Part shown: positions 1 to 64,000 of the stretch, one piece after another
How positions within the stretch are numbered: the stretch's first letter is position 1
Layout of the letters: every line of letters starts with the position of its first letter
Sequence record: KT184315.1
Direction: 5' to 3' (one strand)
From: Enterobacteria phage KhF3
DNA: 64,000 nt
The notes under the pieces: model-generated
Seen by the model: only the letters and a program-made list of their open reading frames with translations
Databases searched by the model: none
Told to the model about the DNA's origin: nothing
Position numbers and translations under genes: made by a program

Positions 1-394
1 CATTTTGTGAAAAAATGTATTCAAGTCTGTTTGTTTCTTTATTAACTGTCATTGGAGATTGAAATGCAGTATCGAGGGTAATGAAAGCGGCTTCAATGCT
101 ATTAACATTGATACGTTTATTCTCGCAGTTATATAACTTTACACCCAAAAGGCATGAGCTGTCAAATGGAATTTTAACAATTTCACTACAATTTCCTGAA
201 ATAAACGGTTTTCCACTCATTGGTGCATCAAGTAACCTGCAAATAGTGAAAACGTCAGAGACTCCACCATCACTAACATAACCTGAAAGGCTGACCCTTG
301 AGCCAGCCTCTACAGATAACTTGTCAGTAATGATAAGGACACCCCTATACGAATGCACTCGTGTAGCATTTGAAATAGAGATAACTTCAGCCAT
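1..394 (-). CDS. hypothetical protein, partial (runs off window start); possible head morphogenesis gene downstream of portal
   Basis: ATG at 392-394 overlaps the stop of the upstream ORF (TAATG); minus-strand frame stays open to position 1. Confidence 0.45.
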   Translation of the reverse strand, partial: MAEVISISNATRVHSYRGVLIITDKLSVEAGSRVSLSGYVSDGGVSDVFTICRLLDAPMSGKPFISGNCSEIVKIPFDSSCLLGVKLYNCENKRINVNSIEAAFITLDTAFQSPMTVNKETNRLEYIFSQN

Positions 395-1860
395 TATTTA
401 TTTGCCTTATTTGCTGTGCTTGGGTCTTTCGCTGAAGGTGTCTTTGCAGTACCTTCTCCAGCGGTCTTATAACCATCTCCTGAGCGGCTTTGGCTATTTG
501 GAGAAAGCTTTTCAGATACTGGCTGAGACTCATCAGCAGGAGGAAGACCAATATGCTCTCTAAGTTTGTTAGATAGCTCTTTGTCAACTTCCAAAGCACC
601 TACTGCAACAGTCTTCTGAATATAAGAACCAATTGCTTCAAGGTCTGGAGTTTCGATATCATCATATGTGATTTGTACATGTTCTTCATCATCCCACATA
701 TTAAGAGCATAAGTCTGTGCAACTAAATCACGGTTAATTACGTTCTTAATTTGCTTCAGCAGAATATCTACTGACATTGCTAGTAAACTCGTCTTAGAAT
801 CTGCAAGAGAGAATGAACCATATTTTGACTGACCCATAGCAAGAACATCTGACATAAATGCCATCATAATCTGCTTGGAATATCTGTCAATAATAGAACC
901 TGTATCGTATGCTTTAGCACCCTGTCTAGAAACTAATGAGAACTCAAAAATATCCTCTTTAGTATCTGGGTCGATATATCTAGGCCAGATTAAACCTGCT
1001 CTATCATTAGCAATCATATCGTTAACAACAGTTTTGCAGTATTGTACGAAAGCTTTCTTTTCAGGTTCTGCATTTTCATCTAGATAGTCTGGTGGTAAAC
1101 CAATCTTTGGCATACCTACTAAGTCTCTTGAAACGCCAACAGCCTCATACTCTTCAATCTGTACTTTATATTTCCACGGTACATAAGCATTAAGTAGTGG
1201 TGAACGACCTTCTGGATTTCCATATTCATCGTCATACTTAAACAGCATGAATTTAGCTCGTGGAAGTTTTCTTGTTAGAGGTCTTTCTCCAAGATTAATT
1301 GCTCCAGCAATATGTGAAACATTTCTCAGATTCTGTCTAACACCAGTAACTTTCCTAAAGTCTTCGTCAAAATACCACTTATCAAGTGTTGATTGGTTTC
1401 TGATTGGTAATTTAGCCCATCCAATTAGACCATCATCAAATTTAGACTGGTACTTTCCTTTTTTACCCTGACGTTTCTTATAAACCTTTTCGTTAACACA
1501 GAACCCATAAGTGCAGAATGACATTACAGAGTTAATAAAATCTGCCCAATCATGCTCCATGTCATCCATTAAAGAATTAAAGAAGTCTGCTCTTTCAAGC
1601 ATTTTAGGGTCTTGCTCTTTTCCCTTTGGAGGTACGAATCTCCAGTTGACTTTTCTGACAAACATCTTAATAATATTTACAGATGCTGCTACAGCAGGGT
1701 CACGCATCATTAATTGGAAAGTTTTAATACTTTCAGGGAACCTTAGTGCCTGACGAGGTTCTTCATAGATTCTTCCATTCTTAACCTTCAGACCCAAAGA
1801 ACCTACTTCACCCATTCTAAATGGTGGTAAGCTTTCTTGTGTTTCTGTAATATCTGCCAT
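394..1860 (-). CDS. putative portal protein
   Basis: About 490-aa ORF directly downstream of terminase large subunit, same strand; ATG 1858-1860 with AGGTGA RBS (track start 1869 is GTG); no diagnostic motif, assignment by position and size. Confidence 0.55.
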   Translation of the reverse strand: MADITETQESLPPFRMGEVGSLGLKVKNGRIYEEPRQALRFPESIKTFQLMMRDPAVAASVNIIKMFVRKVNWRFVPPKGKEQDPKMLERADFFNSLMDDMEHDWADFINSVMSFCTYGFCVNEKVYKKRQGKKGKYQSKFDDGLIGWAKLPIRNQSTLDKWYFDEDFRKVTGVRQNLRNVSHIAGAINLGERPLTRKLPRAKFMLFKYDDEYGNPEGRSPLLNAYVPWKYKVQIEEYEAVGVSRDLVGMPKIGLPPDYLDENAEPEKKAFVQYCKTVVNDMIANDRAGLIWPRYIDPDTKEDIFEFSLVSRQGAKAYDTGSIIDRYSKQIMMAFMSDVLAMGQSKYGSFSLADSKTSLLAMSVDILLKQIKNVINRDLVAQTYALNMWDDEEHVQITYDDIETPDLEAIGSYIQKTVAVGALEVDKELSNKLREHIGLPPADESQPVSEKLSPNSQSRSGDGYKTAGEGTAKTPSAKDPSTANKANK

Positions 1861-1876
1861 TCTTCTCACCTAGCTA

Positions 1877-3478
1877 TCAACGTCTAAGCCCCTCATACGG
1901 GTTTCCTCTCACTAAATCTGTGTGAGCACCCATTGATGGTGGCTTGAATAATTTAACTTCGTTAAGACTGTTGAAAGCATCACTGGTAGCATCCACTTGG
2001 TCATCTTTAGTTTTGCCGTCACCACAAAAACCTTCAAGTTCTTGAAAGTAAGCTTCATTCCAACTACCTCTCAAGACTTTTACAAGTCCAGCTTCAGAAG
2101 CAGCAGAAAATCCCGCAAAGCGGGTAACTTTATCTTTATTTGTTGGTTTGGCTCTTGCTCGATAACCTTTCTCGGCAAGTTTCCTGATTAGGGATGTTGC
2201 GTAGGATTTACCAGCAGCGCCTGGGTCTTGAGGGATAAAAATACCAGTTCGCTTACCGTCACTTTCAGCAGTCAAATTAATTTGTGTTTCGACTCCAGAG
2301 GGTCTATCTCTAAATCTTACTACATCAATGATATAATAGCAACCGTCTTTTTTAGATTTACCCATCTTAACACCTGCTGTCCAGTCTGGATTAGGGTTAA
2401 TCTCAGATGGTAAAGTTGCTGCTAAGTCCCATGCTCTAACATCGAATACATCTTCTGGGAGTGAATCAACAATCTCACACCATTGTCTTTGCCAATAGTT
2501 TGAACCTTCTGCACGAGCCTTCCAGTTACCGAAACGAAGTCTTGCAACGTTTACAGGGGTGTTGTTTTCCAACTTACCACGGTACTTAGGCTCTAAGAAG
2601 TCAAGGATTGGGTTATCATCAATCGTACCAGAGATGAATGTATATGTTTGAGGAATCTCAAGAGGAAACATTTCAAGAATCTTGTCTCTCTCCCAATCAG
2701 AAACCATAACACCATCATTCATTACATACCAACGAATACGACCACACTTTTCAGGGTCTGGGTAGCCTTCTTCATCTAAGAATGGTTCTACCCAATCGTA
2801 AATAAAGTGGTCTCTGTCTGGGTTCATAGAAATCTTCATGTATGAATCACCTTCAGCCCCAGAACGTAGACGAGTCTGTAGGTATGAAATCTGTGAAGCA
2901 GAGAAGTGTGTACCTTCGTCAAAGTAAATAGCTGAGTATTCAATACCCTGATGACCTTCAGCGTGCTTTTCAAGTTCTAGATAGGTAAACTTGATAGTTG
3001 CCCCAGAAGGGAATGTGATAGTCATCTTCTGCTCGTGAGGAACCCCACCAAACTTACCAAATAGTTTCTTTGCAGCAGGCCATAAACCACCTTGTAACTG
3101 TGTTGTATTTCGACGGAAATATACAGCATTATAGTTAGGGTCTTCAATAAACCTTAAAGAGTCCATTAACAATGCAGCAGTCTTACCAGCACCCGCAGCA
3201 CCACCATAGAGAACCAAGTCAGCATTAGTATTTAAAAAGACCTCTTGAGAACCCGGCTGAGGGGCTACATAGTTCTTATCAGTCATCAATTTGAAGATAA
3301 GTCTAACTTGGTCTGGTGTGTATCTTAATAAAGTCAGAATTTGAGTTGGAAGGAATTTAGAGGGGTCTTTACCGAATGATTTGATAATTTCTTTTACTTC
3401 ATCAGAAAGCCCCAACTCTCCAGCTAGGACTTTCCTAACATCTTCCACTCGCTTCTGCTTAACAGCATTTAAGTCCAT
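1877..3478 (-). CDS. terL: terminase large subunit
   Basis: Walker A-like GGAAGAGKT near N-terminus, size about 530 aa; ATG 3476-3478 with GGAGGTG RBS (track start 3493 is TTG). Confidence 0.8.
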   Translation of the reverse strand: MDLNAVKQKRVEDVRKVLAGELGLSDEVKEIIKSFGKDPSKFLPTQILTLLRYTPDQVRLIFKLMTDKNYVAPQPGSQEVFLNTNADLVLYGGAAGAGKTAALLMDSLRFIEDPNYNAVYFRRNTTQLQGGLWPAAKKLFGKFGGVPHEQKMTITFPSGATIKFTYLELEKHAEGHQGIEYSAIYFDEGTHFSASQISYLQTRLRSGAEGDSYMKISMNPDRDHFIYDWVEPFLDEEGYPDPEKCGRIRWYVMNDGVMVSDWERDKILEMFPLEIPQTYTFISGTIDDNPILDFLEPKYRGKLENNTPVNVARLRFGNWKARAEGSNYWQRQWCEIVDSLPEDVFDVRAWDLAATLPSEINPNPDWTAGVKMGKSKKDGCYYIIDVVRFRDRPSGVETQINLTAESDGKRTGIFIPQDPGAAGKSYATSLIRKLAEKGYRARAKPTNKDKVTRFAGFSAASEAGLVKVLRGSWNEAYFQELEGFCGDGKTKDDQVDATSDAFNSLNEVKLFKPPSMGAHTDLVRGNPYEGLRR

Positions 3479-3499
3479 TAAGCACCTCCGCAAATAGAA

Positions 3500-3700
3500 T
3501 TATTCAGAGTCTGTAGCAGTCTCTTCTTTCTTAACTTCGAACTTTGCATCAACAGCATCAAGAAGTGCATCCATAGATGCTTCTTTAATATCAATGCCTG
3601 TTGCTACAGATAATCTGTCTGCAATTGCCATGATAGTATTCTGCATAAATTCTAGCTTCTTGTTAGCTTCATAAAGTTCTTTATAAACGGTCTCGCTCAT
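3500..3700 (-). CDS. hypothetical small protein
   Basis: 66-aa ORF with GGAGAA RBS, upstream of terL. Confidence 0.4.
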   Translation of the reverse strand: MSETVYKELYEANKKLEFMQNTIMAIADRLSVATGIDIKEASMDALLDAVDAKFEVKKEETATDSE

Positions 3701-3736
3701 TATGTTTTCTCCAAATAATTAACCATGTTTCCCCTT

Positions 3737-3760
3737 AAAAAAGACGGCACAGAGACCGTC
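3737..3760 (-). terminator. rho-independent terminator-like hairpin
   Basis: Minus-sense GACGG-loop-CCGTC followed by T6. Confidence 0.5.
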
Positions 3761-3922
3761 AAGGAGAAACCACAATGTACGTCAGAGACATACTGTATAA
3801 GTCTTCTTATAAAGTATAGCTCTGTAAAAAAGCCCTGTCTAAAAATACTCTTCGGTAGCGAAAGGAAGAATACTTATAGCAGGGCATTATTATTATTTTA
3901 ATTGAGAGAGAGTAAAATAACT

Positions 3923-3998
3923 TGGAGAATCCGAAGGGACTCGAACCCTTATAAACCTGTTTTGCAGACAGGAACATAGCCATTTCTGTCACGGATTC
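3923..3998 (-). tRNA. tRNA-Cys (anticodon GCA)
   Basis: Manual cloverleaf on reverse complement: 7-bp acceptor, T-loop, anticodon loop CTGCAAA, CCA encoded. Confidence 0.7.
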
Positions 3999-4002
3999 AA
4001 AT

Positions 4003-4095
4003 TGGAGGAAGATACCAGACTTGAACTGGTACACCGATTTCTCAGCTACTGGCAGTTTAGCAAACTGCTCCCTTACCTTTTAGGGTTAATCTTCC
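4003..4095 (-). tRNA. tRNA-Ser (anticodon GCT), class II
   Basis: Acceptor GGAAGAT/ATCTTCC, anticodon stem GCAGT/ACTGC loop TTGCTAA, long variable arm. Confidence 0.7.
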
Positions 4096-4096
4096 A

Positions 4097-4831
4097 TTAT
4101 TTCTGTAATGCGTTCTTCATTTCTGGTGTTGCAATAGTGTCAATCACACCAGTTTTACAAGCATCATCAAACCAGTCTGGTAAGATACCTGCTAAGAACC
4201 CATTGATATTCGTTTTAAGGTACTCTGCAATAAGAGCAGCTTCTTCTTCAATCATCTGCACAACTTCATCTGCATAAGCTGTAATCTTCGAAATACCTTC
4301 ATTAATCTTACTAACAGCTTGGTTAGCTAAATCAGAAATAGTATCAAGACCTTTGTCAATAGCATCTTGTAAGTCACTTAATACATCATTAACGACATCT
4401 AGTGCACTGTTAATTGTGTCAATAGCTTTTTGACCATATTCTGTAGCAACGCCCATAATACCACTAAACGGTGTACAGCCAACTTGTTCCCCTGCTGCAC
4501 CCATAACATTGGAATACCCCTTTGCTACCTGCATACGTGATGAAAACTCATCAATAGACTTTTGACCATAGTCTGTTAAGGTCTTAGTAGTCGCTGTAGT
4601 GCTTGTAAGGCTTGTTGTAAAGCTGTTTAGAAGGACTGTTGTAAGTCCAGCAGCAACAAGTTTCTCCTTCATTGTAGGGTCTGTTACAGAGCTAATAGAA
4701 CTTACAAGTGATGTAGAGGCAGCTACGGTTCCACCGAGAACTGCTGCACCAGTAATAAGGGGATTAGAAAACCCTCTACCGGTTTTTAAGAGATTAAAAA
4801 TCTCCTTACCTTGTTCTGTCATCTCTTTCAT
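4097..4831 (-). CDS. hypothetical Ser/Thr-rich protein
   Basis: Track ORF 4097..4894 uses GTG inside tRNA-Phe; in-frame ATG at 4829-4831 with AAAGGTG RBS avoids the overlap. Confidence 0.5.
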   Translation of the reverse strand: MKEMTEQGKEIFNLLKTGRGFSNPLITGAAVLGGTVAASTSLVSSISSVTDPTMKEKLVAAGLTTVLLNSFTTSLTSTTATTKTLTDYGQKSIDEFSSRMQVAKGYSNVMGAAGEQVGCTPFSGIMGVATEYGQKAIDTINSALDVVNDVLSDLQDAIDKGLDTISDLANQAVSKINEGISKITAYADEVVQMIEEEAALIAEYLKTNINGFLAGILPDWFDDACKTGVIDTIATPEMKNALQK

Positions 4832-4847
4832 TAAGCACCTTTGTAAT

Positions 4848-4924
4848 TGGTAGTCCAGTGGGATTTGAACCCTCTTCTCATGTTTTTCAGACACGCGCTT
4901 TAACCATATAAGCTACTTGGACTA
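4848..4924 (-). tRNA. tRNA-Phe (anticodon GAA)
   Basis: Acceptor TAGTCCA/TGGACTA, anticodon loop CTGAAAA; D-arm imperfect. Confidence 0.6.
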
Positions 4925-4929
4925 TAAAT

Positions 4930-5005
4930 TGGGGTGACCTACGGGATTTGAACCCGTATAGACCATGTTCACAGCATGGGTCATTACCATTTATGATAAG
5001 GCCAC
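4930..5005 (-). tRNA. tRNA-His (anticodon GTG)
   Basis: Anticodon stem CCATG/CATGG loop CTGTGAA; CCA encoded. Confidence 0.7.
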
Positions 5006-5036
5006 ATTTAAGGACTCTCGTAAGAATCCTTAGAAG

Positions 5037-5112
5037 TGGCAGCGGCATAAGGATTTGAACCTTAATAGGACAGCTTCAGAGACTGTTGCATTGCCAGTTA
5101 TGCTATACCGCT
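5037..5112 (-). tRNA. tRNA-Gln (anticodon CTG)
   Basis: Full cloverleaf, anticodon loop CTCTGAA. Confidence 0.7.
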
Positions 5113-5117
5113 AAATT

Positions 5118-5196
5118 TGGTACTCCATATCGGATTCGAACCGATACATAACACAGATTTTAAGTCTGGCCTCTCTGCCAATTGGAGTAATGGAGC
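5118..5196 (-). tRNA. tRNA with anticodon TAA (Leu by anticodon), short variable arm
   Basis: Acceptor GCTCCAT/ATGGAGT, T-arm ATCGG-TTCGAAT-CCGAT, anticodon loop CTTAAAA, discriminator A, 76 nt without CCA. Confidence 0.55.
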
Positions 5197-5198
5197 AT

Positions 5199-5274
5199 TG
5201 GCGGGGGATGTTGGAATTGAACCAACTTCTTCGATTTCAAAGACCGAGGTTTTAACCTTGTAAACTAATCCCCT
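5199..5274 (-). tRNA. tRNA-Gln (anticodon TTG)
   Basis: Anticodon stem TCGGT/ATCGA loop CTTTGAA; position 1-72 mismatch. Confidence 0.7.
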
Positions 5275-5282
5275 TTAAATCT

Positions 5283-5840
5283 TTACTTTCTCAGTGGATG
5301 AATAAAGAATGCCAACATAACTCTTTCCCTTGAGAATGCTCTTTCTTCTGGGACAACACTTTTTAGTTTCCATCCAATATAAATTCTCCAGTAAAACTGT
5401 TTACCAAAGACTTTAATTGATGGGATAAAGGCGAATAATCCCCAAGCATTACTGTTCCACATTAGGAGATAACCAGTCTGATTATCTTCAGGGTCAGAAC
5501 TTACGTTGATATTACCTTTCCACTTAGTAACATCTTTTACATCTCTTCCTAATACATGGTAAGAGAAGTTATAAGCTTTGTTTCTCCAGAGCCATCCGAC
5601 TCTTTGCATGTAGACGCCTAGTTTACCAATCCATCTAATATTAGCCCATCTTTTAACGTGACCTTCATCACCATCAATTGGGTTGTCATATGTCTCCATC
5701 CATCTGAACCCGAAAGGTAAGTGTCCTTTCTTCTCACTGTAGAATGGAACTACAAAAGGTGCTAAGATAACTGCTAAGATTGCTGCAAATGGTTCTAACA
5801 AAGCTAAGAAAATCCATGAAGCATACTTTAAGTATCTCAT
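5283..5840 (-). CDS. hypothetical membrane protein
   Basis: 185-aa ORF with hydrophobic N-terminus, between tRNA blocks. Confidence 0.5.
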   Translation of the reverse strand: MRYLKYASWIFLALLEPFAAILAVILAPFVVPFYSEKKGHLPFGFRWMETYDNPIDGDEGHVKRWANIRWIGKLGVYMQRVGWLWRNKAYNFSYHVLGRDVKDVTKWKGNINVSSDPEDNQTGYLLMWNSNAWGLFAFIPSIKVFGKQFYWRIYIGWKLKSVVPEERAFSRERVMLAFFIHPLRK

Positions 5841-6079
5841 TGTCTAATCCTCGTAAGGAGGTAAATGTTATTATTCGTTTCTAAACCTTCTGGTAAAACT
5901 ATCTCAAAAATAACACTCTTCAGATGTCTACCACCAAAACAATCACGTATAAATCTTTCTACTCTAGCGGGGTCACATAAGTATCCCACTTTTAAGAAAA
6001 TGTGGTGTTCAACACCAATGACCCTGACAAACTCAATACTCTCACAGTTTTCATGTTCAACTACTGTTAATGTTTGCAT
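5837..6079 (-). CDS. hypothetical protein
   Basis: 80-aa ORF, stop overlaps downstream start. Confidence 0.4.
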   Translation of the reverse strand: MQTLTVVEHENCESIEFVRVIGVEHHIFLKVGYLCDPARVERFIRDCFGGRHLKSVIFEIVLPEGLETNNNIYLLTRIRQ

Positions 6080-6096
6080 AGTATCACCTTTTTATC

Positions 6097-6172
6097 TGGC
6101 GCAGGATAAGGGATTCGAACCCCTATTAACAGCTTCGTAGACTGTTGCTCTTTCCATTTGAACTAATCCTGC
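6097..6172 (-). tRNA. tRNA-Arg (anticodon ACG)
   Basis: Anticodon stem ACAGT/GCTGT loop CTACGAA. Confidence 0.7.
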
Positions 6173-6177
6173 AAAAT

Positions 6178-6255
6178 TGGTGTTCCAAGACGGATTCGAA
6201 CCGTCACTAATACAAGGTTTGAGCTTGCATCCTCTGCCAATTGGGATACTGGAAC
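6178..6255 (-). tRNA. tRNA with anticodon CAA (Leu by anticodon), short variable arm
   Basis: Acceptor GTTCCAG/TTGGAAC, anticodon stem GCAAG/CTTGT loop CTCAAAC, T-arm GACGG-TTCGAAT-CCGTC, discriminator A. Confidence 0.55.
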
Positions 6256-6256
6256 A

Positions 6257-6331
6257 TGGTACTCACTAAAGGACTTGAACCTTTTTCTTCATCTTGTAAG
6301 GGTGATGTTTTACCATATAAACTAAGCGAGT
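6257..6331 (-). tRNA. tRNA-Val (anticodon TAC)
   Basis: Anticodon loop CTTACAA, D-stem GTTT/AAAC, discriminator A. Confidence 0.65.
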
Positions 6332-6427
6332 ATGAAAGAGGTCTGGAGTTGTGCCGCTAACTCAACTCCGTGGAATTTGTTACGGTCTTCAGTTGACTCA
6401 AAGCGGTCTTTCACTTGACCTCTGAAT
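6332..6427 (-). other. structured spacer element (not a canonical tRNA)
   Basis: No T-loop; ends pair GAGGTC/GACCTC; internal 7-bp hairpin GGAGTTG/CAACTCC; contains GAAGACCGT motif shared with other spacers. Confidence 0.3.
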
Positions 6428-6503
6428 TGGTGCTCCCACAAGGACTCGAACCCTGATAAGTTGCTTACAAGGCAACCGTAATAACCAATTATACGATAGG
6501 AGC
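6428..6503 (-). tRNA. tRNA-Thr (anticodon TGT)
   Basis: Anticodon stem GTTGC/GCAAC loop CTTGTAA. Confidence 0.7.
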
Positions 6504-6510
6504 ATTAATT

Positions 6511-6585
6511 TGGAGCATCCAGAGGGAATCGAACCCTCAACCTCAGTTTGGAAGACTGTAATTTTCCCGTTTAAACTATGGATGC
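6511..6585 (-). tRNA. tRNA-Gly (anticodon TCC)
   Basis: Anticodon loop CTTCCAA, discriminator T. Confidence 0.65.
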
Positions 6586-6591
6586 ACTAAT

Positions 6592-6667
6592 TGGTGGAGT
6601 CACCGAGAATTGAACTCGGTTCCCAAGTTTGCAAAACTCGAATTTTAACCATATAAACTATGACCCC
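6592..6667 (-). tRNA. tRNA-Ala (anticodon TGC)
   Basis: Anticodon loop TTTGCAA; G3-U70 pair in acceptor stem. Confidence 0.7.
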
Positions 6668-6673
6668 ATTGTT

Positions 6674-6749
6674 TGGTACAGGTGGAGGGAATTGAACCCA
6701 TCGTCTTACTGATTAAGAGTCAGCCGCATAACCATTTTGCTACACCTGC
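6674..6749 (-). tRNA. tRNA-Lys (anticodon CTT)
   Basis: Acceptor and anticodon arm fold, but T-stem is only 3 GC pairs. Confidence 0.5.
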
Positions 6750-6756
6750 ATTAATT

Positions 6757-6833
6757 TGGTACACCTAGAGAGATTCGAACTCACACTGAGCAGATTCTAA
6801 GTCTGCTGCCTCTACCAGTTGGGCTATAGGTGC
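6757..6833 (-). tRNA. tRNA with anticodon TAG (Leu by anticodon), short variable arm
   Basis: Acceptor GCACCTA/TAGGTGT, anticodon stem GCAGA/TCTGC loop CTTAGAA, 5-nt variable loop, 74 nt without CCA. Confidence 0.55.
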
Positions 6834-7086
6834 ATTAAATCTTTTTAGAGAACTTCTAAGAACCTAAGCAACAAGGCTCCACAACAAGCTGTAATAACCT
6901 TAGAAGCCCTCTAAAAAGACCTAAATAGGTCTTTGCATAGTCTTGTTTAATCCGGTGACTAGAACCTTTGGAGAGCTTGATATTATCTCTTCTCCGTGAC
7001 ACCTACTAGGTGCTTTGACAGTGTACGACAATACACGAGGGATAAACCGACAATGCGAACAAGCATGGACGGAGTAAATCTTATTA

Positions 7087-7176
7087 GGCGGTAAGTAAAG
7101 GAGTCGAACCCTCACCGTATCTCTACAGTGGCAACTGTTTTCAAGACAGTTTGGCTACCATTAGCCGCTACCTACC
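7087..7176 (-). tRNA. tRNA-Ser (anticodon TGA), class II
   Basis: Acceptor GGTAGGT/ACTTACC, anticodon stem ACTGT/ACAGT loop CTTGAAA, long variable arm. Confidence 0.55.
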
Positions 7177-7189
7177 CCTAATAAGACTT

Positions 7190-7272
7190 TGGCATGGGAC
7201 GGAGGAGTTGAACCCCTTTGAAACGGTTTTGGAGGCCGTTGCTCATGCCTTAGAGTCTTAACATCGTCCCAT
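7190..7272 (-). tRNA. tRNA-Trp (anticodon CCA)
   Basis: Acceptor ATGGGAC/GTCCCAT, anticodon loop CTCCAAA; D region longer than usual. Confidence 0.5.
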
Positions 7273-7414
7273 ATTATAATTCGAAGCTTACCCTGTTATC
7301 TCAACACTGTCAAGCTTCTTCTCAGATTATTTACATGTTCTGGAAAACATGAGATACAGACCACCTCCCTACAGGAAGACCCGCTAAGGCCGTCTAAGTA
7401 ATCTGCTAACTATT

Positions 7415-7491
7415 TGGTACACCCTACAGGATTCGAACCTGTAACTAACGATTTAGAAGACCGTTGCTCTATCCAATTGAACTAAGGGTGC
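7415..7491 (-). tRNA. tRNA-Arg (anticodon TCT)
   Basis: Anticodon stem ACGGT/ATCGT loop CTTCTAA. Confidence 0.7.
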
Positions 7492-7737
7492 ATTATCTTT
7501 AAAGACTCTCTTAGAAAGCCCTTAAAGATGCCCACCTTATTAATCATACCGTGGGCGAGTACGCCAAATTCTTTGATGAGGGATTGGAAGACCTCACTGG
7601 TGTTTAGCCTATCAAGCTACTGCCAGAAAAACATTGTCGTTTGCATTTATTTTAAATTTGCAAAATAGACGCTACGCAACGAAAACTAAGGTTACTATAA
7701 AGTAGTCACATCTCAATGTCAACAACTTTATTGAAAT

Positions 7738-7813
7738 TGGTACTGGTAGGTGGAATCGAACCACCGATGTTCCCTTATCAGGGGAGTGTTATAACCTTCT
7801 TAACTATACCAGC
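7738..7813 (-). tRNA. tRNA-Ile (anticodon GAT)
   Basis: Anticodon loop CTGATAA, T-stem GGTGG/CCACC. Confidence 0.65.
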
Positions 7814-7814
7814 T

Positions 7815-7891
7815 TGGAGGTTCAGATGGGAATCGAACCCACATTCATAGGGCTTATGAGACCCTTGCATTACCTTATCTGCGACTGAACC
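7815..7891 (-). tRNA. tRNA-Met (anticodon CAT), elongator-like
   Basis: Acceptor GGTTCAG/CTGAACC fully paired, anticodon loop CTCATAA. Confidence 0.65.
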
Positions 7892-7969
7892 AGAATAAGT
7901 ACCCTAGTTAGAGAAACTGTTGAGTGGGTGTTTCCAGCCGCGCAGGTGTTTCTCAGTTAAGGGTGAATT

Positions 7970-8045
7970 TGGTAGAAGTGGAGGGATTCGAACCCATCGC
8001 CTGTCAGATTAAAAGTCTGCCGCATCACCATTCTGCTACACTTCC
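7970..8045 (-). tRNA. tRNA-Lys (anticodon TTT)
   Basis: Anticodon loop CTTTTAA; T-stem weak, same T-arm sequence as the CTT copy. Confidence 0.55.
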
Positions 8046-8050
8046 ATTAA

Positions 8051-8192
8051 ATTATCTTTGTAGATAAGCTACCCAGACTTGCTTAAGGTCTGTAGCGATG
8101 TGCCTTTTTGGGTTTAAATCTAGAATTTACCCTTTCACCCTTTGTGGTCGCATACTCACAGGTAAGCTTAATAACTTATCTACAAAGATAAT
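8051..8192. repeat. perfect 17-bp inverted repeat flanking about 108 bp
   Basis: ATTATCTTTGTAGATAA at 8051-8067 and its exact reverse complement at 8176-8192. Confidence 0.8.
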
Positions 8193-8194
8193 TA

Positions 8195-8326
8195 CCAGAC
8201 CGTTGTTTATCATCTTAAGTGCTACCATTACACCAACTCGACATCTGCCGAGTGAAGGAATCGAACCTTCGCCTTTTCTTTACCGGAGAAATAGATTGTT
8301 TAAGTTTTGCTGTAAACGGTCTTCTG
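8195..8326 (-). ncRNA. candidate structured small RNA with tRNA-like module
   Basis: Closing stem CCAGACCG / CGGTCTTCTG; inside, T-arm GAAGG-TTCGATT-CCTTC followed by an ACTCGGC/GTCGAGT hairpin and a D-arm-like GTGTAATGGTAGCAC; order is not that of a canonical tRNA. Confidence 0.35.
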
Positions 8327-8339
8327 TAAAATTGTTGAG

Positions 8340-8418
8340 CCAGACCAAGTTTTATAAATTTTTTCAAAATTAAATTGGCTTGAAAATATCATACGTACTT
8401 GCTGAATTTGGTCTTCTG
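8340..8418 (-). other. inverted-repeat-bounded spacer element
   Basis: CCAGACCAAG ... TTGCTGAATTTGGTCTTCTG. Confidence 0.3.
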
Positions 8419-8505
8419 CTCCTTTAAAGAATACTCGTAAGAACTCTTTAAGGGAGGGGCTAAAATAGCCCTCTCAAACATCATTTTGAAATACTTATTA
8501 TAATT

Positions 8506-8583
8506 TGGCGGTTACGAAGGGATTTGAACCCTCATCATCTCCCGTGACAGGGGAGTATTTTAACCAGATTAAACTACATAACC
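8506..8583 (-). tRNA. tRNA-Asp (anticodon GTC)
   Basis: Anticodon stem CTCCC/GGGAG loop CTGTCAC, CCA encoded. Confidence 0.7.
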
Positions 8584-8589
8584 TTTATT

Positions 8590-8677
8590 TGGTGTGCCGT
8601 GTAGGAGTCGAACCTACCGAGTCTCAATGACAAGGGATTTACAGTCCCCACCGCTACCATCTACGGGATAACGACAC
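8590..8677 (-). tRNA. tRNA-Tyr (anticodon GTA), class II
   Basis: Anticodon loop CTGTAAA, long variable arm, T-stem GTAGG/CCTAC. Confidence 0.65.
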
Positions 8678-8686
8678 ATTTAAATT

Positions 8687-8763
8687 TGGCGGTTAGTCAG
8701 GGATTCGAACCCTGTGCCATTCGCTTAACAGGCGACCGCACATACCTTATGTGCTTCCTAACC
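8687..8763 (-). tRNA. tRNA-Asn (anticodon GTT)
   Basis: Anticodon loop CTGTTAA, T-arm CAGGG-TTCGAAT-CCCTG. Confidence 0.65.
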
Positions 8764-8774
8764 TTAATACATTG

Positions 8775-8834
8775 CCAGACCGTGTTTTTTCTTTTATCCG
8801 CAAAAAGTATTTTGTTGCTGAATACGGTCTTCTG
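8775..8834 (-). other. inverted-repeat-bounded spacer element
   Basis: CCAGACCG ... TTGCTGAATACGGTCTTCTG. Confidence 0.3.
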
Positions 8835-8840
8835 CAAAAT

Positions 8841-17570: not shown

Positions 17571-17623
17571 TAGCTTGAGGGGTTACTTGATAGCCCCTTT
17601 GTAGGAACTTAGAAGGTAGCGAA

Positions 17624-18046
17624 ATGAAAGAGCTTATTGGTAAAAGATTGACAGTTTACTGCTCTAAAACAAAGAAACCACTTACTTCTGTGAAGGTCTT
17701 TGATGTTGACACCACTGGTGTAGAGTACCCAATCCAATGCACAATAATTACTCCATTCCATGCAGATGATATGGATTTTAAAGAGTGTGAAGTGATATCT
17801 TTTAATGCTGATGGGTATTGGAGAGGTAAGTTAAACAAGCAATCAGAAGATTTTGATATGCAAATCCTTATCAATGAAGGCTATATCGGTGTAAAAGATA
17901 TCCTCGTAGAAGCCTATGAAGAAGGTATAATTGATATTGTGCATGATGTTGAAAAAGCTTTAAAGCTTGTTATGCCGCATTTAGAATCTGGAAAGCTGAC
18001 TTTAGAGATGCTTAATAGGGTTATTCGGAGAGCTTATGAAAATTAA
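17624..18046 (+). CDS. hypothetical protein
   Basis: 140-aa ORF. Confidence 0.5.
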   Translation: MKELIGKRLTVYCSKTKKPLTSVKVFDVDTTGVEYPIQCTIITPFHADDMDFKECEVISFNADGYWRGKLNKQSEDFDMQILINEGYIGVKDILVEAYEEGIIDIVHDVEKALKLVMPHLESGKLTLEMLNRVIRRAYEN

Positions 18047-18500
18047 AGAAGTAGTGCAAAGAGCAATGCTTGACAATTCTACTAAAGATGAGATGTACAC
18101 AGAAATTTGTGATAAGTTGAACTGCTCAAGACATGCTGCTAAGGTTCTTGTACACTGTTTTATCTGGGAATGCTCAGAAGCTTATATGAAACACGTAGCT
18201 TTTGAGAGTTCTCATTTACTCGGTGATGCAAAAATAGGTGTAGCACTAAAAGAGCCTGAGATGAAAACAGTACCTAAAGTTGGTAATGTGTATAAACTAA
18301 AAAATTTTATTACAGGCGAGATTGTTGCAGAAGGTGAAGTGCAACAGGTTTATCATGATGGTAAATATCTGTTTAAGATATTCGAGTATGATAGTCGTTA
18401 CAGACACTTATGTGGTATTACATTTTTAGTTTCAGAGGATGACCTCATCAAGAACAATAGTAATAAATTCGCAGTACCAGAATATCAAGTTTTACGATAA
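18036..18500 (+). CDS. hypothetical protein
   Basis: 154-aa ORF. Confidence 0.5.
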   Translation: MKIKEVVQRAMLDNSTKDEMYTEICDKLNCSRHAAKVLVHCFIWECSEAYMKHVAFESSHLLGDAKIGVALKEPEMKTVPKVGNVYKLKNFITGEIVAEGEVQQVYHDGKYLFKIFEYDSRYRHLCGITFLVSEDDLIKNNSNKFAVPEYQVLR

Positions 18501-18513
18501 TGGTGTGATAGAT

Positions 18514-19062
18514 ATGGAAAAAGATAACTTAAAAGAAGTTGAAGGTAACTACTTAGTACTTGACTGGAAGGATGTTCGGGAAGCACTCTCCGAAGAAAAT
18601 CTTGACTGGTTCGAACAAATTATCTTTGCAGTACGGCATAACCGAGAAGTTGAAAATGGTAAAGAGCCACTTGAAGGAATCTTTGTAGAAAGGTCTTATC
18701 CATTCTATGAAGACACTTTGCAGAAAGTTAAGATGTACTTTAAACAGAAGAACCGTAAAGTGGTCACTATGGTATCTCTTGGTGGACAGAGTATGTCTGT
18801 GATGGAAGATATCAACCCTAAGAGACCGAGTAAAGGTGTTTGTATAAAAATCACAGGACATGAAGAGTATATCTCAGTGGCTGACTTTAGTGCATTCTGT
18901 AGTGGTTCTTGTGTCTTTAATGGTTTTCACTATGATATCCGAGTGTACCCAATCAAGGGAGATGCTGTTATGATGCAGATATTCGATAACAATAATGGAT
19001 TTACTCATTTTTATCAGACAACTAAGTCATCCCTAAAAACAGTTCTGGAAACACTGATTTAA
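18514..19062 (+). CDS. hypothetical protein
   Basis: In-frame ATG at 18514 avoids 60-nt overlap of track start 18439. Confidence 0.5.
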   Translation: MEKDNLKEVEGNYLVLDWKDVREALSEENLDWFEQIIFAVRHNREVENGKEPLEGIFVERSYPFYEDTLQKVKMYFKQKNRKVVTMVSLGGQSMSVMEDINPKRPSKGVCIKITGHEEYISVADFSAFCSGSCVFNGFHYDIRVYPIKGDAVMMQIFDNNNGFTHFYQTTKSSLKTVLETLI

Positions 19063-19073
19063 AATATCTTAAG

Positions 19074-19100
19074 AGCCTCCTTAATTGGGGGCTTTTTATT
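19074..19100 (+). terminator. rho-independent terminator ending plus block
   Basis: AGCCTCC-TTAATT-GGGGGCT followed by TTTTATT. Confidence 0.7.
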
Positions 19101-20676
19101 GAGTAAAATTTACGAAATTTATATTTTTTATAAAATTTTATCGGTTGTTCCAACCTCTGGGTCACCATCATATGTGAACAAAATATCTATCCTTCTTAAC
19201 AGCCTTCTTAATCTTATTCTCTATATAGTTATATAGTACTATATAGTATCTTAGTAACTATCTAGTGGTCTTAATAGCCCTCTGTATAGCCCTTCTAAAT
19301 AGCCCTCTAAACACTCTTCTAACAAGCCTTCTTAACAACCTATACAATCACCTTAACCATCTCTCTACACTCTCTTAGAAGCTCCTATACACCTCTTAAT
19401 CTCTATGTCAGCTATGATACTCTCTATAGGTGTTCACTAGGTGCTACTAAGCCTCTATATAGACTGTTTTAACAAACTTAACAGGAATATCTTTACAGAC
19501 CTTATCTCACAAGGTCTAACACGGTACTAACAAGGTATCTTATAAGCCTGTTATTACCTGTATTTTAGAAAGACTGTATAGGTAATTATTCAGATTTTTA
19601 AAATTTTTATAAAATAGGACTATCAAGTCATTTTTTAGGGTCTTTGAAGGAACTGAAAAATATCTGTAGAAGATGTATATCTGCTTGGTAGCCCTTAACA
19701 TCCCTGTAACATCCCCTTTGCAAAATTTTAAAATATCCTTAACAATCTCTTAACAGTTCTCACATCTTCTTAATAACTCTTCAAAGTTCTTAACAGATTC
19801 TTAACAGAACTAACAAGGGCTTAACAGTTTTCTAACAAGTGCTGAATAGACTTTACAGAATCTTAACAGATTCCTAACAAGAGCTCAGTAGTTAAATGTT
19901 AAGAGTTATTTTGTTAAGATAATTAACAAGTTTCTAACAAGTGTTTAATCTTTTTAACAAGCTATTAACATGGTCACTACTCTTTTCTTATCGTTCCCTT
20001 TCCTTTCTTAGTGATTCCTTAAACATACCTCTTAAAAGCTCTGTATAGCTCTGTATAACCCCTTTTAAGCCTCTTCCTAGTAATTACACCCCAACTATAC
20101 AGATACCTCTTTATAGGGCTTTACAGGGGCTTTAAAGGCTATGTCAAAGGTTCTTACAAGGCTTTTACGTGGTTTTAACAGAGATTTAACAAGGGGCTAA
20201 CAAGTCTCTAACAAGTGCCTTAAAAGCATAACTATGTAGGGATTGTTAAGAAATTGTTAAGAAAATGTTAAGGGGGCTAGCATTTACGTAACTTTTAAGC
20301 AACTTTGAAGTAACTTTATAACCCCTATAACATACTTTTCAGTTACTATCAAGGGGCTTGTTTAGTAGTTCACAAGATAGCTAACGAGATAATAAAACTT
20401 ACACCCTTATAAGATTCTTTTAAGGTTCTAGGAAGCTTTATAAAGGGCTTTTTAGAGCAGGTTAATATGATTGCTTAAGTTAGGTTGATAAGGCTGTTAT
20501 AGAGCTTTATAGAGCGTTTTAGTGGTTGCCCTTCCCTTTCGGGTTATGGGCTTATATTTAAGTTGATTTGATAAGAAGATATAGAGTAGACTATAGAGTT
20601 ATTGCTTTTAAGGTCTGGTAAGATTCTAACTTGTTAGGGGAGTCTGGGAAGATTCTGGGAAGGGATTGGATAGACG
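19101..20676. repeat. 1.6-kb non-coding region dense in short direct repeats (YTAACAR, CTATAGAG families)
   Basis: No ORF over 60 aa; more than 20 copies of CTTAACAG / CTAACAAG / TTAACAAG-like octamers; lies between convergent terminators. Confidence 0.7.
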
Positions 20677-20702
20677 TAAAAAAGCCCCTATGAGAAGGAG
20701 CT
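20677..20702 (-). terminator. rho-independent terminator ending minus block
   Basis: Minus-sense AGCTCC ... GGGGCT hairpin followed by T6. Confidence 0.6.
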
Positions 20703-20740
20703 TTTCAGGTATCTGGGGCTAAATAGCCCCGTTGCGTCGA

Positions 20741-20989
20741 TTAGTTGTAACCTTGTTTGCTGTAGTATAGGGAGACGATTTTTTCTCCCCAGTAGTGGTA
20801 GTGATATTCCTCGTTTATGGCTTCTTTTACAGCGTCCTTCCAAAAGTCATCGGTAGGGTTATAATCTGGTAGCACCTGCTGAATCAGCATTTTGATAAGG
20901 TCAAAGGTGTTATCTGTTCCACCGATATCGAATTTTGCATCAAGTTCGTGGCAGCCATAAGCATTAACAGTTACGCGGATAGTTGACAT
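20741..20989 (-). CDS. early-region small hypothetical protein
   Basis: 82-aa ORF preceded by cassette with GGAG RBS. Confidence 0.5.
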   Translation of the reverse strand: MSTIRVTVNAYGCHELDAKFDIGGTDNTFDLIKMLIQQVLPDYNPTDDFWKDAVKEAINEEYHYHYWGEKIVSLYYSKQGYN

Positions 20990-21054
20990 AATTTAGATTC
21001 TCCAGTTTAGGACTTTACTTAGTGGGGGGAGGTCATCCCCCGTTAATTAGTAAT

Positions 21055-21318
21055 TTACTGCATATTGGCGTATGTTGCAAGCCTTTTTTCGTTGTATTTT
21101 GTAAGAATCTCACAAGATACAACATCATACTTTGTAACAGCGTTGCCTTTATCGAGGTCAAAAAAGCCAAACGCTTTACCATCTTTGAATCCGACAACTT
21201 CGTAAGATTCTTTGATGATTTCACCATTGAACAAATCACTTTCGATACGGTGAAATAATGCTACATCTTCTTTGTCGGTTGCAATTTGTAAAAGTGTGGT
21301 TAATTCTACGTTTTCCAT
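21055..21318 (-). CDS. early-region small hypothetical protein
   Basis: Chosen over overlapping track ORFs because the cassette RBS sits immediately upstream. Confidence 0.5.
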   Translation of the reverse strand: MENVELTTLLQIATDKEDVALFHRIESDLFNGEIIKESYEVVGFKDGKAFGFFDLDKGNAVTKYDVVSCEILTKYNEKRLATYANMQ

Positions 21319-21407
21319 CTTGATAACTCCAGTTTAGGACTTTATTTAGTGGGGAAGGTCATTCCCTCCCCGTTGATTGACAATTTACAGATTTTTATCA
21401 GGCTTGT

Positions 21408-21641
21408 CTAGTCTTTTTCAATGATAATTTCATACTGACCATCTACGCTGTCAAAATAGACACCTTCTTCATCTTCTGTCTTAAAGTAACATTGTATATC
21501 ATCACTGGCGGGATAGTCTTGCCTTGCTATCTGGCACACTTGAACAGCATTTTCTTTACTCCCTGTAAACTCCTCAAGCCCTTTAAAATCGCATGAATGA
21601 CCGTTACAAATAGAAAGGATGAGGTAAATGGTTGTAAGCAT
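21408..21641 (-). CDS. early-region small protein with hydrophobic N-terminus
   Basis: 77-aa ORF. Confidence 0.45.
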   Translation of the reverse strand: MLTTIYLILSICNGHSCDFKGLEEFTGSKENAVQVCQIARQDYPASDDIQCYFKTEDEEGVYFDSVDGQYEIIIEKD

Positions 21642-21707
21642 GATTTAAGCCTCTTAAAAGCCCCTTACAGGGGCTGAATAGTGTTTATAAGGTGATTGCA
21701 TAGGTTT

Positions 21708-22250
21708 TTAGAAAAAACCCTTTAAATCCTCTTCTGCGATGTTTCCTGTCAGTGTATCCATGATGTCACAAAAAACCTGAATACTGTCCGACTGTTGAAC
21801 ACTTTTAGCAAGTAGTTCTAATGTCTCATCAAGATAGTTTAAATTTGGGTTATCCAATGAAGGAAGACAAAAAGGTGAATACATAGCGTTAAACTCTGTT
21901 GTATAGACCTTTTTAATCCAATTTATATCAAAATACTCTGTAAAACTTGCTACACTCGACATATTATCACAAGAATAATCATCGTTTAGTTCATCCTCTG
22001 GAATATCAAGTTCTAGGATAACAATATTTTGTGTCTTCATCTGGAAAGCTGCGGTGATAGTGGCATTGCCTAAAGCTTGCTGGATACCTTCAGAGATTAT
22101 TTCTTCCTCATCGTCGCCATAGATTTTATTTTCTGGATACACGTAAAAATTGCCGTCCATATCCGAACAATTCCATGCGCCTGATGGTTTATCACCGTTA
22201 TTAATCAGGTTGAGGAAATTTTCTTGAGTAGTTCCGTGATAGCATTTCAT
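21708..22250 (-). CDS. early-region hypothetical protein
   Basis: 180-aa ORF. Confidence 0.5.
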   Translation of the reverse strand: MKCYHGTTQENFLNLINNGDKPSGAWNCSDMDGNFYVYPENKIYGDDEEEIISEGIQQALGNATITAAFQMKTQNIVILELDIPEDELNDDYSCDNMSSVASFTEYFDINWIKKVYTTEFNAMYSPFCLPSLDNPNLNYLDETLELLAKSVQQSDSIQVFCDIMDTLTGNIAEEDLKGFF

Positions 22251-22337
22251 TTTTGAATCTCCTAGTTTAAGGATTTAGTGGTAAAGCTCTTTATCTGGGG
22301 CTTACTTTATCGAACTATAAGCCCCTTGTAAAGTACT
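22251..22337 (-). promoter_or_regulatory. early-gene cassette type A: promoter overlapped by palindrome, then RBS
   Basis: Minus-sense AT-rich tract, TTTACA, 17 nt, TAAAGT; palindrome GGGGCTTA-N13-TAAGCCCC spans the -10; GGAGA RBS; about 7 near-identical copies. Confidence 0.55.
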
Positions 22338-22586
22338 TTATTTAACTTTCTTTGAGAAAATTAGTTTAACTGCAACCGTAGGAACCTCGTCAGCGATTGT
22401 AACCAGCATCACTTTTTGAGTGACCAACTTATAACCGTTCTTTGCAGCGTATGCGGTAAAACGGTTGACATTGTAACTATAAGTTTTTGGTGTGTTATCT
22501 GGCATGTGGTAAATGAAAGGTTTACCCAAATTTTCTTCTTGTGTCAATAATCTACAGGTATCGGGAATGTTAAAGTAGTTCATCAT
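22338..22586 (-). CDS. early-region small hypothetical protein
   Basis: 82-aa ORF flanked by cassettes. Confidence 0.5.
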   Translation of the reverse strand: MMNYFNIPDTCRLLTQEENLGKPFIYHMPDNTPKTYSYNVNRFTAYAAKNGYKLVTQKVMLVTIADEVPTVAVKLIFSKKVK

Positions 22587-22672
22587 TTTTAGAATCTCCA
22601 GTTTAGGATTTAGTGGTAAAGCTCTTTATCTGAGGCTTAAGTTATCAACTTTTAAGCCCCTTGTAAAGTACT

Positions 22673-22876
22673 TTATTTGTTATTTTTGACAACTTTTAAA
22701 ACTGCAAGATAGCCTAAGCAATAAGAATCACCGAAGAGAGTCCTACCCATGAAAGAATCCTCTTTGATATCCTTTGCAGTGACAGTTTTTTCTACGCCGT
22801 GGGAAAGGACTATATCACCAACTTTGATATCTTTGATGTGTGTAGTTTCAATGGTTAAACCATTAATAATAGCCAT
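22673..22876 (-). CDS. early-region small hypothetical protein
   Basis: 67-aa ORF flanked by cassettes. Confidence 0.5.
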   Translation of the reverse strand: MAIINGLTIETTHIKDIKVGDIVLSHGVEKTVTAKDIKEDSFMGRTLFGDSYCLGYLAVLKVVKNNK

Positions 22877-22978
22877 TTTTAGAATCTCCAGTTTAGGACT
22901 TTATTTAGTGGGGAAGGTCATTCCCTCCCCGTTGATGTGTAATTTAATCTATCTAAAAACCAGTGTCAACAAAATTTT
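22877..22978 (-). promoter_or_regulatory. early-gene cassette type B: promoter, leader hairpin, RBS
   Basis: Minus-sense TTGACA (22964-22969), 17 nt, TAAATT (22941-22946); 8-bp GC hairpin GGGGAGGG/CCTTCCCC in the leader; GGAGA RBS; about 5 copies. Confidence 0.6.
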
Positions 22979-23383
22979 TTAGAGTTCTGCATAAATTGCA
23001 TCACAGATATCGCGGAAGTCATGATTAGTCAAATTACGCTGCAACCAAGTGGCGAAAAAGTCAGCGATTGCAAAGTTAGCATCATACTCGACAGATAGCC
23101 ACACTTTAACAGCAAATCGGAACATTTTCAAATCTAACTCTTTATTCATTACCTTAGATTTGCCTAACATGTCGGACATTTCATATTGCGCACCGTCTAG
23201 TGTGATACCTGCTGCAACGTCAGCCAATGAATTTTTTACGTTTTCAACGTCTAAAATAACGCTTTGAATCTTTCCGATAATGTTGTGCAATGTCTCATCA
23301 GGCGCTGATGATGTCATAATGTTGATTCGATTAACGGTCAAACGTGCTTTTAAGGTTGATAATTCACGGTTATTAATAGCCAT
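22979..23383 (-). CDS. early-region hypothetical protein
   Basis: 134-aa ORF. Confidence 0.5.
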   Translation of the reverse strand: MAINNRELSTLKARLTVNRINIMTSSAPDETLHNIIGKIQSVILDVENVKNSLADVAAGITLDGAQYEMSDMLGKSKVMNKELDLKMFRFAVKVWLSVEYDANFAIADFFATWLQRNLTNHDFRDICDAIYAEL

Positions 23384-23468
23384 TTTAGAATCTCCAATTT
23401 AGGATTGAGTGGTAAAGTTCTTTATCTGGTGCTTACTTTATCGAACTATAAGCCCCTTGTAAAGTACT

Positions 23469-23741
23469 TTATACTAAATGCAGCTTTTTACCTTTTACTA
23501 TGATGTAACTAGATGCACTATTGCTTTGCACATCCTGATAAATTCTGCGCAAACGTCCTTCGTAGTATACTTTCCAACTGGTTGGAATCTTTTTCCCGTA
23601 TCCTGTAGCAGTTTTTTGGAGTCCTGCAACTTGCCAATTTAAGATGTGTTGCTCAGCCCGTAAATCTTCAAAGCACATCACACCGTCTACATAGTGACGC
23701 AAGGTGACATTTAAGGTGCGACCGTTGTTAGTAGTATACAT
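23469..23741 (-). CDS. early-region small hypothetical protein
   Basis: 90-aa ORF. Confidence 0.5.
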   Translation of the reverse strand: MYTTNNGRTLNVTLRHYVDGVMCFEDLRAEQHILNWQVAGLQKTATGYGKKIPTSWKVYYEGRLRRIYQDVQSNSASSYIIVKGKKLHLV

Positions 23742-23830
23742 TTTCAGAATCTCCAGTTTAGGACTTTATTTAGTGGGGAAGGTCATTCCCTCCCCGTTGA
23801 TGTGTAATTTAGCCTATCTAAAAATCAGTG

Positions 23831-24163
23831 TCAAACACTTTGTTTTCGTTTGCTCAATTCTTGAACAATTACAGCGTAGTAGTCTTTTAAGTCACTGATA
23901 TTTAAAGCGTTTATCAGTGAATTATAATCATCAATAAGTTGATAGTCATCTTTGAAAATGTCACTAATCTGATAGGTTTTCGCTTTAAATCTAAAGCTCA
24001 TCTCTAGCCGCTTTATTTGCTCATCACTTAAACGCCCTAGAAAGCTCTCTACAAGGTTATTACTAACCTGCTGTGTGATTGCCTTACTTGCCAGATTATA
24101 GGCTTTATATGCCTTATATAGCGCGAAAATGGCAATGATTGCAGTGATACCAGTCATTAACAT
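23831..24163 (-). CDS. early-region small membrane protein
   Basis: N-terminal hydrophobic helix. Confidence 0.5.
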   Translation of the reverse strand: MLMTGITAIIAIFALYKAYKAYNLASKAITQQVSNNLVESFLGRLSDEQIKRLEMSFRFKAKTYQISDIFKDDYQLIDDYNSLINALNISDLKDYYAVIVQELSKRKQSV

Positions 24164-24453
24164 GGTGTTTCCTCTTTACGTGATACTTTGCCATTTACAG
24201 ATATCTCATAAGATTCTAATAAATCGCTTTTAGACTTTACAGGACTTTTAAAAGTATCATCATAAATATTAACTTGCAATACAGGTTTTTTATACTCCCT
24301 GCAACTGTTCCATAAGCAAATCACTACACGACGGCCTTTGATTTTTCCGTGTAACCATTCCATAACATCATGACTATTCCTTGATGTTTCAATGAAATCA
24401 ATTTTATTAAGTAACTTGCTTAAATTTTCACGGACTTTATTTGATAATTTCAT
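24157..24453 (-). CDS. early-region small hypothetical protein
   Basis: 98-aa ORF. Confidence 0.5.
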   Translation of the reverse strand: MKLSNKVRENLSKLLNKIDFIETSRNSHDVMEWLHGKIKGRRVVICLWNSCREYKKPVLQVNIYDDTFKSPVKSKSDLLESYEISVNGKVSRKEETPC

Positions 24454-24545
24454 TTTAGAATCTCCTAGTTTAAGGGTTGATTTGAATAAAGCTCTTTATC
24501 TGGGGCTATCTTATCAGTCTGATAACCCCGTGTAAAGAAATCTAT

Positions 24546-25058
24546 TTAGTTCTTAAAGATATTCATCACTGAGTCTTTCAACGATTCCAAACGTTCTAAT
24601 ACTTCAGATTCTGCGTCTGCGTTGTTCACCTCTTCTTTTAGTCTATCCTCTAAATCATCGCCGTCACGATAGCACCAATCGAAAGCATAACCAAGATAAA
24701 AACTTTCTAAAACCGTGCTACCGTTTGCATCCACAACTTTCGCGGCAAGGTTATACTCTGAAGCCTCTAAATCTCTTTCTAGTTCTTTCTGTAAGCTCGT
24801 GTAAGCCTCTTTCGATGGATTCTCACGGCCTTGTTTTGCATAGTCACTTGAAAGCTGTTTAAGGCTGTAATGTAAAGGGATTGCATATTTAAATTCATTA
24901 CGCTGACAGTTAGGATTTTTAATCGTCACACCGCCTTGATGGTCATCTGTAAACTTCCAATTATCAAGATTATGGCTTGCTTCAAAGCAATTTACCGCTT
25001 CGTAAATAATGGTGAATTTTTCTTTTACAACTTCAAAGGTAGCGTCTACAGTTTTCAT
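24546..25058 (-). CDS. early-region hypothetical protein
   Basis: 170-aa ORF. Confidence 0.5.
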   Translation of the reverse strand: MKTVDATFEVVKEKFTIIYEAVNCFEASHNLDNWKFTDDHQGGVTIKNPNCQRNEFKYAIPLHYSLKQLSSDYAKQGRENPSKEAYTSLQKELERDLEASEYNLAAKVVDANGSTVLESFYLGYAFDWCYRDGDDLEDRLKEEVNNADAESEVLERLESLKDSVMNIFKN

Positions 25059-25145
25059 TTTTGAATCTCCTAGTTTAAGGATTGAGTGGTAAAGCTCTTT
25101 ATCTGGGGCTTAAGATATCAACTTTTAAGCCCCCTGTAAAGTACT

Positions 25146-25454
25146 TTATTTGTTAATTTTCAGCTTTGCATAACTTCTCATTGTACGAATGGGGGATGTT
25201 AATGCTACGCGTCTAATGTATGCCTTTTTCGTGTATACAGTTGTCTTCCCGATAGTGTTTACACATGTAAAAAGGTTTATCGGTGAATTTTTTAACTTCA
25301 ACTGTTTATCAACCTTCACGCCCCACCTTACAGCAGATTGTTTTCCGTTGTCAACCACTTTCCCGCATAACTTTTTAGCCATGATACGAGCGTCATCACG
25401 AGTCTTTGCGGTAATTACAACGTTTTTGATAATAGCCATTTTTAAGTTCTCCAA
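25146..25454 (-). CDS. early-region small basic protein
   Basis: 102-aa ORF. Confidence 0.5.
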   Translation of the reverse strand: MENLKMAIIKNVVITAKTRDDARIMAKKLCGKVVDNGKQSAVRWGVKVDKQLKLKNSPINLFTCVNTIGKTTVYTKKAYIRRVALTSPIRTMRSYAKLKINK

Positions 25455-25525
25455 TTTAGGATTTAGTGGTAAAGCTCTTTATCTGGGGCTTACTTTATCG
25501 AACTATAAGCCCCTTGTAAAGTACT

Positions 25526-25909
25526 TTATTTGTTAATTTTGAAGGTAGTTACATAACCATCACTACCGATTATTTGAGACACTCCAGCTTTTTCTACTTT
25601 ATAGCCCATATTTTCAAGATGATAAACAGCATCATCATAACCATATGCGCCACCCTGATAACGTCTCTTATCACATTTTATCAGGTTTTTACCACGTCCA
25701 GCAAGTGCATGTAAAATGGCTTTTTCACTTGAAAGAGTACCATCTAACATGGTTGCCGTGTAATGGTTGATTCTATTCCCGTTTACATCATACTTAAAAT
25801 TGAATGCGTGAACAATGATAATGTTACCTTTAAAATTTTCATCAAGTGACTTCTCCAGTGCGTTGCGAAAGTTGTCTTTGTTGATGAATTTCGGTGCACG
25901 ATAAGCCAT
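25526..25909 (-). CDS. early-region hypothetical protein
   Basis: 127-aa ORF. Confidence 0.5.
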   Translation of the reverse strand: MAYRAPKFINKDNFRNALEKSLDENFKGNIIIVHAFNFKYDVNGNRINHYTATMLDGTLSSEKAILHALAGRGKNLIKCDKRRYQGGAYGYDDAVYHLENMGYKVEKAGVSQIIGSDGYVTTFKINK

Positions 25910-25997
25910 TTTTGAATCTCCTAGTTTAAGGGTTAATTTAGTAAAGCTCTTTATCTGGGGCTTAAGATATCAGCTTTTAAGCCCCCTGTAAAGTACT

Positions 25998-26219
25998 TTA
26001 TTTGTCGTAGTAGTAAATCGCTGTCTGCCTTGTAAATTTCTTAGTGTTTCTTGTAAGGTAGCAATTAGAATTAATAGCCGTTTCTACATAGTTGCAATAG
26101 TCGGCTTCTGATATTCTGGACCATACGCCACAAATTTGCATGTAAAAACGTTTTACCTTTGTGTTAACGTTAGTTGTAACCATCAATTCACGACTGTAAA
26201 GCATTATTTCGCGCTCCAT
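25998..26219 (-). CDS. early-region small hypothetical protein
   Basis: 73-aa ORF. Confidence 0.45.
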   Translation of the reverse strand: MEREIMLYSRELMVTTNVNTKVKRFYMQICGVWSRISEADYCNYVETAINSNCYLTRNTKKFTRQTAIYYYDK

Positions 26220-26392
26220 TTCTCAAAGAGTTCAGCAGGGAAACGTTCGCTATACCCTTTTAAGGAAAAAGTATTATCTTTGTGGATAGCTTCCACCTGA
26301 TAAACCTTATAAGAGCGTATAGTTAGCATTTTGTAAGAGTATTCGTGCTTAATGTTAACCTCATCGCCAACTTTAATTTTTCTTGATGCCAT
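26204..26392 (-). CDS. early-region small hypothetical protein
   Basis: 62-aa ORF, first gene behind promoter 26456-26484. Confidence 0.45.
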   Translation of the reverse strand: MASRKIKVGDEVNIKHEYSYKMLTIRSYKVYQVEAIHKDNTFSLKGYSERFPAELFEKWSAK

Positions 26393-26455
26393 TTTTGAAT
26401 CTCCAGTTTAGGATTTTATTTAGTGGGGAAGGTCATTCCCTCCCCGTTGATGTAA

Positions 26456-26484
26456 ATATTAGATAACCACGTTCAAAGAGTCAA
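26456..26484 (-). promoter_or_regulatory. sigma70-like promoter heading the early array
   Basis: Minus-sense TTGACT, 17 nt, TAATAT, with AT-rich upstream tract. Confidence 0.6.
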
Positions 26485-26660
26485 TAAAAATTTTAAAAAT
26501 ATTTTTGGCAAAACTGTAATGAAACGGGTGCGCACGACTACCACAAAACAGAACGCAAATCAAGAATTATTTTTCAATCCGCTACAAATTTTTCTATTGA
26601 CTTTTGGGGAGAGGGGGAGTAAGAGGGGGAGAGGTGTTGGGCTGGCTGTCTATAAAAACC

Positions 26661-26839
26661 TACCTGCACAATTCTAAAATGATTTTTCTTGCCCGACCTG
26701 AGCGGAGTCTGCACGTTTTGAAAATGAAAAAGCTCTTTGGAGATTACCTGCACAGTTTGAAAATGAATTTTCTCTTTGGAGTTCAAAATTCTCTCTACAG
26801 ATTTCTCTACAGAACTCTACCTGCACAATTCTGAAATGA
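26661..26839. repeat. four direct repeats CTGCACARTTYTRAAATGA in non-coding region
   Basis: Copies near 26664, 26710, 26748, 26821; adjacent G-rich tract GGGGAGAGGGGGAGTAAGAGGGGGAGAGG at 26606-26634. Confidence 0.65.
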
Positions 26840-26912
26840 AAAAGCCCTCCTTACCTGAAAAATTTACCAGATAAGAAAGGCTTAGGCTATTGTGAATATC
26901 CTACAGAGTTTC

Positions 26913-27698
26913 TTAGTTCTTTGCGTCTAAGAAGGTAACTTCTGGTGAAGAGAAGATTGCCTCGATATCCTCATCAGTTCTTGCATAGATATAAGCTTCT
27001 GCATCACTACCAAATGTTACAGCAATTCTGTGATTGCTCTTTGACAGGTGGGTAACTAGAGCGTTACTTAGAGACATCTTTTCAACCGGAGGGTTACTTT
27101 GATGTATCTTACCTTTTCTTCGTCTGAAGAGGGTAACTGCATTATCCGTGAACACAACTACACCTGCAAAGTATTCTGGTTCACAGTAGTTCTCCCAACC
27201 TGAGCGTAACTTGTGGTACATCTCTCCTTCATAGACATATAGATAAACATCTACACTCTTCATCACCTGATTAATGATAACTGTGACGGCTTGAGGGTCT
27301 AGCCCACCGATACCTGCACCAATCATAGGTAACCCGACTTTCTTCAACTGATTGACTTCACAGTATCTGTTAAGCTGTTTCAAAGATGACTCTAAAGCAC
27401 TGTATCGGGCATCTTTACCAGTCTTAAGCTGAGTGTAAAGGTTAGCTATACGACCTTGTTTTAAACGTGCTACAGAGAAATTACCCAGTAAATTTTCACA
27501 GGGTTTGTGTCCTATACCACCTGCATATAGATAAACTTCTGTATCGGTCTCATATGCTTTTGGGTAAAGTTTAGAAATCTTGTCAGCGATACCTGCACCC
27601 ATTAAATTCATACAGTTGCAACCGTGACCGATGATGTCAAACTTACCTTTATCAAATGCGGCAAAGATATCACCATTGATTATTTTTACAATACCCAT
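26913..27698 (-). CDS. macro domain-containing protein (ADP-ribose binding or hydrolase)
   Basis: N-terminal GDIFAAF ... IGHGCNCMNLMGAGIADKI matches the macro-domain glycine-rich signature. Confidence 0.6.
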   Translation of the reverse strand: MGIVKIINGDIFAAFDKGKFDIIGHGCNCMNLMGAGIADKISKLYPKAYETDTEVYLYAGGIGHKPCENLLGNFSVARLKQGRIANLYTQLKTGKDARYSALESSLKQLNRYCEVNQLKKVGLPMIGAGIGGLDPQAVTVIINQVMKSVDVYLYVYEGEMYHKLRSGWENYCEPEYFAGVVVFTDNAVTLFRRRKGKIHQSNPPVEKMSLSNALVTHLSKSNHRIAVTFGSDAEAYIYARTDEDIEAIFSSPEVTFLDAKN

Positions 27699-27899
27699 TT
27701 AACATCTCTCCCAAGATTCTTTATCTTCTGAAGGTTTTACACGTTGCCCCTCATGGTCTACCCAGATACATCCACAACCTTCACAGATTACTGGCATTGC
27801 ATAACCAGCTTTAAAGTCATCTTCAGTGATAAGACCTTTTAAGTCACCTGTATCACGTCCAAACATTTCTATAGAACAGTCTTTGCAGAAGTCAGCCAT
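27699..27899 (-). CDS. zinc-ribbon small protein
   Basis: CxxC ... CxGC Cys pairs in 66 aa. Confidence 0.45.
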   Translation of the reverse strand: MADFCKDCSIEMFGRDTGDLKGLITEDDFKAGYAMPVICEGCGCIWVDHEGQRVKPSEDKESWERC

Positions 27900-28119
27900 T
27901 GATAATTACCTCTTGAATGATGATACCTTTACCACAACGGCTTTTAAAGTCTTCCAATGGTTGGGAGATGAAGCCACGCAAGCAATCACTAAATACTAAG
28001 TTTTTCCTGTAGGCTATCACATCGTTTGCTGTAAACGGGATGACTTCATTTCTTCCAATGAATACTGCTGACCGGATGAGTTTCCGTGTCTTTTTATCTC
28101 TGGCTAGAATTACTCTCAT
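27892..28119 (-). CDS. hypothetical protein
   Basis: 75-aa ORF. Confidence 0.4.
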   Translation of the reverse strand: MRVILARDKKTRKLIRSAVFIGRNEVIPFTANDVIAYRKNLVFSDCLRGFISQPLEDFKSRCGKGIIIQEVIING

Positions 28120-28420
28120 AATTTACCTTCTCAGTTAGCTCATATAAATCAACATGCTCAATACTATCAATGTTGATATCAATCTTTTTGAAGCGTTCTA
28201 TCACTTCGTTGTCAGTCATCCATATCAGACACCAATGATTCTGAATGGATTCTTCAAGAAGGTCAACACAATCTTTAAAAGTTTTTGTATCACTTCTTGT
28301 TCCAACTACTGCGATTGTTCCATATAGCCACCCACCATTGCCATAAGATACTTGCGCTACGCCAACTTCTTTACCTTTCTCGTAGTAAACGGCGACAAAG
28401 TCTCTTCCATTAATCTGCAT
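28094..28420 (-). CDS. hypothetical protein
   Basis: 108-aa ORF. Confidence 0.45.
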   Translation of the reverse strand: MQINGRDFVAVYYEKGKEVGVAQVSYGNGGWLYGTIAVVGTRSDTKTFKDCVDLLEESIQNHWCLIWMTDNEVIERFKKIDINIDSIEHVDLYELTEKVNYESNSSQR

Positions 28421-28422
28421 AG

Positions 28423-28695
28423 TTACTTCCTCGTTTTGAGAACTGCTAAGATTTCTTTAGAGTCTGGTAAGAACCATGTGTAGTGATTCTCTTTGATTTC
28501 TGGATGAGTGTCAACCTTTATTTTGCACTCTTTACCAACATGCTTAAGCTGTGCTGTGATACCTTGCATAAAGATGTGACACATTACATTATCCATAATC
28601 GTAGGTAAGAAATCAATCCTCATGTAAGTATCTTTCGGTCTCGGTAGAAGTAAGTAACCTTCTGTGTAGAAAGTTTCATCATTACTTTGTGTCAT
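28423..28695 (-). CDS. hypothetical protein
   Basis: 90-aa ORF. Confidence 0.45.
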   Translation of the reverse strand: MTQSNDETFYTEGYLLLPRPKDTYMRIDFLPTIMDNVMCHIFMQGITAQLKHVGKECKIKVDTHPEIKENHYTWFLPDSKEILAVLKTRK

Positions 28696-28961
28696 TACTG
28701 CTTATTCCCTAATAAAATCATATCAATAAGGTTATTAGCTTTGATTGTGCACTGGTAAAATCCATCACGATAGAACTCAAGGGCTGCTGCCACATCACTA
28801 CCAGTATTACCTTTGATAGTAAATCTTGAATCTTCTTGAGTGTACTTATCACCCTCACTTACTTGGGAGTTTTTGAATGTACTGTTCACTTTGTTCGTTG
28901 AACACCCTGACATAATTATCAGTAACACAAACATTATAAAACTCTGGCTTAGTTTTTTCAT
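28695..28961 (-). CDS. putative o-spanin (outer-membrane lipoprotein)
   Basis: Signal peptide with lipobox IMSGC; start embedded in upstream gene in another frame. Confidence 0.55.
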   Translation of the reverse strand: MKKLSQSFIMFVLLIIMSGCSTNKVNSTFKNSQVSEGDKYTQEDSRFTIKGNTGSDVAAALEFYRDGFYQCTIKANNLIDMILLGNKQ

Positions 28962-29202
28962 ACGTTAGTACCTCTTTTGTGTGCTTATTCTTAGCAAGCA
29001 CATCTTTCAAATCATTTTTGTAATTGGTGCTGAGTGTGGCTAAACCTTCCTGATAAGCATCTTTGGCAACACTTATTAGTTTCTCATTATTTAGCTCAGT
29101 TTCAGCAACTTGGTAGTCTCTGTAAGAGTATCCTCCCCAGACACCTGTCCCAACTAAGAAAACAATTATGAAAGTAGCTTGACAGAACTCTTTAAATGTC
29201 AT
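28855..29202 (-). CDS. putative i-spanin
   Basis: N-terminal transmembrane helix then helical periplasmic domain; overlaps o-spanin by about 107 nt. Confidence 0.55.
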   Translation of the reverse strand: MTFKEFCQATFIIVFLVGTGVWGGYSYRDYQVAETELNNEKLISVAKDAYQEGLATLSTNYKNDLKDVLAKNKHTKEVLTYEKTKPEFYNVCVTDNYVRVFNEQSEQYIQKLPSK

Positions 29203-29221
29203 TTAACAATCTCCTGAAATG

Positions 29222-29242
29222 AAAAAGGCTCCCGAAGGAGCC
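29222..29242 (-). terminator. rho-independent terminator
   Basis: Minus-sense GGCTCC-TTCG-GGAGCC followed by T5. Confidence 0.7.
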
Positions 29243-29254
29243 TGTATCTTAACC

Positions 29255-29719
29255 TTAACCGAGGACTTTAGCAAGGATATTCGCAGCCATCGAAGAAGCT
29301 TTTGCAGCAGCAACTACGCCAGCTTTGACAGTGCTATCCTTAATAGCAGATACCGTTGCAGCATCAGTAAAGAGATAAGTGATTGTTTTGGAACCACTTG
29401 TAAAGGAAAGCATAAGGGTAGTTTCCAGATTGAAAGAGCGATACGGAGCACCTTCTTTAACGATACCTTCAGCACCTAACTCTGAAGCCTTACCCATATC
29501 ATAGATAGTCATCAGGTTTTCTTTGTGTGCAGTCGTTGAACCAACACCTTTTACGTGCTTCTTAACGTTCAACAATGCACGATATTCACGAATGCTGCCA
29601 TCAGCTTTTACATTAACAGCACGGAAAATTTTACCTTCAAAGTTACCTTGAATCATTTTACGAACTACTTCAGATTTGTTTGCCGTATCGTCCAGTGCTA
29701 CCGTAATGATATTGTTCAT
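29255..29719 (-). CDS. hypothetical protein
   Basis: 154-aa ORF followed by terminator. Confidence 0.5.
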   Translation of the reverse strand: MNNIITVALDDTANKSEVVRKMIQGNFEGKIFRAVNVKADGSIREYRALLNVKKHVKGVGSTTAHKENLMTIYDMGKASELGAEGIVKEGAPYRSFNLETTLMLSFTSGSKTITYLFTDAATVSAIKDSTVKAGVVAAAKASSMAANILAKVLG

Positions 29720-29729
29720 AAGTTTTCTC

Positions 29730-30425
29730 TCAATGTTTAACTAACATGGTTTTAATGTGTGGAAGGATTCTGTTCACCTTCTGCACATTCTTCTCTGTAT
29801 CTTCTATAAAACATACTATATTAAAGTAAGGAAGAATGCAAGACTGAATCATCCTCACTTTCAAACTTTCTGCATTTATAGAGTTAGTTCCAAAACCACG
29901 CATAAAAAGCATGTAATCATGCTCTATGTAATGCCTTAAAAACATCTCAGTAGGGATTCTCTGAGATTCACCTCTAGCTGTCAAGAGTCCAATGGCAGCA
30001 TGATTAGCAATTGCATCAATGATATTGAAAACATACGTCGGCTTTGCACTTACAGAGTCAAGCAAATTAGTGTACTGTGAAAATGACCCATCAATCAATT
30101 CCGTTGAGTAATCTTCGTGATTAAAATTTGTAAGAACACCATCAATGTCTGCTAAGATAAGGTTACCTTTTTCTACAAGGTCTTTATTGACTATGACTAA
30201 GCTGTCACGCCTTACACCTACAGTTTGTCCAGTCTCTTTGTCCACAACGCTCACAATTGGTTCTGATGTGTGGAACTCTTCAAGTGAACATACAACTTCT
30301 CTTGCAGTATCTTCAAAATCCCTGCACTGTTCTGGAGTCCATACACAGGAATCAAGACCTAACTCATGAGGGTGCAAGTCGTAAGCATGGCACAGTACTT
30401 CATCAGACTTTCTTAATTTTTTCAT
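29730..30425 (-). CDS. HAD-like hydrolase or phosphatase
   Basis: DxDG motif (LILADIDGVL) in C-terminal half. Confidence 0.5.
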   Translation of the reverse strand: MKKLRKSDEVLCHAYDLHPHELGLDSCVWTPEQCRDFEDTAREVVCSLEEFHTSEPIVSVVDKETGQTVGVRRDSLVIVNKDLVEKGNLILADIDGVLTNFNHEDYSTELIDGSFSQYTNLLDSVSAKPTYVFNIIDAIANHAAIGLLTARGESQRIPTEMFLRHYIEHDYMLFMRGFGTNSINAESLKVRMIQSCILPYFNIVCFIEDTEKNVQKVNRILPHIKTMLVKH

Positions 30426-30951
30426 GGTTTACCTTAGAAATGTTTGTTGCAAATTCACATTGAGCAATAACTTTCATGTTGTTATAGACATCTTGAGAAT
30501 ATTTCTTAGCTTTAGGGATTTTGTACGAATACCCAGCATTATATGATGCTAAAACTTTTTGTAAAGTCTTCTTTGACTTTGGCTGACCATGCACCTTTGT
30601 CCAAAACTCAAGCTCTTTATGTGTTTCTTTAGCGGCATAATCAAAATCTTTTAAGAGTTTCTTTTTAGCAACATTAGGACTAATTTTGTTACGCTTTACA
30701 ACAGTCTTCAAGTGATTCTGGAAGATACCATAGTCATGGGTCTTTTTATTTTCTACCTTCAGACCTAACTCTGACTCTTGTAAGGCTATAGCTGCTAGAG
30801 TGATACCCCAACCTTTACCCATGTTATTCTCACCATACTGGTAAGCTTTTAACATGTTCACTTTTTGGCTAATTGATAGCTCTGGGCAGTCAACTGCATA
30901 AGATAAGTGTGCTGTAAACATTAAGCACAAACCTAGAATCAATTTCTTCAT
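30403..30951 (-). CDS. secreted lytic transglycosylase-like protein
   Basis: Signal peptide; ES..., GIFQ and YNAG motifs typical of SLT domains. Confidence 0.55.
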   Translation of the reverse strand: MKKLILGLCLMFTAHLSYAVDCPELSISQKVNMLKAYQYGENNMGKGWGITLAAIALQESELGLKVENKKTHDYGIFQNHLKTVVKRNKISPNVAKKKLLKDFDYAAKETHKELEFWTKVHGQPKSKKTLQKVLASYNAGYSYKIPKAKKYSQDVYNNMKVIAQCEFATNISKVNHEKIKKV

Positions 30952-31010
30952 TGGTTCTCCTGTTTAGTTTATCGTGACAACAATTATACAGCACTCTGCA
31001 CAAAATACAA

Positions 31011-31038
31011 ATAAAAAAGGCCGCCGAAGCAGCCTTTT
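31011..31038 (-). terminator. rho-independent terminator
   Basis: Minus-sense 8-bp stem with TTCG loop followed by TTTTTT. Confidence 0.65.
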
Positions 31039-31051
31039 AAGAAATTACTTA

Positions 31052-32161
31052 TTAGATTTCACGTTTACGTTGAGAGATGAGTTCACCAGCAGTGCCAACG
31101 ATGACATGCAAAGCTTCAGTCTTACCGTCCCATGCTTCCAGCACTTTACGTTGATTATCAACGATTGCTGCAACTTCATAACGAGAGGAACGCATCTTCA
31201 TATCGTTGTAATCAGTTGGAACAGATACAACATCTCGTGGATGTACGCGAACCTTCAGGATTGTATCACCTGAGAAGCAACGAACATAATCCCAAGCACC
31301 AACATGAAGACCTTGAGAGCAAGTTACGTTACGGTTATTATCAACCATCCAACGTGGCATTTCTACAATGTTACCCAAATCATTAGGCACTTTGTAGGTG
31401 TGAGAGTCAACCAGCTTGCCTTCACGAGTAGAGACTTTCTTCCAACCAATGATGTAGCCTTCTTCATCAATTTCAACATCAAGGTGAGATACAAATCCCC
31501 AAAGTTGTTCTACAGAATCTTTAGATGGGTTTTCCATCAGTTTTTCGAAGAACATTACAAGTCGTTCAAAACCTTTATCGCCAGTTTTCATCATGTGAAG
31601 AATACGGTCAACCAGAGTAGAACGCATCTCAACAGTACCGTAGAATAGCTTGTCACCTTTGATTGTGATAGTACCCTGAGTGAAGTTTTCGATAGACTTA
31701 CGAATGTTCATCAGTTCAAATGCTTTCTTGAACTCACCTTTCACAACATGAACTACAATCTCTTGATAGTTCGGATGAGTAGACTCAACAATTTCAGATT
31801 CTGAACCATAAGTCATAATTACAGAATCACCAGTAATCATGTACTCAATCTTGTCATCTTTCTGCATAGCTTCGTGCAGTTTATTTACTGGAGCTTTCTG
31901 TACAGTGTCTTTAACGACATTTTCAACTGGTTTGCCAGCTTTCTTTTTAAAAGTCTTAGCAACTTGCTTCAAAGTCTTCGTAGCTGGTGTAGAAGTTGCC
32001 TTTTTATTCCCTTTTAGGGTTGCTTCATGACGCTCTACAGCACGACCAACTGAACGGGTTGAAGTGTTAAATTTCTGTGCAATAGCTGTTTTGGTCAGCT
32101 TACCTTCTTTTACCAGTTTGTAAATTTCTGCGTCAATCTGTGCTTTAGTTTTAGTAGTCAT
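31052..32161 (-). CDS. rIIB-like protein
   Basis: 369-aa ORF immediately downstream of rIIA-like gene; N-terminal helix-turn-helix-like segment; assignment by synteny. Confidence 0.45.
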   Translation of the reverse strand: MTTKTKAQIDAEIYKLVKEGKLTKTAIAQKFNTSTRSVGRAVERHEATLKGNKKATSTPATKTLKQVAKTFKKKAGKPVENVVKDTVQKAPVNKLHEAMQKDDKIEYMITGDSVIMTYGSESEIVESTHPNYQEIVVHVVKGEFKKAFELMNIRKSIENFTQGTITIKGDKLFYGTVEMRSTLVDRILHMMKTGDKGFERLVMFFEKLMENPSKDSVEQLWGFVSHLDVEIDEEGYIIGWKKVSTREGKLVDSHTYKVPNDLGNIVEMPRWMVDNNRNVTCSQGLHVGAWDYVRCFSGDTILKVRVHPRDVVSVPTDYNDMKMRSSRYEVAAIVDNQRKVLEAWDGKTEALHVIVGTAGELISQRKREI

Positions 32162-32240
32162 CTTATTACTCTCTCTTGTTAGTTAATCAATCAATTTGTG
32201 AGGCTATTCTAAGGGGCTTCAAAGCCCCTTGTCAAACACT

Positions 32241-34607
32241 TTAATCGTAAATTGTTGTACCTTCTGGAACACATTTCACATCAAAGCCTAAAAACTTACT
32301 CACTTCGATAGGTGATACTTTATTCCAATCTAAGTGTGAAAGCAAGAAGTTTTCTTGTTTTCTTTTTGAAAGATAGTTTGTCAGCTTGATAACCATGCGG
32401 TCACCTGCTTTCTTAATCTTTTTGTACAGTTTTGTGTCATTATCAAGGCATGACTTCAAATCCTGAAGAACACTGATAGTGTAAGTGTATGCAAACGGTG
32501 CAGCCACATACTGAATCTTACCAAACATTGCCTCAACAGCATCTTCATTCCCTTCTAAGAAGATTGTCTTAATAGTATCCCTTGAATAACAATACCCGCG
32601 AGAAATCTTCCTGTTATTAAACGTAAAGTTTCTGGCAATAATCCAACTGCTTGTAAGGTCAAGGACACCATTCATATAGATACGTGTCATATATCTGTTA
32701 TGGTTAATCCAGTGAACATCAGTTAAGCTGTCGTTCAAGAGTTTCTCATCTACTTCAATCCAATCTTCTGGTATCTTTTTCCAATTTGCTTTTCGGAAAA
32801 CATAGACTGTCTTACCTGTAACATTAGCAACTGACTTAGCTACATCTTCTGGAGATGAGCAAAAACATCTACCATCAACTGTGTCGCCTACTGCCTTAAT
32901 ATAAAGCTGAGGTTCTTCAATTGTGTCTAAGTCCTCTGACACCTCTTTGTAGGAGGCTACACCTTCTGCTGGAACAGCTTTCCAGAGTTTTACAACACCT
33001 CTTACAGCTTCTTTACGCTGGTAATGGTGTTCCTTATCAGACATTTTCACAATCTTTAACAAGCTTTTATCAAGTTTGTGCAGATTGATTAAGTCATCTA
33101 ACTCTTTTTCAGTCGAGAATACAAAGACAATACCATTGTATCTGTGAAACAGACTTGACTCACTGGCATAGTCTCGACATGCACCACGCAAGATTTGGTT
33201 GCGTCCTACAGTCTTCTCAGTACCATTTTTATTGCGACGGTCATTTATAACAAACAAAAACTGTTCAATTTGGCTTTTACGCATTGCGCCAAAGATATTG
33301 AACATACTTGCCTCTTGAGTGTAGGAAAGTGCTGTTGCACGAATCTTACTCTCTAAAGAGTTGAACTTGACATAAGCAACTGGGTCATAAAGATAATCTA
33401 CTTTAGGGATGTTGTTTCCGTTCCTATCAACCTTAATATTACCTTTACCGTCACGTTCATAAATGACTGAGCCGTCTTCTGCGTAGATAATTCCACGACG
33501 AATGTTTAGTAATTCTTCTTCCAGAGAATCAAGCTTAACGCCTCCCCACTCTAACTTTGGACACACAGCATTAAACATCTCTCGTGAGTTCAAACGTAAC
33601 TCAGCATAAGCCTGTGCAGCATCCATGAGTGTAGGTTGACTGTTAACTTTCTTGATAACATCCTTTGTAATTGCTTCAGTTATCTTTTTAGTAGCCTCAA
33701 TGATAACATTTTTTGTCGTGTCATTCATCTGCAATGCTTCACGAGAAGCTGCAATAGCGACTGAACCAATAGGCATGTAGATGTTTACAAGGTCTACGCT
33801 CCTACGGAAAAATTCTGGCAATACTTTGAAGAAATTATCACCAAGTAATGCTTCCATGTTAACAGGGTAGGCAATGTTACCCATCACCACATTAAACTCT
33901 GTCCTGTTATCACTAGAACGCCAGCTGTGCTTATGAATCATGGCATCATAAACACCTTCTTCACGGGCAATGACGTTCATATCTGCTAATACATCGTCGT
34001 ACTCAATATTACTTTCTGGTTTTACAGTGAAGTATGAGTACACATTCCCAGCTTCTTCAAAGAACTTTGAGATACGGTGGTCAGCAACCGCCACACGTAC
34101 AGCTAAACCATTAGGTTCTTTTGTTGGGTTAGTTGTCAGCTTAGTTACTTGAGGGATACCATTCTCAAGATAAACAGAGTACTTATTAACAACACCATCA
34201 ACATAGCTAGATACTGTGAATGACTGAGCAATTGCAAATGGTGACTTTGAGCCGATACCCATTGCACCAATGTAGTCATTAGAGTCATTCTTCGTAGAAG
34301 CTCCATAGTTTAGGTACAAACTCATAACTTTATCATGAGTCAATCCAGTTCCAAAATCACGAACTTCGAAGTAAGGCTCAAAACGAGTAGGTAAATGCAC
34401 ATGGAATGGGATGTTCTCTTTTCCAGCTTCTTTCTGAGCATCTACTGCGTTACATGACAGTTCACGAATCACTGCCCTTTCTTTAAAGGTATATACACCA
34501 GAACTCAAAAGGCTGAACATCTCAGGTGTCATTGTAATCTGTGCTTGAGACGTCTCTAAAGAAGTTGAACTCTTAATCACTTCTGCGTGGTCATTTACCA
34601 TGCGCAT
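32241..34607 (-). CDS. rIIA-like protein with GHKL ATPase domain
   Basis: N-terminal NAVDA, DFGTG and GAMGIGSKSPF motifs; about 790 aa. Confidence 0.65.
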   Translation of the reverse strand: MRMVNDHAEVIKSSTSLETSQAQITMTPEMFSLLSSGVYTFKERAVIRELSCNAVDAQKEAGKENIPFHVHLPTRFEPYFEVRDFGTGLTHDKVMSLYLNYGASTKNDSNDYIGAMGIGSKSPFAIAQSFTVSSYVDGVVNKYSVYLENGIPQVTKLTTNPTKEPNGLAVRVAVADHRISKFFEEAGNVYSYFTVKPESNIEYDDVLADMNVIAREEGVYDAMIHKHSWRSSDNRTEFNVVMGNIAYPVNMEALLGDNFFKVLPEFFRRSVDLVNIYMPIGSVAIAASREALQMNDTTKNVIIEATKKITEAITKDVIKKVNSQPTLMDAAQAYAELRLNSREMFNAVCPKLEWGGVKLDSLEEELLNIRRGIIYAEDGSVIYERDGKGNIKVDRNGNNIPKVDYLYDPVAYVKFNSLESKIRATALSYTQEASMFNIFGAMRKSQIEQFLFVINDRRNKNGTEKTVGRNQILRGACRDYASESSLFHRYNGIVFVFSTEKELDDLINLHKLDKSLLKIVKMSDKEHHYQRKEAVRGVVKLWKAVPAEGVASYKEVSEDLDTIEEPQLYIKAVGDTVDGRCFCSSPEDVAKSVANVTGKTVYVFRKANWKKIPEDWIEVDEKLLNDSLTDVHWINHNRYMTRIYMNGVLDLTSSWIIARNFTFNNRKISRGYCYSRDTIKTIFLEGNEDAVEAMFGKIQYVAAPFAYTYTISVLQDLKSCLDNDTKLYKKIKKAGDRMVIKLTNYLSKRKQENFLLSHLDWNKVSPIEVSKFLGFDVKCVPEGTTIYD

Positions 34608-34635
34608 AATACTTTCCTCTTAGTTTACTGTTAAA

Positions 34636-34812
34636 TTACTTATTAAACATTTTACCAGAACCACCACAAATAGGGCAACAACCTGCTCTTGTATACCCTT
34701 CTCCGTTACAGTAGTCACACTTTTTGTGTTCTGCAAAGTACTTACAAAGAAGGCAAACAAATATTGCTACACTACCAAGTGACAGTAAAATTTCTATCCA
34801 ATATGCTTGCAT
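34636..34812 (-). CDS. small membrane protein with zinc ribbon (58 aa, not in ORF track)
   Basis: ATG 34810-34812 with GAGGTGA RBS; hydrophobic helix then CDYC ... CPICGGSG. Confidence 0.45.
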   Translation of the reverse strand: MQAYWIEILLSLGSVAIFVCLLCKYFAEHKKCDYCNGEGYTRAGCCPICGGSGKMFNK

Positions 34813-35129
34813 GACTCACCTCTCATGTTTTTGTAAAGGATAAAGCTTCTGTCATGAACGATACTTGTAGATACTGCAAAGTTACTTTCAAGCATCTGTT
34901 TGTTTGGATTGTAGAAGCTTTTTTTAAACTCGTCAAGCGCAAACTGGTGATGTTGTGGAAGACCTTTTACACAAACCTTTATTGTGATTGCTGCTGCAAC
35001 CTTTCCAGTCAGTTCTTCTTTAGCTGCTACTAAAATTTTGTTGAGGAACTTATGACCATCTTCAGTCTTCTTGATGTTCTCCCAACGTTCTTCTAAGACA
35101 ATGTTGATGTTCATTTCTTTGATTTTCAT
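34794..35129 (-). CDS. hypothetical protein
   Basis: 111-aa ORF. Confidence 0.45.
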   Translation of the reverse strand: MKIKEMNINIVLEERWENIKKTEDGHKFLNKILVAAKEELTGKVAAAITIKVCVKGLPQHHQFALDEFKKSFYNPNKQMLESNFAVSTSIVHDRSFILYKNMRGESCKHIG

Positions 35130-35145
35130 AGTTTCTCCAGAAATT

Positions 35146-35166
35146 AAAAAGGCTCCCGTAGGAGCC
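35146..35166 (-). terminator. rho-independent terminator
   Basis: Minus-sense GGCTCC-TACG-GGAGCC followed by T5. Confidence 0.7.
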
Positions 35167-35181
35167 TCTTATCATATACTT

Positions 35182-36963
35182 TTAAAGCTGCTTGTCAATA
35201 TTATTTCGAATATCACCAAGCGTTGTGTAACCGAACTGCTCAGAGTCGCTAAAGACTAAACGTAAAGCACAAGCTGGATGTTCAAGTACATCTGCAAAGC
35301 TCTGGAATCCATAGCCATCTACAGCTTTCAACTTATCACCATCCCACATAGGTGCTACACCACCAAAAGCAGACTTCTTAACACCACTATCTGTTTTAGG
35401 GTCTTTTGCAAGCATAATCTCTTTACCACCAATGCTTGCAAGAGTTGCTTTAACAGCAAATGCAAAGGTGTCACGAGTCATGTACTGGTAAGTGTAAGAG
35501 CCTACGCCAAACACTACGTTAGAGCTTGCAAAACCCATTTCATACAGACGCTTCAGGATTTCGTTTGCACGTTCCAGCGTGATAGAGTCGCCATAGATAA
35601 GGCCAATGTGCTCATCCAGTACCTTAAAACCTTTAGAGTTAATAGTTCCTCCAAAGATGTTGTACAGTGTCTTAATAGCTCCATCAATCTCAGCTACAGG
35701 ACGTGTTACAACGTTTGCAGAACCAACCATATAAGCGTTTTTCAACAGCACTGTATCAGCAACTTCAAAGTCTTCTCTGTCAACAACCATTTCGTAGCCT
35801 TCTGACAGTAGCCATCCAGCAATACCATAATTGATGTTTTCAAGCTTCATGTTCAGAACAGCATTCAACATTGTGTCGCTGGCTTCCAGCTTGCTAAGGT
35901 GCTCATAATAAGCCTTTTTAGCACATTCTAAGTGGATTGCTTTATAACCTGTGACAATATGTACAGGGTCTCCAGAGTCAGGGCGAATTACCAGTTTACC
36001 GTCACGTTCCATAATTTCTTTACGAAGTGCTGGTAAGATTTCTGACACAGTTCTCCAGAAGTTATAAGTATCTGAAACAATGCTTGCAATACCTGTTGGG
36101 TAAGTTTCTGTTAAGAAACGACGGAAGGTTTGTAACTCACCTTTAAAGCGTCTTTCTTCTTCAACCAACTCATTACCACCTTCCCAAGCAATGTTTGCAC
36201 ACATTACAGAGTGCTCAGTGGCTGGTACAGAACTACCAATATCAGAGATTGGGTAGGACTGTCCATAGATTCGTTTAGCCGTGTATACAGCAGGGAAGCT
36301 ATCAGTCCCTTTAAAGCTGGTTAAGTGACCTACAGCGTTAAATGCGTCATCAGTAAAGCCGGACATACCACGCATAGCAAAATCATGGCACTGATAAGGT
36401 AAATGTAAGTCATTGTCACAAGTAAGGTCAGCCCACTTCTTACAGATGCGTTTGTAATGCAATGCAATAGTTGCAATGGTGCAAGCCTTCCAAATTTCAG
36501 CAGAGAAAGCATCTTCCAGATAACCTGCTACCCAATGAAAACCTGAAACAGTGTTCTGAAAGACAATCATCGGGACACGCATTGGAACAACTGTGCCTTC
36601 TTCTACAGCGTATACTTCAACTGGTAGATAACCTAAGTCGTGAAGTGCTTCCCAATGCTCTCGACCGATAGCATCTTTACCCAGAACACCATTCATGACT
36701 TCTAAGATTTCATCAATGGCTTCTTTTTTATCACGTTCAAAGAAAGTGGCATTCCAGTGGTCTATCAAGTAATCTTTAACAAAACGTTGAATACCAAAAG
36801 CCACTACACCGTCAATTGCTAAGGGGCTGTTAAACCATTTGTCGCTACGTGGTGTCAGATTGAACATCAAGTACTCTGTTGCGCTAGGATACTGGTAAAC
36901 ATGACCAGATTTGTAAGCATCTGCATTTAAACCTGCTGGTACTGCATAAAGTGATTTAGTCAT
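35182..36963 (-). CDS. nicotinamide phosphoribosyltransferase family protein (NAMPT-like)
   Basis: 593-aa ORF; N-terminal DAYKSGH and later SDTYN segments resemble the NAMPT/NAPRTase family. Confidence 0.6.
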   Translation of the reverse strand: MTKSLYAVPAGLNADAYKSGHVYQYPSATEYLMFNLTPRSDKWFNSPLAIDGVVAFGIQRFVKDYLIDHWNATFFERDKKEAIDEILEVMNGVLGKDAIGREHWEALHDLGYLPVEVYAVEEGTVVPMRVPMIVFQNTVSGFHWVAGYLEDAFSAEIWKACTIATIALHYKRICKKWADLTCDNDLHLPYQCHDFAMRGMSGFTDDAFNAVGHLTSFKGTDSFPAVYTAKRIYGQSYPISDIGSSVPATEHSVMCANIAWEGGNELVEEERRFKGELQTFRRFLTETYPTGIASIVSDTYNFWRTVSEILPALRKEIMERDGKLVIRPDSGDPVHIVTGYKAIHLECAKKAYYEHLSKLEASDTMLNAVLNMKLENINYGIAGWLLSEGYEMVVDREDFEVADTVLLKNAYMVGSANVVTRPVAEIDGAIKTLYNIFGGTINSKGFKVLDEHIGLIYGDSITLERANEILKRLYEMGFASSNVVFGVGSYTYQYMTRDTFAFAVKATLASIGGKEIMLAKDPKTDSGVKKSAFGGVAPMWDGDKLKAVDGYGFQSFADVLEHPACALRLVFSDSEQFGYTTLGDIRNNIDKQL

Positions 36964-37008
36964 CTCTTAATCTCTCTCAAAATGGGGCTTGGAAGCCCCT
37001 ATAAAGTT

Positions 37009-37890
37009 TTAATCAAGGTTTGCTACAGTAACTTGGCTATAATGTGTTAAGCCACGGTCTTTAGCTTCCCCTAAAGAGTTTGTAGTGTAGATATGGTCAA
37101 TACCATTGTCAAGCAAGTTTTCAACATCTTTAGAGAAAATACCATGAGTTACATAGAGTTCCACACGTTTTGCACCTGCTTCACGAAGATGTTTGGCTGC
37201 TTCTATGAAGGTTCGACCTCCATCACAAATATCATCCAGAATCATGACAGTTTTATCTGTCAAATCAACATCGTCAAGGATTCGCATACCAGTAATTTCA
37301 CCAGTCTTAAGGTTACGCACCTTAGACATTGTGATGTATGGTTTATCCACCTCTTTAGCAGTCTCTGCAATCTTCTTAGCAGCACCTGCATCTGGGGCTA
37401 CTAAGTAATCAATCAGTGGGTCATTTGCGTAGTGAACTGCAATCTCCTTTTGAGGAATACTCTGGAAGCAGTTAAACAGGTTATCTGGAACGTAACTGTG
37501 AGGGTCAACTGCACAGACTGCACCAAATCCCATTGCATTTACCTGTTTAGCAAAAACCTTTAAAGCTGCTGCGTCGCCTTTAAACATGTGACGGTCATAA
37601 CGTGCATTTGGTAAGTAGTAAAAGATGACAGTCTTTAAAGCATAATCATGAGGAATTAAATCATCAATTGCTTCTTTAGCAAGTGCCACAGCAAATAATG
37701 TATCCTTATCATAACCTTTTACAATCATAATCACATTGTTGATGGATGATGCTGCATAAGCAGTGAAATCAACAAACTCTGGAGAAAAGTGTCCACCAAT
37801 CTCACCAGAAGGAAATTGGATGATGTTAAACTCTTCTTCATGAGTTCCTTTAGTTGGTGAATGAACTGTAACACGGATAGATGTTTTCAT
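37009..37890 (-). CDS. ribose-phosphate pyrophosphokinase family protein (PRPP synthetase-like)
   Basis: PRTase-type motif VMILDDICDGGRT; ATG 37888-37890 with GAGAGAG RBS (track start is TTG). Confidence 0.65.
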   Translation of the reverse strand: MKTSIRVTVHSPTKGTHEEEFNIIQFPSGEIGGHFSPEFVDFTAYAASSINNVIMIVKGYDKDTLFAVALAKEAIDDLIPHDYALKTVIFYYLPNARYDRHMFKGDAAALKVFAKQVNAMGFGAVCAVDPHSYVPDNLFNCFQSIPQKEIAVHYANDPLIDYLVAPDAGAAKKIAETAKEVDKPYITMSKVRNLKTGEITGMRILDDVDLTDKTVMILDDICDGGRTFIEAAKHLREAGAKRVELYVTHGIFSKDVENLLDNGIDHIYTTNSLGEAKDRGLTHYSQVTVANLD

Positions 37891-37901
37891 AGTTTTCTCT
37901 C

Positions 37902-38180
37902 TCAATCAAAAGTTACGTTTGTTACTGCCATTGCAGATTTGCATTTTGCAGGGTCTACAACGTGATAAAGTACACTACAGTTACCTGTGCTGTCTGGTAC
38001 AGGTTTAACCCATTGTTGCTTGACAGTTGGTTCGCCTAAGTCTTTGTAAGAACCATCTGTAAAGTTGTTTACCATCTCAAGTGCAATTGGCTCTGGAACA
38101 TGACCACGTATCATGTACATTTCACAACCATTACCTCCTTCACTGACTAATGGTAAAATCTCCCACTTTTCTTTAGCCAT
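37902..38180 (-). CDS. hypothetical protein
   Basis: 92-aa ORF. Confidence 0.45.
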   Translation of the reverse strand: MAKEKWEILPLVSEGGNGCEMYMIRGHVPEPIALEMVNNFTDGSYKDLGEPTVKQQWVKPVPDSTGNCSVLYHVVDPAKCKSAMAVTNVTFD

Positions 38181-38688
38181 TATAAGTTGCCCTATAAACT
38201 GTCTCGAACTTCAACAGGAGAGATATTGCCAAATCTGTATAGTTGTTGTCAAGCACATCTGGCATATTATTTTTGATATATTTCTCTTGCTCTTCATAGG
38301 TCATCTTAGGGATACTTAGGAGGCTATCTCCTTGCTTCTGGTTATCAGTTTTAGTTTGGATAAACCAGTTTGCACAGTGATGTTCACCACCTTTTGTAAC
38401 AGGTTTGTGATGACCTAATGTAAATGTTTGCTTACCCGTATACCTGCAAAGATTGTTCAGTGTTGCAATGGTGTTCTTCACAACACACCATTCATACAGG
38501 TTATCTATTGTGTAGTGTGGGTAATAACGGACAAGTGCTCTTTCACGGAAGTTATCACGATTCCAAAGAACCATGTGATTAGAATTTGAAGGGTCATATT
38601 TGTGGGAGTCTATAAACTCTTGACGCTCATCAAAGCTGAGTCTTAGAACTGACATTGCAACCGAACGTTTCAGGTTTGACAGATACAT
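38173..38688 (-). CDS. putative HNH-motif protein
   Basis: GHHKPVTKGGEHHCANW resembles the HNH core. Confidence 0.4.
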   Translation of the reverse strand: MYLSNLKRSVAMSVLRLSFDERQEFIDSHKYDPSNSNHMVLWNRDNFRERALVRYYPHYTIDNLYEWCVVKNTIATLNNLCRYTGKQTFTLGHHKPVTKGGEHHCANWFIQTKTDNQKQGDSLLSIPKMTYEEQEKYIKNNMPDVLDNNYTDLAISLLLKFETVYRATYNG

Positions 38689-38739
38689 TTTACCTCCAAA
38701 ATAAAAAGGGAACCTTTACAGTCCCCTTATAGTATCTGT

Positions 38740-39060
38740 TTACTGAGCTACTTTCAAGATGCTTGTGAATGAAATATCACTCTCATCCATAAACTCTTTT
38801 GCTTCTCCAGTAACTTTCACAAAGTTATCTAGGCAGATAATCTTCTTATCTTTCTTGCTGTAGGTTAGCTTAACCTTTTCAATATCTTTCTTAGAGCTTT
38901 TCTCTTCATTAAAGAGTTTTACAGCTTCTTTGAATGGGAGGTATGAGCCATCATCATCGCTAATAAAACCTGTACCACAATAGTAGAAGTTGTATTCTTT
39001 AGCCATAAACTGGCACAGTACGAAAATCTGTAATTTACGAGTGTTATAAACTTTGCTCAT
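38740..39060 (-). CDS. hypothetical protein
   Basis: 106-aa ORF. Confidence 0.45.
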   Translation of the reverse strand: MSKVYNTRKLQIFVLCQFMAKEYNFYYCGTGFISDDDGSYLPFKEAVKLFNEEKSSKKDIEKVKLTYSKKDKKIICLDNFVKVTGEAKEFMDESDISFTSILKVAQ

Positions 39061-39062
39061 GG

Positions 39063-39329
39063 TTATTTAACCTTCTTGTTACGTTTACGGTTACGAGCTT
39101 TCTTAGCTGCTCGTTTAATAGCTGCTGCACCAGATTGGCGGTGGGCTTGTTTCTTACCACCTTTACCACGTCCTACGTAGATGTAAGGCTGCTGTTCAAT
39201 TTGGCTTGCAAGAACCTGTGCAACCGCTGAAGCATCTACACCGACCTGCTTTCCAGTCATAGAAACAATTGCTGCTGCTTTTTCCAGTGCCTTCAAGAAT
39301 CCAGCTTTCATATTACCTAAAATTCCCAT
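39063..39329 (-). CDS. hypothetical basic protein
   Basis: Lys/Arg-rich C-terminus. Confidence 0.45.
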   Translation of the reverse strand: MGILGNMKAGFLKALEKAAAIVSMTGKQVGVDASAVAQVLASQIEQQPYIYVGRGKGGKKQAHRQSGAAAIKRAAKKARNRKRNKKVK

Positions 39330-39425
39330 TTTTAGTCTCTCTCATTAAAGTTTAATACAGAACTTATGAAGTTCTTCTTCAGTGATACCAATTGGAGTTA
39401 TACCTTAGTCCATTTGCCAGAATAA

Positions 39426-39911
39426 TCACTCTGCTCTCCACTGACAATCGCCTTGCCACCCATACTCTTTTCTCCAGAGGTTTTGGTTATCAGAACCACG
39501 ATATGGTTTAACTGTTGGTTTAGATGAATCATACTTACCATCAATCACCACGTCAACATATTTCATCACATCTAGGTGAATTTTTTCGTGTAACTGAAAA
39601 CCTGTCCATAGCCAGATAGATTTTTCTGGGTAAACGGTTTTAATACGTTTGCATATGTTGGTAACCTCTTGAATATTTCTATCATCCAGAGGTTCTCCAC
39701 CAAGTATTGACAACCCACTGACGGCATTATCATCCATTAATTTAATGATGCCATAGAGGTTTGCATAAGTAAACTCTTTACCAGCATTAAACTTCCAAGA
39801 CTCCCTGTTAAAGCAGCCTTCACAGTGATGCTTACAACCAGCTACGAAGAGGCTTACACGAACCCCTTCACCATTAGCTGTGTCAAATGGTCGAATCTCC
39901 ATGTAATTCAT
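39426..39911 (-). CDS. nrdG: anaerobic ribonucleotide reductase activating protein
   Basis: Radical-SAM CxxxCxxC (CKHHCEGC) near N-terminus, about 160 aa, downstream of nrdD. Confidence 0.8.
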   Translation of the reverse strand: MNYMEIRPFDTANGEGVRVSLFVAGCKHHCEGCFNRESWKFNAGKEFTYANLYGIIKLMDDNAVSGLSILGGEPLDDRNIQEVTNICKRIKTVYPEKSIWLWTGFQLHEKIHLDVMKYVDVVIDGKYDSSKPTVKPYRGSDNQNLWRKEYGWQGDCQWRAE

Positions 39912-39920
39912 CTAGTTACC

Positions 39921-40220
39921 TCACCAATACATATAAGTGTTCTTAGCAGCTTTCTTCGGAGACTTACTGTCAATGTCAAAGTCTTCATCTAAGAAGGATG
40001 TCTTAGAAAGCTGCCTTATTTGTGTTCTTGTAAGACGTTTAGTGGCCTTCTTAATCTCTCTACAAGGCTGGCTTGTGAAGTCATAAGAGCCACCTTTTCT
40101 GGACATCATATCAGAATGGAAGTAGACATCTGAAGCATTTTCTCTGTTACGTACCTCATTTCTCCACTCATAAAGTCCATGAACGTTCTTTAAACCTTTT
40201 CTTCGAATTGTTTTACTCAT
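39921..40220 (-). CDS. hypothetical protein
   Basis: 99-aa ORF. Confidence 0.45.
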   Translation of the reverse strand: MSKTIRRKGLKNVHGLYEWRNEVRNRENASDVYFHSDMMSRKGGSYDFTSQPCREIKKATKRLTRTQIRQLSKTSFLDEDFDIDSKSPKKAAKNTYMYW

Positions 40221-40612
40221 TCAAACACCACCTGACAAGGAACCTGTTTAGTAATAAATTCTTCACAGTGCTCTTTAATGAAGTTTTGTAGTGGCACACA
40301 GTCTTGTGCACAAGTCATTAGCATAATGTACTCTGGATTCATAATATTTTCAAGACTGTAGAAGACAACATCGTCAGATAGCTCGTGACCATCTTCTTCA
40401 CTCCACGTTCCAGTAACTACAGCTAATTTGTCAAGTAATTCATTAGGTAACGCTACACCATCTTCTACGGAATCACTTAGAACGTTGTCGCTGATGTACA
40501 ATGTGAAGGTCGCATGGAATGTTGAATATCTTACGTGATTCTTTTCGCAAGAGCCGCACTCTGAGGCATAATCTTTAATCCACTCTAACTGTTTTTTGTT
40601 CAACTTAATCAT
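40217..40612 (-). CDS. hypothetical protein
   Basis: 131-aa ORF. Confidence 0.45.
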   Translation of the reverse strand: MIKLNKKQLEWIKDYASECGSCEKNHVRYSTFHATFTLYISDNVLSDSVEDGVALPNELLDKLAVVTGTWSEEDGHELSDDVVFYSLENIMNPEYIMLMTCAQDCVPLQNFIKEHCEEFITKQVPCQVVFE

Positions 40613-40809
40613 AATTTCACCTTAGTTGGCAATACACTGAATGCTATGGCTAACCCTAAAAATGGTTTGAAGCATGACCATAAATCCATCTGACCATGAT
40701 ATGATAAACTCCACTGTGGGTCTGAAAAACCCCATACCATAACACTAACCCCAAAGAAGAAGATTAGAATGTGGAGAATGTGTATCAACGATTTTGATAT
40801 TTTAAACAT
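40609..40809 (-). CDS. small membrane protein
   Basis: 66-aa hydrophobic ORF. Confidence 0.4.
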   Translation of the reverse strand: MFKISKSLIHILHILIFFFGVSVMVWGFSDPQWSLSYHGQMDLWSCFKPFLGLAIAFSVLPTKVKL

Positions 40810-40964
40810 TTTAACTTGCCTCTTAATTCACAATAAGAGAGTCCTAAAAAGAACCCTAGTAAGACAGAACCTATGAATAGGCCAATGATGTTCTCTGCCA
40901 TATCTAACATCCAATAAAAAAAGGTGATGTAAGCCTATCAAGACTCACACCACCATGTCAAGTT

Positions 40965-43109
40965 TTACATAGAAACTCTGTCACGAATCTCAGCGATTTT
41001 TGCATCGTTCATTCGGGATTCACCTTTAATCTTAGTCCATCCAAGATACCCACACACCCTGTTAATCACAGAGATATCATGTGAGTGACAAACTTCACAC
41101 TCTTCAACATCTGATTTTGGTCTGTTACCACAATGCTCACAGATTGCTAAGTCAAAGTTAAGTCCCTGATAGAAACCTTTCAACATCCCTCTGGTAATAC
41201 AGCTTTTAAGTGCTGGTAAGTTTTCTGGGTTAGCTACCCTTACATACTGGATTCTGCCACCTCTACAGATATGGAAGAATGGCTCTTCTAAGTCCTGCTT
41301 CTCAAATGGTGAGATGTCTGCTGCAACATTCATATGGAAACTGTTTGTAAAGTATTCCTTGTCAGAAACACCTTTGATAACACCAAACATTTCTCTGAAC
41401 TGTTTTAGCTGAGTTCCACAAAGTGATTCTGCTGGAGTACCATAGACAGCATATAAGAAGCCATCTTCATTTTTAAACTCTTCAGTTTTCATGTTAATGT
41501 ATGCCAGAACATCGTATGCAAAACTATAGCTCCCAACTTCATGCAGCCGTTTACCTTCAGCAAGAACAGATAACTCATCAAGCGCAGTAACCCCAAAAGA
41601 AGCTGTGAAAGACTTCACGATATCCCAACCAACCTTGTCAGTAGGTTTCTTGGTCCCTTTGTACAGACCACCTTGTGTGAATGCAAGAGGGTTAGAGCTT
41701 GCTGGCATATTAGCAATCATTTCGTAGCGTTTCTTGTGGAAGCTGCGAATCATATCTAGGTACTTGTCAAGCTCTTTCCAGAAATCTAAACCATTCTCTT
41801 TAGAACACTGGTAAATCATTGGTAAGTTCAAAGACACAGCACCAATGTTAGCACGACCAACGTAGAACTCTTCTCCATTCTCGTTAAGATATGGGGATAA
41901 GAAAGCTCTGCAACCCATCGGTGAAATTACCTTGCCAGAACGCTCAAAAGCCTCTGCTACAGCACCATGACCAGATACGCTTAAGAAATCTGGATACATT
42001 GCTTTAGAGCAACACTCAATAGCTTTACTGTACAGTTGGCCTTGACAGATATTCTCATCGTGTCTCTTCTGGTCATGAATATAAACCAGTTTAGGGAATA
42101 CAACAGGCTTCTTACTCTTACCTTGTCCATTCATGCGAACATCAAGAATGGTGTTTGCAATCATGTATTGTAGCCGGTTGTCTTCATTAGACATGTCTGA
42201 GTCAAGTAAACCAAATGTTAAAGTTGTGAATGCGAAATCACCACGGCTACAAGGTACAGTGTTCAGTTTCATTTCAAGTGACTGAAAACCTTGAGTTAAT
42301 TCAATTTGTAACTGCTCCATTACATAATTGTGGTAATGCTCTTTAGGAATACCATAAGATGATGCTTTCTCAGCATGATAGCGTAGAGACTTCTTAGCAT
42401 ACGGTACAAGTACCTTATCAATCTCTGCTAAAGTAAAACCACCAAATTGCTGTGCAGTTGCTGAAAGTACTACGTCACCAATAACCTGCAACGCTGACAG
42501 TACAGATTTAGGTTCACAGTACTCAATGCCGGACATTTCAAAGCCACCTTTCAGGACTTTACCAATGTCAAACAGGCAACAGTTGATACCACCAAAAATT
42601 AGGTCTCTTAAATCATGGATATAGATAAACCCTTTTTCAATGGCTTCAAGTTCCTCTGGTGTTAAGTGGTACTGTTTAAAGATTTCTTTAGTCAGATAAC
42701 CACGAATAATTGAACCTTTCGTAGAAATTAAACTGCTGTCAAAGTTAGCATTTTCACGGTCACCTAAGAAGAGTGTATCTTTAGTCTTCTGGTAGAGTTC
42801 ATCCCAATTTTGAGCAACCTCTTTACGGTAATTTCTATATGTTGAGTAAGACTCATAAATCTCGTGATTGACTTCTGCCAAAGCACCCTCAACAATACTG
42901 TGAATATCATTTACCGAAATTAGCAAATTATTCTGCTTAGTGGACTTTACCAGAATCCTCATAAATGCTGACTCAAGAGCTTGAGTAACATCTGGTGGAA
43001 GCTCTTTATAACCAACTCTGTTAGCTGACTTTGTGACTGCTGCTAAAACTTTTTTAATATCAGGTTCTTCAAGTGAGCCATTCTTTTTAATAATCTGTAC
43101 TTTGTTCAT
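40965..43109 (-). CDS. nrdD: anaerobic ribonucleoside-triphosphate reductase (class III)
   Basis: N-terminal ATP-cone; C-terminal Cys cluster and glycyl-radical motif RVCGYLG. Confidence 0.85.
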   Translation of the reverse strand: MNKVQIIKKNGSLEEPDIKKVLAAVTKSANRVGYKELPPDVTQALESAFMRILVKSTKQNNLLISVNDIHSIVEGALAEVNHEIYESYSTYRNYRKEVAQNWDELYQKTKDTLFLGDRENANFDSSLISTKGSIIRGYLTKEIFKQYHLTPEELEAIEKGFIYIHDLRDLIFGGINCCLFDIGKVLKGGFEMSGIEYCEPKSVLSALQVIGDVVLSATAQQFGGFTLAEIDKVLVPYAKKSLRYHAEKASSYGIPKEHYHNYVMEQLQIELTQGFQSLEMKLNTVPCSRGDFAFTTLTFGLLDSDMSNEDNRLQYMIANTILDVRMNGQGKSKKPVVFPKLVYIHDQKRHDENICQGQLYSKAIECCSKAMYPDFLSVSGHGAVAEAFERSGKVISPMGCRAFLSPYLNENGEEFYVGRANIGAVSLNLPMIYQCSKENGLDFWKELDKYLDMIRSFHKKRYEMIANMPASSNPLAFTQGGLYKGTKKPTDKVGWDIVKSFTASFGVTALDELSVLAEGKRLHEVGSYSFAYDVLAYINMKTEEFKNEDGFLYAVYGTPAESLCGTQLKQFREMFGVIKGVSDKEYFTNSFHMNVAADISPFEKQDLEEPFFHICRGGRIQYVRVANPENLPALKSCITRGMLKGFYQGLNFDLAICEHCGNRPKSDVEECEVCHSHDISVINRVCGYLGWTKIKGESRMNDAKIAEIRDRVSM

Positions 43110-43128
43110 TATTGCCCCTTTACATGCT

Positions 43129-43149
43129 AAAAAGGTCTCCGAAGAGACC
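43129..43149 (-). terminator. rho-independent terminator
   Basis: Minus-sense GGTCTC-TTCG-GAGACC followed by T5. Confidence 0.65.
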
Positions 43150-43157
43150 CTTTCATT

Positions 43158-43364
43158 TTAAATCTTTTTAGAAAACTTAGAAACGAGTTTTCTCAGTTTT
43201 TCAGTGATGCCTAGCGGTATCTCTAATATTTCAAAGATAACCCATAGTAACATGGCCCCAAACAATGAACCTTGTTCAAAATCAGTAAATAGGTTAACAA
43301 TCAGCATACCAATCACAATAGCTGGTGCATCGACAACCAAACCTTCCCAAATGCGTTTAAGCAT
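43158..43364 (-). CDS. small membrane protein
   Basis: 68-aa hydrophobic ORF. Confidence 0.4.
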   Translation of the reverse strand: MLKRIWEGLVVDAPAIVIGMLIVNLFTDFEQGSLFGAMLLWVIFEILEIPLGITEKLRKLVSKFSKKI

Positions 43365-43599
43365 TATTCACCTCTGCCATAAAATTCTGTAGCGTCCCAA
43401 CAGGTTTTAGGTTTTGTCCATCAGTTTTCATGATGAATGGCATCTGACGAACTGGCATCTGTGCAATATCCATCAGGTCTGACAGTTCATAGTCCTGCCC
43501 TAACATTCTCACAACATGGTCAATACCACGAGCTTTTGCAAAATTCTTTGCAGTCTCACACTGAGGGCATCCAGTTTTGGAGTAAATCACATAAGTCAT
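43357..43599 (-). CDS. nrdH: glutaredoxin-like protein (NrdH-type)
   Basis: CPQC redox motif at N-terminus, 80 aa, next to RNR genes. Confidence 0.7.
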   Translation of the reverse strand: MTYVIYSKTGCPQCETAKNFAKARGIDHVVRMLGQDYELSDLMDIAQMPVRQMPFIMKTDGQNLKPVGTLQNFMAEVNNA

Positions 43600-44672
43600 T
43601 AAGGAACCTCTAAAAATCCACTATTCAAATCATCTACAACAGTATTCAACAGGTACGCACCGTTCTGTTGCTCCTGATTAGCATTCTGCTCTTTATCAAT
43701 TTCCATCTTCTTAATCATATACTTCAAAGGTGGTTCTTTAGGAGCTACAAAATCTCTGGGAATGCCAAACATATCATACAGTGGGGCAGCATTATAGTAA
43801 ACCCACTCATGAAGAAGTTTTGTATTTAAGCCAACTACAGCACGTCCTTCGGAGAAGATATAATACGACCATTTCTCTTCACTTTCAACTACTTCATCTA
43901 AGATTACTTTAATCTCTGGAAGAATTTGTTGAAAAGCTTTCTGCCACTCATCATCTCTTAAAGTTTCTTTTAAAACTTCAATATCAATCTTGGTGTGAAG
44001 GATTTCATCAAGCATAATTTTCTGGACAGCTTGAGCAATACCCTGAAATTTATCCTGAGCATCAAGTGCAAAGGTACATGCAAAGGATGCCATGAAGGAA
44101 ATACCTTCAAGTGCAGTCACTGCAAATAGACCTTTTAGAATCACTTTATGGAAGTGTAATGGGTCTTTGTCCAGAAGTGAGTCACGCACATAACTGAGAC
44201 GATAGTTTATGCCTTCATCCAGTAATTCTTCAAGAACACGATTCACAGTTTTTAATCGGTCTTGCACAGCAACATTCTGGTTAATCTCATCTAAGATTGT
44301 TTCAGGGTTTTTAATACATTGCCTTACAATCTCTGAGTAAGTAAGAGCATGTAGGTTTTCAATCTCAGACTGCTTCATAATTGCAGTTGCATAGATGTCA
44401 TCAGAGATGAATGGTGCAAAGGCGAATGCCAAGCTCTTAGCAACTTGGGTATCTGCTTCCCACTGCCACTTAAGAATCTCAAGCATTACACCTGACATTG
44501 ATGCTGGGACACTCTCAAAATCAAGACGTGATTGTTCAAAAGGGAACTCATCTTCTGACCAATCTTGTGCTTTTTGTTGTTTATAAAGCTCAAAGATTTT
44601 TGGGTAGTGTTTATTAAGTGAGTCAAATGTCTTTCTCTCACCACCTAAAAAGATTGGGTGTTGGTTAATCAT
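43599..44672 (-). CDS. nrdB: ribonucleotide reductase class I small subunit
   Basis: About 360 aa with di-iron ExxH-type helices; ATG at 44670-44672 overlaps upstream stop (track start is TTG). Confidence 0.75.
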   Translation of the reverse strand: MINQHPIFLGGERKTFDSLNKHYPKIFELYKQQKAQDWSEDEFPFEQSRLDFESVPASMSGVMLEILKWQWEADTQVAKSLAFAFAPFISDDIYATAIMKQSEIENLHALTYSEIVRQCIKNPETILDEINQNVAVQDRLKTVNRVLEELLDEGINYRLSYVRDSLLDKDPLHFHKVILKGLFAVTALEGISFMASFACTFALDAQDKFQGIAQAVQKIMLDEILHTKIDIEVLKETLRDDEWQKAFQQILPEIKVILDEVVESEEKWSYYIFSEGRAVVGLNTKLLHEWVYYNAAPLYDMFGIPRDFVAPKEPPLKYMIKKMEIDKEQNANQEQQNGAYLLNTVVDDLNSGFLEVP

Positions 44673-44926
44673 AGTGTGATTTCTCCTTTCTTTATCATTT
44701 CTAAGGCTTGTTTTCGGTCTAGAACTTCCCAATTTTCTTCATTGAACATCTCATATGGTCTTGCATAGATTTTACCATCTGCTGTAGAGATGTATGACAC
44801 ACCATCGACCCATGAGTCATCATTTTGTTTTATCATCATATCTGTACTACTTACATAGTACAACGTTTTCCGAGGTTTGTAGAGCAGATAAATTGGCCAC
44901 TCATGATTTGCTATTAAGTCCTTCAT
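44669..44926 (-). CDS. hypothetical protein
   Basis: In-frame ATG 44924-44926 with GGAGAG RBS avoids overlap with nrdA. Confidence 0.45.
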   Translation of the reverse strand: MKDLIANHEWPIYLLYKPRKTLYYVSSTDMMIKQNDDSWVDGVSYISTADGKIYARPYEMFNEENWEVLDRKQALEMIKKGEITL

Positions 44927-44981
44927 ACTCTCTCCAAAGTTATTTTTAGAGGGTCTTTTACGACCCTCATAGTTGTTAAAA

Positions 44982-47216
44982 CTAAACACCACAACCCTCG
45001 CAATAAGCATCTTGCAGTGCAGATTTACCTACACCGATACGGCTGTTCAGATAGTACATGGTTTTCATACCTACCGAGTTGGCATAAATCATGTACTTCA
45101 GAGCTTGAGCCAATGATACCTTCTTAGACTTTGCATAGTCAACATAGAAGTCTGAAGAGATAGCTTGACCAGTGAACTTTTGAACAATTGCATAACAATC
45201 AATCATATCAAAGGTGTCAATACCCCAAGCAATTTCATATACATACTTCAACTCTTCATAATCTGGAACAATAAACAGTACGTTACCAGTTGCAGACTTT
45301 TTAGTTAAAATAAAGTCACGAATTGGATACAAGCCATTTGTCGTATTGGTTGCCAGTGAAGAACTCTCATTAGGCATGTAAGCTTCTAATACAGAGTTTC
45401 GGATTCCACCATTTTCTTTGATACGTTGTGCTAAGTCATCCCAATCATATCGTAGTTTTGCATCATGCTTTTCATCAATCTTCTTGTTAGCTGTCTTTGG
45501 AGGAACCCAGCCTTCAGGATACTTAGTGAACTTCATGTATTCTGGAACGCCACGCTCTTTAGCAAGTCTCAGAGAGGCTTCATGCAGATAGTAAGAGTGC
45601 ATCTCTGCCAGTTCATGAAGTTTCGTTTTACCTGCTCGTGAAGAGTAGTTCACGTAGTTCTTCGCAAGGTAATGAGCCACATTTGTAAGGCCAATCCCAA
45701 CAGAACGACGCTTCTGAACATGGTTACGCATCGACGGATACGGATAATCCATAAGGTCAATAACGGAGTCAACCATTGCAAGAGCATAATAAGCAACGTC
45801 AGCGTATTCATCTTCTGAAATTCTCCCTGCAACCAAACTAGCTAGGAAGCAAAGAGCCACCTCACCATCCTCTTTCACAGCATCGTCTCTGTAAAGGTCT
45901 GTCTCTTTCTCAAAACCATACACTGGCAACACAATTTCCATACAAAGATTTGACATCTTCAATGGTTCTTTAAATGGTGTATGTGTGTTCGCATTGTTAG
46001 TGAAGAATGGATACACACGACCTGTAGCATAACGCTGTTGAATAAACAGCTTGGCAATTTCACGAGCCTTTACTCGTCTGTGCTTAACTCCTGAATGTAC
46101 TGCGTGACCAACTGCCATAGCAAACTCATCAGCAGATGCTGTGTAGAACATGTCATAGAGTTTTGGTGCATCTTTGTAAGAGAATAGCAACCAATCCGTA
46201 TCATACTGAACACACTGCCAGAAATAATCGTTTGTGCCGAATGAGTAGTCCATCTCATTAATACGTTTAGAAGGAACCGTTGTAGGGTGCTTCAAACGCA
46301 GTAAATCTTCAATCTGCGGGTCTAGAGCAGTGTAGAAGTTATTAGCTGAACCACCACGACTCTTCTGTTTGTTTGCCTCTACAGATGAACGTACAAGCTT
46401 ATAATAAGGCAGCTTACCCATGTGCTCAATCGTGTTTTGACGGATACCATCACCAATAGTGCGAGTCTCCATCAGCATCCCGATACCAGCTTGCTTTGTA
46501 GTCATGTCATAAGCAACCTTTGCAGCAATACCGAGAGATTCGGCAGTGTCATTTGCCTTAATCAAACAGCATGACGCATAGCCTGATTTAGTTGCTCTTA
46601 AACCGTTTAAATAAGGTGTAGGAGCGTTAATCTTCAGGTCAGATAGGTAAGTGTACAGCTTGATAACATCTTGCAGTCTACGGTGCTTTGGTTGCTTCTC
46701 AAAGGCTTTCATAGCCATACCCATAAACATAAATTGTGGTGACTCAAAAAGTCTTCCCGTTTTAATATCACGGATACCATACTTGTCTCTGAACTGTTTC
46801 AAGACCGCATAGCCGTAAGAGATATCTTTTGAGTGTACGATGTAACCTTGCAGGTATTCAAGTTCTTCCTGTGAATAATCCATCTTCTCCCAAAGTCCTG
46901 CCCTCTCCATATTTTTAACGAAGGTAATCAGTGTAGGAACCTTAGTAAAGCCTCCAAAGGCTTCTTTGTAGATAATCCCCAGAAGTAGCCGTCCAGCCAT
47001 ATCTGAGTACTCTTGCGTTTGTTTATCAACACAAACATCAATCATGGCTTGGTGCATCTCTTTTGTAGTGCAACCTTCATAGACACGTTTCATAGCTTCC
47101 ATAGTGACTTCTGACCAGATAATTCCACGTTTATCTGCCCATGATGCCCACTTATTCAGTCTTTCTGGGTCAAAGCTTACTACTGTACCATTTGATTTTT
47201 TAATTGTCTTAATCAT
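44982..47216 (-). CDS. nrdA: ribonucleotide reductase class I large subunit
   Basis: 744 aa, N-terminal ATP-cone, C-terminal Cys pair. Confidence 0.85.
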   Translation of the reverse strand: MIKTIKKSNGTVVSFDPERLNKWASWADKRGIIWSEVTMEAMKRVYEGCTTKEMHQAMIDVCVDKQTQEYSDMAGRLLLGIIYKEAFGGFTKVPTLITFVKNMERAGLWEKMDYSQEELEYLQGYIVHSKDISYGYAVLKQFRDKYGIRDIKTGRLFESPQFMFMGMAMKAFEKQPKHRRLQDVIKLYTYLSDLKINAPTPYLNGLRATKSGYASCCLIKANDTAESLGIAAKVAYDMTTKQAGIGMLMETRTIGDGIRQNTIEHMGKLPYYKLVRSSVEANKQKSRGGSANNFYTALDPQIEDLLRLKHPTTVPSKRINEMDYSFGTNDYFWQCVQYDTDWLLFSYKDAPKLYDMFYTASADEFAMAVGHAVHSGVKHRRVKAREIAKLFIQQRYATGRVYPFFTNNANTHTPFKEPLKMSNLCMEIVLPVYGFEKETDLYRDDAVKEDGEVALCFLASLVAGRISEDEYADVAYYALAMVDSVIDLMDYPYPSMRNHVQKRRSVGIGLTNVAHYLAKNYVNYSSRAGKTKLHELAEMHSYYLHEASLRLAKERGVPEYMKFTKYPEGWVPPKTANKKIDEKHDAKLRYDWDDLAQRIKENGGIRNSVLEAYMPNESSSLATNTTNGLYPIRDFILTKKSATGNVLFIVPDYEELKYVYEIAWGIDTFDMIDCYAIVQKFTGQAISSDFYVDYAKSKKVSLAQALKYMIYANSVGMKTMYYLNSRIGVGKSALQDAYCEGCGV

Positions 47217-47233
47217 TTTCGAATCCTACAGAT

Positions 47234-47256
47234 GAAAAGAGCCTCCGAAGAGGCTC
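47234..47256 (-). terminator. rho-independent terminator
   Basis: Minus-sense GAGCCTC-TTCG-GAGGCTC followed by TTTTC. Confidence 0.6.
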
Positions 47257-47262
47257 CCTAGT

Positions 47263-47598
47263 TTAAATCTTGAAAATTTGCTCATTCTGCCACATATCGT
47301 AAAACTTATCACTTACTTTTGTGATAGACGAAGCGTGCATACAATTTAAGAGCCATGATGGAGTCTTGCTATCCATGATTATTTTGAGCTTTTGTGCGAC
47401 GTTACCATCCATATCTGAAACAACATAATTACCGCGTATTTTACATACAACTTTTCCAAACAAGATTGCACTTCTTCCTCTTCGGTCATCACAGTACATA
47501 ACTGTGTCTCCGTGTTTAACGTCCCGTCCGAGACTGTCAACACCTAATTTAGCACCAGAGATAATGGCATCGTAATCTAACTTCTTTGCTTTAAACAC
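47263..47598 (-). CDS. hypothetical protein
   Basis: 111-aa ORF. Confidence 0.45.
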   Translation of the reverse strand: MFKAKKLDYDAIISGAKLGVDSLGRDVKHGDTVMYCDDRRGRSAILFGKVVCKIRGNYVVSDMDGNVAQKLKIIMDSKTPSWLLNCMHASSITKVSDKFYDMWQNEQIFKI

Positions 47599-47923
47599 GG
47601 TATTTCTCCAAGTTTCTTTTTAGATATAACCAACCGTAGTCAGTCCTTTCTACACCCATAAAAAGTGGAGCCATCACAACTTTACCAAAAGTATTCCTGT
47701 GTTGGCAGATTTCAAAAGAATACTCTTTCTCAATGTCAATCCCGTATTTGTACAGGACTGCTTTTAAAACTTGTTCATTATCCAGAAGTGTATCTGGAGT
47801 CTCACCATACTTTTCAAGTAACGGGTCATTCATAAACACCGTCATAGAAATATTGTAGTTTGAGAAGTGGCTCTTCTGAGCCACACCCTCTTTATTAATG
47901 TTCTGTGAATCCATTATAACCAA
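47591..47923 (-). CDS. hypothetical protein
   Basis: 110-aa ORF. Confidence 0.45.
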   Translation of the reverse strand: MVIMDSQNINKEGVAQKSHFSNYNISMTVFMNDPLLEKYGETPDTLLDNEQVLKAVLYKYGIDIEKEYSFEICQHRNTFGKVVMAPLFMGVERTDYGWLYLKRNLEKYRV

Positions 47924-48650
47924 CCCCTTTTAACCAGCACTTCAGGTTATTAGCATCATAATTCAGTTTCGGGTATGAGGTTACATGGAACTGCTCACCA
48001 TCATAGTAGACAATATCTGCAATCCATAGTCCATTCTCTTTACAGAAGTCTTTATCTGCTTTAGAGGTAATTGGATTAACTTCTACAAAACCATCTACAC
48101 CCAAATCCTTTAAGCTACCTACAATACCTTTGCAGATAACGCATGTCTCAGATACTACCACAAAAAGTTCTTGGCTTTCAAGCTCTACAATGTATTCACC
48201 AAGCTGTACTTTAGGGAGATTTGATTGCTTCATAATCTTCCCATCGGCTGCACGGACAATCGCATACCACTCTTTACCATCAACCACTGACATTCGAATA
48301 ATACACTCTTGACCAGTACGCTTTTCAATGTCTGCAAGACGTTTTAAAGCTTCTTCATAGTCATCTGTGTACTTCAGGTCATTATTATGGCAAACAGCTT
48401 CCATAGCACCGTTATGGTCATGTTGTGACAGGTAAATCAAACCGTCAAGAACATATTGTAAATCTGCCTGAGCATCCAGTGTCTCAATGGGGTCTTTCTC
48501 TTCAATTGCTTTTACAAGCTCTTTTGCTTCTTCAAGCATACACAGAGATTGAGATTTTAAAGATTCCCAATACTCATTACTGTAAGGTTGCTTTTGAGTG
48601 TTTCCACAACGAAGGTTCCAGTTTTTTACTGATTCTCTTGAGTTAAACAT
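47895..48650 (-). CDS. hypothetical protein
   Basis: 251-aa ORF. Confidence 0.5.
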   Translation of the reverse strand: MFNSRESVKNWNLRCGNTQKQPYSNEYWESLKSQSLCMLEEAKELVKAIEEKDPIETLDAQADLQYVLDGLIYLSQHDHNGAMEAVCHNNDLKYTDDYEEALKRLADIEKRTGQECIIRMSVVDGKEWYAIVRAADGKIMKQSNLPKVQLGEYIVELESQELFVVVSETCVICKGIVGSLKDLGVDGFVEVNPITSKADKDFCKENGLWIADIVYYDGEQFHVTSYPKLNYDANNLKCWLKGVGYNGFTEH

Positions 48651-48889
48651 TTTGGCTCCTTAAAATATCTGTTAACCTTTAGCTCTCGTGTTTCGATATA
48701 TTCTAGATGCTCACGTAGCTCTTGACGTTTAAGCATTAGGTGTTGCATTTGAGATTCAACAGCTTCAACTTCTTTAATTATTGACTCTCTAGCATTTGCA
48801 AGAATGCGCTCAAGTTCTTCAATCTTGCTGTCAACTTTTGCTACATGACTCACAGCTTTGCTTTTGTTAAACATTTTATTCTCTCTCAA
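48626..48889 (-). CDS. hypothetical coiled-coil protein
   Basis: 87-aa ORF. Confidence 0.45.
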   Translation of the reverse strand: MRENKMFNKSKAVSHVAKVDSKIEELERILANARESIIKEVEAVESQMQHLMLKRQELREHLEYIETRELKVNRYFKEPKCLTQENQ

Positions 48890-48895
48890 TAGTTA

Positions 48896-49393
48896 TCAAG
48901 CATAATTTGCTTTCATTACCTTATGGATTCTTTTTTCAGCATCTTCATAAGTTTCTTTAGTAATAAACTTAATTGCTGCAATATTGGCATTGTAGAAGAG
49001 CCTGAGCTTCGAGTCAATCCTTTTTGTCATTACATCGAATTTATGTTGAAGGTTTGCTTCACCATAGACTAGACCACCTTTTGTGTAGTAGGTTTGAATA
49101 ATGTAAAAATCAAAAGATTCTTTTCCAAAGCTTTCAATATCTTTTTTAATATACTCAGAAGAGGTTTCGTAAGTCATCCAATCACTCTCCTTAGTGACTA
49201 CCTTCTTCCGAGTCTTCCCAGCAACTTTTCTTTTTGTCACACTGTTAAGCTGTTTCTTTCCGATATAATATTGTCCAGTCTTCTTACAGTGTACTAAATA
49301 GACAAAGCCAAAATGTTTAGTGGGGTCAACTTCCCCACATAAAGATACCCAATGACCGTAGGTAGGGCAATTGCCAAATCCTTTAATCTTCAT
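48896..49393 (-). CDS. GIY-YIG family endonuclease (free-standing homing-endonuclease-like)
   Basis: FGFVYLV ... GQYYIGK signature near N-terminus. Confidence 0.65.
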   Translation of the reverse strand: MKIKGFGNCPTYGHWVSLCGEVDPTKHFGFVYLVHCKKTGQYYIGKKQLNSVTKRKVAGKTRKKVVTKESDWMTYETSSEYIKKDIESFGKESFDFYIIQTYYTKGGLVYGEANLQHKFDVMTKRIDSKLRLFYNANIAAIKFITKETYEDAEKRIHKVMKANYA

Positions 49394-50423
49394 TCATACA
49401 CGGCTCCCAATTATATTTCTTGAAAGAGAAATTGTCTTTTGGATTTCTCTCTTGATATGCTATCCAGAAGTGCTGTTCCATTAACTCTAATGGTGTTTTG
49501 GTAACAGTCTGTCCATCCCATGACACATAGGTATAAGAATCTTTTTTAGCATAAAGTTCATAGATAGCGTCAAGACACTCTTTGTAGGTCTCTTTACCCT
49601 CTAAAGCATTCATCACAGCTACTTTACCAGCACCTTTTAGGCCGAAGTAGTTGTCTGCATTATCTCCAGCAACAGCCTGATAACACAAGAATTTAAAACC
49701 TACGCCAACTGTTTTTGCAGCTTTTGGTTTTGATTTGATAGGGCAATCCCAGATATCACCAACATTATTGTCAGCAATAAAGATTAGTGGTGATTTTTCA
49801 TAGGTCATATCAATGCAGTAAGTCCCTTCAGCTTGTCGAAGGTCTTTGTCAATGCTCATAAGAGCAGCTTTCTTACCCATCTTTTCAGCTTTAGCAATTA
49901 CGATTGAATCGGCTTCGAAGCCACCCTTTAAGAGTTTGAACTCTGGTCTTGACAGAAGATACTCACGACAAGCAACTAAGTGTGTTGGTGTGACAGCATC
50001 TTTACGGTTACCTTGATATTGGTGCTCAAGACCTTTAATGTCTTTATGTTTATGCACACCTTTCTCTGTTAAATAACCTACCCAAGTTCTCTCTTTACCA
50101 ACAATCTTAAGCCATTCCTGAAGCACCTGTTGAGTAGCCATGATAGCTTCTTTTTCACTCTTAGCTTCTTTCCAAGTCTGTCTTTCCCATTCATCTTCAT
50201 CAAATGTCAGGCCAAGCTCTTCCACAAGGATTCTCTGGTCTGCTAACCATCTTGCAGCATCTTTCGCATTATCAAATGGCTCAGATTCTTCTGCTGTGAG
50301 TTTATTGATGTATTTATATTTTGCTTTCTCAACTACACAAGCACCTTTATAGGCAATACTGTCAGAGTCAATAAAAACATGTGTAACTGAATCGGGAAGT
50401 TTTGTTAATGTGTACTTCTCCAT
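49383..50423 (-). CDS. 5-prime to 3-prime exonuclease / flap endonuclease
   Basis: N-terminal acidic motif FIDSDSIAYKG and helix-hairpin-helix GDNADNYFGLKGAGKVA. Confidence 0.75.
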   Translation of the reverse strand: MEKYTLTKLPDSVTHVFIDSDSIAYKGACVVEKAKYKYINKLTAEESEPFDNAKDAARWLADQRILVEELGLTFDEDEWERQTWKEAKSEKEAIMATQQVLQEWLKIVGKERTWVGYLTEKGVHKHKDIKGLEHQYQGNRKDAVTPTHLVACREYLLSRPEFKLLKGGFEADSIVIAKAEKMGKKAALMSIDKDLRQAEGTYCIDMTYEKSPLIFIADNNVGDIWDCPIKSKPKAAKTVGVGFKFLCYQAVAGDNADNYFGLKGAGKVAVMNALEGKETYKECLDAIYELYAKKDSYTYVSWDGQTVTKTPLELMEQHFWIAYQERNPKDNFSFKKYNWEPCMNED

Positions 50424-50485
50424 TATGGCTCTCCATATGAAAAAGCCCCATACTAAGTACAGGGCTTTAAAGTAACTTTTAGAGA

Positions 50486-51343
50486 TTAATCTTCTGTATC
50501 GAAGTCTTCATCTTCTTCGTCATCTGGGTCTGGCAAGTCTTCATCATCACCATCATCAGAATCATTCGAAGGTTTATGGTCTGTTGCGTCTTCTTCAGTG
50601 ATTTCACCGTTATCTTCAACACCATCAAGACCAAGCATAGCCAGTTCATCTTCATCCAGTTCAGGTTCACCATTAGCACCGTTACCACCAGTGTAAGGTA
50701 CAAGAGTATCAATGATAAACTGTTCCTGAATAGGTTTTGTCAGAACATTGTTCTCAAAAGTGTAGAAGTGAGTAGAAAGAATCACACTACCAAAAGAACC
50801 GTTACCGACTGCAATATCTGGATGAATTACATCATAGTTCTTGTCATCTTCATGTTTATCAGATGCTTGAGCTTTGATTTTCTTCATCGGCTGTTTAACA
50901 GCTACACGCTTACCATTTACTTCTTCAATCAGCATCACAGGGAATGACTGTTTAGCTGTCCATACAGCACCATCTTTATAAGCTGCTGCACGACTTACTT
51001 TCAAGATGTAGTAAGTGTCTGCTTCAAAAGGTGGTTTACAACCAAACTTCTCTTCGAAGTCGTCTGCATCAACTGCTTCAGTAGTAACTTTATCCCATCC
51101 TTCTGGATTTTTCTTAGACTTAGTAAACTCTTTAAACAGTTTGTTACCGTCTTCTGCCAGAATTGATACGCTGTAGTTACAATCTCTTCCTGGGAATTTC
51201 TTATCAATGGACTTGCCTTTTCCCGGACGTGGTGAAGTGTTCAGGTAATAAAACCAGACATCTTTCAGAAGGTAACGCAGAGTTTGACGTTCAGTACCGT
51301 TGTACTTCTCTACCGGAGCTTTCATTTTAACAACTTTAGACAT
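50486..51343 (-). CDS. single-stranded DNA-binding protein (T7 gp2.5-like)
   Basis: 285 aa with strongly acidic C-terminal tail; position in replication module. Confidence 0.55.
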   Translation of the reverse strand: MSKVVKMKAPVEKYNGTERQTLRYLLKDVWFYYLNTSPRPGKGKSIDKKFPGRDCNYSVSILAEDGNKLFKEFTKSKKNPEGWDKVTTEAVDADDFEEKFGCKPPFEADTYYILKVSRAAAYKDGAVWTAKQSFPVMLIEEVNGKRVAVKQPMKKIKAQASDKHEDDKNYDVIHPDIAVGNGSFGSVILSTHFYTFENNVLTKPIQEQFIIDTLVPYTGGNGANGEPELDEDELAMLGLDGVEDNGEITEEDATDHKPSNDSDDGDDEDLPDPDDEEDEDFDTED

Positions 51344-51379
51344 TATTTAAACCTCTATCTCAATTTATGAAGAGTACCA

Positions 51380-51408
51380 ATTCTAATTTGTTGATACTCT
51401 ATTGTCAA
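51380..51408 (-). promoter_or_regulatory. sigma70-like promoter upstream of SSB gene
   Basis: Minus-sense TTGACA, 17 nt, TAGAAT. Confidence 0.55.
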
Positions 51409-51415
51409 ACATTAA

Positions 51416-51565
51416 TTACTGGAAGTTGTGCTTATCTTTAGAAGCTGCTTTACGTGCAGTTTTTCCAGTTCTTACACGTTTTTCTTCATAGTATTTTGCT
51501 GGTTTTCCAGCAGTGGCTTTTAAAGAGTCCCCAAAAACTTTTTCAAATGCTTTAGAGTGTTTCAT
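51416..51565 (-). CDS. small Lys-rich protein (49 aa, not in ORF track)
   Basis: ATG overlaps upstream stop as ATGA; GGAGAA RBS. Confidence 0.4.
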   Translation of the reverse strand: MKHSKAFEKVFGDSLKATAGKPAKYYEEKRVRTGKTARKAASKDKHNFQ

Positions 51566-51855
51566 GATATTCTCCGATATACTTGATATTCAAACACATT
51601 TTCTTTCATTATAAACAGCCAACCAATATTATGTTTAGGTATAGTAATAGTGACTGTGATTATGCTGTGATGGAACTTTTCTTCTACCTCAACACCCCCA
51701 TCACATTTCATGTAGAGCATTCTATAGAACCTATCAACCTTTGTCAAACACTCTTCCTGAAATTCATTTAAACTTTTTTCTTCAAAGAAGGGTGTGAACC
51801 CCTCTCTTTTGTAACTATCACTCAGTTTCGAATGGGCAGTCATCTGCATCCTCAC
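51562..51855 (-). CDS. hypothetical protein
   Basis: 97-aa ORF. Confidence 0.45.
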   Translation of the reverse strand: MRMQMTAHSKLSDSYKREGFTPFFEEKSLNEFQEECLTKVDRFYRMLYMKCDGGVEVEEKFHHSIITVTITIPKHNIGWLFIMKENVFEYQVYRRIS

Positions 51856-53809
51856 TTACGACTGGTGGAATTGTTGAACTTTGACGTTGTTCTTCAGTAT
51901 AAACTTCACCAGTTTCACGGTCAAATACTTCATCCTCATAATGTGGTAGGGAATCGTCATAATGGTCTTCAGCTTCACCAATACCAAACTGTTGACGAAT
52001 ATTTTCTGCTGCGCCATCAATGTCAACACCACATCCAGAAGCTTTAATAAGACGTCCTGTATCTGGATTATACCAAGTATGACCAGCAATACCTGTTGAC
52101 TTACCATGACGACGACACTTAGTTAACTTGATTTTTGTCAAGTTTTTCTTAACTGGGTCTGGGTCAACCTTATTACGCATTAACAGAATGTTATTCATAG
52201 AAATCTGAAAATACGCACCAGAACCTTTGATATCCTCTTCAGAGATATCTCCACCTTCAGAGTTAGCTTTCTGACCACCTGCACTCTTACGAACGTGACA
52301 TACGTTTACCTGCGCATACTGGTAGCGTTTGCAACGACGCAATAGCTCAGACAAAACTTCTTCTTCATCCGTATCAGAACGTGACAGGGCTAACGTGATA
52401 GGGTCAAGAATGATAATCTTACAGTCTAAACTATTAACAAGATAGTCAACAAACTCTAGCAGGTTATCTTGGTCAATTGCCCCTTGATGGTCAACGATAT
52501 GGATACGACGGCCTTTAGATAGTTCTGCGTGTGCTCCTTTTAATTCATCCCAATCCCGTTCATCATAAGGAATCTCAGAAATCTGCTTGCTCAGGTGGAT
52601 TGCACAGAGCATCTCCATCAACTCTTCATAGGTATCTTCTACAGGAATTACACCGATATTATAATCAGTTTCTTTCCAAGCTGAGTAAATCATCTCACGA
52701 GTGTAAGCTGACTTACCTACTGAAGATGGTGCTGCAATAGTTGTAATCTCACCTAAACCGTAACCACCATAAGTCAGCCTGTTCAAATCTCCGAAAGATT
52801 CTGGGAAAGGAATCAATGGAATCTGACCACGATTCTTCATTGCCTCAAAACCATCTGCAAAGTTCTTGATACCAGCAGGACAGTAACGAGGTGCATTGTA
52901 GATACGCTGCTTAAATCCTTCCAGAACTGTATCTTTCTCTTTATAGAACTTTGTCCACCACTCGTTAAGGTCTTTTACGCCTTCTGGATACTGGAATAAA
53001 CGAACCTTCTCAATAGGTAGGATACCAGCAGCCTCTTTAGTGGCTTTAGCACCTGCTTCATCGTTATCAAAGCACAAGTAAATCTCATCAAATGATGTAA
53101 TGTACTGATAGTTATCTTTGATAGACTTGATGTTTGCACCTGATGGAACAGATACGTGACAGTAATTCTTACGACGAGATTTGTCCTTAATCGCAAGAGA
53201 AGTCATATAGATTGCTGTCGCACATTCCATCTCACCTTCCCAGATGAATAGACGGTTACCACCTTCTGGAGCAATCCATGAACCGAACATTGCCAGTTCA
53301 CCTTTAATGTCTCCAACACCACCAGAAAAGTCTTTTAACTTACCTCGTAGGTGCTCTTTTGGATGGTCTTCTGGGTAACGGTGACGAACACGGTAGCCAA
53401 CATGCTCTAGCTTGCCATCTTCATTGCGTTTGTAAGTTGGGTAGAAATGCGCGTCAATTTCACCATCACTGTCAATGTCAACCTTGATACCCAAACGCTC
53501 AAGAACTTTTGCAGGAATCTTCCTGTCCTTTAAGTCCATTGCTTCAAGGTTTTCTTTCACATCGTCTAAATCCATTCCACGGAAAGTACGGTTTTTATTG
53601 TCTGAACCAGTAGAATAAGTGCTCACGATTTGTCCTTTATCAAAATCCCACTCTGGGAAACCTTTGTTACAACTAAAGCAAGTCATTGAATAAGAACCAT
53701 CGTCATGATGATAGATTGAACCAGCATCTGATGAACCACAACGTGGACATGCGCAATGACCAACAAACTGACCAGCCTCTTTCAATTTACGACCCTTAGA
53801 CATTAGCAC
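51818..53809 (-). CDS. DNA primase-helicase (T7 gp4-like)
   Basis: N-terminal Cys4 zinc ribbon, central primase region, C-terminal helicase with Walker A APSSVGKS. Confidence 0.8.
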   Translation of the reverse strand: MLMSKGRKLKEAGQFVGHCACPRCGSSDAGSIYHHDDGSYSMTCFSCNKGFPEWDFDKGQIVSTYSTGSDNKNRTFRGMDLDDVKENLEAMDLKDRKIPAKVLERLGIKVDIDSDGEIDAHFYPTYKRNEDGKLEHVGYRVRHRYPEDHPKEHLRGKLKDFSGGVGDIKGELAMFGSWIAPEGGNRLFIWEGEMECATAIYMTSLAIKDKSRRKNYCHVSVPSGANIKSIKDNYQYITSFDEIYLCFDNDEAGAKATKEAAGILPIEKVRLFQYPEGVKDLNEWWTKFYKEKDTVLEGFKQRIYNAPRYCPAGIKNFADGFEAMKNRGQIPLIPFPESFGDLNRLTYGGYGLGEITTIAAPSSVGKSAYTREMIYSAWKETDYNIGVIPVEDTYEELMEMLCAIHLSKQISEIPYDERDWDELKGAHAELSKGRRIHIVDHQGAIDQDNLLEFVDYLVNSLDCKIIILDPITLALSRSDTDEEEVLSELLRRCKRYQYAQVNVCHVRKSAGGQKANSEGGDISEEDIKGSGAYFQISMNNILLMRNKVDPDPVKKNLTKIKLTKCRRHGKSTGIAGHTWYNPDTGRLIKASGCGVDIDGAAENIRQQFGIGEAEDHYDDSLPHYEDEVFDRETGEVYTEEQRQSSTIPPVVSEDADDCPFETE

Positions 53810-53996
53810 CTCTTCGTTGTAGTTCTGCCTTCAATCCATTTTCAATCTTGTCCAGTTCATGAATTTCATCTGCAATCTCTTTCCTTCGTGATTCAACTCT
53901 CTTAAGACGTTCAATCATTACCTCATTGGAAAGAGATGAGAGTTCCACTAAACGGTGGTCAATAACTTTAAAATTGTCTTTTACTCTCATCTTCAT
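53796..53996 (-). CDS. hypothetical coiled-coil protein
   Basis: 66-aa ORF; translation checked against sequence. Confidence 0.45.
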   Translation of the reverse strand: MKMRVKDNFKVIDHRLVELSSLSNEVMIERLKRVESRRKEIADEIHELDKIENGLKAELQRRGANV

Positions 53997-54004
53997 TCTC
54001 TCTT

Positions 54005-54748
54005 TTAAACTTTAATGATGGCTCTTAGCTTGTTCTCAAGGTCTGCAAGAGTACCATTATTATGAATAATGTCACGCTCATATTTTGTAGAAATCCCATT
54101 TTCTGAAACATGTGATGAAACTTTGTCCACATTGTCTCTTTTTACTTCAATAGTTTGGTGTGCAAATCTACTCAGCCATTCAGCTTCAGAGTCAAATCTT
54201 AAATCACTGATTAAGACAAAACCATATTGATTTCTAAGTGAGCACATTTCATGGAATCTAACCATTCTTTTTTCAAGGTCTTTAGACCAGAACTTGTCGC
54301 CCATTACTTTACGGACAACTTCAGTACCCCAAATCTGTTGAATTTGTCTTGATGAGAATTTATACTTTTTACTAAATCCCAGACGTGTTAATAGGGTAGG
54401 TTTAGCAACCTTCTTAAGCTCCATGATTAATCGTCCGGTTAACTCTGACATAAGCTTGAAGTCCATATGGTAACGTTCATCTCTGAAGGTGAACTCCATA
54501 GCTTCCGTAACTTTAAACATCAGTTCAGGATATGATAAGTCAAATACCTGTGGAGTCTCTTTAGTTTCACCATACAGGTCATTCCAAGTCAGGTCAAATA
54601 TCTTTGATGCAGACAGTTTAAGGTTGTCTGCAAAGGCCATTACAGCAACATTGTAGCCGTACTCATCCTCTAAGATGTTCTTCACAATAGAACATGAGGT
54701 GTCTTTTCCAGAGCGTGCCTTTCCAGTAAATGCGATAATATTACTCAT
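54005..54748 (-). CDS. deoxynucleoside monophosphate kinase-like P-loop protein
   Basis: N-terminal Walker A FTGKARSGKDT as in T4-type dNMP kinases. Confidence 0.65.
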   Translation of the reverse strand: MSNIIAFTGKARSGKDTSCSIVKNILEDEYGYNVAVMAFADNLKLSASKIFDLTWNDLYGETKETPQVFDLSYPELMFKVTEAMEFTFRDERYHMDFKLMSELTGRLIMELKKVAKPTLLTRLGFSKKYKFSSRQIQQIWGTEVVRKVMGDKFWSKDLEKRMVRFHEMCSLRNQYGFVLISDLRFDSEAEWLSRFAHQTIEVKRDNVDKVSSHVSENGISTKYERDIIHNNGTLADLENKLRAIIKV

Positions 54749-54809
54749 TTTATCTCCCTTAATTACTAAAAAGCCCCCAACTAAGGAGGCTTGTAAGATT
54801 TATAAAGAC

Positions 54810-55610
54810 TTAGTGCAGTTGCTCAGCAGACTCTTTTTCAGCCATAGCTGAGATTTGCTTCACAAAATCATCACCAAAGTTAATGCGAAGCTTCTCTTCA
54901 ATGATTGAAGCACCAATGCTCACCAGAACATCATTGATTGCTTGCATACTAACACCACCAGTCATACTCTCAATGAACTCAATGCTTGTGCCCATCATCT
55001 GTGAAAGCTGGATTAGTGCAACGATATTCATCATCGTAGAGATGGCTGGAATCATCAATGCAACTTTCACCTGAAGTGGTTCTATGTCAGCTACAGAATC
55101 ATTTTTTACAGCTTCTTCCAAAGAATCTTTGGTTTGCTGGATAATCTCTTTGATTCGTGGGTTTAATTCCTCTACACCCCAATCAAGCTTTTCATATCGT
55201 GACAGCTTCTCTTCCATTCGCTTCTCAAGAACAGCCATAACAGCACTCGTTGATGAGATAAGCGTATCAATAATGAAATCAGTGTCCTTAGTCAGCAACA
55301 GTTCCTTATCTTCGTCTGACATCCTGATATAGTCATTCTTTTGCATTTCATAAAAAATGAACTCAGCAAGTGCATCAACACCAACCGCAATAGATGCCAG
55401 AGCAAGTGTAGTGTCTGTCAACATCATATTAACCTGTTCTGCAAAAGCACCGTTATCAGACTTGTCTTCAGGCAAGTTATAGCTTGCAGGCATAAACTGT
55501 TCTGTGTAGTTATTACCACGAAGAATCATAGCCATGCTTTCTACGGCATTGATTAAGAATGCTTCATCAACACCTTTCTCTTCAAGCATCTTTTCTACAT
55601 CGATATTCAT
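54810..55610 (-). CDS. hypothetical protein
   Basis: 266-aa ORF. Confidence 0.5.
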   Translation of the reverse strand: MNIDVEKMLEEKGVDEAFLINAVESMAMILRGNNYTEQFMPASYNLPEDKSDNGAFAEQVNMMLTDTTLALASIAVGVDALAEFIFYEMQKNDYIRMSDEDKELLLTKDTDFIIDTLISSTSAVMAVLEKRMEEKLSRYEKLDWGVEELNPRIKEIIQQTKDSLEEAVKNDSVADIEPLQVKVALMIPAISTMMNIVALIQLSQMMGTSIEFIESMTGGVSMQAINDVLVSIGASIIEEKLRINFGDDFVKQISAMAEKESAEQLH

Positions 55611-55611
55611 A

Positions 55612-56034
55612 TTATTTCTCTCTCAGTTGGTTAAGTTTCTTTCTAGAACATTTTAAGTTTTCAGATGAAGAAAAGTCAAGTGTCTTTTCAGAACGTGGAT
55701 AATAGTGCCTATCCCAAGAAGTTTCAACATCGTTAATCAGTGATGCTAGATTACACAGGTCTGTACCACTTTGCAACCTCTTTTTAAGAGAATCTAGTAA
55801 AGCAACTGTGTCTTTAGCTTTACGTCTCGCTGTAGCAACATCTTTCATATGCTCAAATACAGAGCATTTTAAGTCATCTTCATAGTCTTCAGACAACTCT
55901 ATTTCATGTTGTATATCAACCATTCTCCTGTGATGGTGAGCATATTCCCGTTGAGCAGCAATGTCAAGTTCTTCCAACTTCTGCAAAGCTCTAACAAAGT
56001 CAGCTATGTCTGGGTGAACAAACATTTTCTGCAT
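55612..56034 (-). CDS. hypothetical protein
   Basis: 140-aa ORF, first gene of minus block. Confidence 0.5.
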   Translation of the reverse strand: MQKMFVHPDIADFVRALQKLEELDIAAQREYAHHHRRMVDIQHEIELSEDYEDDLKCSVFEHMKDVATARRKAKDTVALLDSLKKRLQSGTDLCNLASLINDVETSWDRHYYPRSEKTLDFSSSENLKCSRKKLNQLREK

Positions 56035-56208
56035 GTAAGCCTCTTTTAAGTAGCTATTAAGTTTTAATCTTTTATCTTAACGTATTCTATACGTTATACT
56101 TTAAAGCTTTTTAAAAGCTATTAAATAATCTTTTAAGAGTTTTAAAGTATCTGTATAGTTAAACTGTTAAGTAACCTTTTAAGTAAAAACCCACTTCGCA
56201 AAGATTAA

Positions 56209-56232
56209 CACCTTGTCAAGTACATTGTCAAC
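56209..56232. promoter_or_regulatory. conserved junction motif CACCTTGTCAAGTACATTGTCAAC
   Basis: Second copy of the motif at 11332-11355. Confidence 0.45.
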
Positions 56233-56291
56233 TTGCTTTTTATAATTTTTTGCAGTAATGTATGAGGTTAATGATTTTAGAGGGAGTAAAA

Positions 56292-58991
56292 ATGGAAAAC
56301 ATAGATTTTAAAAACTTACATTTAGTTGGTGATACAGAAACTGATGGTTTACTCCTTGAGTTCACTAAAGTGCACGTAATGGCTTTCGCAGACTATAAAT
56401 CTGACGATGAAGAGCCACCTGTATGGGTCTTTACAGATGAGCCTATCCTCGGTCACAAATACACCAAGTACATCAAAGGCGGTTTACGTGAAGGTATTGA
56501 GTTTGCGTTAAAGGCAAAACGACTTTGCATCCATAATGGTCTGGGTTATGACTGGTGGGTTTTCAATCACATTGCACCTGATTTGTGGAACTTTGATAAT
56601 CCAAAGTGTAAACCGTGGAGTAATTTCTTTCAGGATTCTCTTATCCAGTCTCGTGTTCAGTGGATGGATAGACCAACCCCAAAAGGTTATAAGGGTGCTC
56701 ATGGCTTGGCTGCATGGGGTGCTCGTGTTGGTGTTCGTAAGCCAGAGATTGAGCATTGGGGTGTTTGGAATGCAGAAATCTTCACTCGTGTTGTAGAAGA
56801 TATCCGTATTAACGCCAAAACTAAACGTGCACTGGATAATGAATATCTCAAGCTGAAGAAGTGTGGCGTAGATACTTATGAAACCTACATGCGAGCTAAA
56901 GAAACATCTTTCTGGATGAGTCAACAAGCTATCAATGGTTGGAAAGCTGATAAGGAGCTTATGGAGTTCCATGTAAAGGAGCTTGACAAGTTGACTAATG
57001 AGCTTGCTTCAGAAGTTGAACCACACCTTCCACCAACTATTAAGACCAAAGGTAAAGTCACTGGAGAAGAATTTGCAAAAGCTTGGAATGAGTATGTTGA
57101 AGCATTCGGTCATGCAGATGGACTGAAGAGGATTACCAAGTACCCTAAGACAAAGTATCGTCAGCAGGTACGTAATGGTGAGATGCAGACATATGAAATC
57201 AAGCCATTTGGTAAGCCAACTACAAAGATTTTTAACATTGAAAAGAGAAATTGCTATACACCAACCAACTCTGTAACTGGTGAAGAGTACAAGGAAGGCT
57301 TTGTAGCAATGAAGGATGCTCGTGCAATTTGCAATGAGTTGAATGCAAAGATTGGTAAGAAATGCAAAGACTGGAAGCCAGTAAAAACAGTCAAAACTGT
57401 GAAGTACTATAACAGCCACGTTGTTAACCACTTTGAACTTGAGTCAAGTCGCTACACAGGTTTGATTGATGCACCATATACACCAATTGAGTTTGAAGTT
57501 TCTCGTATGACTCAGGTAGCAGTTGTTAAAGACTACTTGAAATCAGTTGGTTGGATTCCAGATGACTGGAACTACAAGAAAGACTCAGATGGTCGCCCTG
57601 TCAAAGTTTGTCGTTTCAAAGACAATAAAAAGATGATTACAAAGCATCCTAAGTGGCAGGAAATGGTTGAGCGGTGTGGTTTGAGTTATGTTGAACATGA
57701 AGGTGTACAGTACATCGAGCATAACTGGTCTGTGAAGAAATACACAGATTTGCTTGAGCCTTGCTTAATCCGTACTTCACCAAAACTTACTGAATCATCT
57801 TATGATACGATTGAAGGTGAGCTTGGACAGAAGATTGCTAAGTACTATACTTTGATGCACCGACGCAGAACTATTGAGAACTCAAAGGATGATGAAAAAG
57901 GTTGGTTGAACCAGATTCGTCCTGATGGTCGCCTTAGTGCTGGCGCAATGGTGTTTGGTACTTCAACTGGACGTATGACACAATATGGTATTGTAAACGT
58001 ACCGTCTGGTGCTGCTGTCTATGGGGAACCAATGAGGGCAGTGTGGATTTGTGAGGAAGGTACTAACGTTGTCTCTGTAGATATGAACTCAGCCCAGCTA
58101 GTTCTTCTTTGTAACTTTATGGGTGATAAAGAGTTCACCAAAGCGGTAACGCAAGGTAAAGAAGAGATTGAGTTTATTCGTCAAGAAGATGGACGCTATT
58201 ACTGCAAACATTTTGATGAGTACCTCAACCCAGAGATTGATAAGTACCTTCGCTATGACTCTGAGAATGACCTGTACGTTGTCTATTCAGGGACTGATGC
58301 ACATACACTGAACAGTATTTACTTTAGCTTGAATGATGAGCAGGACATCTTGACTTGTCGAGCTACTCAGGATGAGAATCTTCTTCATGAGATTAGTAAA
58401 GGTCGTAAGAAAGCTAAGAATGGTATCTATGCACTGCTGTTTGGTGCAGGGGATGAGAAGTTTGCTAAGACGATTAAAGCTGCAACTACTCAGGAAGGTG
58501 CACTGACTAAACAAACTTACTTTATACGTTTGCCTAAAATTAAGAAGCTGTTAGATGACTTGGAAGCTGACTACAAAGCGACTAAAAAGGCACTTGAAGA
58601 GGTGTTTGGTAAGACTGCTGCAATCTCTAAAGGGGGTTTTGTAAAGGTTGCTGGAGCTTGGTTGTGGTGTAAATCTCCACACAAACTGTTGAACTACCTT
58701 TTGATGGGTTCAGAGGCCCAGATTCAAAATGAGGCAATTAACCTTGCTTGTCGTCGCATGATTGACGAAGGGTTGATGAAGCTAAATGGGCGTAAACCAG
58801 CTATAGGTGCTCGCTTATTGTGCGCATATCACGATGAGACTAGCTGGGAATGTCCAGAGAGTATGACGGCAGAAGTAAAAGCAGTTACTGATTGGTATTA
58901 CGGGCAAGCTTCTAAGAACTTAGGTCTTAAGAAAGAAACACTTGTAACTGGTACAGGTAAGGTTGGAAAGAGTTGGCTTGAGGTTCACTGA
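56292..58991 (+). CDS. DNA polymerase, family A, with 3-prime to 5-prime exonuclease domain
   Basis: Exo motif DTETDG at N-terminus, polymerase motif C YHDE near C-terminus; ATG 56292 with AGGGAG RBS (track start 56262 lacks RBS). Confidence 0.85.
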   Translation: MENIDFKNLHLVGDTETDGLLLEFTKVHVMAFADYKSDDEEPPVWVFTDEPILGHKYTKYIKGGLREGIEFALKAKRLCIHNGLGYDWWVFNHIAPDLWNFDNPKCKPWSNFFQDSLIQSRVQWMDRPTPKGYKGAHGLAAWGARVGVRKPEIEHWGVWNAEIFTRVVEDIRINAKTKRALDNEYLKLKKCGVDTYETYMRAKETSFWMSQQAINGWKADKELMEFHVKELDKLTNELASEVEPHLPPTIKTKGKVTGEEFAKAWNEYVEAFGHADGLKRITKYPKTKYRQQVRNGEMQTYEIKPFGKPTTKIFNIEKRNCYTPTNSVTGEEYKEGFVAMKDARAICNELNAKIGKKCKDWKPVKTVKTVKYYNSHVVNHFELESSRYTGLIDAPYTPIEFEVSRMTQVAVVKDYLKSVGWIPDDWNYKKDSDGRPVKVCRFKDNKKMITKHPKWQEMVERCGLSYVEHEGVQYIEHNWSVKKYTDLLEPCLIRTSPKLTESSYDTIEGELGQKIAKYYTLMHRRRTIENSKDDEKGWLNQIRPDGRLSAGAMVFGTSTGRMTQYGIVNVPSGAAVYGEPMRAVWICEEGTNVVSVDMNSAQLVLLCNFMGDKEFTKAVTQGKEEIEFIRQEDGRYYCKHFDEYLNPEIDKYLRYDSENDLYVVYSGTDAHTLNSIYFSLNDEQDILTCRATQDENLLHEISKGRKKAKNGIYALLFGAGDEKFAKTIKAATTQEGALTKQTYFIRLPKIKKLLDDLEADYKATKKALEEVFGKTAAISKGGFVKVAGAWLWCKSPHKLLNYLLMGSEAQIQNEAINLACRRMIDEGLMKLNGRKPAIGARLLCAYHDETSWECPESMTAEVKAVTDWYYGQASKNLGLKKETLVTGTGKVGKSWLEVH

Positions 58992-59052
58992 TTAGTATTG
59001 ACAAGGTTCTCATGGAAGAGTACCTTATACTGTATCTTATATAGGAGGGCTT

Positions 59053-59262
59053 ATGAGCCACCGTGGAAGAACTCATGCAGCAATGATGAAAGGTGCTTCA
59101 AAGGAGACTATCAAGAATCGTAAGCAAAAGTTGTTTGAGAGAATGAATAGACTCATTGATAACACTTCCCTGTCTGGTGGTGAGAAAGTTTTCCTTAAAA
59201 GTAACCTTAAAAGCATTGCACAAGAACTTATAGACATTGAATATTGGAGATATCAAAAATGA
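59053..59262 (+). CDS. hypothetical protein
   Basis: 69-aa ORF. Confidence 0.45.
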   Translation: MSHRGRTHAAMMKGASKETIKNRKQKLFERMNRLIDNTSLSGGEKVFLKSNLKSIAQELIDIEYWRYQK

Positions 59263-59477
59263 CACTTGCAGACGTTATTCAGCAACTTCATGATAACTGC
59301 TATACTCCAGAGCTGATTCAGGAGATGTGCATTGTAGTCATGCCTAGTAGGTTCGTAAAAACCTTTAACAGCGACACTTTAAGGTCTGCACACATTCTTA
59401 TTGTTGAAGGTAAGATTGCAAAAGACCGTACTGGAGTACTCAAAGGTGAACGTATTGATATTCTGGAGTTGCTATGA
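59259..59477 (+). CDS. hypothetical protein
   Basis: ATGA overlap with upstream stop, GGAGA RBS. Confidence 0.45.
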   Translation: MTLADVIQQLHDNCYTPELIQEMCIVVMPSRFVKTFNSDTLRSAHILIVEGKIAKDRTGVLKGERIDILELL

Positions 59478-59609
59478 AGAAAATGTACAGTCTCTGGGGG
59501 AGGGTTGGTAAAGGGTTTGACTGGACACTTCTTCGTTCAAACGTTAAACGTAGTGAATTACCAGAACTCATCACTCACTATTTAAAAACATACAGAGAGG
59601 TAGATTATC

Positions 59610-59870
59610 GTGAACAATAAGGTTAAGAGTTGTGTGAAAGCAATGGTTGCACTTGGAGTAATTTTTCTGGCTGGCTGTAACCCATCTTATGAAAACAAAG
59701 ATGCCTCTTACAGCCTCCCTCCAGAGATGCAAGACTGCAAAATCTACAAACTCAATGGGGATGCTATAAGCAGGGATATTGTTGTTGTCAGATGCCCAAA
59801 CTCTCAAACAACAACATCTTATAGATATGGCAAAAATGGTCAATCACACACTACTGTTATTGATGGATGA
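59610..59870 (+). CDS. putative lipoprotein
   Basis: Signal peptide with lipobox LAGC; GTG start with GAGAGG RBS. Confidence 0.5.
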   Translation: MNNKVKSCVKAMVALGVIFLAGCNPSYENKDASYSLPPEMQDCKIYKLNGDAISRDIVVVRCPNSQTTTSYRYGKNGQSHTTVIDG

Positions 59871-59877
59871 GACTAAT

Positions 59878-60084
59878 ATGCAAGTTTTAGTACACTATAT
59901 CTACTGCTACGATGTTGTTTATTCCACTGCAACCGTGGCTCAACGTAACCCAATCGTACCGCGAGAAGGTGAATTGGTTCGCATTGAGGGTTGGACTTAC
60001 ACTGTGGAAAACATCATTCATAGGTTTGATGTTGCTGGTGATGTTCAAGTTATTGACGTAGAGATTGGTGGTAAGAGAAAATGA
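59878..60084 (+). CDS. hypothetical protein
   Basis: In-frame ATG 59878 avoids overlap of track start 59779. Confidence 0.4.
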   Translation: MQVLVHYIYCYDVVYSTATVAQRNPIVPREGELVRIEGWTYTVENIIHRFDVAGDVQVIDVEIGGKRK

Positions 60085-60272
60085 ACAAAGAAGATAAGCA
60101 TAAAAATGCTGTACGGACTCCTGATGGAAAGGTTCAATCCTTCATCCTGACAGTTGGTGGAAAGCCGTTTCGTTGCCACTGCGGAGCAAACTGTTTTCAT
60201 AAACCAGATAAAAATAACTTAGAGCTTTACGCATGTAATGCTTGCAATACTTGGTATCACTCAGAGGATTGA
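60081..60272 (+). CDS. zinc-finger small protein
   Basis: CHC ... C and CNAC Cys pairs in 63 aa. Confidence 0.45.
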   Translation: MNKEDKHKNAVRTPDGKVQSFILTVGGKPFRCHCGANCFHKPDKNNLELYACNACNTWYHSED

Positions 60273-60274
60273 TT

Positions 60275-60799
60275 ATGATTGACAATAGGCGCAGAAATAT
60301 AATCATCAAAAACTTCCGCGAAGTGTCGCAAAATTTAAGACTAGATGATGTCAGACTTAGGAAATCTTGGTATGACATGAAGGTATTAGAATATTCTAAA
60401 AATCAGCCAATTAAGTTATCTATCTTAGAACATTGGTATACAAACTTTGCAACACCTGAAAATCATAATAAATTATACAAAAACTATGTAGATGTTTGTA
60501 AAAAGTTTGGTGTAGCAATAGTCGACGACAGTATTGGATTGCTTTATGACCTGTACACAAGGTTCTCTGAATATGCTTTTAATGTTCAGTTCAAGAACTA
60601 CTTAAAGTATGATGATGGTTCATTAAAGTTGTACAACTATGGTTATGGAAAACTAGCCTGCAAACAAGATGATGGTTCTTTTATAGACTTCTACACAGGG
60701 GTTTTTGTGTACTTACCTGAACAGTGTATGTCACTATCTGATTTAGCAGTCTCACAATTTGGTATCTTTATTCCAGTAAAATCACACATGCTAAGGTAA
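60275..60799 (+). CDS. hypothetical protein
   Basis: In-frame ATG 60275 directly after upstream stop. Confidence 0.45.
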   Translation: MIDNRRRNIIIKNFREVSQNLRLDDVRLRKSWYDMKVLEYSKNQPIKLSILEHWYTNFATPENHNKLYKNYVDVCKKFGVAIVDDSIGLLYDLYTRFSEYAFNVQFKNYLKYDDGSLKLYNYGYGKLACKQDDGSFIDFYTGVFVYLPEQCMSLSDLAVSQFGIFIPVKSHMLR

Positions 60800-60804
60800 T
60801 TTGA

Positions 60805-61905
60805 ATGACAATTCTATACAAACAAAATAAAGATGGCTCTTTTAACGTCTGGTCATGTGTCGCTGTAGGTGACAAAGTTATTACAACCTATGGTAAAGAA
60901 AATGGCAAGATGATGTTTGAAGAGTATACAGCAGAACCTAAAAACATCGGTAAAAAGAATGAGCGTAACGCTGAACAGCAAGCTCTCTTTGAAGTTGCTG
61001 CTAAGTATAAAAAGCAAGTTGACCGTAAAGGTTATGCTTACACAAAAGAGTCTGCACAGAATACTGAAAAGGTAGGTGTACAGCTTGCTCATGATGCTGC
61101 AAAGGTTAGTCACGCAAAGTATCTGAAGTTCCCTGCTGATGCTCAACCGAAACTTGATGGTGTCCGTTGTAGGATTTCAAGAGATGCTGATTTAGTTAAC
61201 TTCACGGCTTATTCTCGTGAGAATACTATTTACAACGTCCCAGAAGAACTAATCCCAGATTTGCTTTTGTTGCTTAAATTGCATCCACAAGTAGAAGACT
61301 TTGATGGTGAGATTTATGCTCATGGTTGGGACTTAGAAGATATTGTGTCTATGATTAAGAATGCTGACAATCCAGACCGACATCTACTCCAGTTCTACTG
61401 GTACGATATCTGTGACAGCGCTAAGACGTGGCCTGAGCGTAGAGATATTATTGAGACTTCACCATTGAATGACTTTAGAGATGGCTGTAAAGTTGTTCCT
61501 GTTAAGTCTCGTCGTGTAAATTCTTGGGAAGAGTTTGATGAAGCCCATGATAAGTGGGTTGAAGCTAAGTTTGAAGGTGCAATGTACCGTTCAATCTCTG
61601 AAGACTCCTTCTATGAGTGTGGTCACCGTTCATACTTCTTGATTAAGCACAAGAAGATGCACACTGAAGAATTTAAAGTGACTGGTGTAAAGACTGATAA
61701 ACGTGGTCATGGCAAGTTCGTTGTAGAGACTCTTCCTAACGTCTTTGTAGATGTCTCATGGAAGACTACTCATGAGAAGAAACAGTATCTTGCTGAACAT
61801 CCTGAAGAGTTTATCGGGAAACCTTTGACGGTTCAGTTCCAGAAGATGACTCGTAAAGGTTCTTTACAGTTCCCTGTTGGGTTAGTTATTAGGGATTATG
61901 AATAA
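60805..61905 (+). CDS. ATP-dependent DNA ligase
   Basis: Adenylation motif KLDGVR. Confidence 0.75.
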   Translation: MTILYKQNKDGSFNVWSCVAVGDKVITTYGKENGKMMFEEYTAEPKNIGKKNERNAEQQALFEVAAKYKKQVDRKGYAYTKESAQNTEKVGVQLAHDAAKVSHAKYLKFPADAQPKLDGVRCRISRDADLVNFTAYSRENTIYNVPEELIPDLLLLLKLHPQVEDFDGEIYAHGWDLEDIVSMIKNADNPDRHLLQFYWYDICDSAKTWPERRDIIETSPLNDFRDGCKVVPVKSRRVNSWEEFDEAHDKWVEAKFEGAMYRSISEDSFYECGHRSYFLIKHKKMHTEEFKVTGVKTDKRGHGKFVVETLPNVFVDVSWKTTHEKKQYLAEHPEEFIGKPLTVQFQKMTRKGSLQFPVGLVIRDYE

Positions 61906-61908
61906 ACT

Positions 61909-62055
61909 ATGTTCAGTACAGTCATTCTGTTTATACTGGTTGTCTTTGTATTGTCATACGTTGCAAGTAAGCTTTTGGACACATCTTTTGCAATGGGTGT
62001 CTTGTTTACAATCTTTTGTTTCGTGACACATATAGCTATCAGAACTTTTTTATAA
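61909..62055 (+). CDS. small hydrophobic peptide (48 aa, not in ORF track)
   Basis: ATG 3 nt after ligase stop; two predicted membrane helices; weak RBS. Confidence 0.3.
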   Translation: MFSTVILFILVVFVLSYVASKLLDTSFAMGVLFTIFCFVTHIAIRTFL

Positions 62056-62062
62056 AAAGTTG

Positions 62063-62090
62063 TTGACATAGAAAATTTGGTGAGTATACT
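62063..62090 (+). promoter_or_regulatory. sigma70-like promoter
   Basis: TTGACA, 16 nt, TATACT; followed by 10-bp inverted repeat CATCACTTAA / TTAAGTGATG at 62121-62159. Confidence 0.55.
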
Positions 62091-62120
62091 GAGCAGCATA
62101 AACCAACGGGTACTCACCAG

Positions 62121-62430
62121 CATCACTTAAGAGTCTTCTAAGAGGGTTTTTAAGTGATGTGAGGTATGGTAGTGTTCTGTTCGGTACGGTGTGGCACGGT
62201 AATGCTAGGTCTGGTCAGGTCGGGTCAGGTGCGGTACAGTATGGGTAGTTAGTCTCATCTACATTAAAATGAGACTTACCTTTTTAAAAGGTCTTTAAGA
62301 GGGTTTTTTAATGAGGTAGGGTAAAGTAATGTTTGGTCTGGTTTGGTAAGGCGCGGTCTGGTTTGGTAAGGTAAGGTTCGGTATGGTATGGGTGGATGGT
62401 AGTAGCCACGTTAAAAATCTACCAAGTTTC
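62121..62430 (+). repeat. two tandem units: conserved block, GGT-rich tract, hairpin
   Basis: Blocks TAAGAGGGTTTTT, GGT-periodic tracts (GGTATGGT, GGTCTGGT, GGTAAGG), hairpins AGTCTCAT ... ATGAGACT + T5 at 62251-62286 and GGTAG ... CTACC at 62398-62423. Confidence 0.7.
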
Positions 62431-62481
62431 TAAAGAGTCTTCTGTTGAGGGTTCTTTACAAACAACTTAACAATCAACTAA

Positions 62482-63087
<606 letters not shown>

Positions 63088-63089
63088 TT

Positions 63090-63530
63090 ATGAATACAAA
63101 AGCATTAGCAGCAAAGTTTAGTTACGGTGACACTGTATCACATTCTGAGATGGATACCTTCTTAGGTATTGTGAAGCCAACTTATCAAGGTGACATTGTT
63201 AAGTACGAAGATGAAATGAAGGCTTATGCACTTACACGACTAAACCGACTTGAGAAGTTTATTGAAAAGCTTCTTAAAGAAGAGAAGATTTATCTGGTTG
63301 CTTCAATGGGTGTTGGTTATCGTGTGGTTGAGCCTAAACATCAAGCAACTATTGCAAAACGTAAAATGTCTGGTAAAATTGGTCGTGCTTTAAAGCAAGC
63401 TACTCAAGCAATTGAGAATGTGAACACTATGGCACTTAGCCACCAAGAACGTTCACGACTAATTGAACAGCAAAACCACTTAGCTGCTATGAAAGCTAAC
63501 ATTAACAAGCAACGCAGAAAACCTTTCTAA
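63090..63530 (+). CDS. hypothetical protein
   Basis: 146-aa ORF. Confidence 0.5.
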   Translation: MNTKALAAKFSYGDTVSHSEMDTFLGIVKPTYQGDIVKYEDEMKAYALTRLNRLEKFIEKLLKEEKIYLVASMGVGYRVVEPKHQATIAKRKMSGKIGRALKQATQAIENVNTMALSHQERSRLIEQQNHLAAMKANINKQRRKPF

Positions 63531-63542
63531 GTTGACTAGGTA

Positions 63543-63566
63543 GCCTCTTCGGAGGCTCCTTTTTAA
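63543..63566 (+). terminator. rho-independent terminator
   Basis: GCCTC-TTCG-GAGGC followed by TCCTTTTT. Confidence 0.7.
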
Positions 63567-63815
63567 AAGGTCTTTAAGAGGGTCTTTTAATGAGGTAGTA
63601 TACGGTATGGTGGGGTAGGGTGAGGTCTGGTTTGGTAAGGTAGGGTCTGGTATGGGTAGTTAGTCTCAGCTACATTAAAATGAGACTTACCTTTTTAAAA
63701 GGTCTTTAAAAGGGTCTTTTAACAAGGTATTGTATGGTGTAGTTTGGTTAGGTATGGTTAGGTGTGGTAAGGTAAGGTATGGAAGGATGGCAGTAGCCTT
63801 ATAAAAAATCTGCCA
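63565..63815 (+). repeat. two further tandem units of the GGT-rich repeat family
   Basis: AAAAGGTCTTTAAGAGGGTCTTTT blocks, GGT-rich tracts, hairpins AGTCTCAG ... ATGAGACT and GGCAG ... CTGCC. Confidence 0.7.
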
Positions 63816-63833
63816 AATAAGCTATAAAATCTG

Positions 63834-63862
63834 TTGACAAGTCAGGTGTTATAGCTTATTTT
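63834..63862 (+). promoter_or_regulatory. candidate promoter
   Basis: TTGACA, 17 nt, TATTTT (weak -10; TATACT lies 6 nt further). Confidence 0.4.
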
Positions 63863-63906
63863 TATACTCAATGTAATACAAAATTTAATATAACTTTGAG
63901 GTCATT

Positions 63907-64000
63907 ATGAAAAAGATTTTATTAGCTGCTGCAATGGTTATGGCAATGAATTTACCAGTCAATGCAACAGAACTTCCAAATGTGGACTTATCAGGTGTTC
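63907..64000 (+). CDS. secreted protein, partial (runs off window end)
   Basis: ATG with GAGGT RBS; N-terminal signal-peptide-like MKKILLAAAMVMAMNLPVNA. Confidence 0.5.
   Translation, partial: MKKILLAAAMVMAMNLPVNATELPNVDLSGV

Follow-up and report, generated by a model that had tools for sequence, protein, structure and literature searches.

The window, meaning the whole 64,000-nucleotide stretch of Enterobacteria phage KhF3 that was analyzed (KT184315.1), is from a Felixounavirus and carries an array of 26 tRNA genes on its minus strand (positions 3923 to 9170; ARAGORN and Rfam). Over this array the window is 99.7% identical to its nearest relative, phage XTG1, and the gene order is that of XTG1 and Felix O1. 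Three of the genes have leucine anticodons and short variable regions: tRNA-Leu(UAA) (5118 to 5196), tRNA-Leu(CAA) (6178 to 6255), and tRNA-Leu(UAG) (6757 to 6833), all on the minus strand. Long variable arms occur only in three other minus-strand members called by ARAGORN, which served as comparators: tRNA-Ser(GCU) (4003 to 4095), tRNA-Ser(UGA) (7087 to 7176), and tRNA-Tyr(GUA) (8590 to 8677). The complete XTG1 genome likewise has no long-arm tRNA-Leu and holds just these three short ones. The original prediction had described leucine anticodons (TAA, CAA, and TAG) on short-armed tRNAs, class II tRNAs limited to Ser and Tyr, and an array lacking a long-arm tRNA-Leu. Each of these points was confirmed, and ARAGORN assigned the same leucine anticodons and isotype to all three genes. 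Public Felix O1-type records already annotate these genes as tRNA-Leu, and some records name neighboring array members "tRNA-OTHER." Repeated structured elements lie between the tRNAs, and Rfam at a permissive threshold assigned them to no Y RNA family.

Structure of the three leucine tRNA genes

All three genes encode their CCA ends. As called by ARAGORN, Leu(UAA), Leu(CAA), and Leu(UAG) are 79, 78, and 77 nt long, respectively (76, 75, and 74 nt without CCA), and they match Rfam RF00005 at 47.5, 44.0, and 57.3 bits (E values of 5e-7 to 1e-9), each exceeding the 29-bit gathering score. The ARAGORN cloverleaves have an acceptor stem of 7 bp, a D stem of 3 bp, an 11-nt D loop (CAAYTGGYAGA), and 7-nt anticodon loops with U33 (CUUAAAA for UAA, CUCAAAC for CAA, and CUUAGAA for UAG). 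The variable region, counted as positions 44 to 48, is 7 nt in Leu(UAA), 6 nt in Leu(CAA), and 5 nt in Leu(UAG). Each gene thus joins a leucine anticodon to a variable loop of about 5 nt, the combination that defines type I tRNA-Leu. All three also have the D arm of class II bacterial tRNA-Leu (3-bp stem, unpaired positions 13 and 22, and 11-nt loop), and none has a variable region of more than 10 nt that forms a stem-loop. Cloverleaves of 74 to 76 nt with 5- to 7-nt variable loops, a discriminator A, and shared D-arm features, all of which had been proposed from manual folding, were recovered by ARAGORN.

The anticodon stem of Leu(UAA) contains a C27.U43 mismatch. Single-sequence folding gave a cloverleaf for Leu(CAA) and Leu(UAG) and a non-cloverleaf minimum-energy fold for Leu(UAA), with modest z-scores across the three (-2.2, -0.3, and -1.7). 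Folding of single sequences was therefore treated as uninformative, and it is the covariance model and the comparative evidence, not thermodynamics, that support the structure.

Leucine identity elements and codon use

In Escherichia coli, leucine identity resides in A73, the A15-U48 pair, G18G19, A20a, and the elbow pairs, and not in the anticodon or the long arm; variants of E. coli tRNA-Leu without the arm remain active, as summarized in PMC9976931. The phage genes retain these identity nucleotides. Reading the sequences, we found that each of the three has U8, A14, A15, G18, G19, A20a, U48, and A73 at the positions that these occupy in the five E. coli isoacceptors, so that both the A73 discriminator and the A14(:U8)/A15:U48/G18G19/A20a set of the E. 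coli leucyl-tRNA synthetase (LeuRS; PMC9976931 and PMC6614811) are present. The T loop is TTCGAAT in every case and supplies T54, T55, C56, and A58, from which the elbow pairs G18:U55, G19:C56, and U54:A58 would be expected to form. A G1.U72 pair is found in Leu(UAA) and Leu(UAG), as in E. coli leuZ, and Leu(CAA) has G1-C72.

Comparison with the tRNA-Leu genes of E. coli (leuZ, leuX, leuW, leuU, and leuQPV), T4, and T5 showed that the leucine D-arm architecture is common to all of them: a 3-bp D stem and an 11-nt D loop (A14 A15 Y16 Y17 G18 G19 N20 A20a), together with U48 and A73. The E. coli isoacceptors also include the anticodons UAA, CAA, and UAG found in the phage. The E. coli, T4, and T5 genes differ, however, in having stem-loop variable regions of 12 to 17 nt and G13, whereas the phage genes have C13; in addition, E. 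coli leuW has G37, whereas the phage Leu(UAG) has A37. The premise that bacterial and T4 tRNA-Leu are class II therefore stands for E. coli, T4, and T5 but fails as a generality, given the type I tRNA-Leu of Streptomyces coelicolor (PMC6614811) and the roughly one-quarter of Leu tRNAs in a viral sample that have short arms. In that sample, which was drawn independently of leucine, the signature U8, A14 A15 NN G18 G19 N A20a N A22 plus A73 was present in 25/64 Leu tRNAs versus 12/944 other tRNAs.

Identity elements of other synthetases were not seen on reading the three sequences. Alanine was rejected because the 3:70 pair is U-A, U-A, and A-U and G3:U70 is absent from all three. Serine was rejected since none has a long arm or G73. 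Tryptophan identity or fold was rejected as well: position 73 is A and not G, the anticodons are not CCA, and the D stem covaries in the 3-bp leucine register and not in the 4-bp tryptophan register.

Since LeuRS ignores the anticodon, a leucine anticodon is by itself no proof of leucine identity, and the original prediction had allowed that these tRNAs might have a different one. They would then carry another amino acid, with UUA, UUG, and CUA recoded or read ambiguously in the phage. The anticodons UAA and CAA do differ from the Phe anticodon GAA at position 34 only, and the D-loop string resembles that of some bacterial tRNA-Trp genes. Codon replacement argues the other way. Comparison of the window with Felix O1 gave 65 changed TTA, TTG, or CTA codons. 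Of these, 63 became other leucine codons, among them CTG, CTT, and CTC, for which different tRNAs are used, and the remaining 2 became Ile or Met codons; TTA, TTG, and CTA are thus not recoded. Along with the absence of G3:U70 (Ala), of a long arm or G73 (Ser), and of G73 (Trp) and the leucine register of the D stem, this makes a nonleucine identity very improbable, and the three tRNAs almost certainly still carry leucine.

The anticodons also suit the coding needs of the phage. Leucine codons in the open reading frames of the window are 24% TTA, 15% TTG, 29% CTT, 10% CTA, and 16% CTG, in a phage genome with a GC content of 38.7%. Judged against textbook codon-usage values for E. coli, codons of the UUA, UUG, and CUA type are much more common in the phage than in E. 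coli genes, and the major E. coli tRNA-Leu reads CUG.

A short-armed leucine tRNA family in phages and bacteria

Short-armed leucine tRNAs of this type were also found in phages of Lactobacillus, Myxococcus, and Aeromonas, with at least 120 viral contigs carrying them. Bacterial tRNA arrays contain them too, and many Actinomycetota have one as a single-copy gene on the chromosome. Across 120 viral loci we collected 134 tRNAs with the D-arm motif, all of them 74 to 79 nt long; 126 (approximately 94%) have leucine anticodons, and all six leucine anticodons are represented. The search motif itself imposes part of the D-loop conservation seen in this viral family. In a scan with CCAAYTGGYAGAG...GTTCGAATC that permitted long arms, the span was 50 to 53 nt for all matches listed. 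The D-arm motif is not specific to leucine in bacteria, where it is also found in housekeeping tRNA-Trp genes (37/120 genome loci) in a different register with a 4-bp stem.

Covariation supports the family as structured tRNA. Among 135 unique 74-mers, 97.6% of cells pair, versus 41 to 45% when the partner is shifted, and each stem position shows 3 to 6 pair types. Compensatory changes at 10:25, 11:24, and 12:23 uphold the 3-bp register of the D stem. Outside the search motif, U48 is present in 133/135 members and A73 in 134/135. A profile built from this viral family scored Leu(UAG) at 66.2 bits, Leu(UAA) at 39.4 bits, and Leu(CAA) at 39.3 bits, whereas the other 23 tRNAs of the array scored at most 15.7 bits. 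The three phage genes are thus members of an already known kind of molecule, type I tRNA-Leu. The suggestion that they are unusual leucine tRNAs gained support from their leucine-type D arm, U48, and A73 and from a covarying family in which about 94% of anticodons are leucine, and the alternative of a different identity found none.

Several natural and engineered tRNAs resemble these genes. One is the type I tRNA-Leu(CAA) of S. coelicolor, which likewise pairs a leucine anticodon with a short loop (5 nt) and for which leucylation by a LeuRS of bacterial origin has been shown (Fan et al. 2019, NAR; PMC6614811). It shares its cytoplasm with type II Leu tRNAs, as the phage tRNAs would in an infected cell. 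Single-copy type I Leu(caa) genes of mycobacteria have a D arm nearly identical to that of the phage Leu(CAA), GTATCCCAATTGGCAGAGGA, and GTATCCCAAYTGGCAGAGGA is the D arm that the phage gene has in common with single-copy actinobacterial Leu(caa) genes. The phage genes differ from the S. coelicolor gene in lying in a mobile 26-gene array, in covering three anticodons, and in being the only Leu tRNAs of the phage. A second precedent is a mycobacterial short-loop tRNA-Leu(TAG) in a horizontally acquired tRNA cluster, again a mobile array, which coexists with a host long-arm isoacceptor (Behra et al. 2019; PMC6582537). That work mentions the gene in passing, in a bacterial genome, and neither connects it with phages nor analyzes its identity elements; our scan of bacterial genomes found many such arrays with short-armed Leu tRNAs. 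Animal mitochondrial tRNA-Leu also has a short variable region, with A73 and A14 as identity elements (PMC9976931). It is served by its own mitochondrial LeuRS and often has a degenerate elbow and a floppy structure, however, whereas the phage tRNAs keep a canonical G18G19 and T loop. Arm-deleted and minimal versions of E. coli tRNA-Leu have been engineered (Asahara 1993, 1998; Tocchini-Valentini 2000; Larkin 2002), and as summarized in PMC9976931, the E. coli LeuRS works on them without the arm if A73 and the tertiary elements of the D and T loops are kept. The elements kept in those constructs, on the same summary, are exactly those present in the phage tRNAs, the former being laboratory products and the latter natural genes. 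In the open-access literature, which may miss some reports, we found no earlier account of short-armed Leu tRNAs in phages, the nearest being the Streptomyces paper and the remark on the mycobacterial cluster.

Charging, conservation, and loss of the variable arm

Together, these features suggest that the three genes are probably genuine, functional type I tRNA-Leu genes whose products are leucylated by the host LeuRS without arm-dependent recognition. The tRNAs would be transcribed from the minus-strand array, with their CCA ends already encoded. Leucine would then be attached by the host enzyme because the phage encodes no LeuRS. A synthetase supplied by the phage together with its Leu tRNAs was considered and rejected: no LeuRS gene was found in the window (best tblastn E value, 0.22), and LeuRS-like sequences were found in just 74/50,697 phage records. 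[quoted passage not shown] In decoding, the UAA anticodon would read UUA and UUG, CAA would read UUG, and UAG would read CUA and other CUN codons. Loss of the arm may be possible for Leu tRNAs, and not for Ser or Tyr tRNAs, because the bacterial LeuRS is the sole synthetase for class II tRNAs that does not need it.

Charging by the E. coli or Salmonella LeuRS is a step that we infer, as we do the reason for arm loss, and one published result bears on it directly. In vitro, the E. coli LeuRS failed on the type I tRNA-Leu(CAA) that occurs naturally in S. coelicolor, and Fan et al. (2019) stated that this enzyme charges type II tRNA-Leu only, its leucine-specific domain favoring a large variable loop (PMC6614811). 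They link type I charging to variants of this domain. A73 is no identity element for the S. coelicolor LeuRS. The S. coelicolor tRNA (loop ACAGC) has C48, whereas the phage tRNAs have U48, and this difference could account for the failure of the E. coli enzyme.

The same in vitro result would fit a reading in which the products of the phage genes are shaped like tRNAs but receive little or no leucine from the host LeuRS, being relics or serving instead as decoys, regulators, or a source of fragments. The weak anticodon stem and non-cloverleaf predicted fold of Leu(UAA) would agree with it, as would the case of FG1m, where a caa/taa chimera is tolerated despite mismatches in its acceptor stem and the genes between the two are deleted. 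Conservation, however, makes this reading improbable. The genes are almost invariant over more than 200 genomes with diverging flanks: identity to Leu(UAA) is 99% or more in 215/272 matching phage records, whereas the 4.4-kb array region reaches that level in only 2/385. Felix O1 has the caa and taa genes at 100% identity, its open reading frames averaging 92.9% identity to those of the window; the Leu(UAG) slot of Felix O1 holds a different short-armed allele. These sequence comparisons show that the Leu tRNA genes are under purifying selection. In the wider family, dense compensatory change in all four stems and near-invariant A73 and U48 are, moreover, what selection for a tRNA that is charged and takes part in decoding leaves behind, and the phage anticodons fit codons that the phage uses heavily, on genes that encode CCA. 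A blastn search of 5,426 E. coli genomes with Leu(UAA) as the query gave no match at E values up to 10, which, for 79 nt set against 28 Gb, is uninformative on the closest host tRNA.

Functional leucine tRNAs remain the preferred reading, and the question that then arises is why the arm was lost. A neutral loss of a dispensable arm is one answer. The other, which is compatible with leucine identity and opposes only the neutral part, is that phages repeatedly stripped the arm as an adaptation. The resulting tRNA would be chargeable by any bacterial LeuRS that reads A73 and the elbow and would go unseen by MenT3- or AbiEii-like enzymes, so that it would escape host toxins or abortive-infection effectors that recognize class II tRNAs by the arm; relatedly, it would avoid cross-charging by SerRS or TyrRS as the genes move between hosts. 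Arm loss is indeed frequent and recurrent in phages: in the leucine-independent viral sample, 15/64 Leu tRNAs but only 1/68 Ser tRNAs have short arms, and at least three short-armed D-arm lineages exist (the C13 type, the G13 type of Aeromonas phage AhSzw-1, and the UAG allele of Felix O1). The variable regions of 5, 7, and 9 nt within a single viral contig (L249) point the same way. In the literature examined, however, we found no toxin that targets E. coli tRNA-Leu through the arm, and MenT3 favors Ser over Leu. T4 and T5 retain long-arm Leu tRNAs in the same host, and in the many Actinomycetota where the short type is a single-copy chromosomal gene, evasion of defense is no obvious driver. 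We therefore regard an adaptive origin as rather unlikely. If it were true, the E. coli LeuRS would charge a natural type I tRNA-Leu, against the published statement that it charges type II only, and the review statement that the long arm is present everywhere except in animal mitochondria would need revision for a sizeable fraction of the virosphere. It also raises a testable idea, namely, that arm loss shields phage tRNAs from arm-directed toxins.

The short-armed phage tRNA-Leu does not represent a new class of molecule. The sole study to address a type I tRNA-Leu occurring naturally in bacteria terms the type rare (PMC6614811), and here a classical group of enterobacterial phages relies on short-armed Leu tRNAs alone. 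The family is coherent and extends over phages from several bacterial phyla as well as mobile tRNA arrays and Actinomycetota. In one viral sample, approximately one in four Leu tRNAs is of this kind. For annotation, this is a warning that filters on length or class will mis-score short-armed Leu genes. For tRNA biology, the family offers a natural, sequence-diverse test set for arm-independent recognition by bacterial LeuRS, and the phage tRNAs allow a simple experiment to confront the claim that the E. coli LeuRS is restricted to type II tRNA-Leu.

Short-armed leucine tRNAs in the phage array

ARAGORN called 26 tRNA genes in the window, all on the minus strand within 3923-9170, and 24 of these, the three Leu genes among them, scored above the gathering score of the Rfam tRNA model. 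tRNA-Leu(UAA) (5118-5196, minus strand), tRNA-Leu(CAA) (6178-6255, minus strand), and tRNA-Leu(UAG) (6757-6833, minus strand) were called by both ARAGORN and Rfam and measure 79, 78, and 77 nt including the encoded CCA, with variable regions (counted as positions 44 to 48) of 7, 6, and 5 nt, respectively. Each forms a cloverleaf with a 7-bp acceptor stem, a 3-bp D stem, anticodon and T stems of 5 bp each, an 11-nt D loop (CAAYTGGYAGA), and a discriminator A. Thus, the original prediction of short-armed Leu tRNAs with anticodons TAA, CAA, and TAG was correct throughout. It had also held that the class II tRNAs were Ser and Tyr only; the long-arm tRNAs that ARAGORN called in the array are indeed limited to two Ser and one Tyr. 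The phage is Felix O1-like (genus Felixounavirus), and its array region matches 385 phage records and is 99.7% identical to that of its nearest relative, phage XTG1. ARAGORN found no Leu tRNA beyond the three in either the window or the whole XTG1 genome; therefore, no canonical long-arm gene is hidden outside the window, and the proposed absence of a long-arm tRNA-Leu stands.

A further tRNA-shaped sequence at 7196-7270 (minus strand) carries the Trp anticodon CCA in a CUCCAAA anticodon loop, and its D region is aberrant. It was not called by ARAGORN, matched the tRNA-Sec model weakly (23 bits; E = 0.29), and may be a degenerate or unusual tRNA-Trp. No tRNA-Trp gene was called by ARAGORN in the window or in XTG1.

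To compare these genes with host and phage tRNA-Leu, we drew five E. coli K-12 Leu isoacceptor genes and the T4 and T5 Leu genes with the same program. The D arm is common to all of them, with a 3-bp stem and an 11-nt loop in the order A14, A15, two pyrimidines, G18 G19, N, A20a, as are U48 directly before the T stem and A73. G1.U72 occurs in two of the three window tRNAs and likewise in E. coli leuZ. The window tRNAs differ in having C13 where the comparators have G13, a variable region of 5 to 7 nt rather than 12 to 17 nt, and, in the UAG species, A37 in place of G37. The reported determinants for E. coli LeuRS are A73, the A15-U48 pair, G18G19, A20a, and elbow pairs, while the anticodon and long arm are not read and arm-less variants are still active (Giegé and Eriani; PMC9976931). 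Set beside these determinants, our comparison indicates that the window genes keep what LeuRS reportedly reads and are missing an arm that it can reportedly do without. Bacterial TyrRS makes use of the long arm. SerRS likewise requires it (PMC9976931), and the arms kept in the phage Ser and Tyr tRNAs fit this dependence.

Hairpins and other elements between the tRNA genes

A module, CAGAAGACC(R)NNTWCAGCAA, occurs four times between tRNAs on the minus strand (8307-8334, 8399-8419, 8815-8842, and 8982-9009). Read by eye, each of the four has a complementary GGTCTGG that closes it on the downstream side; a repeat search listed the partner for two (8191-8211 and 8771-8791). One of the long hairpins so formed (8191-8335, minus strand) encloses a permuted tRNA-like unit in the order T arm, acceptor 3' strand, loop, acceptor 5' strand, and D arm, and there is a sub-threshold tRNA match at 8253-8303 (22 bits). 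Bacterial Y RNAs (YrlA) have the same layout. Directly upstream of the array, an open reading frame at 9336-10751 (minus strand; 471 amino acids) contains DUF2828 and DUF7788 domains and is annotated as an RNA-binding protein in Felix O1; in Myxococcus phage Mx1, a TROVE (Ro60-like) protein is encoded beside tRNAs. The hairpins and the DUF2828/DUF7788 open reading frame may constitute a phage Ro/Y-RNA-like system; none of the Rfam Y RNA families matched the repeated elements, even at a permissive threshold.

Long inverted repeats adjoin tRNA genes at 6835-6924 and 8050-8193; in one, which lies immediately on the 5' side of tRNA-Leu(UAG), the arms measure 26 nt, and in another they measure 22 nt with 95% complementarity. 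Short hairpins of the CTTTAAAGA...TCTTTAAAG type, read by eye, recur between tRNAs, and further repeats or hairpins lie at about 5010-5040, 7500-7530, and 8430-8470 (minus strand). These elements may act as signals for processing or for transcription. Sites resembling promoters were seen on the minus strand at 9317-9289, 9226-9197, and 7722-7694, in a total count not above chance.

Selection on the family and probable charging with leucine

We scanned viral contigs for the D-arm string plus T loop, permitting either a short or a long spacer. At least 120 contigs matched, and among the matches listed all span 50 to 53 nt. The 120 loci listed hold 134 motif-bearing tRNAs, every one 74 to 79 nt long; 126 have Leu anticodons, with all six represented, and the remainder are Thr, Trp, and Phe. 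Viral loci yielded 192 unique short Leu tRNAs; 135 of these have a length of 74 nt and give a gapless alignment. In this set, standard pairs occupy 97.6% of stem cells versus 41 to 45% when the 3' partner is shifted by 1 or 2 positions, and every one of the 20 stem pairs, the three of the D stem in the Leu register among them, shows three to six standard pair types. U8 (134/135), U48 (133/135), and A73 (134/135) are nearly invariant at positions outside the search pattern; D-loop conservation is partly imposed by that pattern and was not counted as evidence. A profile built from the set scored the window Leu genes at 66.2, 39.4, and 39.3 bits and all other window tRNAs at 15.7 or less. To avoid selection on Leu genes, we also picked viral contigs by a tRNA-Tyr pattern; in this sample, the signature U8, A14 A15 NN G18 G19 N A20a N A22, A73 is present in 25 of 64 Leu tRNAs (short and long) and 12 of 944 others. 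In Felixounavirus, identity to Leu(UAA) reaches 99% or more in 215 of 272 matching records, a level that the surrounding 4.4 kb reaches in only 2 of 385, and the Felix O1 CAA and UAA genes are identical to those of the window, with open reading frames averaging 92.9% identity.

We read the three sequences for marks of non-Leu identity; G3:U70, G73, and non-Leu anticodons are all absent. Insertion of another amino acid by these tRNAs would prevent UUA, UUG, and CUA from being interchangeable with the remaining Leu codons. Among 6,697 codons aligned between the window and Felix O1, 65 TTA, TTG, or CTA codons are changed, 63 of them to other Leu codons (CTG, CTT, and CTC included) and two to Ile or Met. 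In the phage (38.7% GC), TTA, TTG, CTT, and CTA make up 78% of Leu codons and CTG 16%, whereas CTG accounts for about half in E. coli; therefore, the three anticodons serve the codons whose use by the phage most outstrips what the host supplies. A tblastn search with E. coli LeuRS found no LeuRS in the window (best E = 0.22), and LeuRS-like sequence is present in only 74 of 50,697 phage records; since the phage lacks a LeuRS, the host enzyme must do the charging.

A natural type I (short-arm) tRNA-Leu(CAA) of S. coelicolor is charged by its own LeuRS (Fan et al.; PMC6614811). The main counter-evidence is that E. coli LeuRS, described as a type II-only enzyme whose leucine-specific domain favors a large variable loop, failed to charge this tRNA in vitro (PMC6614811). 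The S. coelicolor tRNA has C48; at this position the window tRNAs, like almost all of the viral family, have U48, which pairs with A15 and is reportedly required by E. coli LeuRS. We conjecture that C48 accounts for the failure. Strong purifying selection and the intact identity set are our chief reasons for considering it quite probable that E. coli or Salmonella LeuRS charges the Felix O1-type Leu tRNAs.

Distribution and apparent repeated loss of the long arm

A sensitive blastn search of the phage collection with Leu(UAA) showed that nearly identical copies are carried throughout Felixounavirus and that unrelated phages have weaker matches over the full length. ARAGORN called three Leu tRNAs of 74 to 77 nt, alongside long-arm Ser tRNAs, in Lactobacillus phage Bacchae (Herelleviridae), two of 74 to 75 nt in Mx1, and three of 77 nt in the T5 relative Aeromonas phage AhSzw-1. 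In the 26-gene array of the T5-like AhSzw-1, it also called, at 1120-1194 and 2026-2099, a CUA-anticodon tRNA, which is labeled Pyl and could be an amber suppressor, together with a tRNA whose anticodon has 2 nt.

Variable regions were measured for all tRNAs in the retrieved stretches of the tRNA-Tyr-picked contigs. They are 5 to 9 nt in 15 of 64 Leu tRNAs (exactly 5 nt in 12) and at least 11 nt in 49, and a short region was found in 1 of 68 Ser tRNAs. Thus, roughly a quarter of Leu tRNAs are short-armed in this small sample, which covers only contigs with tRNA arrays. The short ones include the C13 type of the window and a G13 type like T5 and E. coli D arms, some contigs combine short and long Leu arms or 5, 7, and 9 nt together, and the Felix O1 UAG slot holds a further short allele. 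Judging from the D-arm types that are short-armed, the long arm appears to have been lost more than once. In Felix O1 and the Salmonella phage FG1m, a different short-arm Leu(UAG) (GGGAGATTGATGGTAATTGGTAAACC...) occupies the slot of the window's C13-type gene; the array thus exchanges alleles. A chimeric tRNA, Leu(CAA) in its 5' part and Leu(UAA) in its 3' part, is also present in FG1m and apparently formed when the two genes recombined in their common T loop and those lying between were lost. The loci concerned are 26975-27052 in Felix O1 and 4421-4498 and 4999-5076 in FG1m.

On the simplest reading, the arm would be dispensable for bacterial LeuRS, so deletions would be tolerated. More interesting is the reading that loss could be useful, in that an arm-less Leu tRNA would escape enzymes that select class II tRNAs and be safe from SerRS and TyrRS in a new host. 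The abortive-infection toxin AbiEii, for which a preference for class II tRNAs is reported as likely (bioRxiv 10.64898/2026.01.19.700257), is an enzyme of the kind that would be evaded; T4 and T5, however, retain long arms in their Leu tRNAs, and these suffice in the same host.

The same motif scan of one genome per bacterial species found, among the matches listed, at least 83 short Leu tRNAs, as well as at least 37 ordinary tRNA-Trp genes with the string in a different register. Many of the Leu matches listed occur singly in Mycobacterium, Nocardia, Pseudonocardia, Amycolatopsis, and other Actinomycetota; others lie within arrays of 9 to 34 tRNA genes in diverse bacteria. The D arm of the mycobacterial Leu(CAA) genes is the same as that of the window Leu(CAA) at almost every base. 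The single-copy genes of many Actinomycetota are mostly CAA, with U48 and A73. Only some M. tuberculosis Leu tRNAs are long-looped (PMC11541572), which is consistent with short-arm genes in actinobacteria.

Type I tRNA-Leu is established in animal mitochondria and in S. coelicolor (PMC6614811), and one paper mentions in passing that a mycobacterial cluster of tRNA genes contains a tRNA-Leu(TAG) with a short loop (PMC6582537). A 2023 identity review places the long arm in tRNA-Leu everywhere except animal mitochondria (PMC9976931). The window's genes are already annotated as tRNA-Leu in public records, including those of XTG1 and Felix O1; in the literature searched, the missing arm in phage Leu tRNAs, its frequency, and the actinobacterial kinship were undescribed. 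Type I tRNA-Leu, rather than being a Streptomyces rarity, may occur regularly across Actinomycetota, and the broader short-arm pattern merits a short report.

Follow-up and report, generated by a model that had tools for sequence, protein, structure and literature searches.

Results

Noncoding Region and Its Boundaries

The stretch of DNA analyzed here, referred to as the window, is a 64-kb sequence from phage KhF3, which belongs to the genus Felixounavirus. Positions 19101–20676 form a region of 1576 bp in which the longest overlapping open reading frame, in any of the six frames, encodes 53 amino acids; the initial annotation had likewise found no credible ORF here. The flanking ORFs are convergent, as that annotation had proposed: those of the + strand extend as far as 19062 and those of the – strand occupy positions from 20741 onward, and the same layout is found in annotated relatives. 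By gene order, the region corresponds to the convergent gap between genes 23 and 24 of Felix O1 (layout: PMC3185647). It was matched by 256 phage records using megablast and by 270 using blastn. Almost all of these are from Felixounavirus and other Ounavirinae, with Escherichia, Salmonella, Shigella, Citrobacter, and Erwinia as hosts, and the best match to the region is phage TH10 (95% identity). In the same window 26 tRNA genes are clustered, as is typical of the Felix O1-like group.

The region is bounded by two terminators. The Rho-independent terminator of the + strand unit (19071–19100) follows the last ORF, which ends at 19062, and consists of a hairpin at approximately 19071–19096 and a U-run (–15.2 kcal/mol, z = –2.8), with a terminator scan match at 19077–19091. 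The terminator of the – strand unit (20677–20728) has its hairpin and U-run at approximately 20677–20706 and, ahead of them, another hairpin, GGGGCTAAATAGCCCC, at 20713–20728; the hairpin with the U-run lies within a fold of –28.5 kcal/mol (z = –5.0). Both of the bounding terminators predicted earlier are thus recovered as hairpins with U-runs. An Rfam scan of positions 18900–20900 (E ≤ 1) returned two hits, none better than E = 0.2; both lie over the terminators and score far below the gathering threshold.

The AT-rich stretches mentioned in the initial annotation are evident in the base composition, since the GC content is 0.29–0.32 across most of the region vs approximately 0.38 for the window. 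The GC skew is strongly negative to the left of approximately 20100 and positive to the right of it, and it tracks the orientation of the motifs described below. The overall GC skew of the window follows gene direction. The ten proteins encoded on either side of the region have no Pfam domain and match only PHROG families of unknown function, with no DNA-binding or terminase candidate among them; terminase is encoded elsewhere, outside the window. A partition centromere (parS-like), one of the functions offered for the repeats at the outset, is not supported: none of these ten proteins has a ParA/ParB-like domain, and the phage is virulent. Relatives have been described as virulent phages (PMC4837284, PMC6454146).

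Enrichment of Short Motifs

There are 22 copies of YTAACAR on the + strand of the 1576-bp region and a further 4 on the – strand, which bears out the earlier count of more than 20. The + strand density is 13.96 per kb, compared with 0.53 per kb in the other 62.4 kb, and with both strands included 26 of the 94 matches in the window fall within 2.5% of its length. The top words of an unbiased k-mer comparison were TAACA (27 copies vs 2.3 expected), TAACAAG (11 vs 0.16), CTTAACA (10 vs 0.26), and TATAG (13 vs 1.2). The motif count suggested as a check thus places the frequency above that expected from base composition. Words of the CTATAGAG type had also been listed as repeated. This was correct only for the looser TATAG(AG) family, which is enriched (TATAGAG, 4 copies vs 0.03 expected); the exact octamer CTATAGAG is present once.

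Genome Ends and Direct Terminal Repeat

The first lead to the position of the genome ends came from database records that start or stop inside their match to the region. Escherichia phage Ro111lw has a 613-bp repeat that is 100% identical at its two ends, and Citrobacter phage HP1 (Mooglevirus) has an annotated terminal repeat of 570 bp. The outer ends of both phages align exactly with positions 19687 and 20277 of the window. The direct terminal repeat (DTR) of KhF3, with its borders placed by this homology, is therefore predicted to be the 591-bp segment 19687–20277. When this segment was used as a query, 5 of 60 evenly sampled records (ECP2307, Ro111lw, I14.1, E9, and SPJ41) aligned with it end to end from the first base of the record and contained a second copy. 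A Kolesnikvirus contig from IMG/VR has an exact DTR of 444 bp, the borders of which are 2–4 nt away from the homologous positions, and the record for Erwinia phage Roscha1 has its opening point 1 nt from the right border. Independent records, made in different laboratories and representing different genera, thus start and stop at the same homologous bases, as is characteristic of fixed ends.

Published experiments on relatives bear on the same point. For UAB_Phi87, Bal31 digestion and run-off sequencing gave a DTR of 608 bp, heated restriction digests showed no cohesive ends, and the large terminases of Felix O1-like phages were reported to cluster with the DTR-type clade (PMC4837284). A DTR of 613 bp was determined for Ro111lw using PhageTerm (PMC6454146), and direct terminal repeats were reported in two Philippine isolates (PMC11737134). 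In the Felix O1 genome paper, "short terminal repeats" were only inferred, from a size discrepancy, and the other repeats listed there are located elsewhere (PMC3185647). The DTRs of UAB_Phi87 (608 bp), Ro111lw (613 bp), and HP1 (570 bp) are homologous in sequence to the segment in KhF3 and have the same border positions. Delimited by the conserved border words described below, the DTR of UAB_Phi87 is 614 bp long. The SpeI end fragments predicted from these borders are 4431 and 2751 bp, and the published Bal31-sensitive fragments are 4322 and 2819 bp; the differences of 109 and 68 bp amount to approximate, rather than exact, agreement.

Since the records that carry a DTR map both of their ends to 19687 and 20277, the region at 19101–20676 is very probably the physical chromosome end of a Felix O1-like phage, seen here in a circularly collapsed assembly. 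The window has a single copy of the DTR, the two terminal copies having been merged in the assembly. In the virion, and in the orientation of the window, the unique noncoding arm at 19101–19686 (approximately 590 bp) would adjoin the right-hand copy of the DTR, and the arm at 20278–20676 (approximately 400 bp) the left-hand copy. Both neighboring transcription units run outward and are stopped at the terminators. The initial annotation had offered three functions for the repeats; packaging is the one that agrees with the termini and the DTR of approximately 590 bp that map inside the region, partition is not supported, and the genome end itself had not been recognized.

Map of the Arrays

The left arm (19101–19686), where the GC skew falls to –0.57, contains two copies of CTTCTTAAYAG (19192–19212), three of TATATAG (19221–19246), three of ATAGCCC (19270–19305), and TAACA units at 19320, 19333, 19470, 19479, 19517, and 19528. 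It also contains two copies of an AT-rich block on the + strand. Copy 1 (GTAAAATTTACGAAATTTATATTTTTTATAAAAT, repeat family D12) is at 19103–19136; most Felixounavirus loci lack it or have it misaligned (conservation of 0.39), and it is conserved in Moogle, SUSP2, and HP1. Copy 2, at 19582–19615, precedes the left DTR border by approximately 70 bp and is conserved across genera. The sequence TTTTTATAAAAT is found exactly at only two sites, in the 19103–19136 block and at 19604.

The main array lies within the DTR at 19693–19971 and is made up of 15 forward units with a TAACA core (CTTAACAG, CTAACAAG, or TTAACAAG; + strand, families D1–D3). The units start 9 nt inside the left border and are mostly 11 nt apart, with two inverted units, at 19897 and 19912, interrupting the series; their cores are conserved across genera. 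The main array is followed by an array of CTKTATAG, CTTTAVAG, and CTTTTAAG at 20029–20140 (+ strand, spacing of 10–11 nt, families D8, D9, D13, and D16) and by four tandem forward units (TTTTAACAGAGATTTAACAAGGGGCTAACAAGTCTCTAACAAG) at 20172–20215 on the + strand with a spacing of exactly 11 nt. The TAACA units thus face forward from the left border, where the first two lie at +9 and at +20 nt, as far as 20209, after which the orientation flips. The last three units, at 20244, 20255, and 20266, are inverted and end 5 nt before the right border; on the – strand they constitute a segment at 20241–20277 in which TTGTTAAG, AAATTGTTAAG, and AAAATGTTAAG, spaced at 11 nt, are followed by GGGGC and which ends at the border itself.

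In the right arm (20278–20676), the GC skew is positive, up to +0.44, and the repeated words are TTTNNAGNAAC (four copies, 20281–20322), words of the CTTWTAAG type (five, 20404–20456), TTATAGAGC (three, 20493–20525), TATAGAGT (two, 20576–20600), and TCTGGGAAG (two, 20639–20662).

Borders of the Repeat

With a slash marking the border, the conserved words are GTATATCTGCTT/GGTAGCCCTTAACA on the left and TTAAGGGGGC/TAG on the right, and they are kept in four genera. The 12 nt directly outside the left border, GTATATCTGCTT (19675–19686, + strand), are identical in Felixounavirus, Mooglevirus, Suspvirus, and Kolesnikvirus, and this word is a candidate for the terminase recognition or cleavage flank. 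It is found as a single exact copy in the window, and the six further matches carry two mismatches and are no more numerous than those found in shuffled sequences.

Inward of the left border, the sequence is GGTAGCCCTTAACAT. At the right border it is AATGTTAAGGGGGC/TAGC, the reverse complement of which, read inward, is (CTA)GCCCCCTTAACAT. The inverted segment at the right border, read inward on the – strand as GCCCCCTTAACAT, is therefore the mirror of GGTAGCCCTTAACAT at the left border. The word shared by the two borders in mirror orientation is TAGCCC(CC)TTAACAT, with an offset of 2 nt. The repeat in the Kolesnikvirus contig starts with TTAGCC, and its far end, read on the other strand, is TTAGTGGCC. 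The mirrored borders may hint at a single nuclease complex acting on opposite strands, a suggestion that we make only weakly because the shared word is short and is offset by 2 nt. Folding of both borders as single strands gave structures no better than those of shuffled sequences. This result, together with the lack of an Rfam family match, led us to reject a structured noncoding RNA gene as an explanation for the region.

Helical Phasing and Length of the Repeat

Exactly 11 nt separate the TAACA units in 12 of the 26 successive gaps. Pairwise distances of up to 130 nt have a period of approximately 10.3 bp (R = 0.60, against a 99th percentile of 0.35 for random placement), which places the TAACA units on the same face of the helix.

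The length of the DTR also varies in regular steps. Among 22 distinct genomes, which are related to one another and in which the DTR was delimited by the conserved border words, the lengths are 570, 579–582, 591–592, 601–603, 613–614, 623, 633, 638, and 658 bp. These values fit a ladder of approximately 11 bp with R = 0.81 (99.9th percentile for random lengths, 0.58). Slippage of the 11-nt units alone would suffice to produce such steps, without selection for helical phase. The ladder is also compatible with selection on the helical phase between the two cut sites, which it does not prove.

Conservation of the Region

A comparison with related phages, which had been suggested with the initial annotation, located the homologous ends and found the region in 21 of 21 related loci at 87–95% identity, whereas the flanking genes could be aligned in as few as 5 of the 21. 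The adjacent 82-residue protein is 57–60% identical in loci where the noncoding region stays near 90%. Across genera (Moogle, HP1, and SUSP2), where the overall identity is 75–79%, there are long invariant blocks that include both borders, the TATATAG triplet at 19221–19246, and the almost invariant segment 20400–20620. The TAACA cores are 89% conserved across genera, compared with 77% at other positions, and 24–25 of 35 TAACA instances are retained vs 14.4 ± 2.9 for random 5-mers.

The arrangement is conserved as well as the sequence. Many forward copies followed by an inverted triple at the border are found in Mooglevirus (Moogle and HP1) and in Suspvirus (SUSP2). Erwinia phage Roscha1 has the same kind of arrays, although it can be aligned with the window over only approximately 127 nt. 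A scan of a sequence collection for three TTAACA words 11 nt apart returned Ounavirinae and, in addition, unrelated contigs. The latter were set aside as a different matter because the unit sequences of their arrays differ.

Discussion

Proposed Role of the Arrays

The fixed ends and the phased arrays together probably constitute a concatemer-junction and packaging region of the T7 style, with the arrays bound by protein. The narrower proposal that the arrays serve packaging is, in our estimation, evenly balanced. In replicating concatemers, the 1.6-kb segment would form the junction between genome units. The phased 8-mers (CTTAACAG, CTAACAAG, and relatives of CTWTAVAG) would be putative binding sites for a phage protein, with a factor resembling the small terminase, or another end-binding protein, as the candidate binder. 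Such a protein could coat one face of the DNA to form a nucleoprotein complex, and this complex might then bring the nuclease of the terminase to two fixed sites, GTATATCTGCTT/GG and TTAAGGGGGC/TAG. Nicks on opposite strands, approximately 590 bp apart, would be directed by the mirrored words inside the borders, and strand-displacement synthesis would subsequently duplicate the repeat in the manner proposed for T7.

In a stronger form of this proposal, the arrays would be the track of an end-organizing nucleoprotein complex, in effect a phage "telomere", in which the protein polymerizes along one face of the DNA and thereby sets both cuts. If the distance between the nicks were counted in helical turns, this would account for the steps of approximately 11 bp in the length of the DTR across the Ounavirinae and for the mirror-image words at the borders. 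We regard this stronger form as possible but doubtful.

Alternative Explanations

It is conceivable that the arrays are a replication origin, either on their own or in a region used jointly with the termini, in which an initiator would act on the phased repeats and the AT-rich blocks would melt. Direct repeats phased at approximately 10.3 bp, AT-rich blocks adjoining them at 19103–19136, 19582–19640, and 19717–19736 (GC content of 0.29–0.31), and a local change in the sign of the GC skew near 20100–20200 would all be in keeping with an origin, and none has been described for the Felix O1-like group in the literature that we found (PMC3185647). However, the skew changes sign where the motifs reverse their orientation, in a window where skew follows gene direction. 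In addition, a search of 19101–20676 that allowed one mismatch found no DnaA box (TTATCCACA), the 8-nt cores of several classes at 11-nt spacing differ from iterons of approximately 20 bp (17–22 bp), and no initiator gene is recognizable among the adjacent genes. The exact coincidence with the genome ends already accounts for the conservation of the region, and we consider an origin unlikely. A similarly low probability is assigned to the binding of a host nucleoid protein, a virion protein, or an early phage protein that would protect the ends from exonucleases, control ejection, or promote DTR–DTR recombination into concatemers. The arrays do lie within a few hundred base pairs of both physical ends, and their alignment along a single face of the helix points to wrapping or coating. 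There is also no Chi site in the region, and the study of Felixounavirus Bas63 remarks that this phage is without a RecBCD inhibitor. Against this explanation, no candidate protein was found and the motifs match no host-factor consensus that we recognized; both adjacent units run outward and are terminated, and there are therefore no early genes near the ends that would require staged entry.

The word TTAACA matches the –35 hexamer TTGACA at five of six positions and, in several promoter-like scan matches, it is the first hexamer, which would suggest that the arrays recruit or titrate RNA polymerase or give rise to noncoding transcripts. The number of promoter-like sites (10) is not in excess of that in shuffled sequences (6.9 ± 2.5), most copies of the motif have no –10 partner, and no Rfam family is matched. 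With inward-facing terminators on both flanks, there is nothing downstream to express, and a promoter function is thus very unlikely. The least credible explanation is that of a functionless spacer, left by decayed genes or made of simple repeats generated by slippage between two terminators. Indels in steps of 11 bp are what slippage of 11-nt units would be expected to produce, but a spacer would be difficult to reconcile with a region that is universal and conserved to the degree of coding sequence while the neighboring genes come and go. The motif cores are, moreover, conserved above their spacers, and Roscha1, from a genus whose sequence can hardly be aligned here, has the same architecture.

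Relationship to Known Systems

The closest parallel in layout is phage T7, in which, as reportedly described by Dunn and Studier in 1983, a terminal repeat of 160 bp is adjoined by the SRL and SRR arrays of CCTAAAG-type heptamers at the concatemer junction. The function of those terminal arrays themselves is, to our knowledge, not settled. Both phages have a short, exact, and nonpermuted DTR in a noncoding segment, at a junction that is processed during packaging, and in both a word of 7–8 nt is present in a dozen or more copies inside and beside the repeat. The KhF3 region has no sequence relationship to that of T7, however. Its DTR is approximately 4 times longer, KhF3 is a myovirus, its ends are where transcription units converge rather than begin, and there are several classes of motif with strict phasing at approximately 10.3–11 bp.

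Short repeated words near the cleavage site are also found in the recognition arrays of other terminases, namely the R-sites of lambda cosB, the boxes of SPP1 pacL and pacR, and the pac site of P1, where 4 and 3 hexamers flank the cut. The arrangement in P1 may be compared with that near the right border in KhF3, where 4 forward units and 3 inverted ones lie no more than 105 bp away. Lambda, SPP1, and P1 have cohesive or headful-permuted ends rather than exact DTRs. The arrays in KhF3 extend over 1.6 kb, unlike those of these three phages, and the binding of terminase to them is putative. Phage T5 has, in its terminal repeat, a repeat-rich noncoding "injection stop" segment that is proposed to control the ejection of DNA. 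In T5 and KhF3 alike, a noncoding and repeat-dense block is tied to the terminal repeat, but the repeat in T5 is approximately 10 kb long, contains the pre-early genes, and has reported DnaA boxes, whereas that in KhF3 is 0.6 kb long, gene-free, and without a DnaA box.

The literature that we searched on Felix O1-like phages, including work on origins and transcriptomes, gives only the lengths of the DTRs, and to these reports the arrays, their phasing, and the border words are added here. No description of the 1.6-kb noncoding block, the motif arrays, the phasing, or the border words was found in the searchable literature, and the text of the PhageMaP study on Felixounavirus Bas63, in which intergenic insertions were scored, contains no mention of the region. 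The phasing of the TAACA units, the conservation of their cores, the 11-bp steps in the length of the DTR, and the conserved border words thus appear not to have been described before.

Implications

We know of no exact short terminal repeats, other than those of T7 and T3, for which recognition, cutting, and duplication are understood even in outline, and of no small terminase annotated in the Felix O1 group, which is large and is used in therapy. The precise ends, the border words, and the phased and conserved array provide a defined DNA substrate for pull-down, footprinting, and packaging assays. For annotation, the ends indicate where Felixounavirus genomes are to be opened, and the location of the region at the end of the genome explains the assembly breaks and the spurious "hypothetical proteins" that have been called here. 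The region is also a cis-acting block that engineered phages of this group must retain.

Motifs and Conservation in the End Region

Four copies of the word (A/G)TAGCCCT are found on the + strand, and in the k-mer comparison TAGCCCT was observed 4 times against an expectation of 0.03. A single copy (window 19689-19695, + strand) is located exactly at the left border of the direct terminal repeat (DTR), while the other three form an array at window 19270-19305 (+ strand), 400 bp outside the DTR. Whatever factor recognizes the border might use these three outer copies as auxiliary sites, or they might act as decoys for it.

The first AT-rich block of the end region (window 19093-19122) lies directly past the + strand terminator. 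Its conservation is 0.39, and it is missing or weakly kept in most of the Felixounavirus loci. It is odd that a block so weak in the phage's own genus is almost invariant in Mooglevirus and Suspvirus.

Hypothetical proteins of 30-45 amino acids have been annotated within the end region of Sl26 (L002, positions 2999-3962 of that record), UAB_Phi87, LMP25, and other GenBank records. The positions of these calls vary between records, and most records annotate none; the small proteins of the terminal repeat region are probably gene-caller artifacts. One record that matches this enterobacterial-phage region has an organism name beginning with "Staphylococcus", which is likely to reflect a wrong label or contamination.

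TTAACA-Core Arrays in Unrelated Viral Contigs

Dense arrays of TTAACA-core words were also found, by a scan of the collection, in viral contigs that are unrelated to KhF3. The arrays are located at positions 6700-6960 of L052 (IMGVR_UViG_3300013103_000024, 39.6 kb), 8520-8620 of L119, 590-700 of L063, and 14030-14200 of L048. In L052, four copies of GTGTTAAT are separated by an AT-rich spacer from seven facing copies of TTAACACA, all within a gene-free gap. The unit sequences of these arrays differ from those of KhF3, and in appearance the arrays resemble sites at which other phages initiate replication or package their DNA.

Genome Context

On the - strand, window 3923-9170 holds 26 clustered tRNA genes that together serve most amino acids; among them are two genes for tRNA-Met, two for tRNA-Gln, and three for tRNA-Leu. 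Such a cluster is typical of Felix O1-like phages. The sign of the GC skew flips at the points of divergent transcription, near window 11000 and 55500-56000, which correspond to the 40|41 and 96|97 divergent promoter regions of Felix O1 (discussed in PMC3185647).

The noncoding end region is universal in the 21 related loci, whereas the flanking gene blocks at window 17600-18000, 22400-22600, and 24200-24800 can be aligned in fewer than half of them. Gene turnover seems to have hot spots in the areas adjoining the genome ends.

Follow-up and report, generated by a model that had tools for sequence, protein, structure and literature searches.

The promoter-early stem-loops (PeSLs) of the T4-type phages RB49/phi1, PST and nt-1 are intergenic cassettes that drive early expression in T4-like phages and allow genes to be swapped in and out, and for those of RB49/phi1, promoter, terminator and mini-circle activities have been measured (Arbiol et al. 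2010, PMC2839356; Comeau et al. 2014, PMC4122927). An array of small genes in Enterobacteria phage KhF3 (KT184315.1), a Felixounavirus with 96% identity to KhF1/KhF2, is interspersed with cassettes that are probably composite regulatory modules of the PeSL type, with promoter and hairpin activities that are predicted here. PeSLs have so far been unreported for Felix-O1-like phages, although the design itself is already described in T4-like phages. The lineages differ, KhF3 belonging to the Ounavirinae (~88 kb) and the PeSL phages to the Straboviridae, and blastn detects no homology to T4-type phages.

The array was predicted from the sequence of the window, that is, the whole 64-kb stretch analyzed, as about 15 small genes with intervening cassettes, and is present as such: 15 ORFs of 62-180 amino acids, all on the minus strand between 26,392 and 20,741, and 12 cassettes of ~90 bases. 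The features are listed below in the direction of transcription, with promoters given as -35 hexamer, its position in brackets where stated, spacer length and -10 hexamer.

26842..26883 (-), upstream boundary, intrinsic terminator of the rIIA-to-phosphatase operon (Felix O1 t13)
20741..26503 (-), whole array, 15 small ORFs and 12 promoter/hairpin/RBS cassettes, flanked by two intrinsic terminators
26393..26503 (-), type A cassette before g1, TTGACT(26484)-17-TAATAT, hairpin 26445-26425, RBS CTGGAG
26204..26392 (-), g1, 62 aa, phrog_15633, function unknown
25998..26219 (-), g2, 73 aa, phrog_5293, overlaps g1, no cassette
25910..25997 (-), type B cassette before g3, TTTACA(25992)-17-TATCTT, upper stem 25985-25957
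25526..25909 (-), g3, 127 aa, phrog_4495
25440..25525 (-), type B cassette before g4, TTTACA(25520)-17-TAAAGT, upper stem 25513-25485
25146..25439 (-), g4, 97 aa counted from the ATG at 25439, phrog_5089
25059..25145 (-), type B cassette before g5, TTTACA(25140)-17-TATCTT, upper stem 25133-25105
24546..25058 (-), g5, 170 aa, phrog_4190, PVP-SE1 homolog gp200
24454..24545 (-), type B cassette before g6, TTTACA(24536)-17-TAAGAT, variant arms GGGGTTATC/GATAGCCCC, lower stem AUAGAU/CUUUAU
24157..24453 (-), g6, 98 aa, phrog_4401
23831..24163 (-), g7, 110 aa, phrog_4375, hydrophobic N-terminus, overlaps g6, no cassette
23742..23834 (-), type A cassette before g8, TTGACA(23834, overlapping the g7 stop)-17-TAAATT, hairpin 23795-23775
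23469..23741 (-), g8, 90 aa, phrog_3436, homologs across several other phage families
23384..23468 (-), type B cassette before g9, TTTACA(23463)-17-TAAAGT, one G-A mismatch in upper stem
22979..23383 (-), g9, 134 aa, phrog_4327
22877..22978 (-), type A cassette before g10, TTGACA(22969)-17-TAAATT, hairpin 22930-22910
22673..22876 (-), g10, 67 aa, phrog_3623
22587..22672 (-), type B cassette before g11, TTTACA-17-TAACTT, upper stem 22660-22632 including a G.U pair
22338..22586 (-), g11, 82 aa, phrog_9030
22251..22337 (-), type B cassette before g12, TTTACA(22332)-17-TAAAGT, upper stem 22325-22297
21708..22250 (-), g12, 180 aa, phrog_3303, distant homologs in Pakpunavirus and Vibrio phages
21642..21707 (-), non-cassette spacer before g13, hairpin AGCCCCTGTAAGGGGCT (21675-21659), then UUUU, then a differing RBS (GAGG)
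21408..21641 (-), g13, 77 aa, phrog_4640, N-terminal MLTTIYLILSIC like a signal or lipoprotein sequence
21319..21410 (-), type A cassette before g14, TAGACA(21410)-17-TAAATT, hairpin 21371-21351, recombinant of two KhF2 cassettes
21055..21318 (-), g14, 87 aa, phrog_7022
20990..21080 (-), type A variant before g15, TTGCAA(21080, within g14)-17-TAAATT, hairpin 21041-21025 (GGGGGA/CCTCCCCC)
20741..20989 (-), g15, 82 aa, phrog_4559
20677..20730 (-), array end, type-B-like remnant hairpin GGGGCTATTTAGCCCC-AGATA (20730-20715), then intrinsic terminator GCUCCUucucauAGGGGC + U6 (20704-20677), the equivalent of Felix O1 t23

Each of the 15 ORFs matches a PHROG family (E 1e-32 to 1e-93), all of these families being of unknown function, and none of the products contains a Pfam domain. 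The host-takeover role that had been proposed for these genes is putative. A cassette lies 5' of 12 of the 15 genes, with intergenic lengths of 65-102 nt; the genes that lack one are the two that overlap their upstream neighbors (g2 and g7) and g13, which is preceded by an unrelated 66-nt spacer with a terminator-like hairpin 3' of g12.

Each cassette starts within an A/T-rich stretch, where the preceding gene has its stop codon or slightly before that, and consists, in this order, of a sigma-70 promoter, a G...C-rich stem-loop and a standard translation-initiation region of ~25 nt (CC-U(U)AAACU-(A)GGAG, 8-9 nt, AUG). The two types and at least 12 copies that had been anticipated are recovered by nhmmer as five type A (E 2e-32 to 3e-24) and seven type B cassettes (E 9e-33 to 6e-25), with no further full copies elsewhere within the 64-kb window. 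The near-identical RBS-to-ATG segment of the original prediction is found as well, the string CCTAAACTGGAGATTCTAAAAATG occurring twice exactly and three times with 1-3 mismatches (none expected) and the remaining cassettes carrying the variant CCTTAAACTAGGAGATTCAAAAATG. This segment is common to both types, but the similarity among copies, which could have been limited to the RBS, extends well past it, over 85-118 nt.

That a cassette combines promoter, hairpin and RBS, as had been proposed, is upheld by several observations. The sigma-70 consensus scan is passed by 10 of the 12 cassette promoters, and the region contains 32 promoter-like sites compared with 18.7 +/- 3.9 in shuffles. Both types retain their promoter hexamers and spacing in all unique copies, which come from four Ounavirinae genera, while the adjacent bases vary, and across the same genera the hairpin arms covary while the hexamers stay fixed. 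For each of the 12 copies in the window, the minimum-free-energy fold is the cassette hairpin (z-scores -1.2 to -4.4). In the type B structure, 95.3% of the cells are paired versus 91.4% in shuffles (0 of 500 reach 95.3%), and the pairing falls to 32-56% when the partners are slid; two-sided changes occur at four pairs, of which 12-65 and 26-52 switch from GC to UA, 33-46 takes four pair types and 8-69 goes from UA to AU, and the middle stem and the greater part of the lower one are invariant and hence uninformative for covariation. The compensatory changes are few and come from related sequences, so that they could partly reflect common ancestry of cassette subfamilies. The excess of G.T (G·U) over A.C among the hairpin cells, 100 versus 2, suggests that the hairpins fold on the sense strand. 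All cassette hairpins lack a U-tract and fail the terminator scan, and therefore, classical intrinsic termination at these sites is not expected.

The two types place promoter and hairpin differently. In type A, the -35 hexamer is followed by exactly 17 bp, the -10 hexamer, 10 nt, a G-rich hairpin and the shared translation-initiation region; the spacer is 17 nt in 61 of 61 unique copies, and the distance from the -10 to the hairpin is 10 nt in 57 and 11 nt in four, with the stem present in at least eight different complementary versions. In the AYO145A record, a type A site is annotated as a promoter. Given the position of the hairpin 10 nt past the -10, a new mRNA would begin 2-4 nt 5' of a stable stem-loop, and judging from sequence, this geometry appears to be that of a 5'-terminal stabilizer. 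Such stem-loops, for example that of the ompA 5' UTR, were reportedly described as mRNA stabilizers by Emory, Bouvet and Belasco in 1992; the likeness lies in the fixed 10-nt distance and the ~2-4 unpaired nucleotides before the hairpin, as counted from a predicted start site.

Type B has the layout TTTACA, 17-18 bp, TAnnnT, with the -10 within a three-tier hairpin of ~60 nt. Among 63 unique copies, the TA of the -10 and CTTTACA are invariant and the last T of the -10 is conserved in at least 90%, while the other loop bases vary; the nearly invariant motifs AAAGTACTTT and AGATAAAGAGCTTTAC flank the promoter. The -10 would lie in the loop and 3' arm, and the predicted start at the 3' foot of the hairpin. 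Because the -10 is inside the hairpin, the latter could form only in RNA reading through from upstream, where it would attenuate read-through and/or protect the 3' end of the upstream mRNA, insulating neighboring modules. The assignment of the type B hairpin to the upstream transcript and the identification of the cassette design with the described PeSL both go beyond the original prediction.

The KhF3 cassettes and PeSLs have their parts in the same order, from the upstream stop codon in an A/T-rich stretch through the sigma-70 -35 and -10 and the GGGG...CCCC stem-loop with G.T pairs to the SD and the ATG, and they also share the positional classes, that is, a stem-loop between -35 and -10 or over the -10 (type B) or just past the -10 (type A). 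In both cases, the cassettes densely intersperse the small, functionally unassigned ORFs of a variable region, and both display indels and replacements with crossovers inside cassettes. In the RB49 intergenic regions, read directly, -10 hexamers lie inside hairpins, and the SD-to-ATG segment (CTGGAGAATCAAAAATG / CTAGGAGAATCAAA.ATG) is almost identical to that of KhF3, with CTGGAG and CTAGGAG forms both present. Unlike the PeSL phages, KhF3 has only two, tightly homogeneous cassette families, and type B differs from PeSLs in its TTTACA instead of TTGACA and in an extended three-tier helix of ~60 nt in which the -35 region and the first transcribed bases also take part.

The early genes of T7 are separated by RNase III processing sites and served by three promoters at the left end only. 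The KhF3 array could, by analogy, be a single long transcript from the first promoter (26,484) to the terminator at ~20,680, with hairpins that are RNase III/RNase E processing and stabilizing sites yielding monocistronic mRNAs and internal hexamers that are incidental or minor. The type B fold is indeed a 19-20-bp interrupted helix of ~60 nt, similar in size to substrates of RNase III and, like the T7 sites, a structured irregular hairpin between consecutive genes, so placed that the upstream mRNA would end in a hairpin after cleavage; furthermore, the pairing is sense-strand specific and the terminator scan detects no canonical terminator inside the array. Nevertheless, this explanation is unlikely: unlike in T7, every cassette has its own conserved promoter, with the type B TA...T and TTTACA held at 17-18-nt spacing amid variable loop bases across four genera and the type A spacer and hairpin distance fixed, equivalent PeSLs were active promoters in reporter assays, and with 6-8 bp, the type A hairpins fall short of the length that RNase III requires. 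RNA processing does not, however, preclude internal promoters.

A role of the stem-loops in DNA, as binding sites or cruciform targets for a phage repressor of early transcription or a recombination protein, with RNA folding irrelevant, would fit the near invariance of AAAGTACTTT and AGATAAAGAGCTTTAC around the type B promoter and the crossovers inside cassettes, but is quite improbable, given that the G.T cells would be mismatched in the antisense strand or in a symmetric cruciform, that AAAT...ATTT variants break local palindromes yet keep the long-range pair, and that the type A stem sequence is free to change. The announcement of the Mordin genome (PMC4611695) covered only a 26-bp RBS-proximal repeat and likened it to the start-associated sequences (SASs) of cluster K mycobacteriophages, which similarly include the SD in a conserved motif just 5' of the start codon of a subset of genes in one genome arm. 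The KhF3 sequence is unrelated to SASs, and its RBS motif makes up just the 3' third of a larger cassette that includes a promoter and a hairpin. By extension, only the translation signal, common to both cassette types, would be conserved in KhF3, with the remaining similarity hitch-hiking from recent duplication. This is highly improbable and already contradicted by the alignments: the similarity spans 85-118 nt, cassette identity between genera is 74-85% compared with ~47-49% genome identity, promoter spacing is maintained along with covarying hairpin pairing, and Erwinia phages retain the type B promoter and hairpin with a different RBS.

Under the PeSL interpretation, host RNA polymerase would start at every cassette soon after infection, each module of one or two genes having its own promoter, and the sequence suggests independent, strong expression of each small gene. 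The sole expression data, from end-point RT-PCR in Felix O1, show peaks at 5 min for ORFs 16 and 20-22 and at 25 min for ORFs 14, 17, 19 and 23, so that half of the ORFs of the array peak at 25 rather than 5 min, without a type A/type B pattern; the early peaks favor this interpretation and the late ones count against it. The literature searched contains neither mapped transcript ends (5' or 3') nor reporter or RNA-seq data for any Ounavirinae phage.

Among relatives, modules consisting of one cassette and one or two ORFs are gained, lost, moved or duplicated, and 76 of the 85 synteny breakpoints fall inside cassettes. The cassette before g14 is a clean chimera of two KhF2 cassettes, with the crossover between AAAGTCC and TAAACTGG. 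The proposed recombination-driven shuffling is thereby directly supported: homologous recombination between the dispersed 85-118-nt cassette repeats deletes, inserts, moves and duplicates whole modules.

A comparable arrangement is found in PVP-SE1 (Vequintavirinae), where the homologs of g5 and g8 adjoin each other. The spacers there are not repeated families and have a different RBS (GAGGT/AAGGT), and a description of them as PeSLs was not found in the literature; like those of KhF3, they are short (68-84 nt), set the homologs apart from neighboring ORFs, and contain TTGACx-N17/18-TATAAT together with a hairpin that lies in the spacer, around the -10 or past it.

The array comprises 15 ORFs of 62-180 aa, g1-g15 in the order of transcription, all on the minus strand from 26,392 to 20,741. 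Each of the 15 matches a PHROG family (E 1e-32 to 1e-93) and, therefore, the ORFs are real conserved genes; all these families are of unknown function, and a Pfam search of the 15 products yielded no domain above its cutoff. The 6.5-kb region is matched along most of its length by Felixounavirus genomes (258 matching records, mostly from phages of E. coli, Salmonella and Shigella), with KhF2 and KhF1 being the closest, at 96% identity. In annotated relatives, rIIA, rIIB and a phosphatase gene are followed by a rho-independent terminator, the array, a second terminator and ∼1.6 kb without genes, and the window has the same layout around the array:

31,052-34,607, rIIB and rIIA
26,913-27,698, ORF of 261 aa upstream of the array
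26,883-26,842, upstream terminator, from the terminator scan

The original prediction envisaged two types of cassettes, with at least 12 copies, between the small ORFs, and this structural reading of the array turned out to be largely right. Profile searches of the 64-kb window detected five type A and seven type B copies (E 1e-24 to 1e-33), located directly upstream of 12 of the 15 ORFs, and no full cassette copy beyond these 12. Searches with individual blocks yielded four matches for the hairpin block of type A and seven for the block of type B, and the RBS string quoted in the prediction occurs five times with at most 3 mismatches, compared with 0 expected. The similarity is not confined to the RBS: in the alignment, it extends over 85-118 nt. 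As for the other junctions, g1/g2 and g6/g7 overlap, and the g12/g13 spacer is unrelated to the cassettes, consisting of the hairpin AGCCCCTGTAAGGGGCT, then UUUU, and an RBS, GAGG. Gene g13 (21,408-21,641) is the only gene of the array with a terminator-like hairpin in place of a cassette upstream; its N-terminus, MLTTIYLILSICNG, resembles a signal or lipoprotein sequence, and the N-terminal helix of g7 (23,831-24,163) is hydrophobic, so that the products of these two genes could be membrane or superinfection-exclusion proteins.

In type A cassettes, a -35 element (TTGACA, TTGACT, TAGACA or TTGCAA) is followed by 17 bp, a -10 element (TAAATT or TAATAT), 10 nt ending in ATCAAC, the hairpin GGGGAGGGaaugaCCUUCCCC, ACTAAATAAAGTCC, the RBS TAAACTGGAG, 8-9 nt and the ATG, with the hairpin spanning +39 to +60 when counted from the first base of the -35. 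Type B cassettes run ...AAATAAAGTA-CTTTACA-N17-TAnnnT, with the hairpin GGGGCUUA...UAAGCCCC, then AGATAAAGAGCTTTACCACTAAATCC and the same RBS block as in type A; here, the promoter spacer and the -10 both lie within the hairpin, which covers +7 to +36 on the same count, the -10 ending at +29. The genes preceding type B cassettes (g3, g4, g10 and g11; 25,526, 25,146, 22,673 and 22,338) have the C-termini KINK*, KNNK* or KKVK*, so that the A-rich beginning of the cassette, which resembles an UP element, is coding and the cassette homology extends into the upstream gene. Just past g15, directly before the true terminator, the sequence GGGGCTATTTAGCCCC-AGATA (20,715-20,730, minus strand) looks like the degraded upper stem of a type B hairpin along with its 3' flank.

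Both cassette types are present in Felixounavirus, Mooglevirus (Mordin) and Suspvirus (SUSP2), and the type B promoter and hairpin are found also in Kolesnikvirus (Erwinia phages). Together with loci from IMG/VR, the comparative set includes 107 type A and 124 type B copies; many single IMG/VR matches are due to chance, and nhmmer confirms cassettes only in loci of ∼84-90-kb Felix-like contigs. The identity of cassettes between genera is 74-85%; the genome-wide identity of Mordin and Felix O1 is only ∼47% (PMC4611695). Concerted evolution was considered as well, but the signal is weak: paralogs within a genome (identity 0.87 for type B and 0.81 for type A) are only slightly closer to each other than positional orthologs from other genera (0.85 and 0.77, respectively).

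RNA folding gives an identical three-tier structure for all type B copies, with the lower stem UAAAGU/GCUUUA, the middle stem CUUUA/UAAAG and an upper stem of 8-11 bp. Across the alignment, 95.3% of the cells are paired, compared with 91.4% in column shuffles (0 of 500 reach the observed value) and 32-56% when the partners are slid. Two-sided changes occur at pairs 12-65 (GC 46, UA 8), 26-52 (GC 55, UA 7), 33-46 (AU, UA, UG and GC) and 8-69; the middle stem is invariant and, hence, uninformative on pairing. At the 17 pairs that are well registered, G.T cells number 100 and A.C cells 2; two positions and related sequences contribute most of this count, from which three upper-stem pairs that MAFFT mis-registers in the GGGGTTATC subclass were excluded. 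Thus, pairing is maintained on the sense strand only, which fits RNA folding and argues against a symmetric DNA element. The type A stem exists in at least eight distinct complementary versions among 61 unique copies, including GGGGAGG/CCUUCCCC, GGGAGG/CCUCCC, GGGGAAG/CUUCCCC, GGGGC/GCCCC and GGGC/GCCC.

In the KhF1 and KhF2 records, the type A hairpins are labelled as rho-independent terminators on the non-coding strand, opposite all the genes. Intrinsic termination is, however, rejected for the cassette hairpins, which are followed by ACUAAAUAAAG in type A and AGAUAAAGAG in type B, with no U-tract, and none of which is reported by the terminator scan; the public annotation is corrected accordingly, the KhF1 and KhF2 ‘terminators' being on the wrong strand. 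RNase III cleaves RNA that is largely double-stranded over some two helical turns (∼20 bp); for comparison, the type B hairpin comprises three tiers, 19-20 bp in total, and internal loops of 1x1 and 3x3, and the type A hairpin has only 6-8 bp. Rfam 15 covariance models run on 20,400-27,000, up to E = 1, gave no match inside the cassettes; the sole match is a chance one to an lncRNA model on the opposite strand (20,622-20,714; E = 0.74, score 19.3 bits, with the gathering score at 70), and at the gathering score, nothing but tRNAs was found across the window.

The promoter hexamers are kept in all unique cassette copies, and 10 of the 12 cassette promoters of the array pass the sigma-70 scan. 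The 63 unique type B sequences (alignment A1) all share CTTTACA, AGATAAAG and the TA of the -10, and at least 90% of them also retain the last T of this hexamer; the remaining loop positions are variable, and TAnnnT is found 17-18 nt downstream of TTTACA in every copy. In type A, the promoter spacer is 17 nt in all 61 unique copies, and the -10 and the hairpin lie 10 nt apart in 57 of them and 11 nt apart in the other four. Two further promoter candidates were rejected, namely a middle promoter resembling the T4 MotA box, ...GAGCTTTAC-N11-TAAACT, for which inspection places the start at or after the SD, and a second promoter with the downstream CTTTACC as the -35, which has no TAnnnT at 16-18 nt.

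Given this geometry, transcription from a type A promoter would start 7-8 nt past the -10, placing the 5' end of the mRNA 2-4 nt ahead of a stable stem-loop. A stem-loop close to the 5' end guards E. coli mRNAs against 5'-end-dependent decay. In type B, the predicted start is at the 3' foot of the upper stem, so that the mRNA made from this promoter would lack the hairpin and, consequently, the hairpin would form only in RNA arriving from the upstream module, where its role could be to attenuate read-through or to block 3' exonucleases. Expression data for this phage group are limited to end-point RT-PCR in Felix O1, with peaks at 5 min for ORFs 16, 20, 21 and 22 and at 25 min for ORFs 14, 17, 19 and 23; hence the array is expressed early to middle, with no clear difference in timing between types A and B. 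Literature searches for transcriptome or TSS data from Felix-like phages found none.

In all 12 cassettes of the array, the SD can pair with an upstream CCU as a mini-hairpin, ∼12-22 nt before the ATG. The two RBS variants, UCC-UAAACU-GGA and UCCU-UAAACU-AGGA, are set apart by a matched U/A insertion, and among 215 copies, 156 carry one variant and 59 the other, with no mixed forms; at the same site, Erwinia phages have CCUU-AUA-AAGG and CCUC-AAA-GAGG. The matched variants could result from tight linkage or from selection for a weak SD-masking stem.

Recombination among the cassettes, which along with duplication had been anticipated from their near-identity, is apparent from the comparison of 20 related arrays in which ORF families and cassettes were put in order. 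The variation is module-wise; most differences among closely related felixounaviruses fall in this region, as whole-gene modules. The following arrangements illustrate this (x7 and x8 are KhF2 ORFs absent from the window; L034 and L031 are IMG/VR loci):

KhF2, two additional modules, [A]x7 and [A]x8, between g13 and g14
AYO145A, without g1, g2 and g11
Felix O1, without g1, g3, g4 and g10-g14
Mordin, g1 located after g13
L034, ∼6,980-7,780, g4 and its cassette tandemly duplicated, [B]g4[B][B]g4
L031, ∼1,100-1,130, recombination scar: RBS-ATG fused, after 3 nt (TTT), to the spacer of the type A promoter that comes next (ATGTTTGGTTTTAAAAGCAAGTAAATT)

The g13-g14 cassette of the window is chimeric: its left part, through AAAGTCCT, equals the KhF2 g13-x7 cassette, and its right part, from AAACTGGAGTTATCAAG, equals the KhF2 x8-g14 cassette, so that the crossover occurred within a few bases inside the cassette. 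When the array was compared with those of 15 relatives, 76 of the 85 internal blastn alignment ends fell in cassettes, against 25% expected, although events shared by descent are not independent and repeats attract alignment ends.

Feature by feature, the cassettes agree with the promoter-early stem-loops (PeSLs) of the T4-type phages RB49 and phi1. They start A/T-rich at the upstream stop (type B begins with AAAATTAACAAATAAAGTAC, stop codon included, and the type A -35 overlaps the stop or comes shortly after it); they have a sigma-70-like -35/-10 pair at consensus spacing (TTGACA/TTTACA-17-TAnnnT) and, in both types, a stable stem-loop, which in PeSLs is usually GGGG...CCCC with G.T pairs and which is supported here by folding and covariation, in one of the PeSL positions, between the -35 and -10, over the -10 or just after it; they end with an SD and a start codon (GGAG 8-9 nt before the ATG in all 12); they occupy a variable region of small ORFs of unknown function, with gene content differing among the 20 arrays; and indel or replacement crossovers lie within them, as seen in the chimeric cassette and the alignment ends. 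The array cassettes are best filed as PeSL-type elements, in Ounavirinae; neither of the two PeSL papers (PMC2839356, PMC4122927) mentions Felix-O1-like phages. In RB49/phi1, the stem-loop lowered the expression of downstream lacZ approximately as much as rrnB T1, the promoters are so strong that nearly all isolated clones had point mutations in the -35 or -10, and cassette-bounded mini-circles in infection are a PeSL feature (PMC2839356, PMC4122927). Promoter activity and attenuation or termination by the stem-loop were measured in reporter assays for RB49/phi1 only.

Direct reading of the RB49 variable region reveals the succession TAA, an A-rich stretch, GTTGTTGACA, [GGGGATC..GATCCCC], TATAAT, a leader and CTAGGAGAATCAAAAATG; in other RB49 spacers, the -10 (TAAGAT) is within the hairpin GGGAGUAguaagaUACUCCC, like in type B. 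The SD-to-ATG segment of RB49 is nearly the same as that of KhF3, with both the CTGGAG and the CTAGGAG forms present, and no T4-type phage shows homology to the cassettes at the blastn level. Other phage families have homologs of g8 and g12, and the Vequintavirinae phage PVP-SE1 has homologs of g5 and g8 in an array with spacers that carry a promoter and, within or downstream of it, a hairpin. It seems rather unlikely that the cassettes are a gene-cassette exchange system common to large, virulent myoviruses of enterobacteria from unrelated families (Straboviridae, Ounavirinae and Vequintavirinae) and, jointly, that the three-tier type B hairpin is a dedicated RNA element. Should the exchange part be true, the RB49-like SD-to-ATG end and the g5 and g8 homologs of PVP-SE1, located in arrays of the same promoter-in-hairpin design, would be traces of the transfer of cassette-bounded modules between families, with mini-circles as one possible vehicle; should the hairpin part be true, a processing or attenuation site in type B would link 3'-end formation in a module to the promoter of the module that follows. 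Other promoter-hairpin composites exist in the window. In the rIIA/rIIB spacer (32,161-32,241, minus strand), TTGACA-[AGGGGCTTtgAAGCCCCT]-TAGAAT, the hairpin exactly fills the promoter spacer, as in RB49 PeSLs, and further composites outside both cassette families are located at 38,708-38,726 (minus strand) and 16,494-16,517 (plus strand).

Parts of the PeSL-type cassettes have been recorded before. The Felix O1 paper lists 57-bp and 39-bp repeats without interpretation and states that promoters and temporal control are unknown, one type A promoter is marked in the AYO145A record, and the Mordin announcement terms the RBS block ‘SAS-like' (PMC4611695); most of the array ORFs are unannotated in the KhF2 record (KT184314). 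Assignment to PeSLs would extend this design past the T4-type phages, into the Felix-O1-like phages, which are widely used in Salmonella and E. coli typing and biocontrol, and would give a concrete answer to the question on the location of early promoters left open in the Felix O1 genome paper. For phage engineering, the array offers 12 predicted strong early promoters, two RNA hairpin designs and a standard RBS, and its 15 early ORFs are a defined set for toxicity or anti-defence screens.

Several other features of the window are worth recording. The interval from the upstream terminator to the first cassette (26,560-26,870, minus strand) contains TCATTTTCAnAAyTGTGCAGGTA in 4-5 copies and, after them, the C-rich tract CCTCTCCCCCTCTTACTCCCCCTCTCCCC. 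The stretch of ∼1.6 kb without ORFs between the array terminator and the convergent plus-strand genes (19,070-20,700) contains dozens of 8-mers of the CTTAACAG / CTAACAAG type, with 10-11-nt and 31-nt spacing and in both orientations; it looks like an iteron/origin region or a protein-binding array, and AYO145A, Felix O1 and Mordin carry no annotation in the equivalent gap. Finally, 24 tRNA genes are clustered at 3,926-9,170 (minus strand), as expected for Felix-O1-like phages.

Follow-up and report, generated by a model that had tools for sequence, protein, structure and literature searches.

Genomic setting of the cassette array

The window (the whole stretch of DNA analysed here, 64,000 nt of Enterobacteria phage KhF3, KT184315.1) is, by its sequence relationships, from a Felix O1-like phage of the genus Felixounavirus. 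Its region 21000-27000 showed 96% identity to Enterobacteria phage KhF2 and matched 255 phage records, nearly all from Felixounavirus. Between 20.7 and 28 kb the genes are carried on the minus strand, and the palindrome described in the original prediction is therefore read here as its reverse complement. Clustered at 20.9-26.5 kb are seven copies of one intergenic cassette (type A) and five of another (type B). The type A cassettes, at 22.2-26.0 kb, sit upstream of minus-strand ORFs of unknown function. No Pfam match was found for the 15 genes of the array, and the 10 array genes scanned against PHROGs all fell into unknown-function families.

Type A cassettes occur across 288 phage records, among them SUSP1 and SUSP2, Citrobacter phages and 29 records of Erwinia phages. 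Using blastn, we found that DR_1, DR_7 and DR_9 of the wV8 RefSeq record (NC_012749) are type A cassette sequences (100% identity); that record labels them as repeat_region only, with no function given. An Rfam scan of the whole window at the gathering threshold returned tRNAs only, and the cassettes matched no family. The tRNA matches form a cluster of 24 genes at 3900-9200 (minus strand), as expected for Felix O1-like phages. Positions 128599-133005 of GenBank GU169904 (Staphylococcus phage SA1, 147 kb) are 91% identical to the Felixounavirus early region, and Campylobacter-named records also match that region; these are probably chimeric or contaminated records.

Several other features lie near the array or elsewhere in the window. 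Just upstream of the array, a 261-aa protein with a Macro domain (PF01661, E = 1e-7) is encoded at 26913-27698 (minus strand). In relatives it is named as a phosphatase, as the ymdB O-acetyl-ADP-ribose deacetylase or as a 'possible RNase III inhibitor'. YmdB of E. coli is a reported regulator of RNase III, and it is curious to find this gene beside hairpins that look like RNase III sites (see below). A canonical terminator at 26883-26842 (minus strand) matches t13 of Felix O1. Between this terminator and the first cassette of the array, positions 26520-26840 are non-coding and contain repeated boxes like ctacctgcacaattctaaaatga and a polypurine run, ggggagagggggagtaagagggggagagg. At 19757-19970 there are dense TTAACA / CTTAACAG motifs (repeat family D6), many of them about 11 nt apart, which look like iterons, or a binding array or origin. 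Four intergenic copies of a repeat of about 105 nt (families D3/D5) occur at 62140-62400 and 63560-63800 on the plus strand, each with a conserved head TAAAAGGTCTTTAAGAGGGTYTTTTAA, a GGT-rich tract of about 90 nt with a periodicity of about 8 nt, and a small hairpin, agtctca..tgagact. No ORF of at least 35 aa was found in the D3/D5 region, which is kept in about 230 Felixounavirus records and has no functional annotation as a repeat region; the repeats may represent a GU-rich non-coding RNA or a protein-binding array.

Organization of the type A cassette

In all seven type A copies, the order on the minus strand is TTTACA, one base, 5' arm, loop and 3' arm (Table 1), with arms of 8 nt each and a loop of 12-13 nt. 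The inverted repeat GGGGCTTA-N13-TAAGCCCC reported in the original prediction is real: six copies with at most one mismatch are present in the window (22297, 22632, 23428, 25105, 25485 and 25957), and shuffling the window 100 times yielded no match. In the seventh copy, at 24502-24529, the inverted repeat has diverged to GGGGTTAT-N12-ATAGCCCC, its arms having changed in a compensatory manner. The claim that the palindrome overlaps the core promoter also held in all seven copies, in which it spans from one base after the -35 element to about +1. A motif TAnnnT is located exactly 17 bp past TTTACA in every copy; the 3' arm begins with the last T of this motif. The hexamer TAAAGT, previously given as the -10 element of the cassettes, was found in three copies (22304, 23435 and 25492) but not in the other four, which carry TATCTT (two copies), TAACTT (one) or TAAGAT (one).

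The earlier description missed an outward extension of the repeat. A box upstream of the 5' arm (the u-box, TAAAGTACTTTA), which includes the stop codon and runs into the -35 element as far as its fourth base, pairs with a box 3' of the 3' arm (the d-box, TAAAGAGCTTTA). In six of the seven copies, the u-box opens with the stop codon TAA of the upstream gene; in the remaining one, this codon is located immediately 5' of the box. The u-box is followed by CA, which completes the -35 sequence TTTACA, and one further base; the 3' arm is followed by AGA, the d-box, a leader, GGAGA, 7-8 nt and ATG. The whole module is about 93 bp long, and the imperfect inverted repeat of about 66 nt lies over the promoter, so that the hairpin spans the upstream stop codon, the entire core promoter and about 17 transcribed bases.

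Table 1. Cassettes of the early-region array and elements of cassette A1
Feature	Position	Strand	Description
Cassette A1	22248..22340	-	cassette of the original prediction; stop codon of ORF 22338-22586 to ATG of ORF 21708-22250
A1 u-box TAAAGTACTTTA	22329..22340	-	stop TAA, A-rich stretch; last four bases begin the -35 element; 5' strand of the outer helix
A1 -35 TTTACA	22327..22332	-	from consensus scan and sequence
A1 5' arm GGGGCTTA	22318..22325	-	inner helix; in the promoter spacer
A1 -10 TAAAGT	22304..22309	-	in the hairpin loop; 3' arm begins at its last T
A1 3' arm TAAGCCCC	22297..22304	-	last -10 base plus discriminator to about -1
A1 AGA and d-box TAAAGAGCTTTA	22282..22296	-	d-box is the 3' strand of the outer helix; putative start A at 22296, placed from the -10 element
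A1 leader	22251..22281	-	Shine-Dalgarno GGAGA at 22258-22262; initiation region common to type B cassettes
Cassette A2	22584..22675	-	arms GGGGCTTA/TAAGCCTC, sense-strand G.U; -10 TAACTT
Cassette A3	23381..23471	-	arms GGGGCTTA/TAAGCACC, one mismatch; -10 TAAAGT
Cassette A4	24451..24544	-	arms GGGGTTAT/ATAGCCCC, compensatory changes plus U.G; 12-nt loop; -10 TAAGAT
Cassette A5	25056..25148	-	-10 TATCTT, preceded by TG
Cassette A6	25437..25528	-	-10 TAAAGT
Cassette A7	25907..26000	-	-10 TATCTT, preceded by TG
Cassette B1	20987..21080	-	TTGCAA-17-TAAATT; hairpin GGGGGATGACCTCCCCCC 10 nt past the -10 element
Cassette B2	21316..21410	-	hairpin GGGGAGGGAATGACCTTCCCC 3' of the promoter; site of an insertion of about 1.06 kb in KhF2 and LMP33
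Cassette B3	22874..22969	-	TTGACA-17-TAAATT, then hairpin
Cassette B4	23739..23834	-	type B
Cassette B5	26390..26484	-	opens the array; canonical terminator 26883-26842 lies upstream

The promoter of type A cassettes

A consensus scan recovered six of the seven type A copies as sigma-70-like promoters with 9 of 12 matches. We collected related cassettes by an exact-word scan of viral contigs (48 loci) and from annotated records, and compared the unique cores. TAnnnT was found 16-18 bp past TTTACA in 63 of 65 unique cores, at exactly 17 bp in 56 of them, and was represented by 14 different hexamers; in shuffled loops, the motif occurred at this distance in 9.7 of 65 cores. An extended -10 TG precedes the hexamer in 39 of the 65. 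Erwinia phage Rouille, a member of another genus (Kolesnikvirus), has retained the TTTACA/TAnnnT element as well. The loop sequence drifts while the -10 signature stays, as predicted for a working sigma-70 promoter. These comparisons bear out the placement of the promoter in the original prediction and support assignment of the type A promoter to the host sigma-70 type, TTTACA-17-TAnnnT.

From the position of the -10 hexamer, transcription would start at the A of AGATAAAG, about 7-8 nt past the hexamer, i.e., at 22296, 22631, 23427, 24501, 25104, 25484 and 25956 in the seven copies. The leader beginning at this A is predicted to be unstructured (-3.6 kcal/mol, z = 0.06).

Three other assignments were tried and rejected. 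A second promoter from the TTTAC of the d-box would have as its sole downstream TAnnnT a TAAACT only 9-10 bp away. TGCTTTA, as in a MotA box, is found within some u-boxes; its distance from the -10 element, however, is about 19 bp instead of the roughly 12 bp that is characteristic of T4 middle promoters. A hairpin promoter of the N4 type does not agree with the large loop, nor with a phage that has no RNA polymerase of its own (PMC3185647).

For Felix O1, secondary promoters, temporal control and transcription past many hairpins were left as open questions in the genome paper (PMC3185647). RT-PCR timing in Felix O1, which is crude, did not separate genes behind type A cassettes (ORF16 and ORF20 peaking at 5 min, ORF17 at 25 min) from those behind type B cassettes (ORF21 and ORF22 at 5 min, ORF19 and ORF23 at 25 min).

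The inverted repeat is predicted to fold into a two-tier hairpin

The inner hairpin was predicted to fold at about -14 kcal/mol (z = -3 to -4.5). When whole cassettes were folded, the same two-tier hairpin was obtained for all seven copies (-15.4 to -21.9 kcal/mol, z = -2.8 to -5.2). Its outer tier is formed by the u-box and the d-box (6 bp, a 1x1 mismatch and 5 bp); its inner tier consists of a 3x3 internal loop, CAN/AGA, a GC-rich helix of 8-9 bp and a loop of 11-13 nt that contains the -10 element. The strands of the internal loop are nearly invariant.

We then compared the arms among relatives. A MAFFT alignment of the whole core was discarded since a gap in the 3' arm of the ATAG type broke the pairing register; instead, constructs of fixed register were used, in which the arms were anchored on GGGG/CCCC and the variable loop was replaced with TTTTT, so that they are artificial in the loop only. 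The 54 unique inner hairpins (156 in all) contain 13 distinct arm pairs. Swaps between arms are compensatory, CTTA/TAAG being replaced with TTAT/ATAG, and the two arm types coexist within the genome of KhF3 itself. Erwinia phages carry GGTG/CACC in place of GGGG/CCCC, again a compensatory change. Changes on both sides were found at pairs 3, 5, 7 and 8 of the inner helix and at pair 5 of the outer helix: inner pair 3 changes from G-C to U-A in Erwinia phages, pair 5 from C-G through U-G to U-A, pair 7 from U-A to A-U and pair 8 from A-U to U-A. None of 500 shuffles of the fixed-register constructs reached the observed covariation score. Between the 8-bp arms, the loop ranges from 11 to 14 nt across relatives.

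Pairing is also biased towards one strand. For the fixed-register constructs, the paired fraction of cells is 96.5% when read on the sense strand and 90.5% when read on the antisense strand, and in slid registers it drops to 26-69%. Over the eight stem pairs of the unique inner hairpins, there are 394 Watson-Crick cells, 30 sense G.U cells, 1 antisense-equivalent A.C cell and 7 mismatch cells; the cassettes evolve in concert and the relatives are close, so neither the G.U nor the compensatory cells count as independent events, and we estimate about 5-6 distinct wobble states for the sense strand versus 2 for the antisense strand. About half of the unique variants are imperfect palindromes at the DNA level (T versus C at position 5), always oriented so as to give G.U on the sense strand; in some genomes, such as L003, with 10 cassettes all in the T.G state, none is a perfect DNA palindrome. 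The sense RNA was predicted to be the more stable in 44 unique inner hairpins and the antisense RNA in 15; for unique full cassettes (n = 91), the numbers were 61 and 29. Part of this asymmetry could come from a bias towards C-to-T mutation on the non-template strand.

Support for the outer helix is modest and comes from one covarying pair with 8 exceptions: at outer pair 5, 68 unique constructs showed G-C in 49, U-A in 10 (both sides changed), G-U in 1 and no pairing in 8. The outer helix could in part be a by-product of two near-palindromic direct repeats. A model in which the u-box and the d-box are each self-palindromic protein sites was rejected; no compensation was found within either box, and the model leaves 17 + 14 = 31 broken cells.

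The original prediction pointed to an operator. In this reading, a dimeric repressor of the phage or the host, bound to duplex GGGGCTTA-N13-TAAGCCCC, would shut off all type A promoters together. As in lambda, lac and LexA-type operators, a dyad lies over the spacer and the -10 region; each copy of the repeat extends over core promoter sequence, GGGG/CCCC does not vary within Felixounavirus, and the centre-to-centre distance of 21 bp would place the two half-sites on the same face of the helix. Unlike in those operators, however, neither the sequence of the half-sites nor their spacing is conserved. Arms are swapped in a compensatory manner, even within one genome and in the GGGG/CCCC core of Erwinia phages; roughly half of the unique variants have half-sites that are unlike at position 5, the strand being the same in every case; and no DNA-binding Pfam family was matched among the 18 neighbouring proteins scanned. 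The compensation, the wobble bias and the varying loop fit a folded single strand and poorly fit a dimeric protein on fixed half-sites. A repressor operator is, in our judgement, very unlikely.

A folded single strand could also be DNA: the sense (non-template) strand, or a cruciform, might present the -10 element in a single-stranded loop and aid promoter opening, or serve as a signal for recombination or replication. G.T is tolerated in DNA as well, and the strand bias implicates the non-template DNA strand no less than RNA; moreover, the -10 element is always in the loop, and crossovers occur inside cassettes (see below). On the other hand, extrusion with an 11-13-nt loop and mismatches on the opposite strand would be energetically costly, and type B promoters, which belong to the same kind of cassette, have their hairpin downstream. 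Nor does the phage encode an RNA polymerase that might need hairpin promoters (PMC3185647). We give this possibility even slightly less credit than the operator, and we infer that the hairpin acts in RNA rather than in single-stranded sense DNA.

An RNA structure had been named in the original prediction as the alternative to an operator, and it comes closer, with one correction. Since the cassette's own transcript would begin only where the inner helix ends on its 3' side, the complete structure could form only in read-through RNA from the upstream gene.

Type B cassettes have a different promoter and a downstream hairpin

Five type B cassettes are interleaved with the type A cassettes in the same co-directional array. 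Their promoter is TTGACA-17-TAAATT, with no palindrome over it; a hairpin, GGGGAGGGAATGACCTTCCCC, with G.U on the sense strand, is located 10 nt 3' of the -10 element. The stem sequence of B1 differs again from those of the other type B hairpins. Judged from the sequences, what the two cassette types have in common is a GC-clamped hairpin, not a sequence. Since type B promoters lack the type A repeat, a repressor bound to that repeat could not silence the entire array.

The last 30 nt or so before the ATG are near-identical in types A and B (ACTAAAT..CCTAAACTGGAGATTCTAAAAATG, between 20987 and 26484) and include a GGAG Shine-Dalgarno sequence. RegB of T4 cleaves at GGAG; by analogy, this common initiation region could be a shared target for translational control or for GGAG cleavage.

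The cassette hairpins are unlikely to be canonical terminators

We also considered whether the structure is a canonical Rho-independent terminator that overlaps the promoter by chance. The GC-rich stem begins 13 nt past the upstream stop codon, and some related records annotate cassette hairpins as 'Rho-independent terminator'; these annotations, however, are on the strand opposite to the genes. There is no T-run past the stem on either strand, the loop is too large rather than short, and a terminator scan found none at any cassette while the same scan found the true terminator at 26883-26842. The missing T-run and the empty scan make a classical intrinsic terminator unlikely. As an identity for the type A hairpin it was rejected, and little probability remains for it, less than for either the operator or the DNA-level hairpin.

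Within the array, a canonical-looking terminator, AGCCCCTGTAAGGGGCTTTT, is located at 21655-21680 (minus strand) between ORF 21708-22250 and ORF 21408-21641. It was not listed by the scan, having fewer than 5 T in the 8-base tail window, and is unlike the cassette hairpins, which have no U-tract.

Comparison with RNase III sites of T7

The early RNase III signals of T7 (R0.3, R0.5, R1, R1.1 and R1.3) are likewise hairpins of two tiers in intergenic regions, about 20 bp in size, in which an internal loop separates the lower stem from a GC-rich upper one. Cleavage of the T7 early sites by RNase III is established. We folded the T7 intergenic regions that we take to be the locations of R0.3, R0.5 and R1.3. 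They gave a lower stem of 4-8 bp, an internal loop or single mismatch and an upper stem of 9-13 bp, at -18 to -24 kcal/mol; the predicted stability is similar to that of type A cassettes. According to the annotation, minor E. coli or T7 promoters adjoin several of these sites. The T7 sites differ in that their apical loops are 3-5 nt, the -10 element lies outside the hairpin, and there is no sequence similarity to the cassettes.

This likeness suggests a signal of the RNase III type built into the promoter: read-through RNA would be cleaved within the 3x3 internal loop of the hairpin or close to it, much as T7 RNA is at the early sites, so that the upstream message keeps a 3' hairpin and the 5' end of the downstream message adjoins the promoter's own start. 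The predicted folds of all seven copies show an irregular hairpin of about 20 bp in total, with a lower stem of 12 bp, an internal loop and a GC-rich upper stem of 8-9 bp; they resemble the T7 regions, they have no U-tract, and the CAN/AGA strands of the internal loop are almost invariant. That invariance, however, is equally explained by the -35 hexamer (CA) and the start site (AGA), the apical loop of 11-13 nt is much larger than in T7, and the lower stem is the modestly supported outer helix. We regard cleavage of this kind as a tentative, rather unlikely proposal. It would refine the role of the hairpin within the cassette and would not replace the cassette explanation given below.

Cassettes bound insertions and deletions

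Among 50 related loci, 87 of 108 internal homology ends (non-independent events) lay within 10 bp of a cassette; 20%, the share of the region that cassettes occupy, would be expected. Specific indels between close relatives end at cassettes. KhF2 and LMP33 have an insertion of about 1.06 kb at B2; in BPS17W1 and Meda, ORF 22338-22586 is missing, the gap lying exactly between A1 and A2; and the A7-B5 segment is absent from LMP33. The single cassette that remains in BPS17W1 and Meda is a chimera, A2-like in its 5' part and A1-like in its 3' part, showing that the crossover lay inside the cassette.

Discussion

PeSL (promoter-early stem-loop) cassettes have been described in T4-like phages, in RB49/phi1, T4/PST and KVP40/nt-1 (Arbiol et al. 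2010, PMC2839356; Comeau et al. 2014, PMC4122927). In these, an AT-rich region that contains the upstream stop codon is combined with a sigma-70 promoter and a stem-loop, and a Shine-Dalgarno sequence and ATG come next (PMC2839356). The stem-loop is polyG/polyC with G-T pairs and is mostly positioned between -35 and -10 or overlapping -10; PeSLs flank ORFans and mediate indels, and promoter and attenuator activity have been measured (PMC2839356).

Type A cassettes share all the sequence-level features of PeSLs and on that basis are PeSL-like. They form an intergenic module of about 100 bp, repeated in a variable region and flanking small ORFans, that begins at a stop codon in an AT-rich stretch and ends in a Shine-Dalgarno sequence and start codon; they carry a sigma-70-type early promoter and a stable polyG/polyC stem-loop with G-T pairs that overlaps -35/-10, and they have a sister class with the stem-loop downstream of -10. 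As with PeSLs, indels are bounded by the module and junctions are chimeric. There are also differences. The phages here are Ounavirinae rather than T4-like, and the likeness to the PeSLs of RB49 is one of description. The inverted repeat is longer (two-tier, about 66 nt) and includes the upstream stop codon as well as some 17 bases at the start of the transcript. Promoter, terminator and mini-circle activities were measured in RB49/phi1; the promoters of the present cassettes are predicted from sequence. The absence of a U-tract and the loop of 11-13 nt are atypical for terminators, so the published 'terminator' role of PeSLs may not carry over. In the literature that we searched, we found no description of such cassettes in Felix O1-like phages, PeSLs being treated mainly in papers on T4-like phages; the cassettes are not described in the papers on Felix O1, wV8 and UAB_Phi87 or in comparisons of Felixounavirus.

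The palindrome is therefore best read, with somewhat better than even confidence, as the stem-loop part of a PeSL-like composite cassette and not as a repressor site. The module would consist of a stop codon in an A-rich box, a sigma-70 promoter, the start, an unstructured leader of about 47 nt, GGAGA and ATG. In double-stranded DNA, the region would act simply as a promoter. In RNA made by polymerases coming from an upstream cassette, it would fold into the two-tier hairpin of about -22 kcal/mol, which would begin at the upstream stop codon and mark the 3' end of the upstream message; each gene would thus be an autonomous expression unit. In the absence of a U-tract, attenuation, endonucleolytic processing or protection from 3' exonucleases is expected rather than classical intrinsic termination. 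We therefore favour a 3'-end-forming or stabilising element on read-through RNA, for which attenuation and RNase III-type processing appear to be the two live versions. The near-identical cassettes would also provide homology for recombination, by which the genes between them could be inserted, deleted or swapped.

In one form, the PeSL-like cassette would serve two ends at once: a host promoter would be embedded in an RNase III hairpin like those of T7, and read-through RNA would be cut at the internal loop beside the start. This form, drawn by analogy with T7, is speculative and has the odds against it. If it is true, processed and primary messages would share a leader, the upstream message would keep a protective 3' hairpin, and every gene would be a self-contained unit of expression, processing and recombination across Ounavirinae.

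In the window alone, the cassettes represent at least a dozen candidate early promoters. They would explain the differences in the early region among otherwise near-identical Felix O1-like phages, and they would extend the PeSL idea, that genes are shuffled through regulatory modules, beyond T4-like phages. Felix O1-like phages are widely used in the biocontrol of Salmonella and E. coli, and the cassettes could be natural landing pads for the insertion of genes into their genomes.
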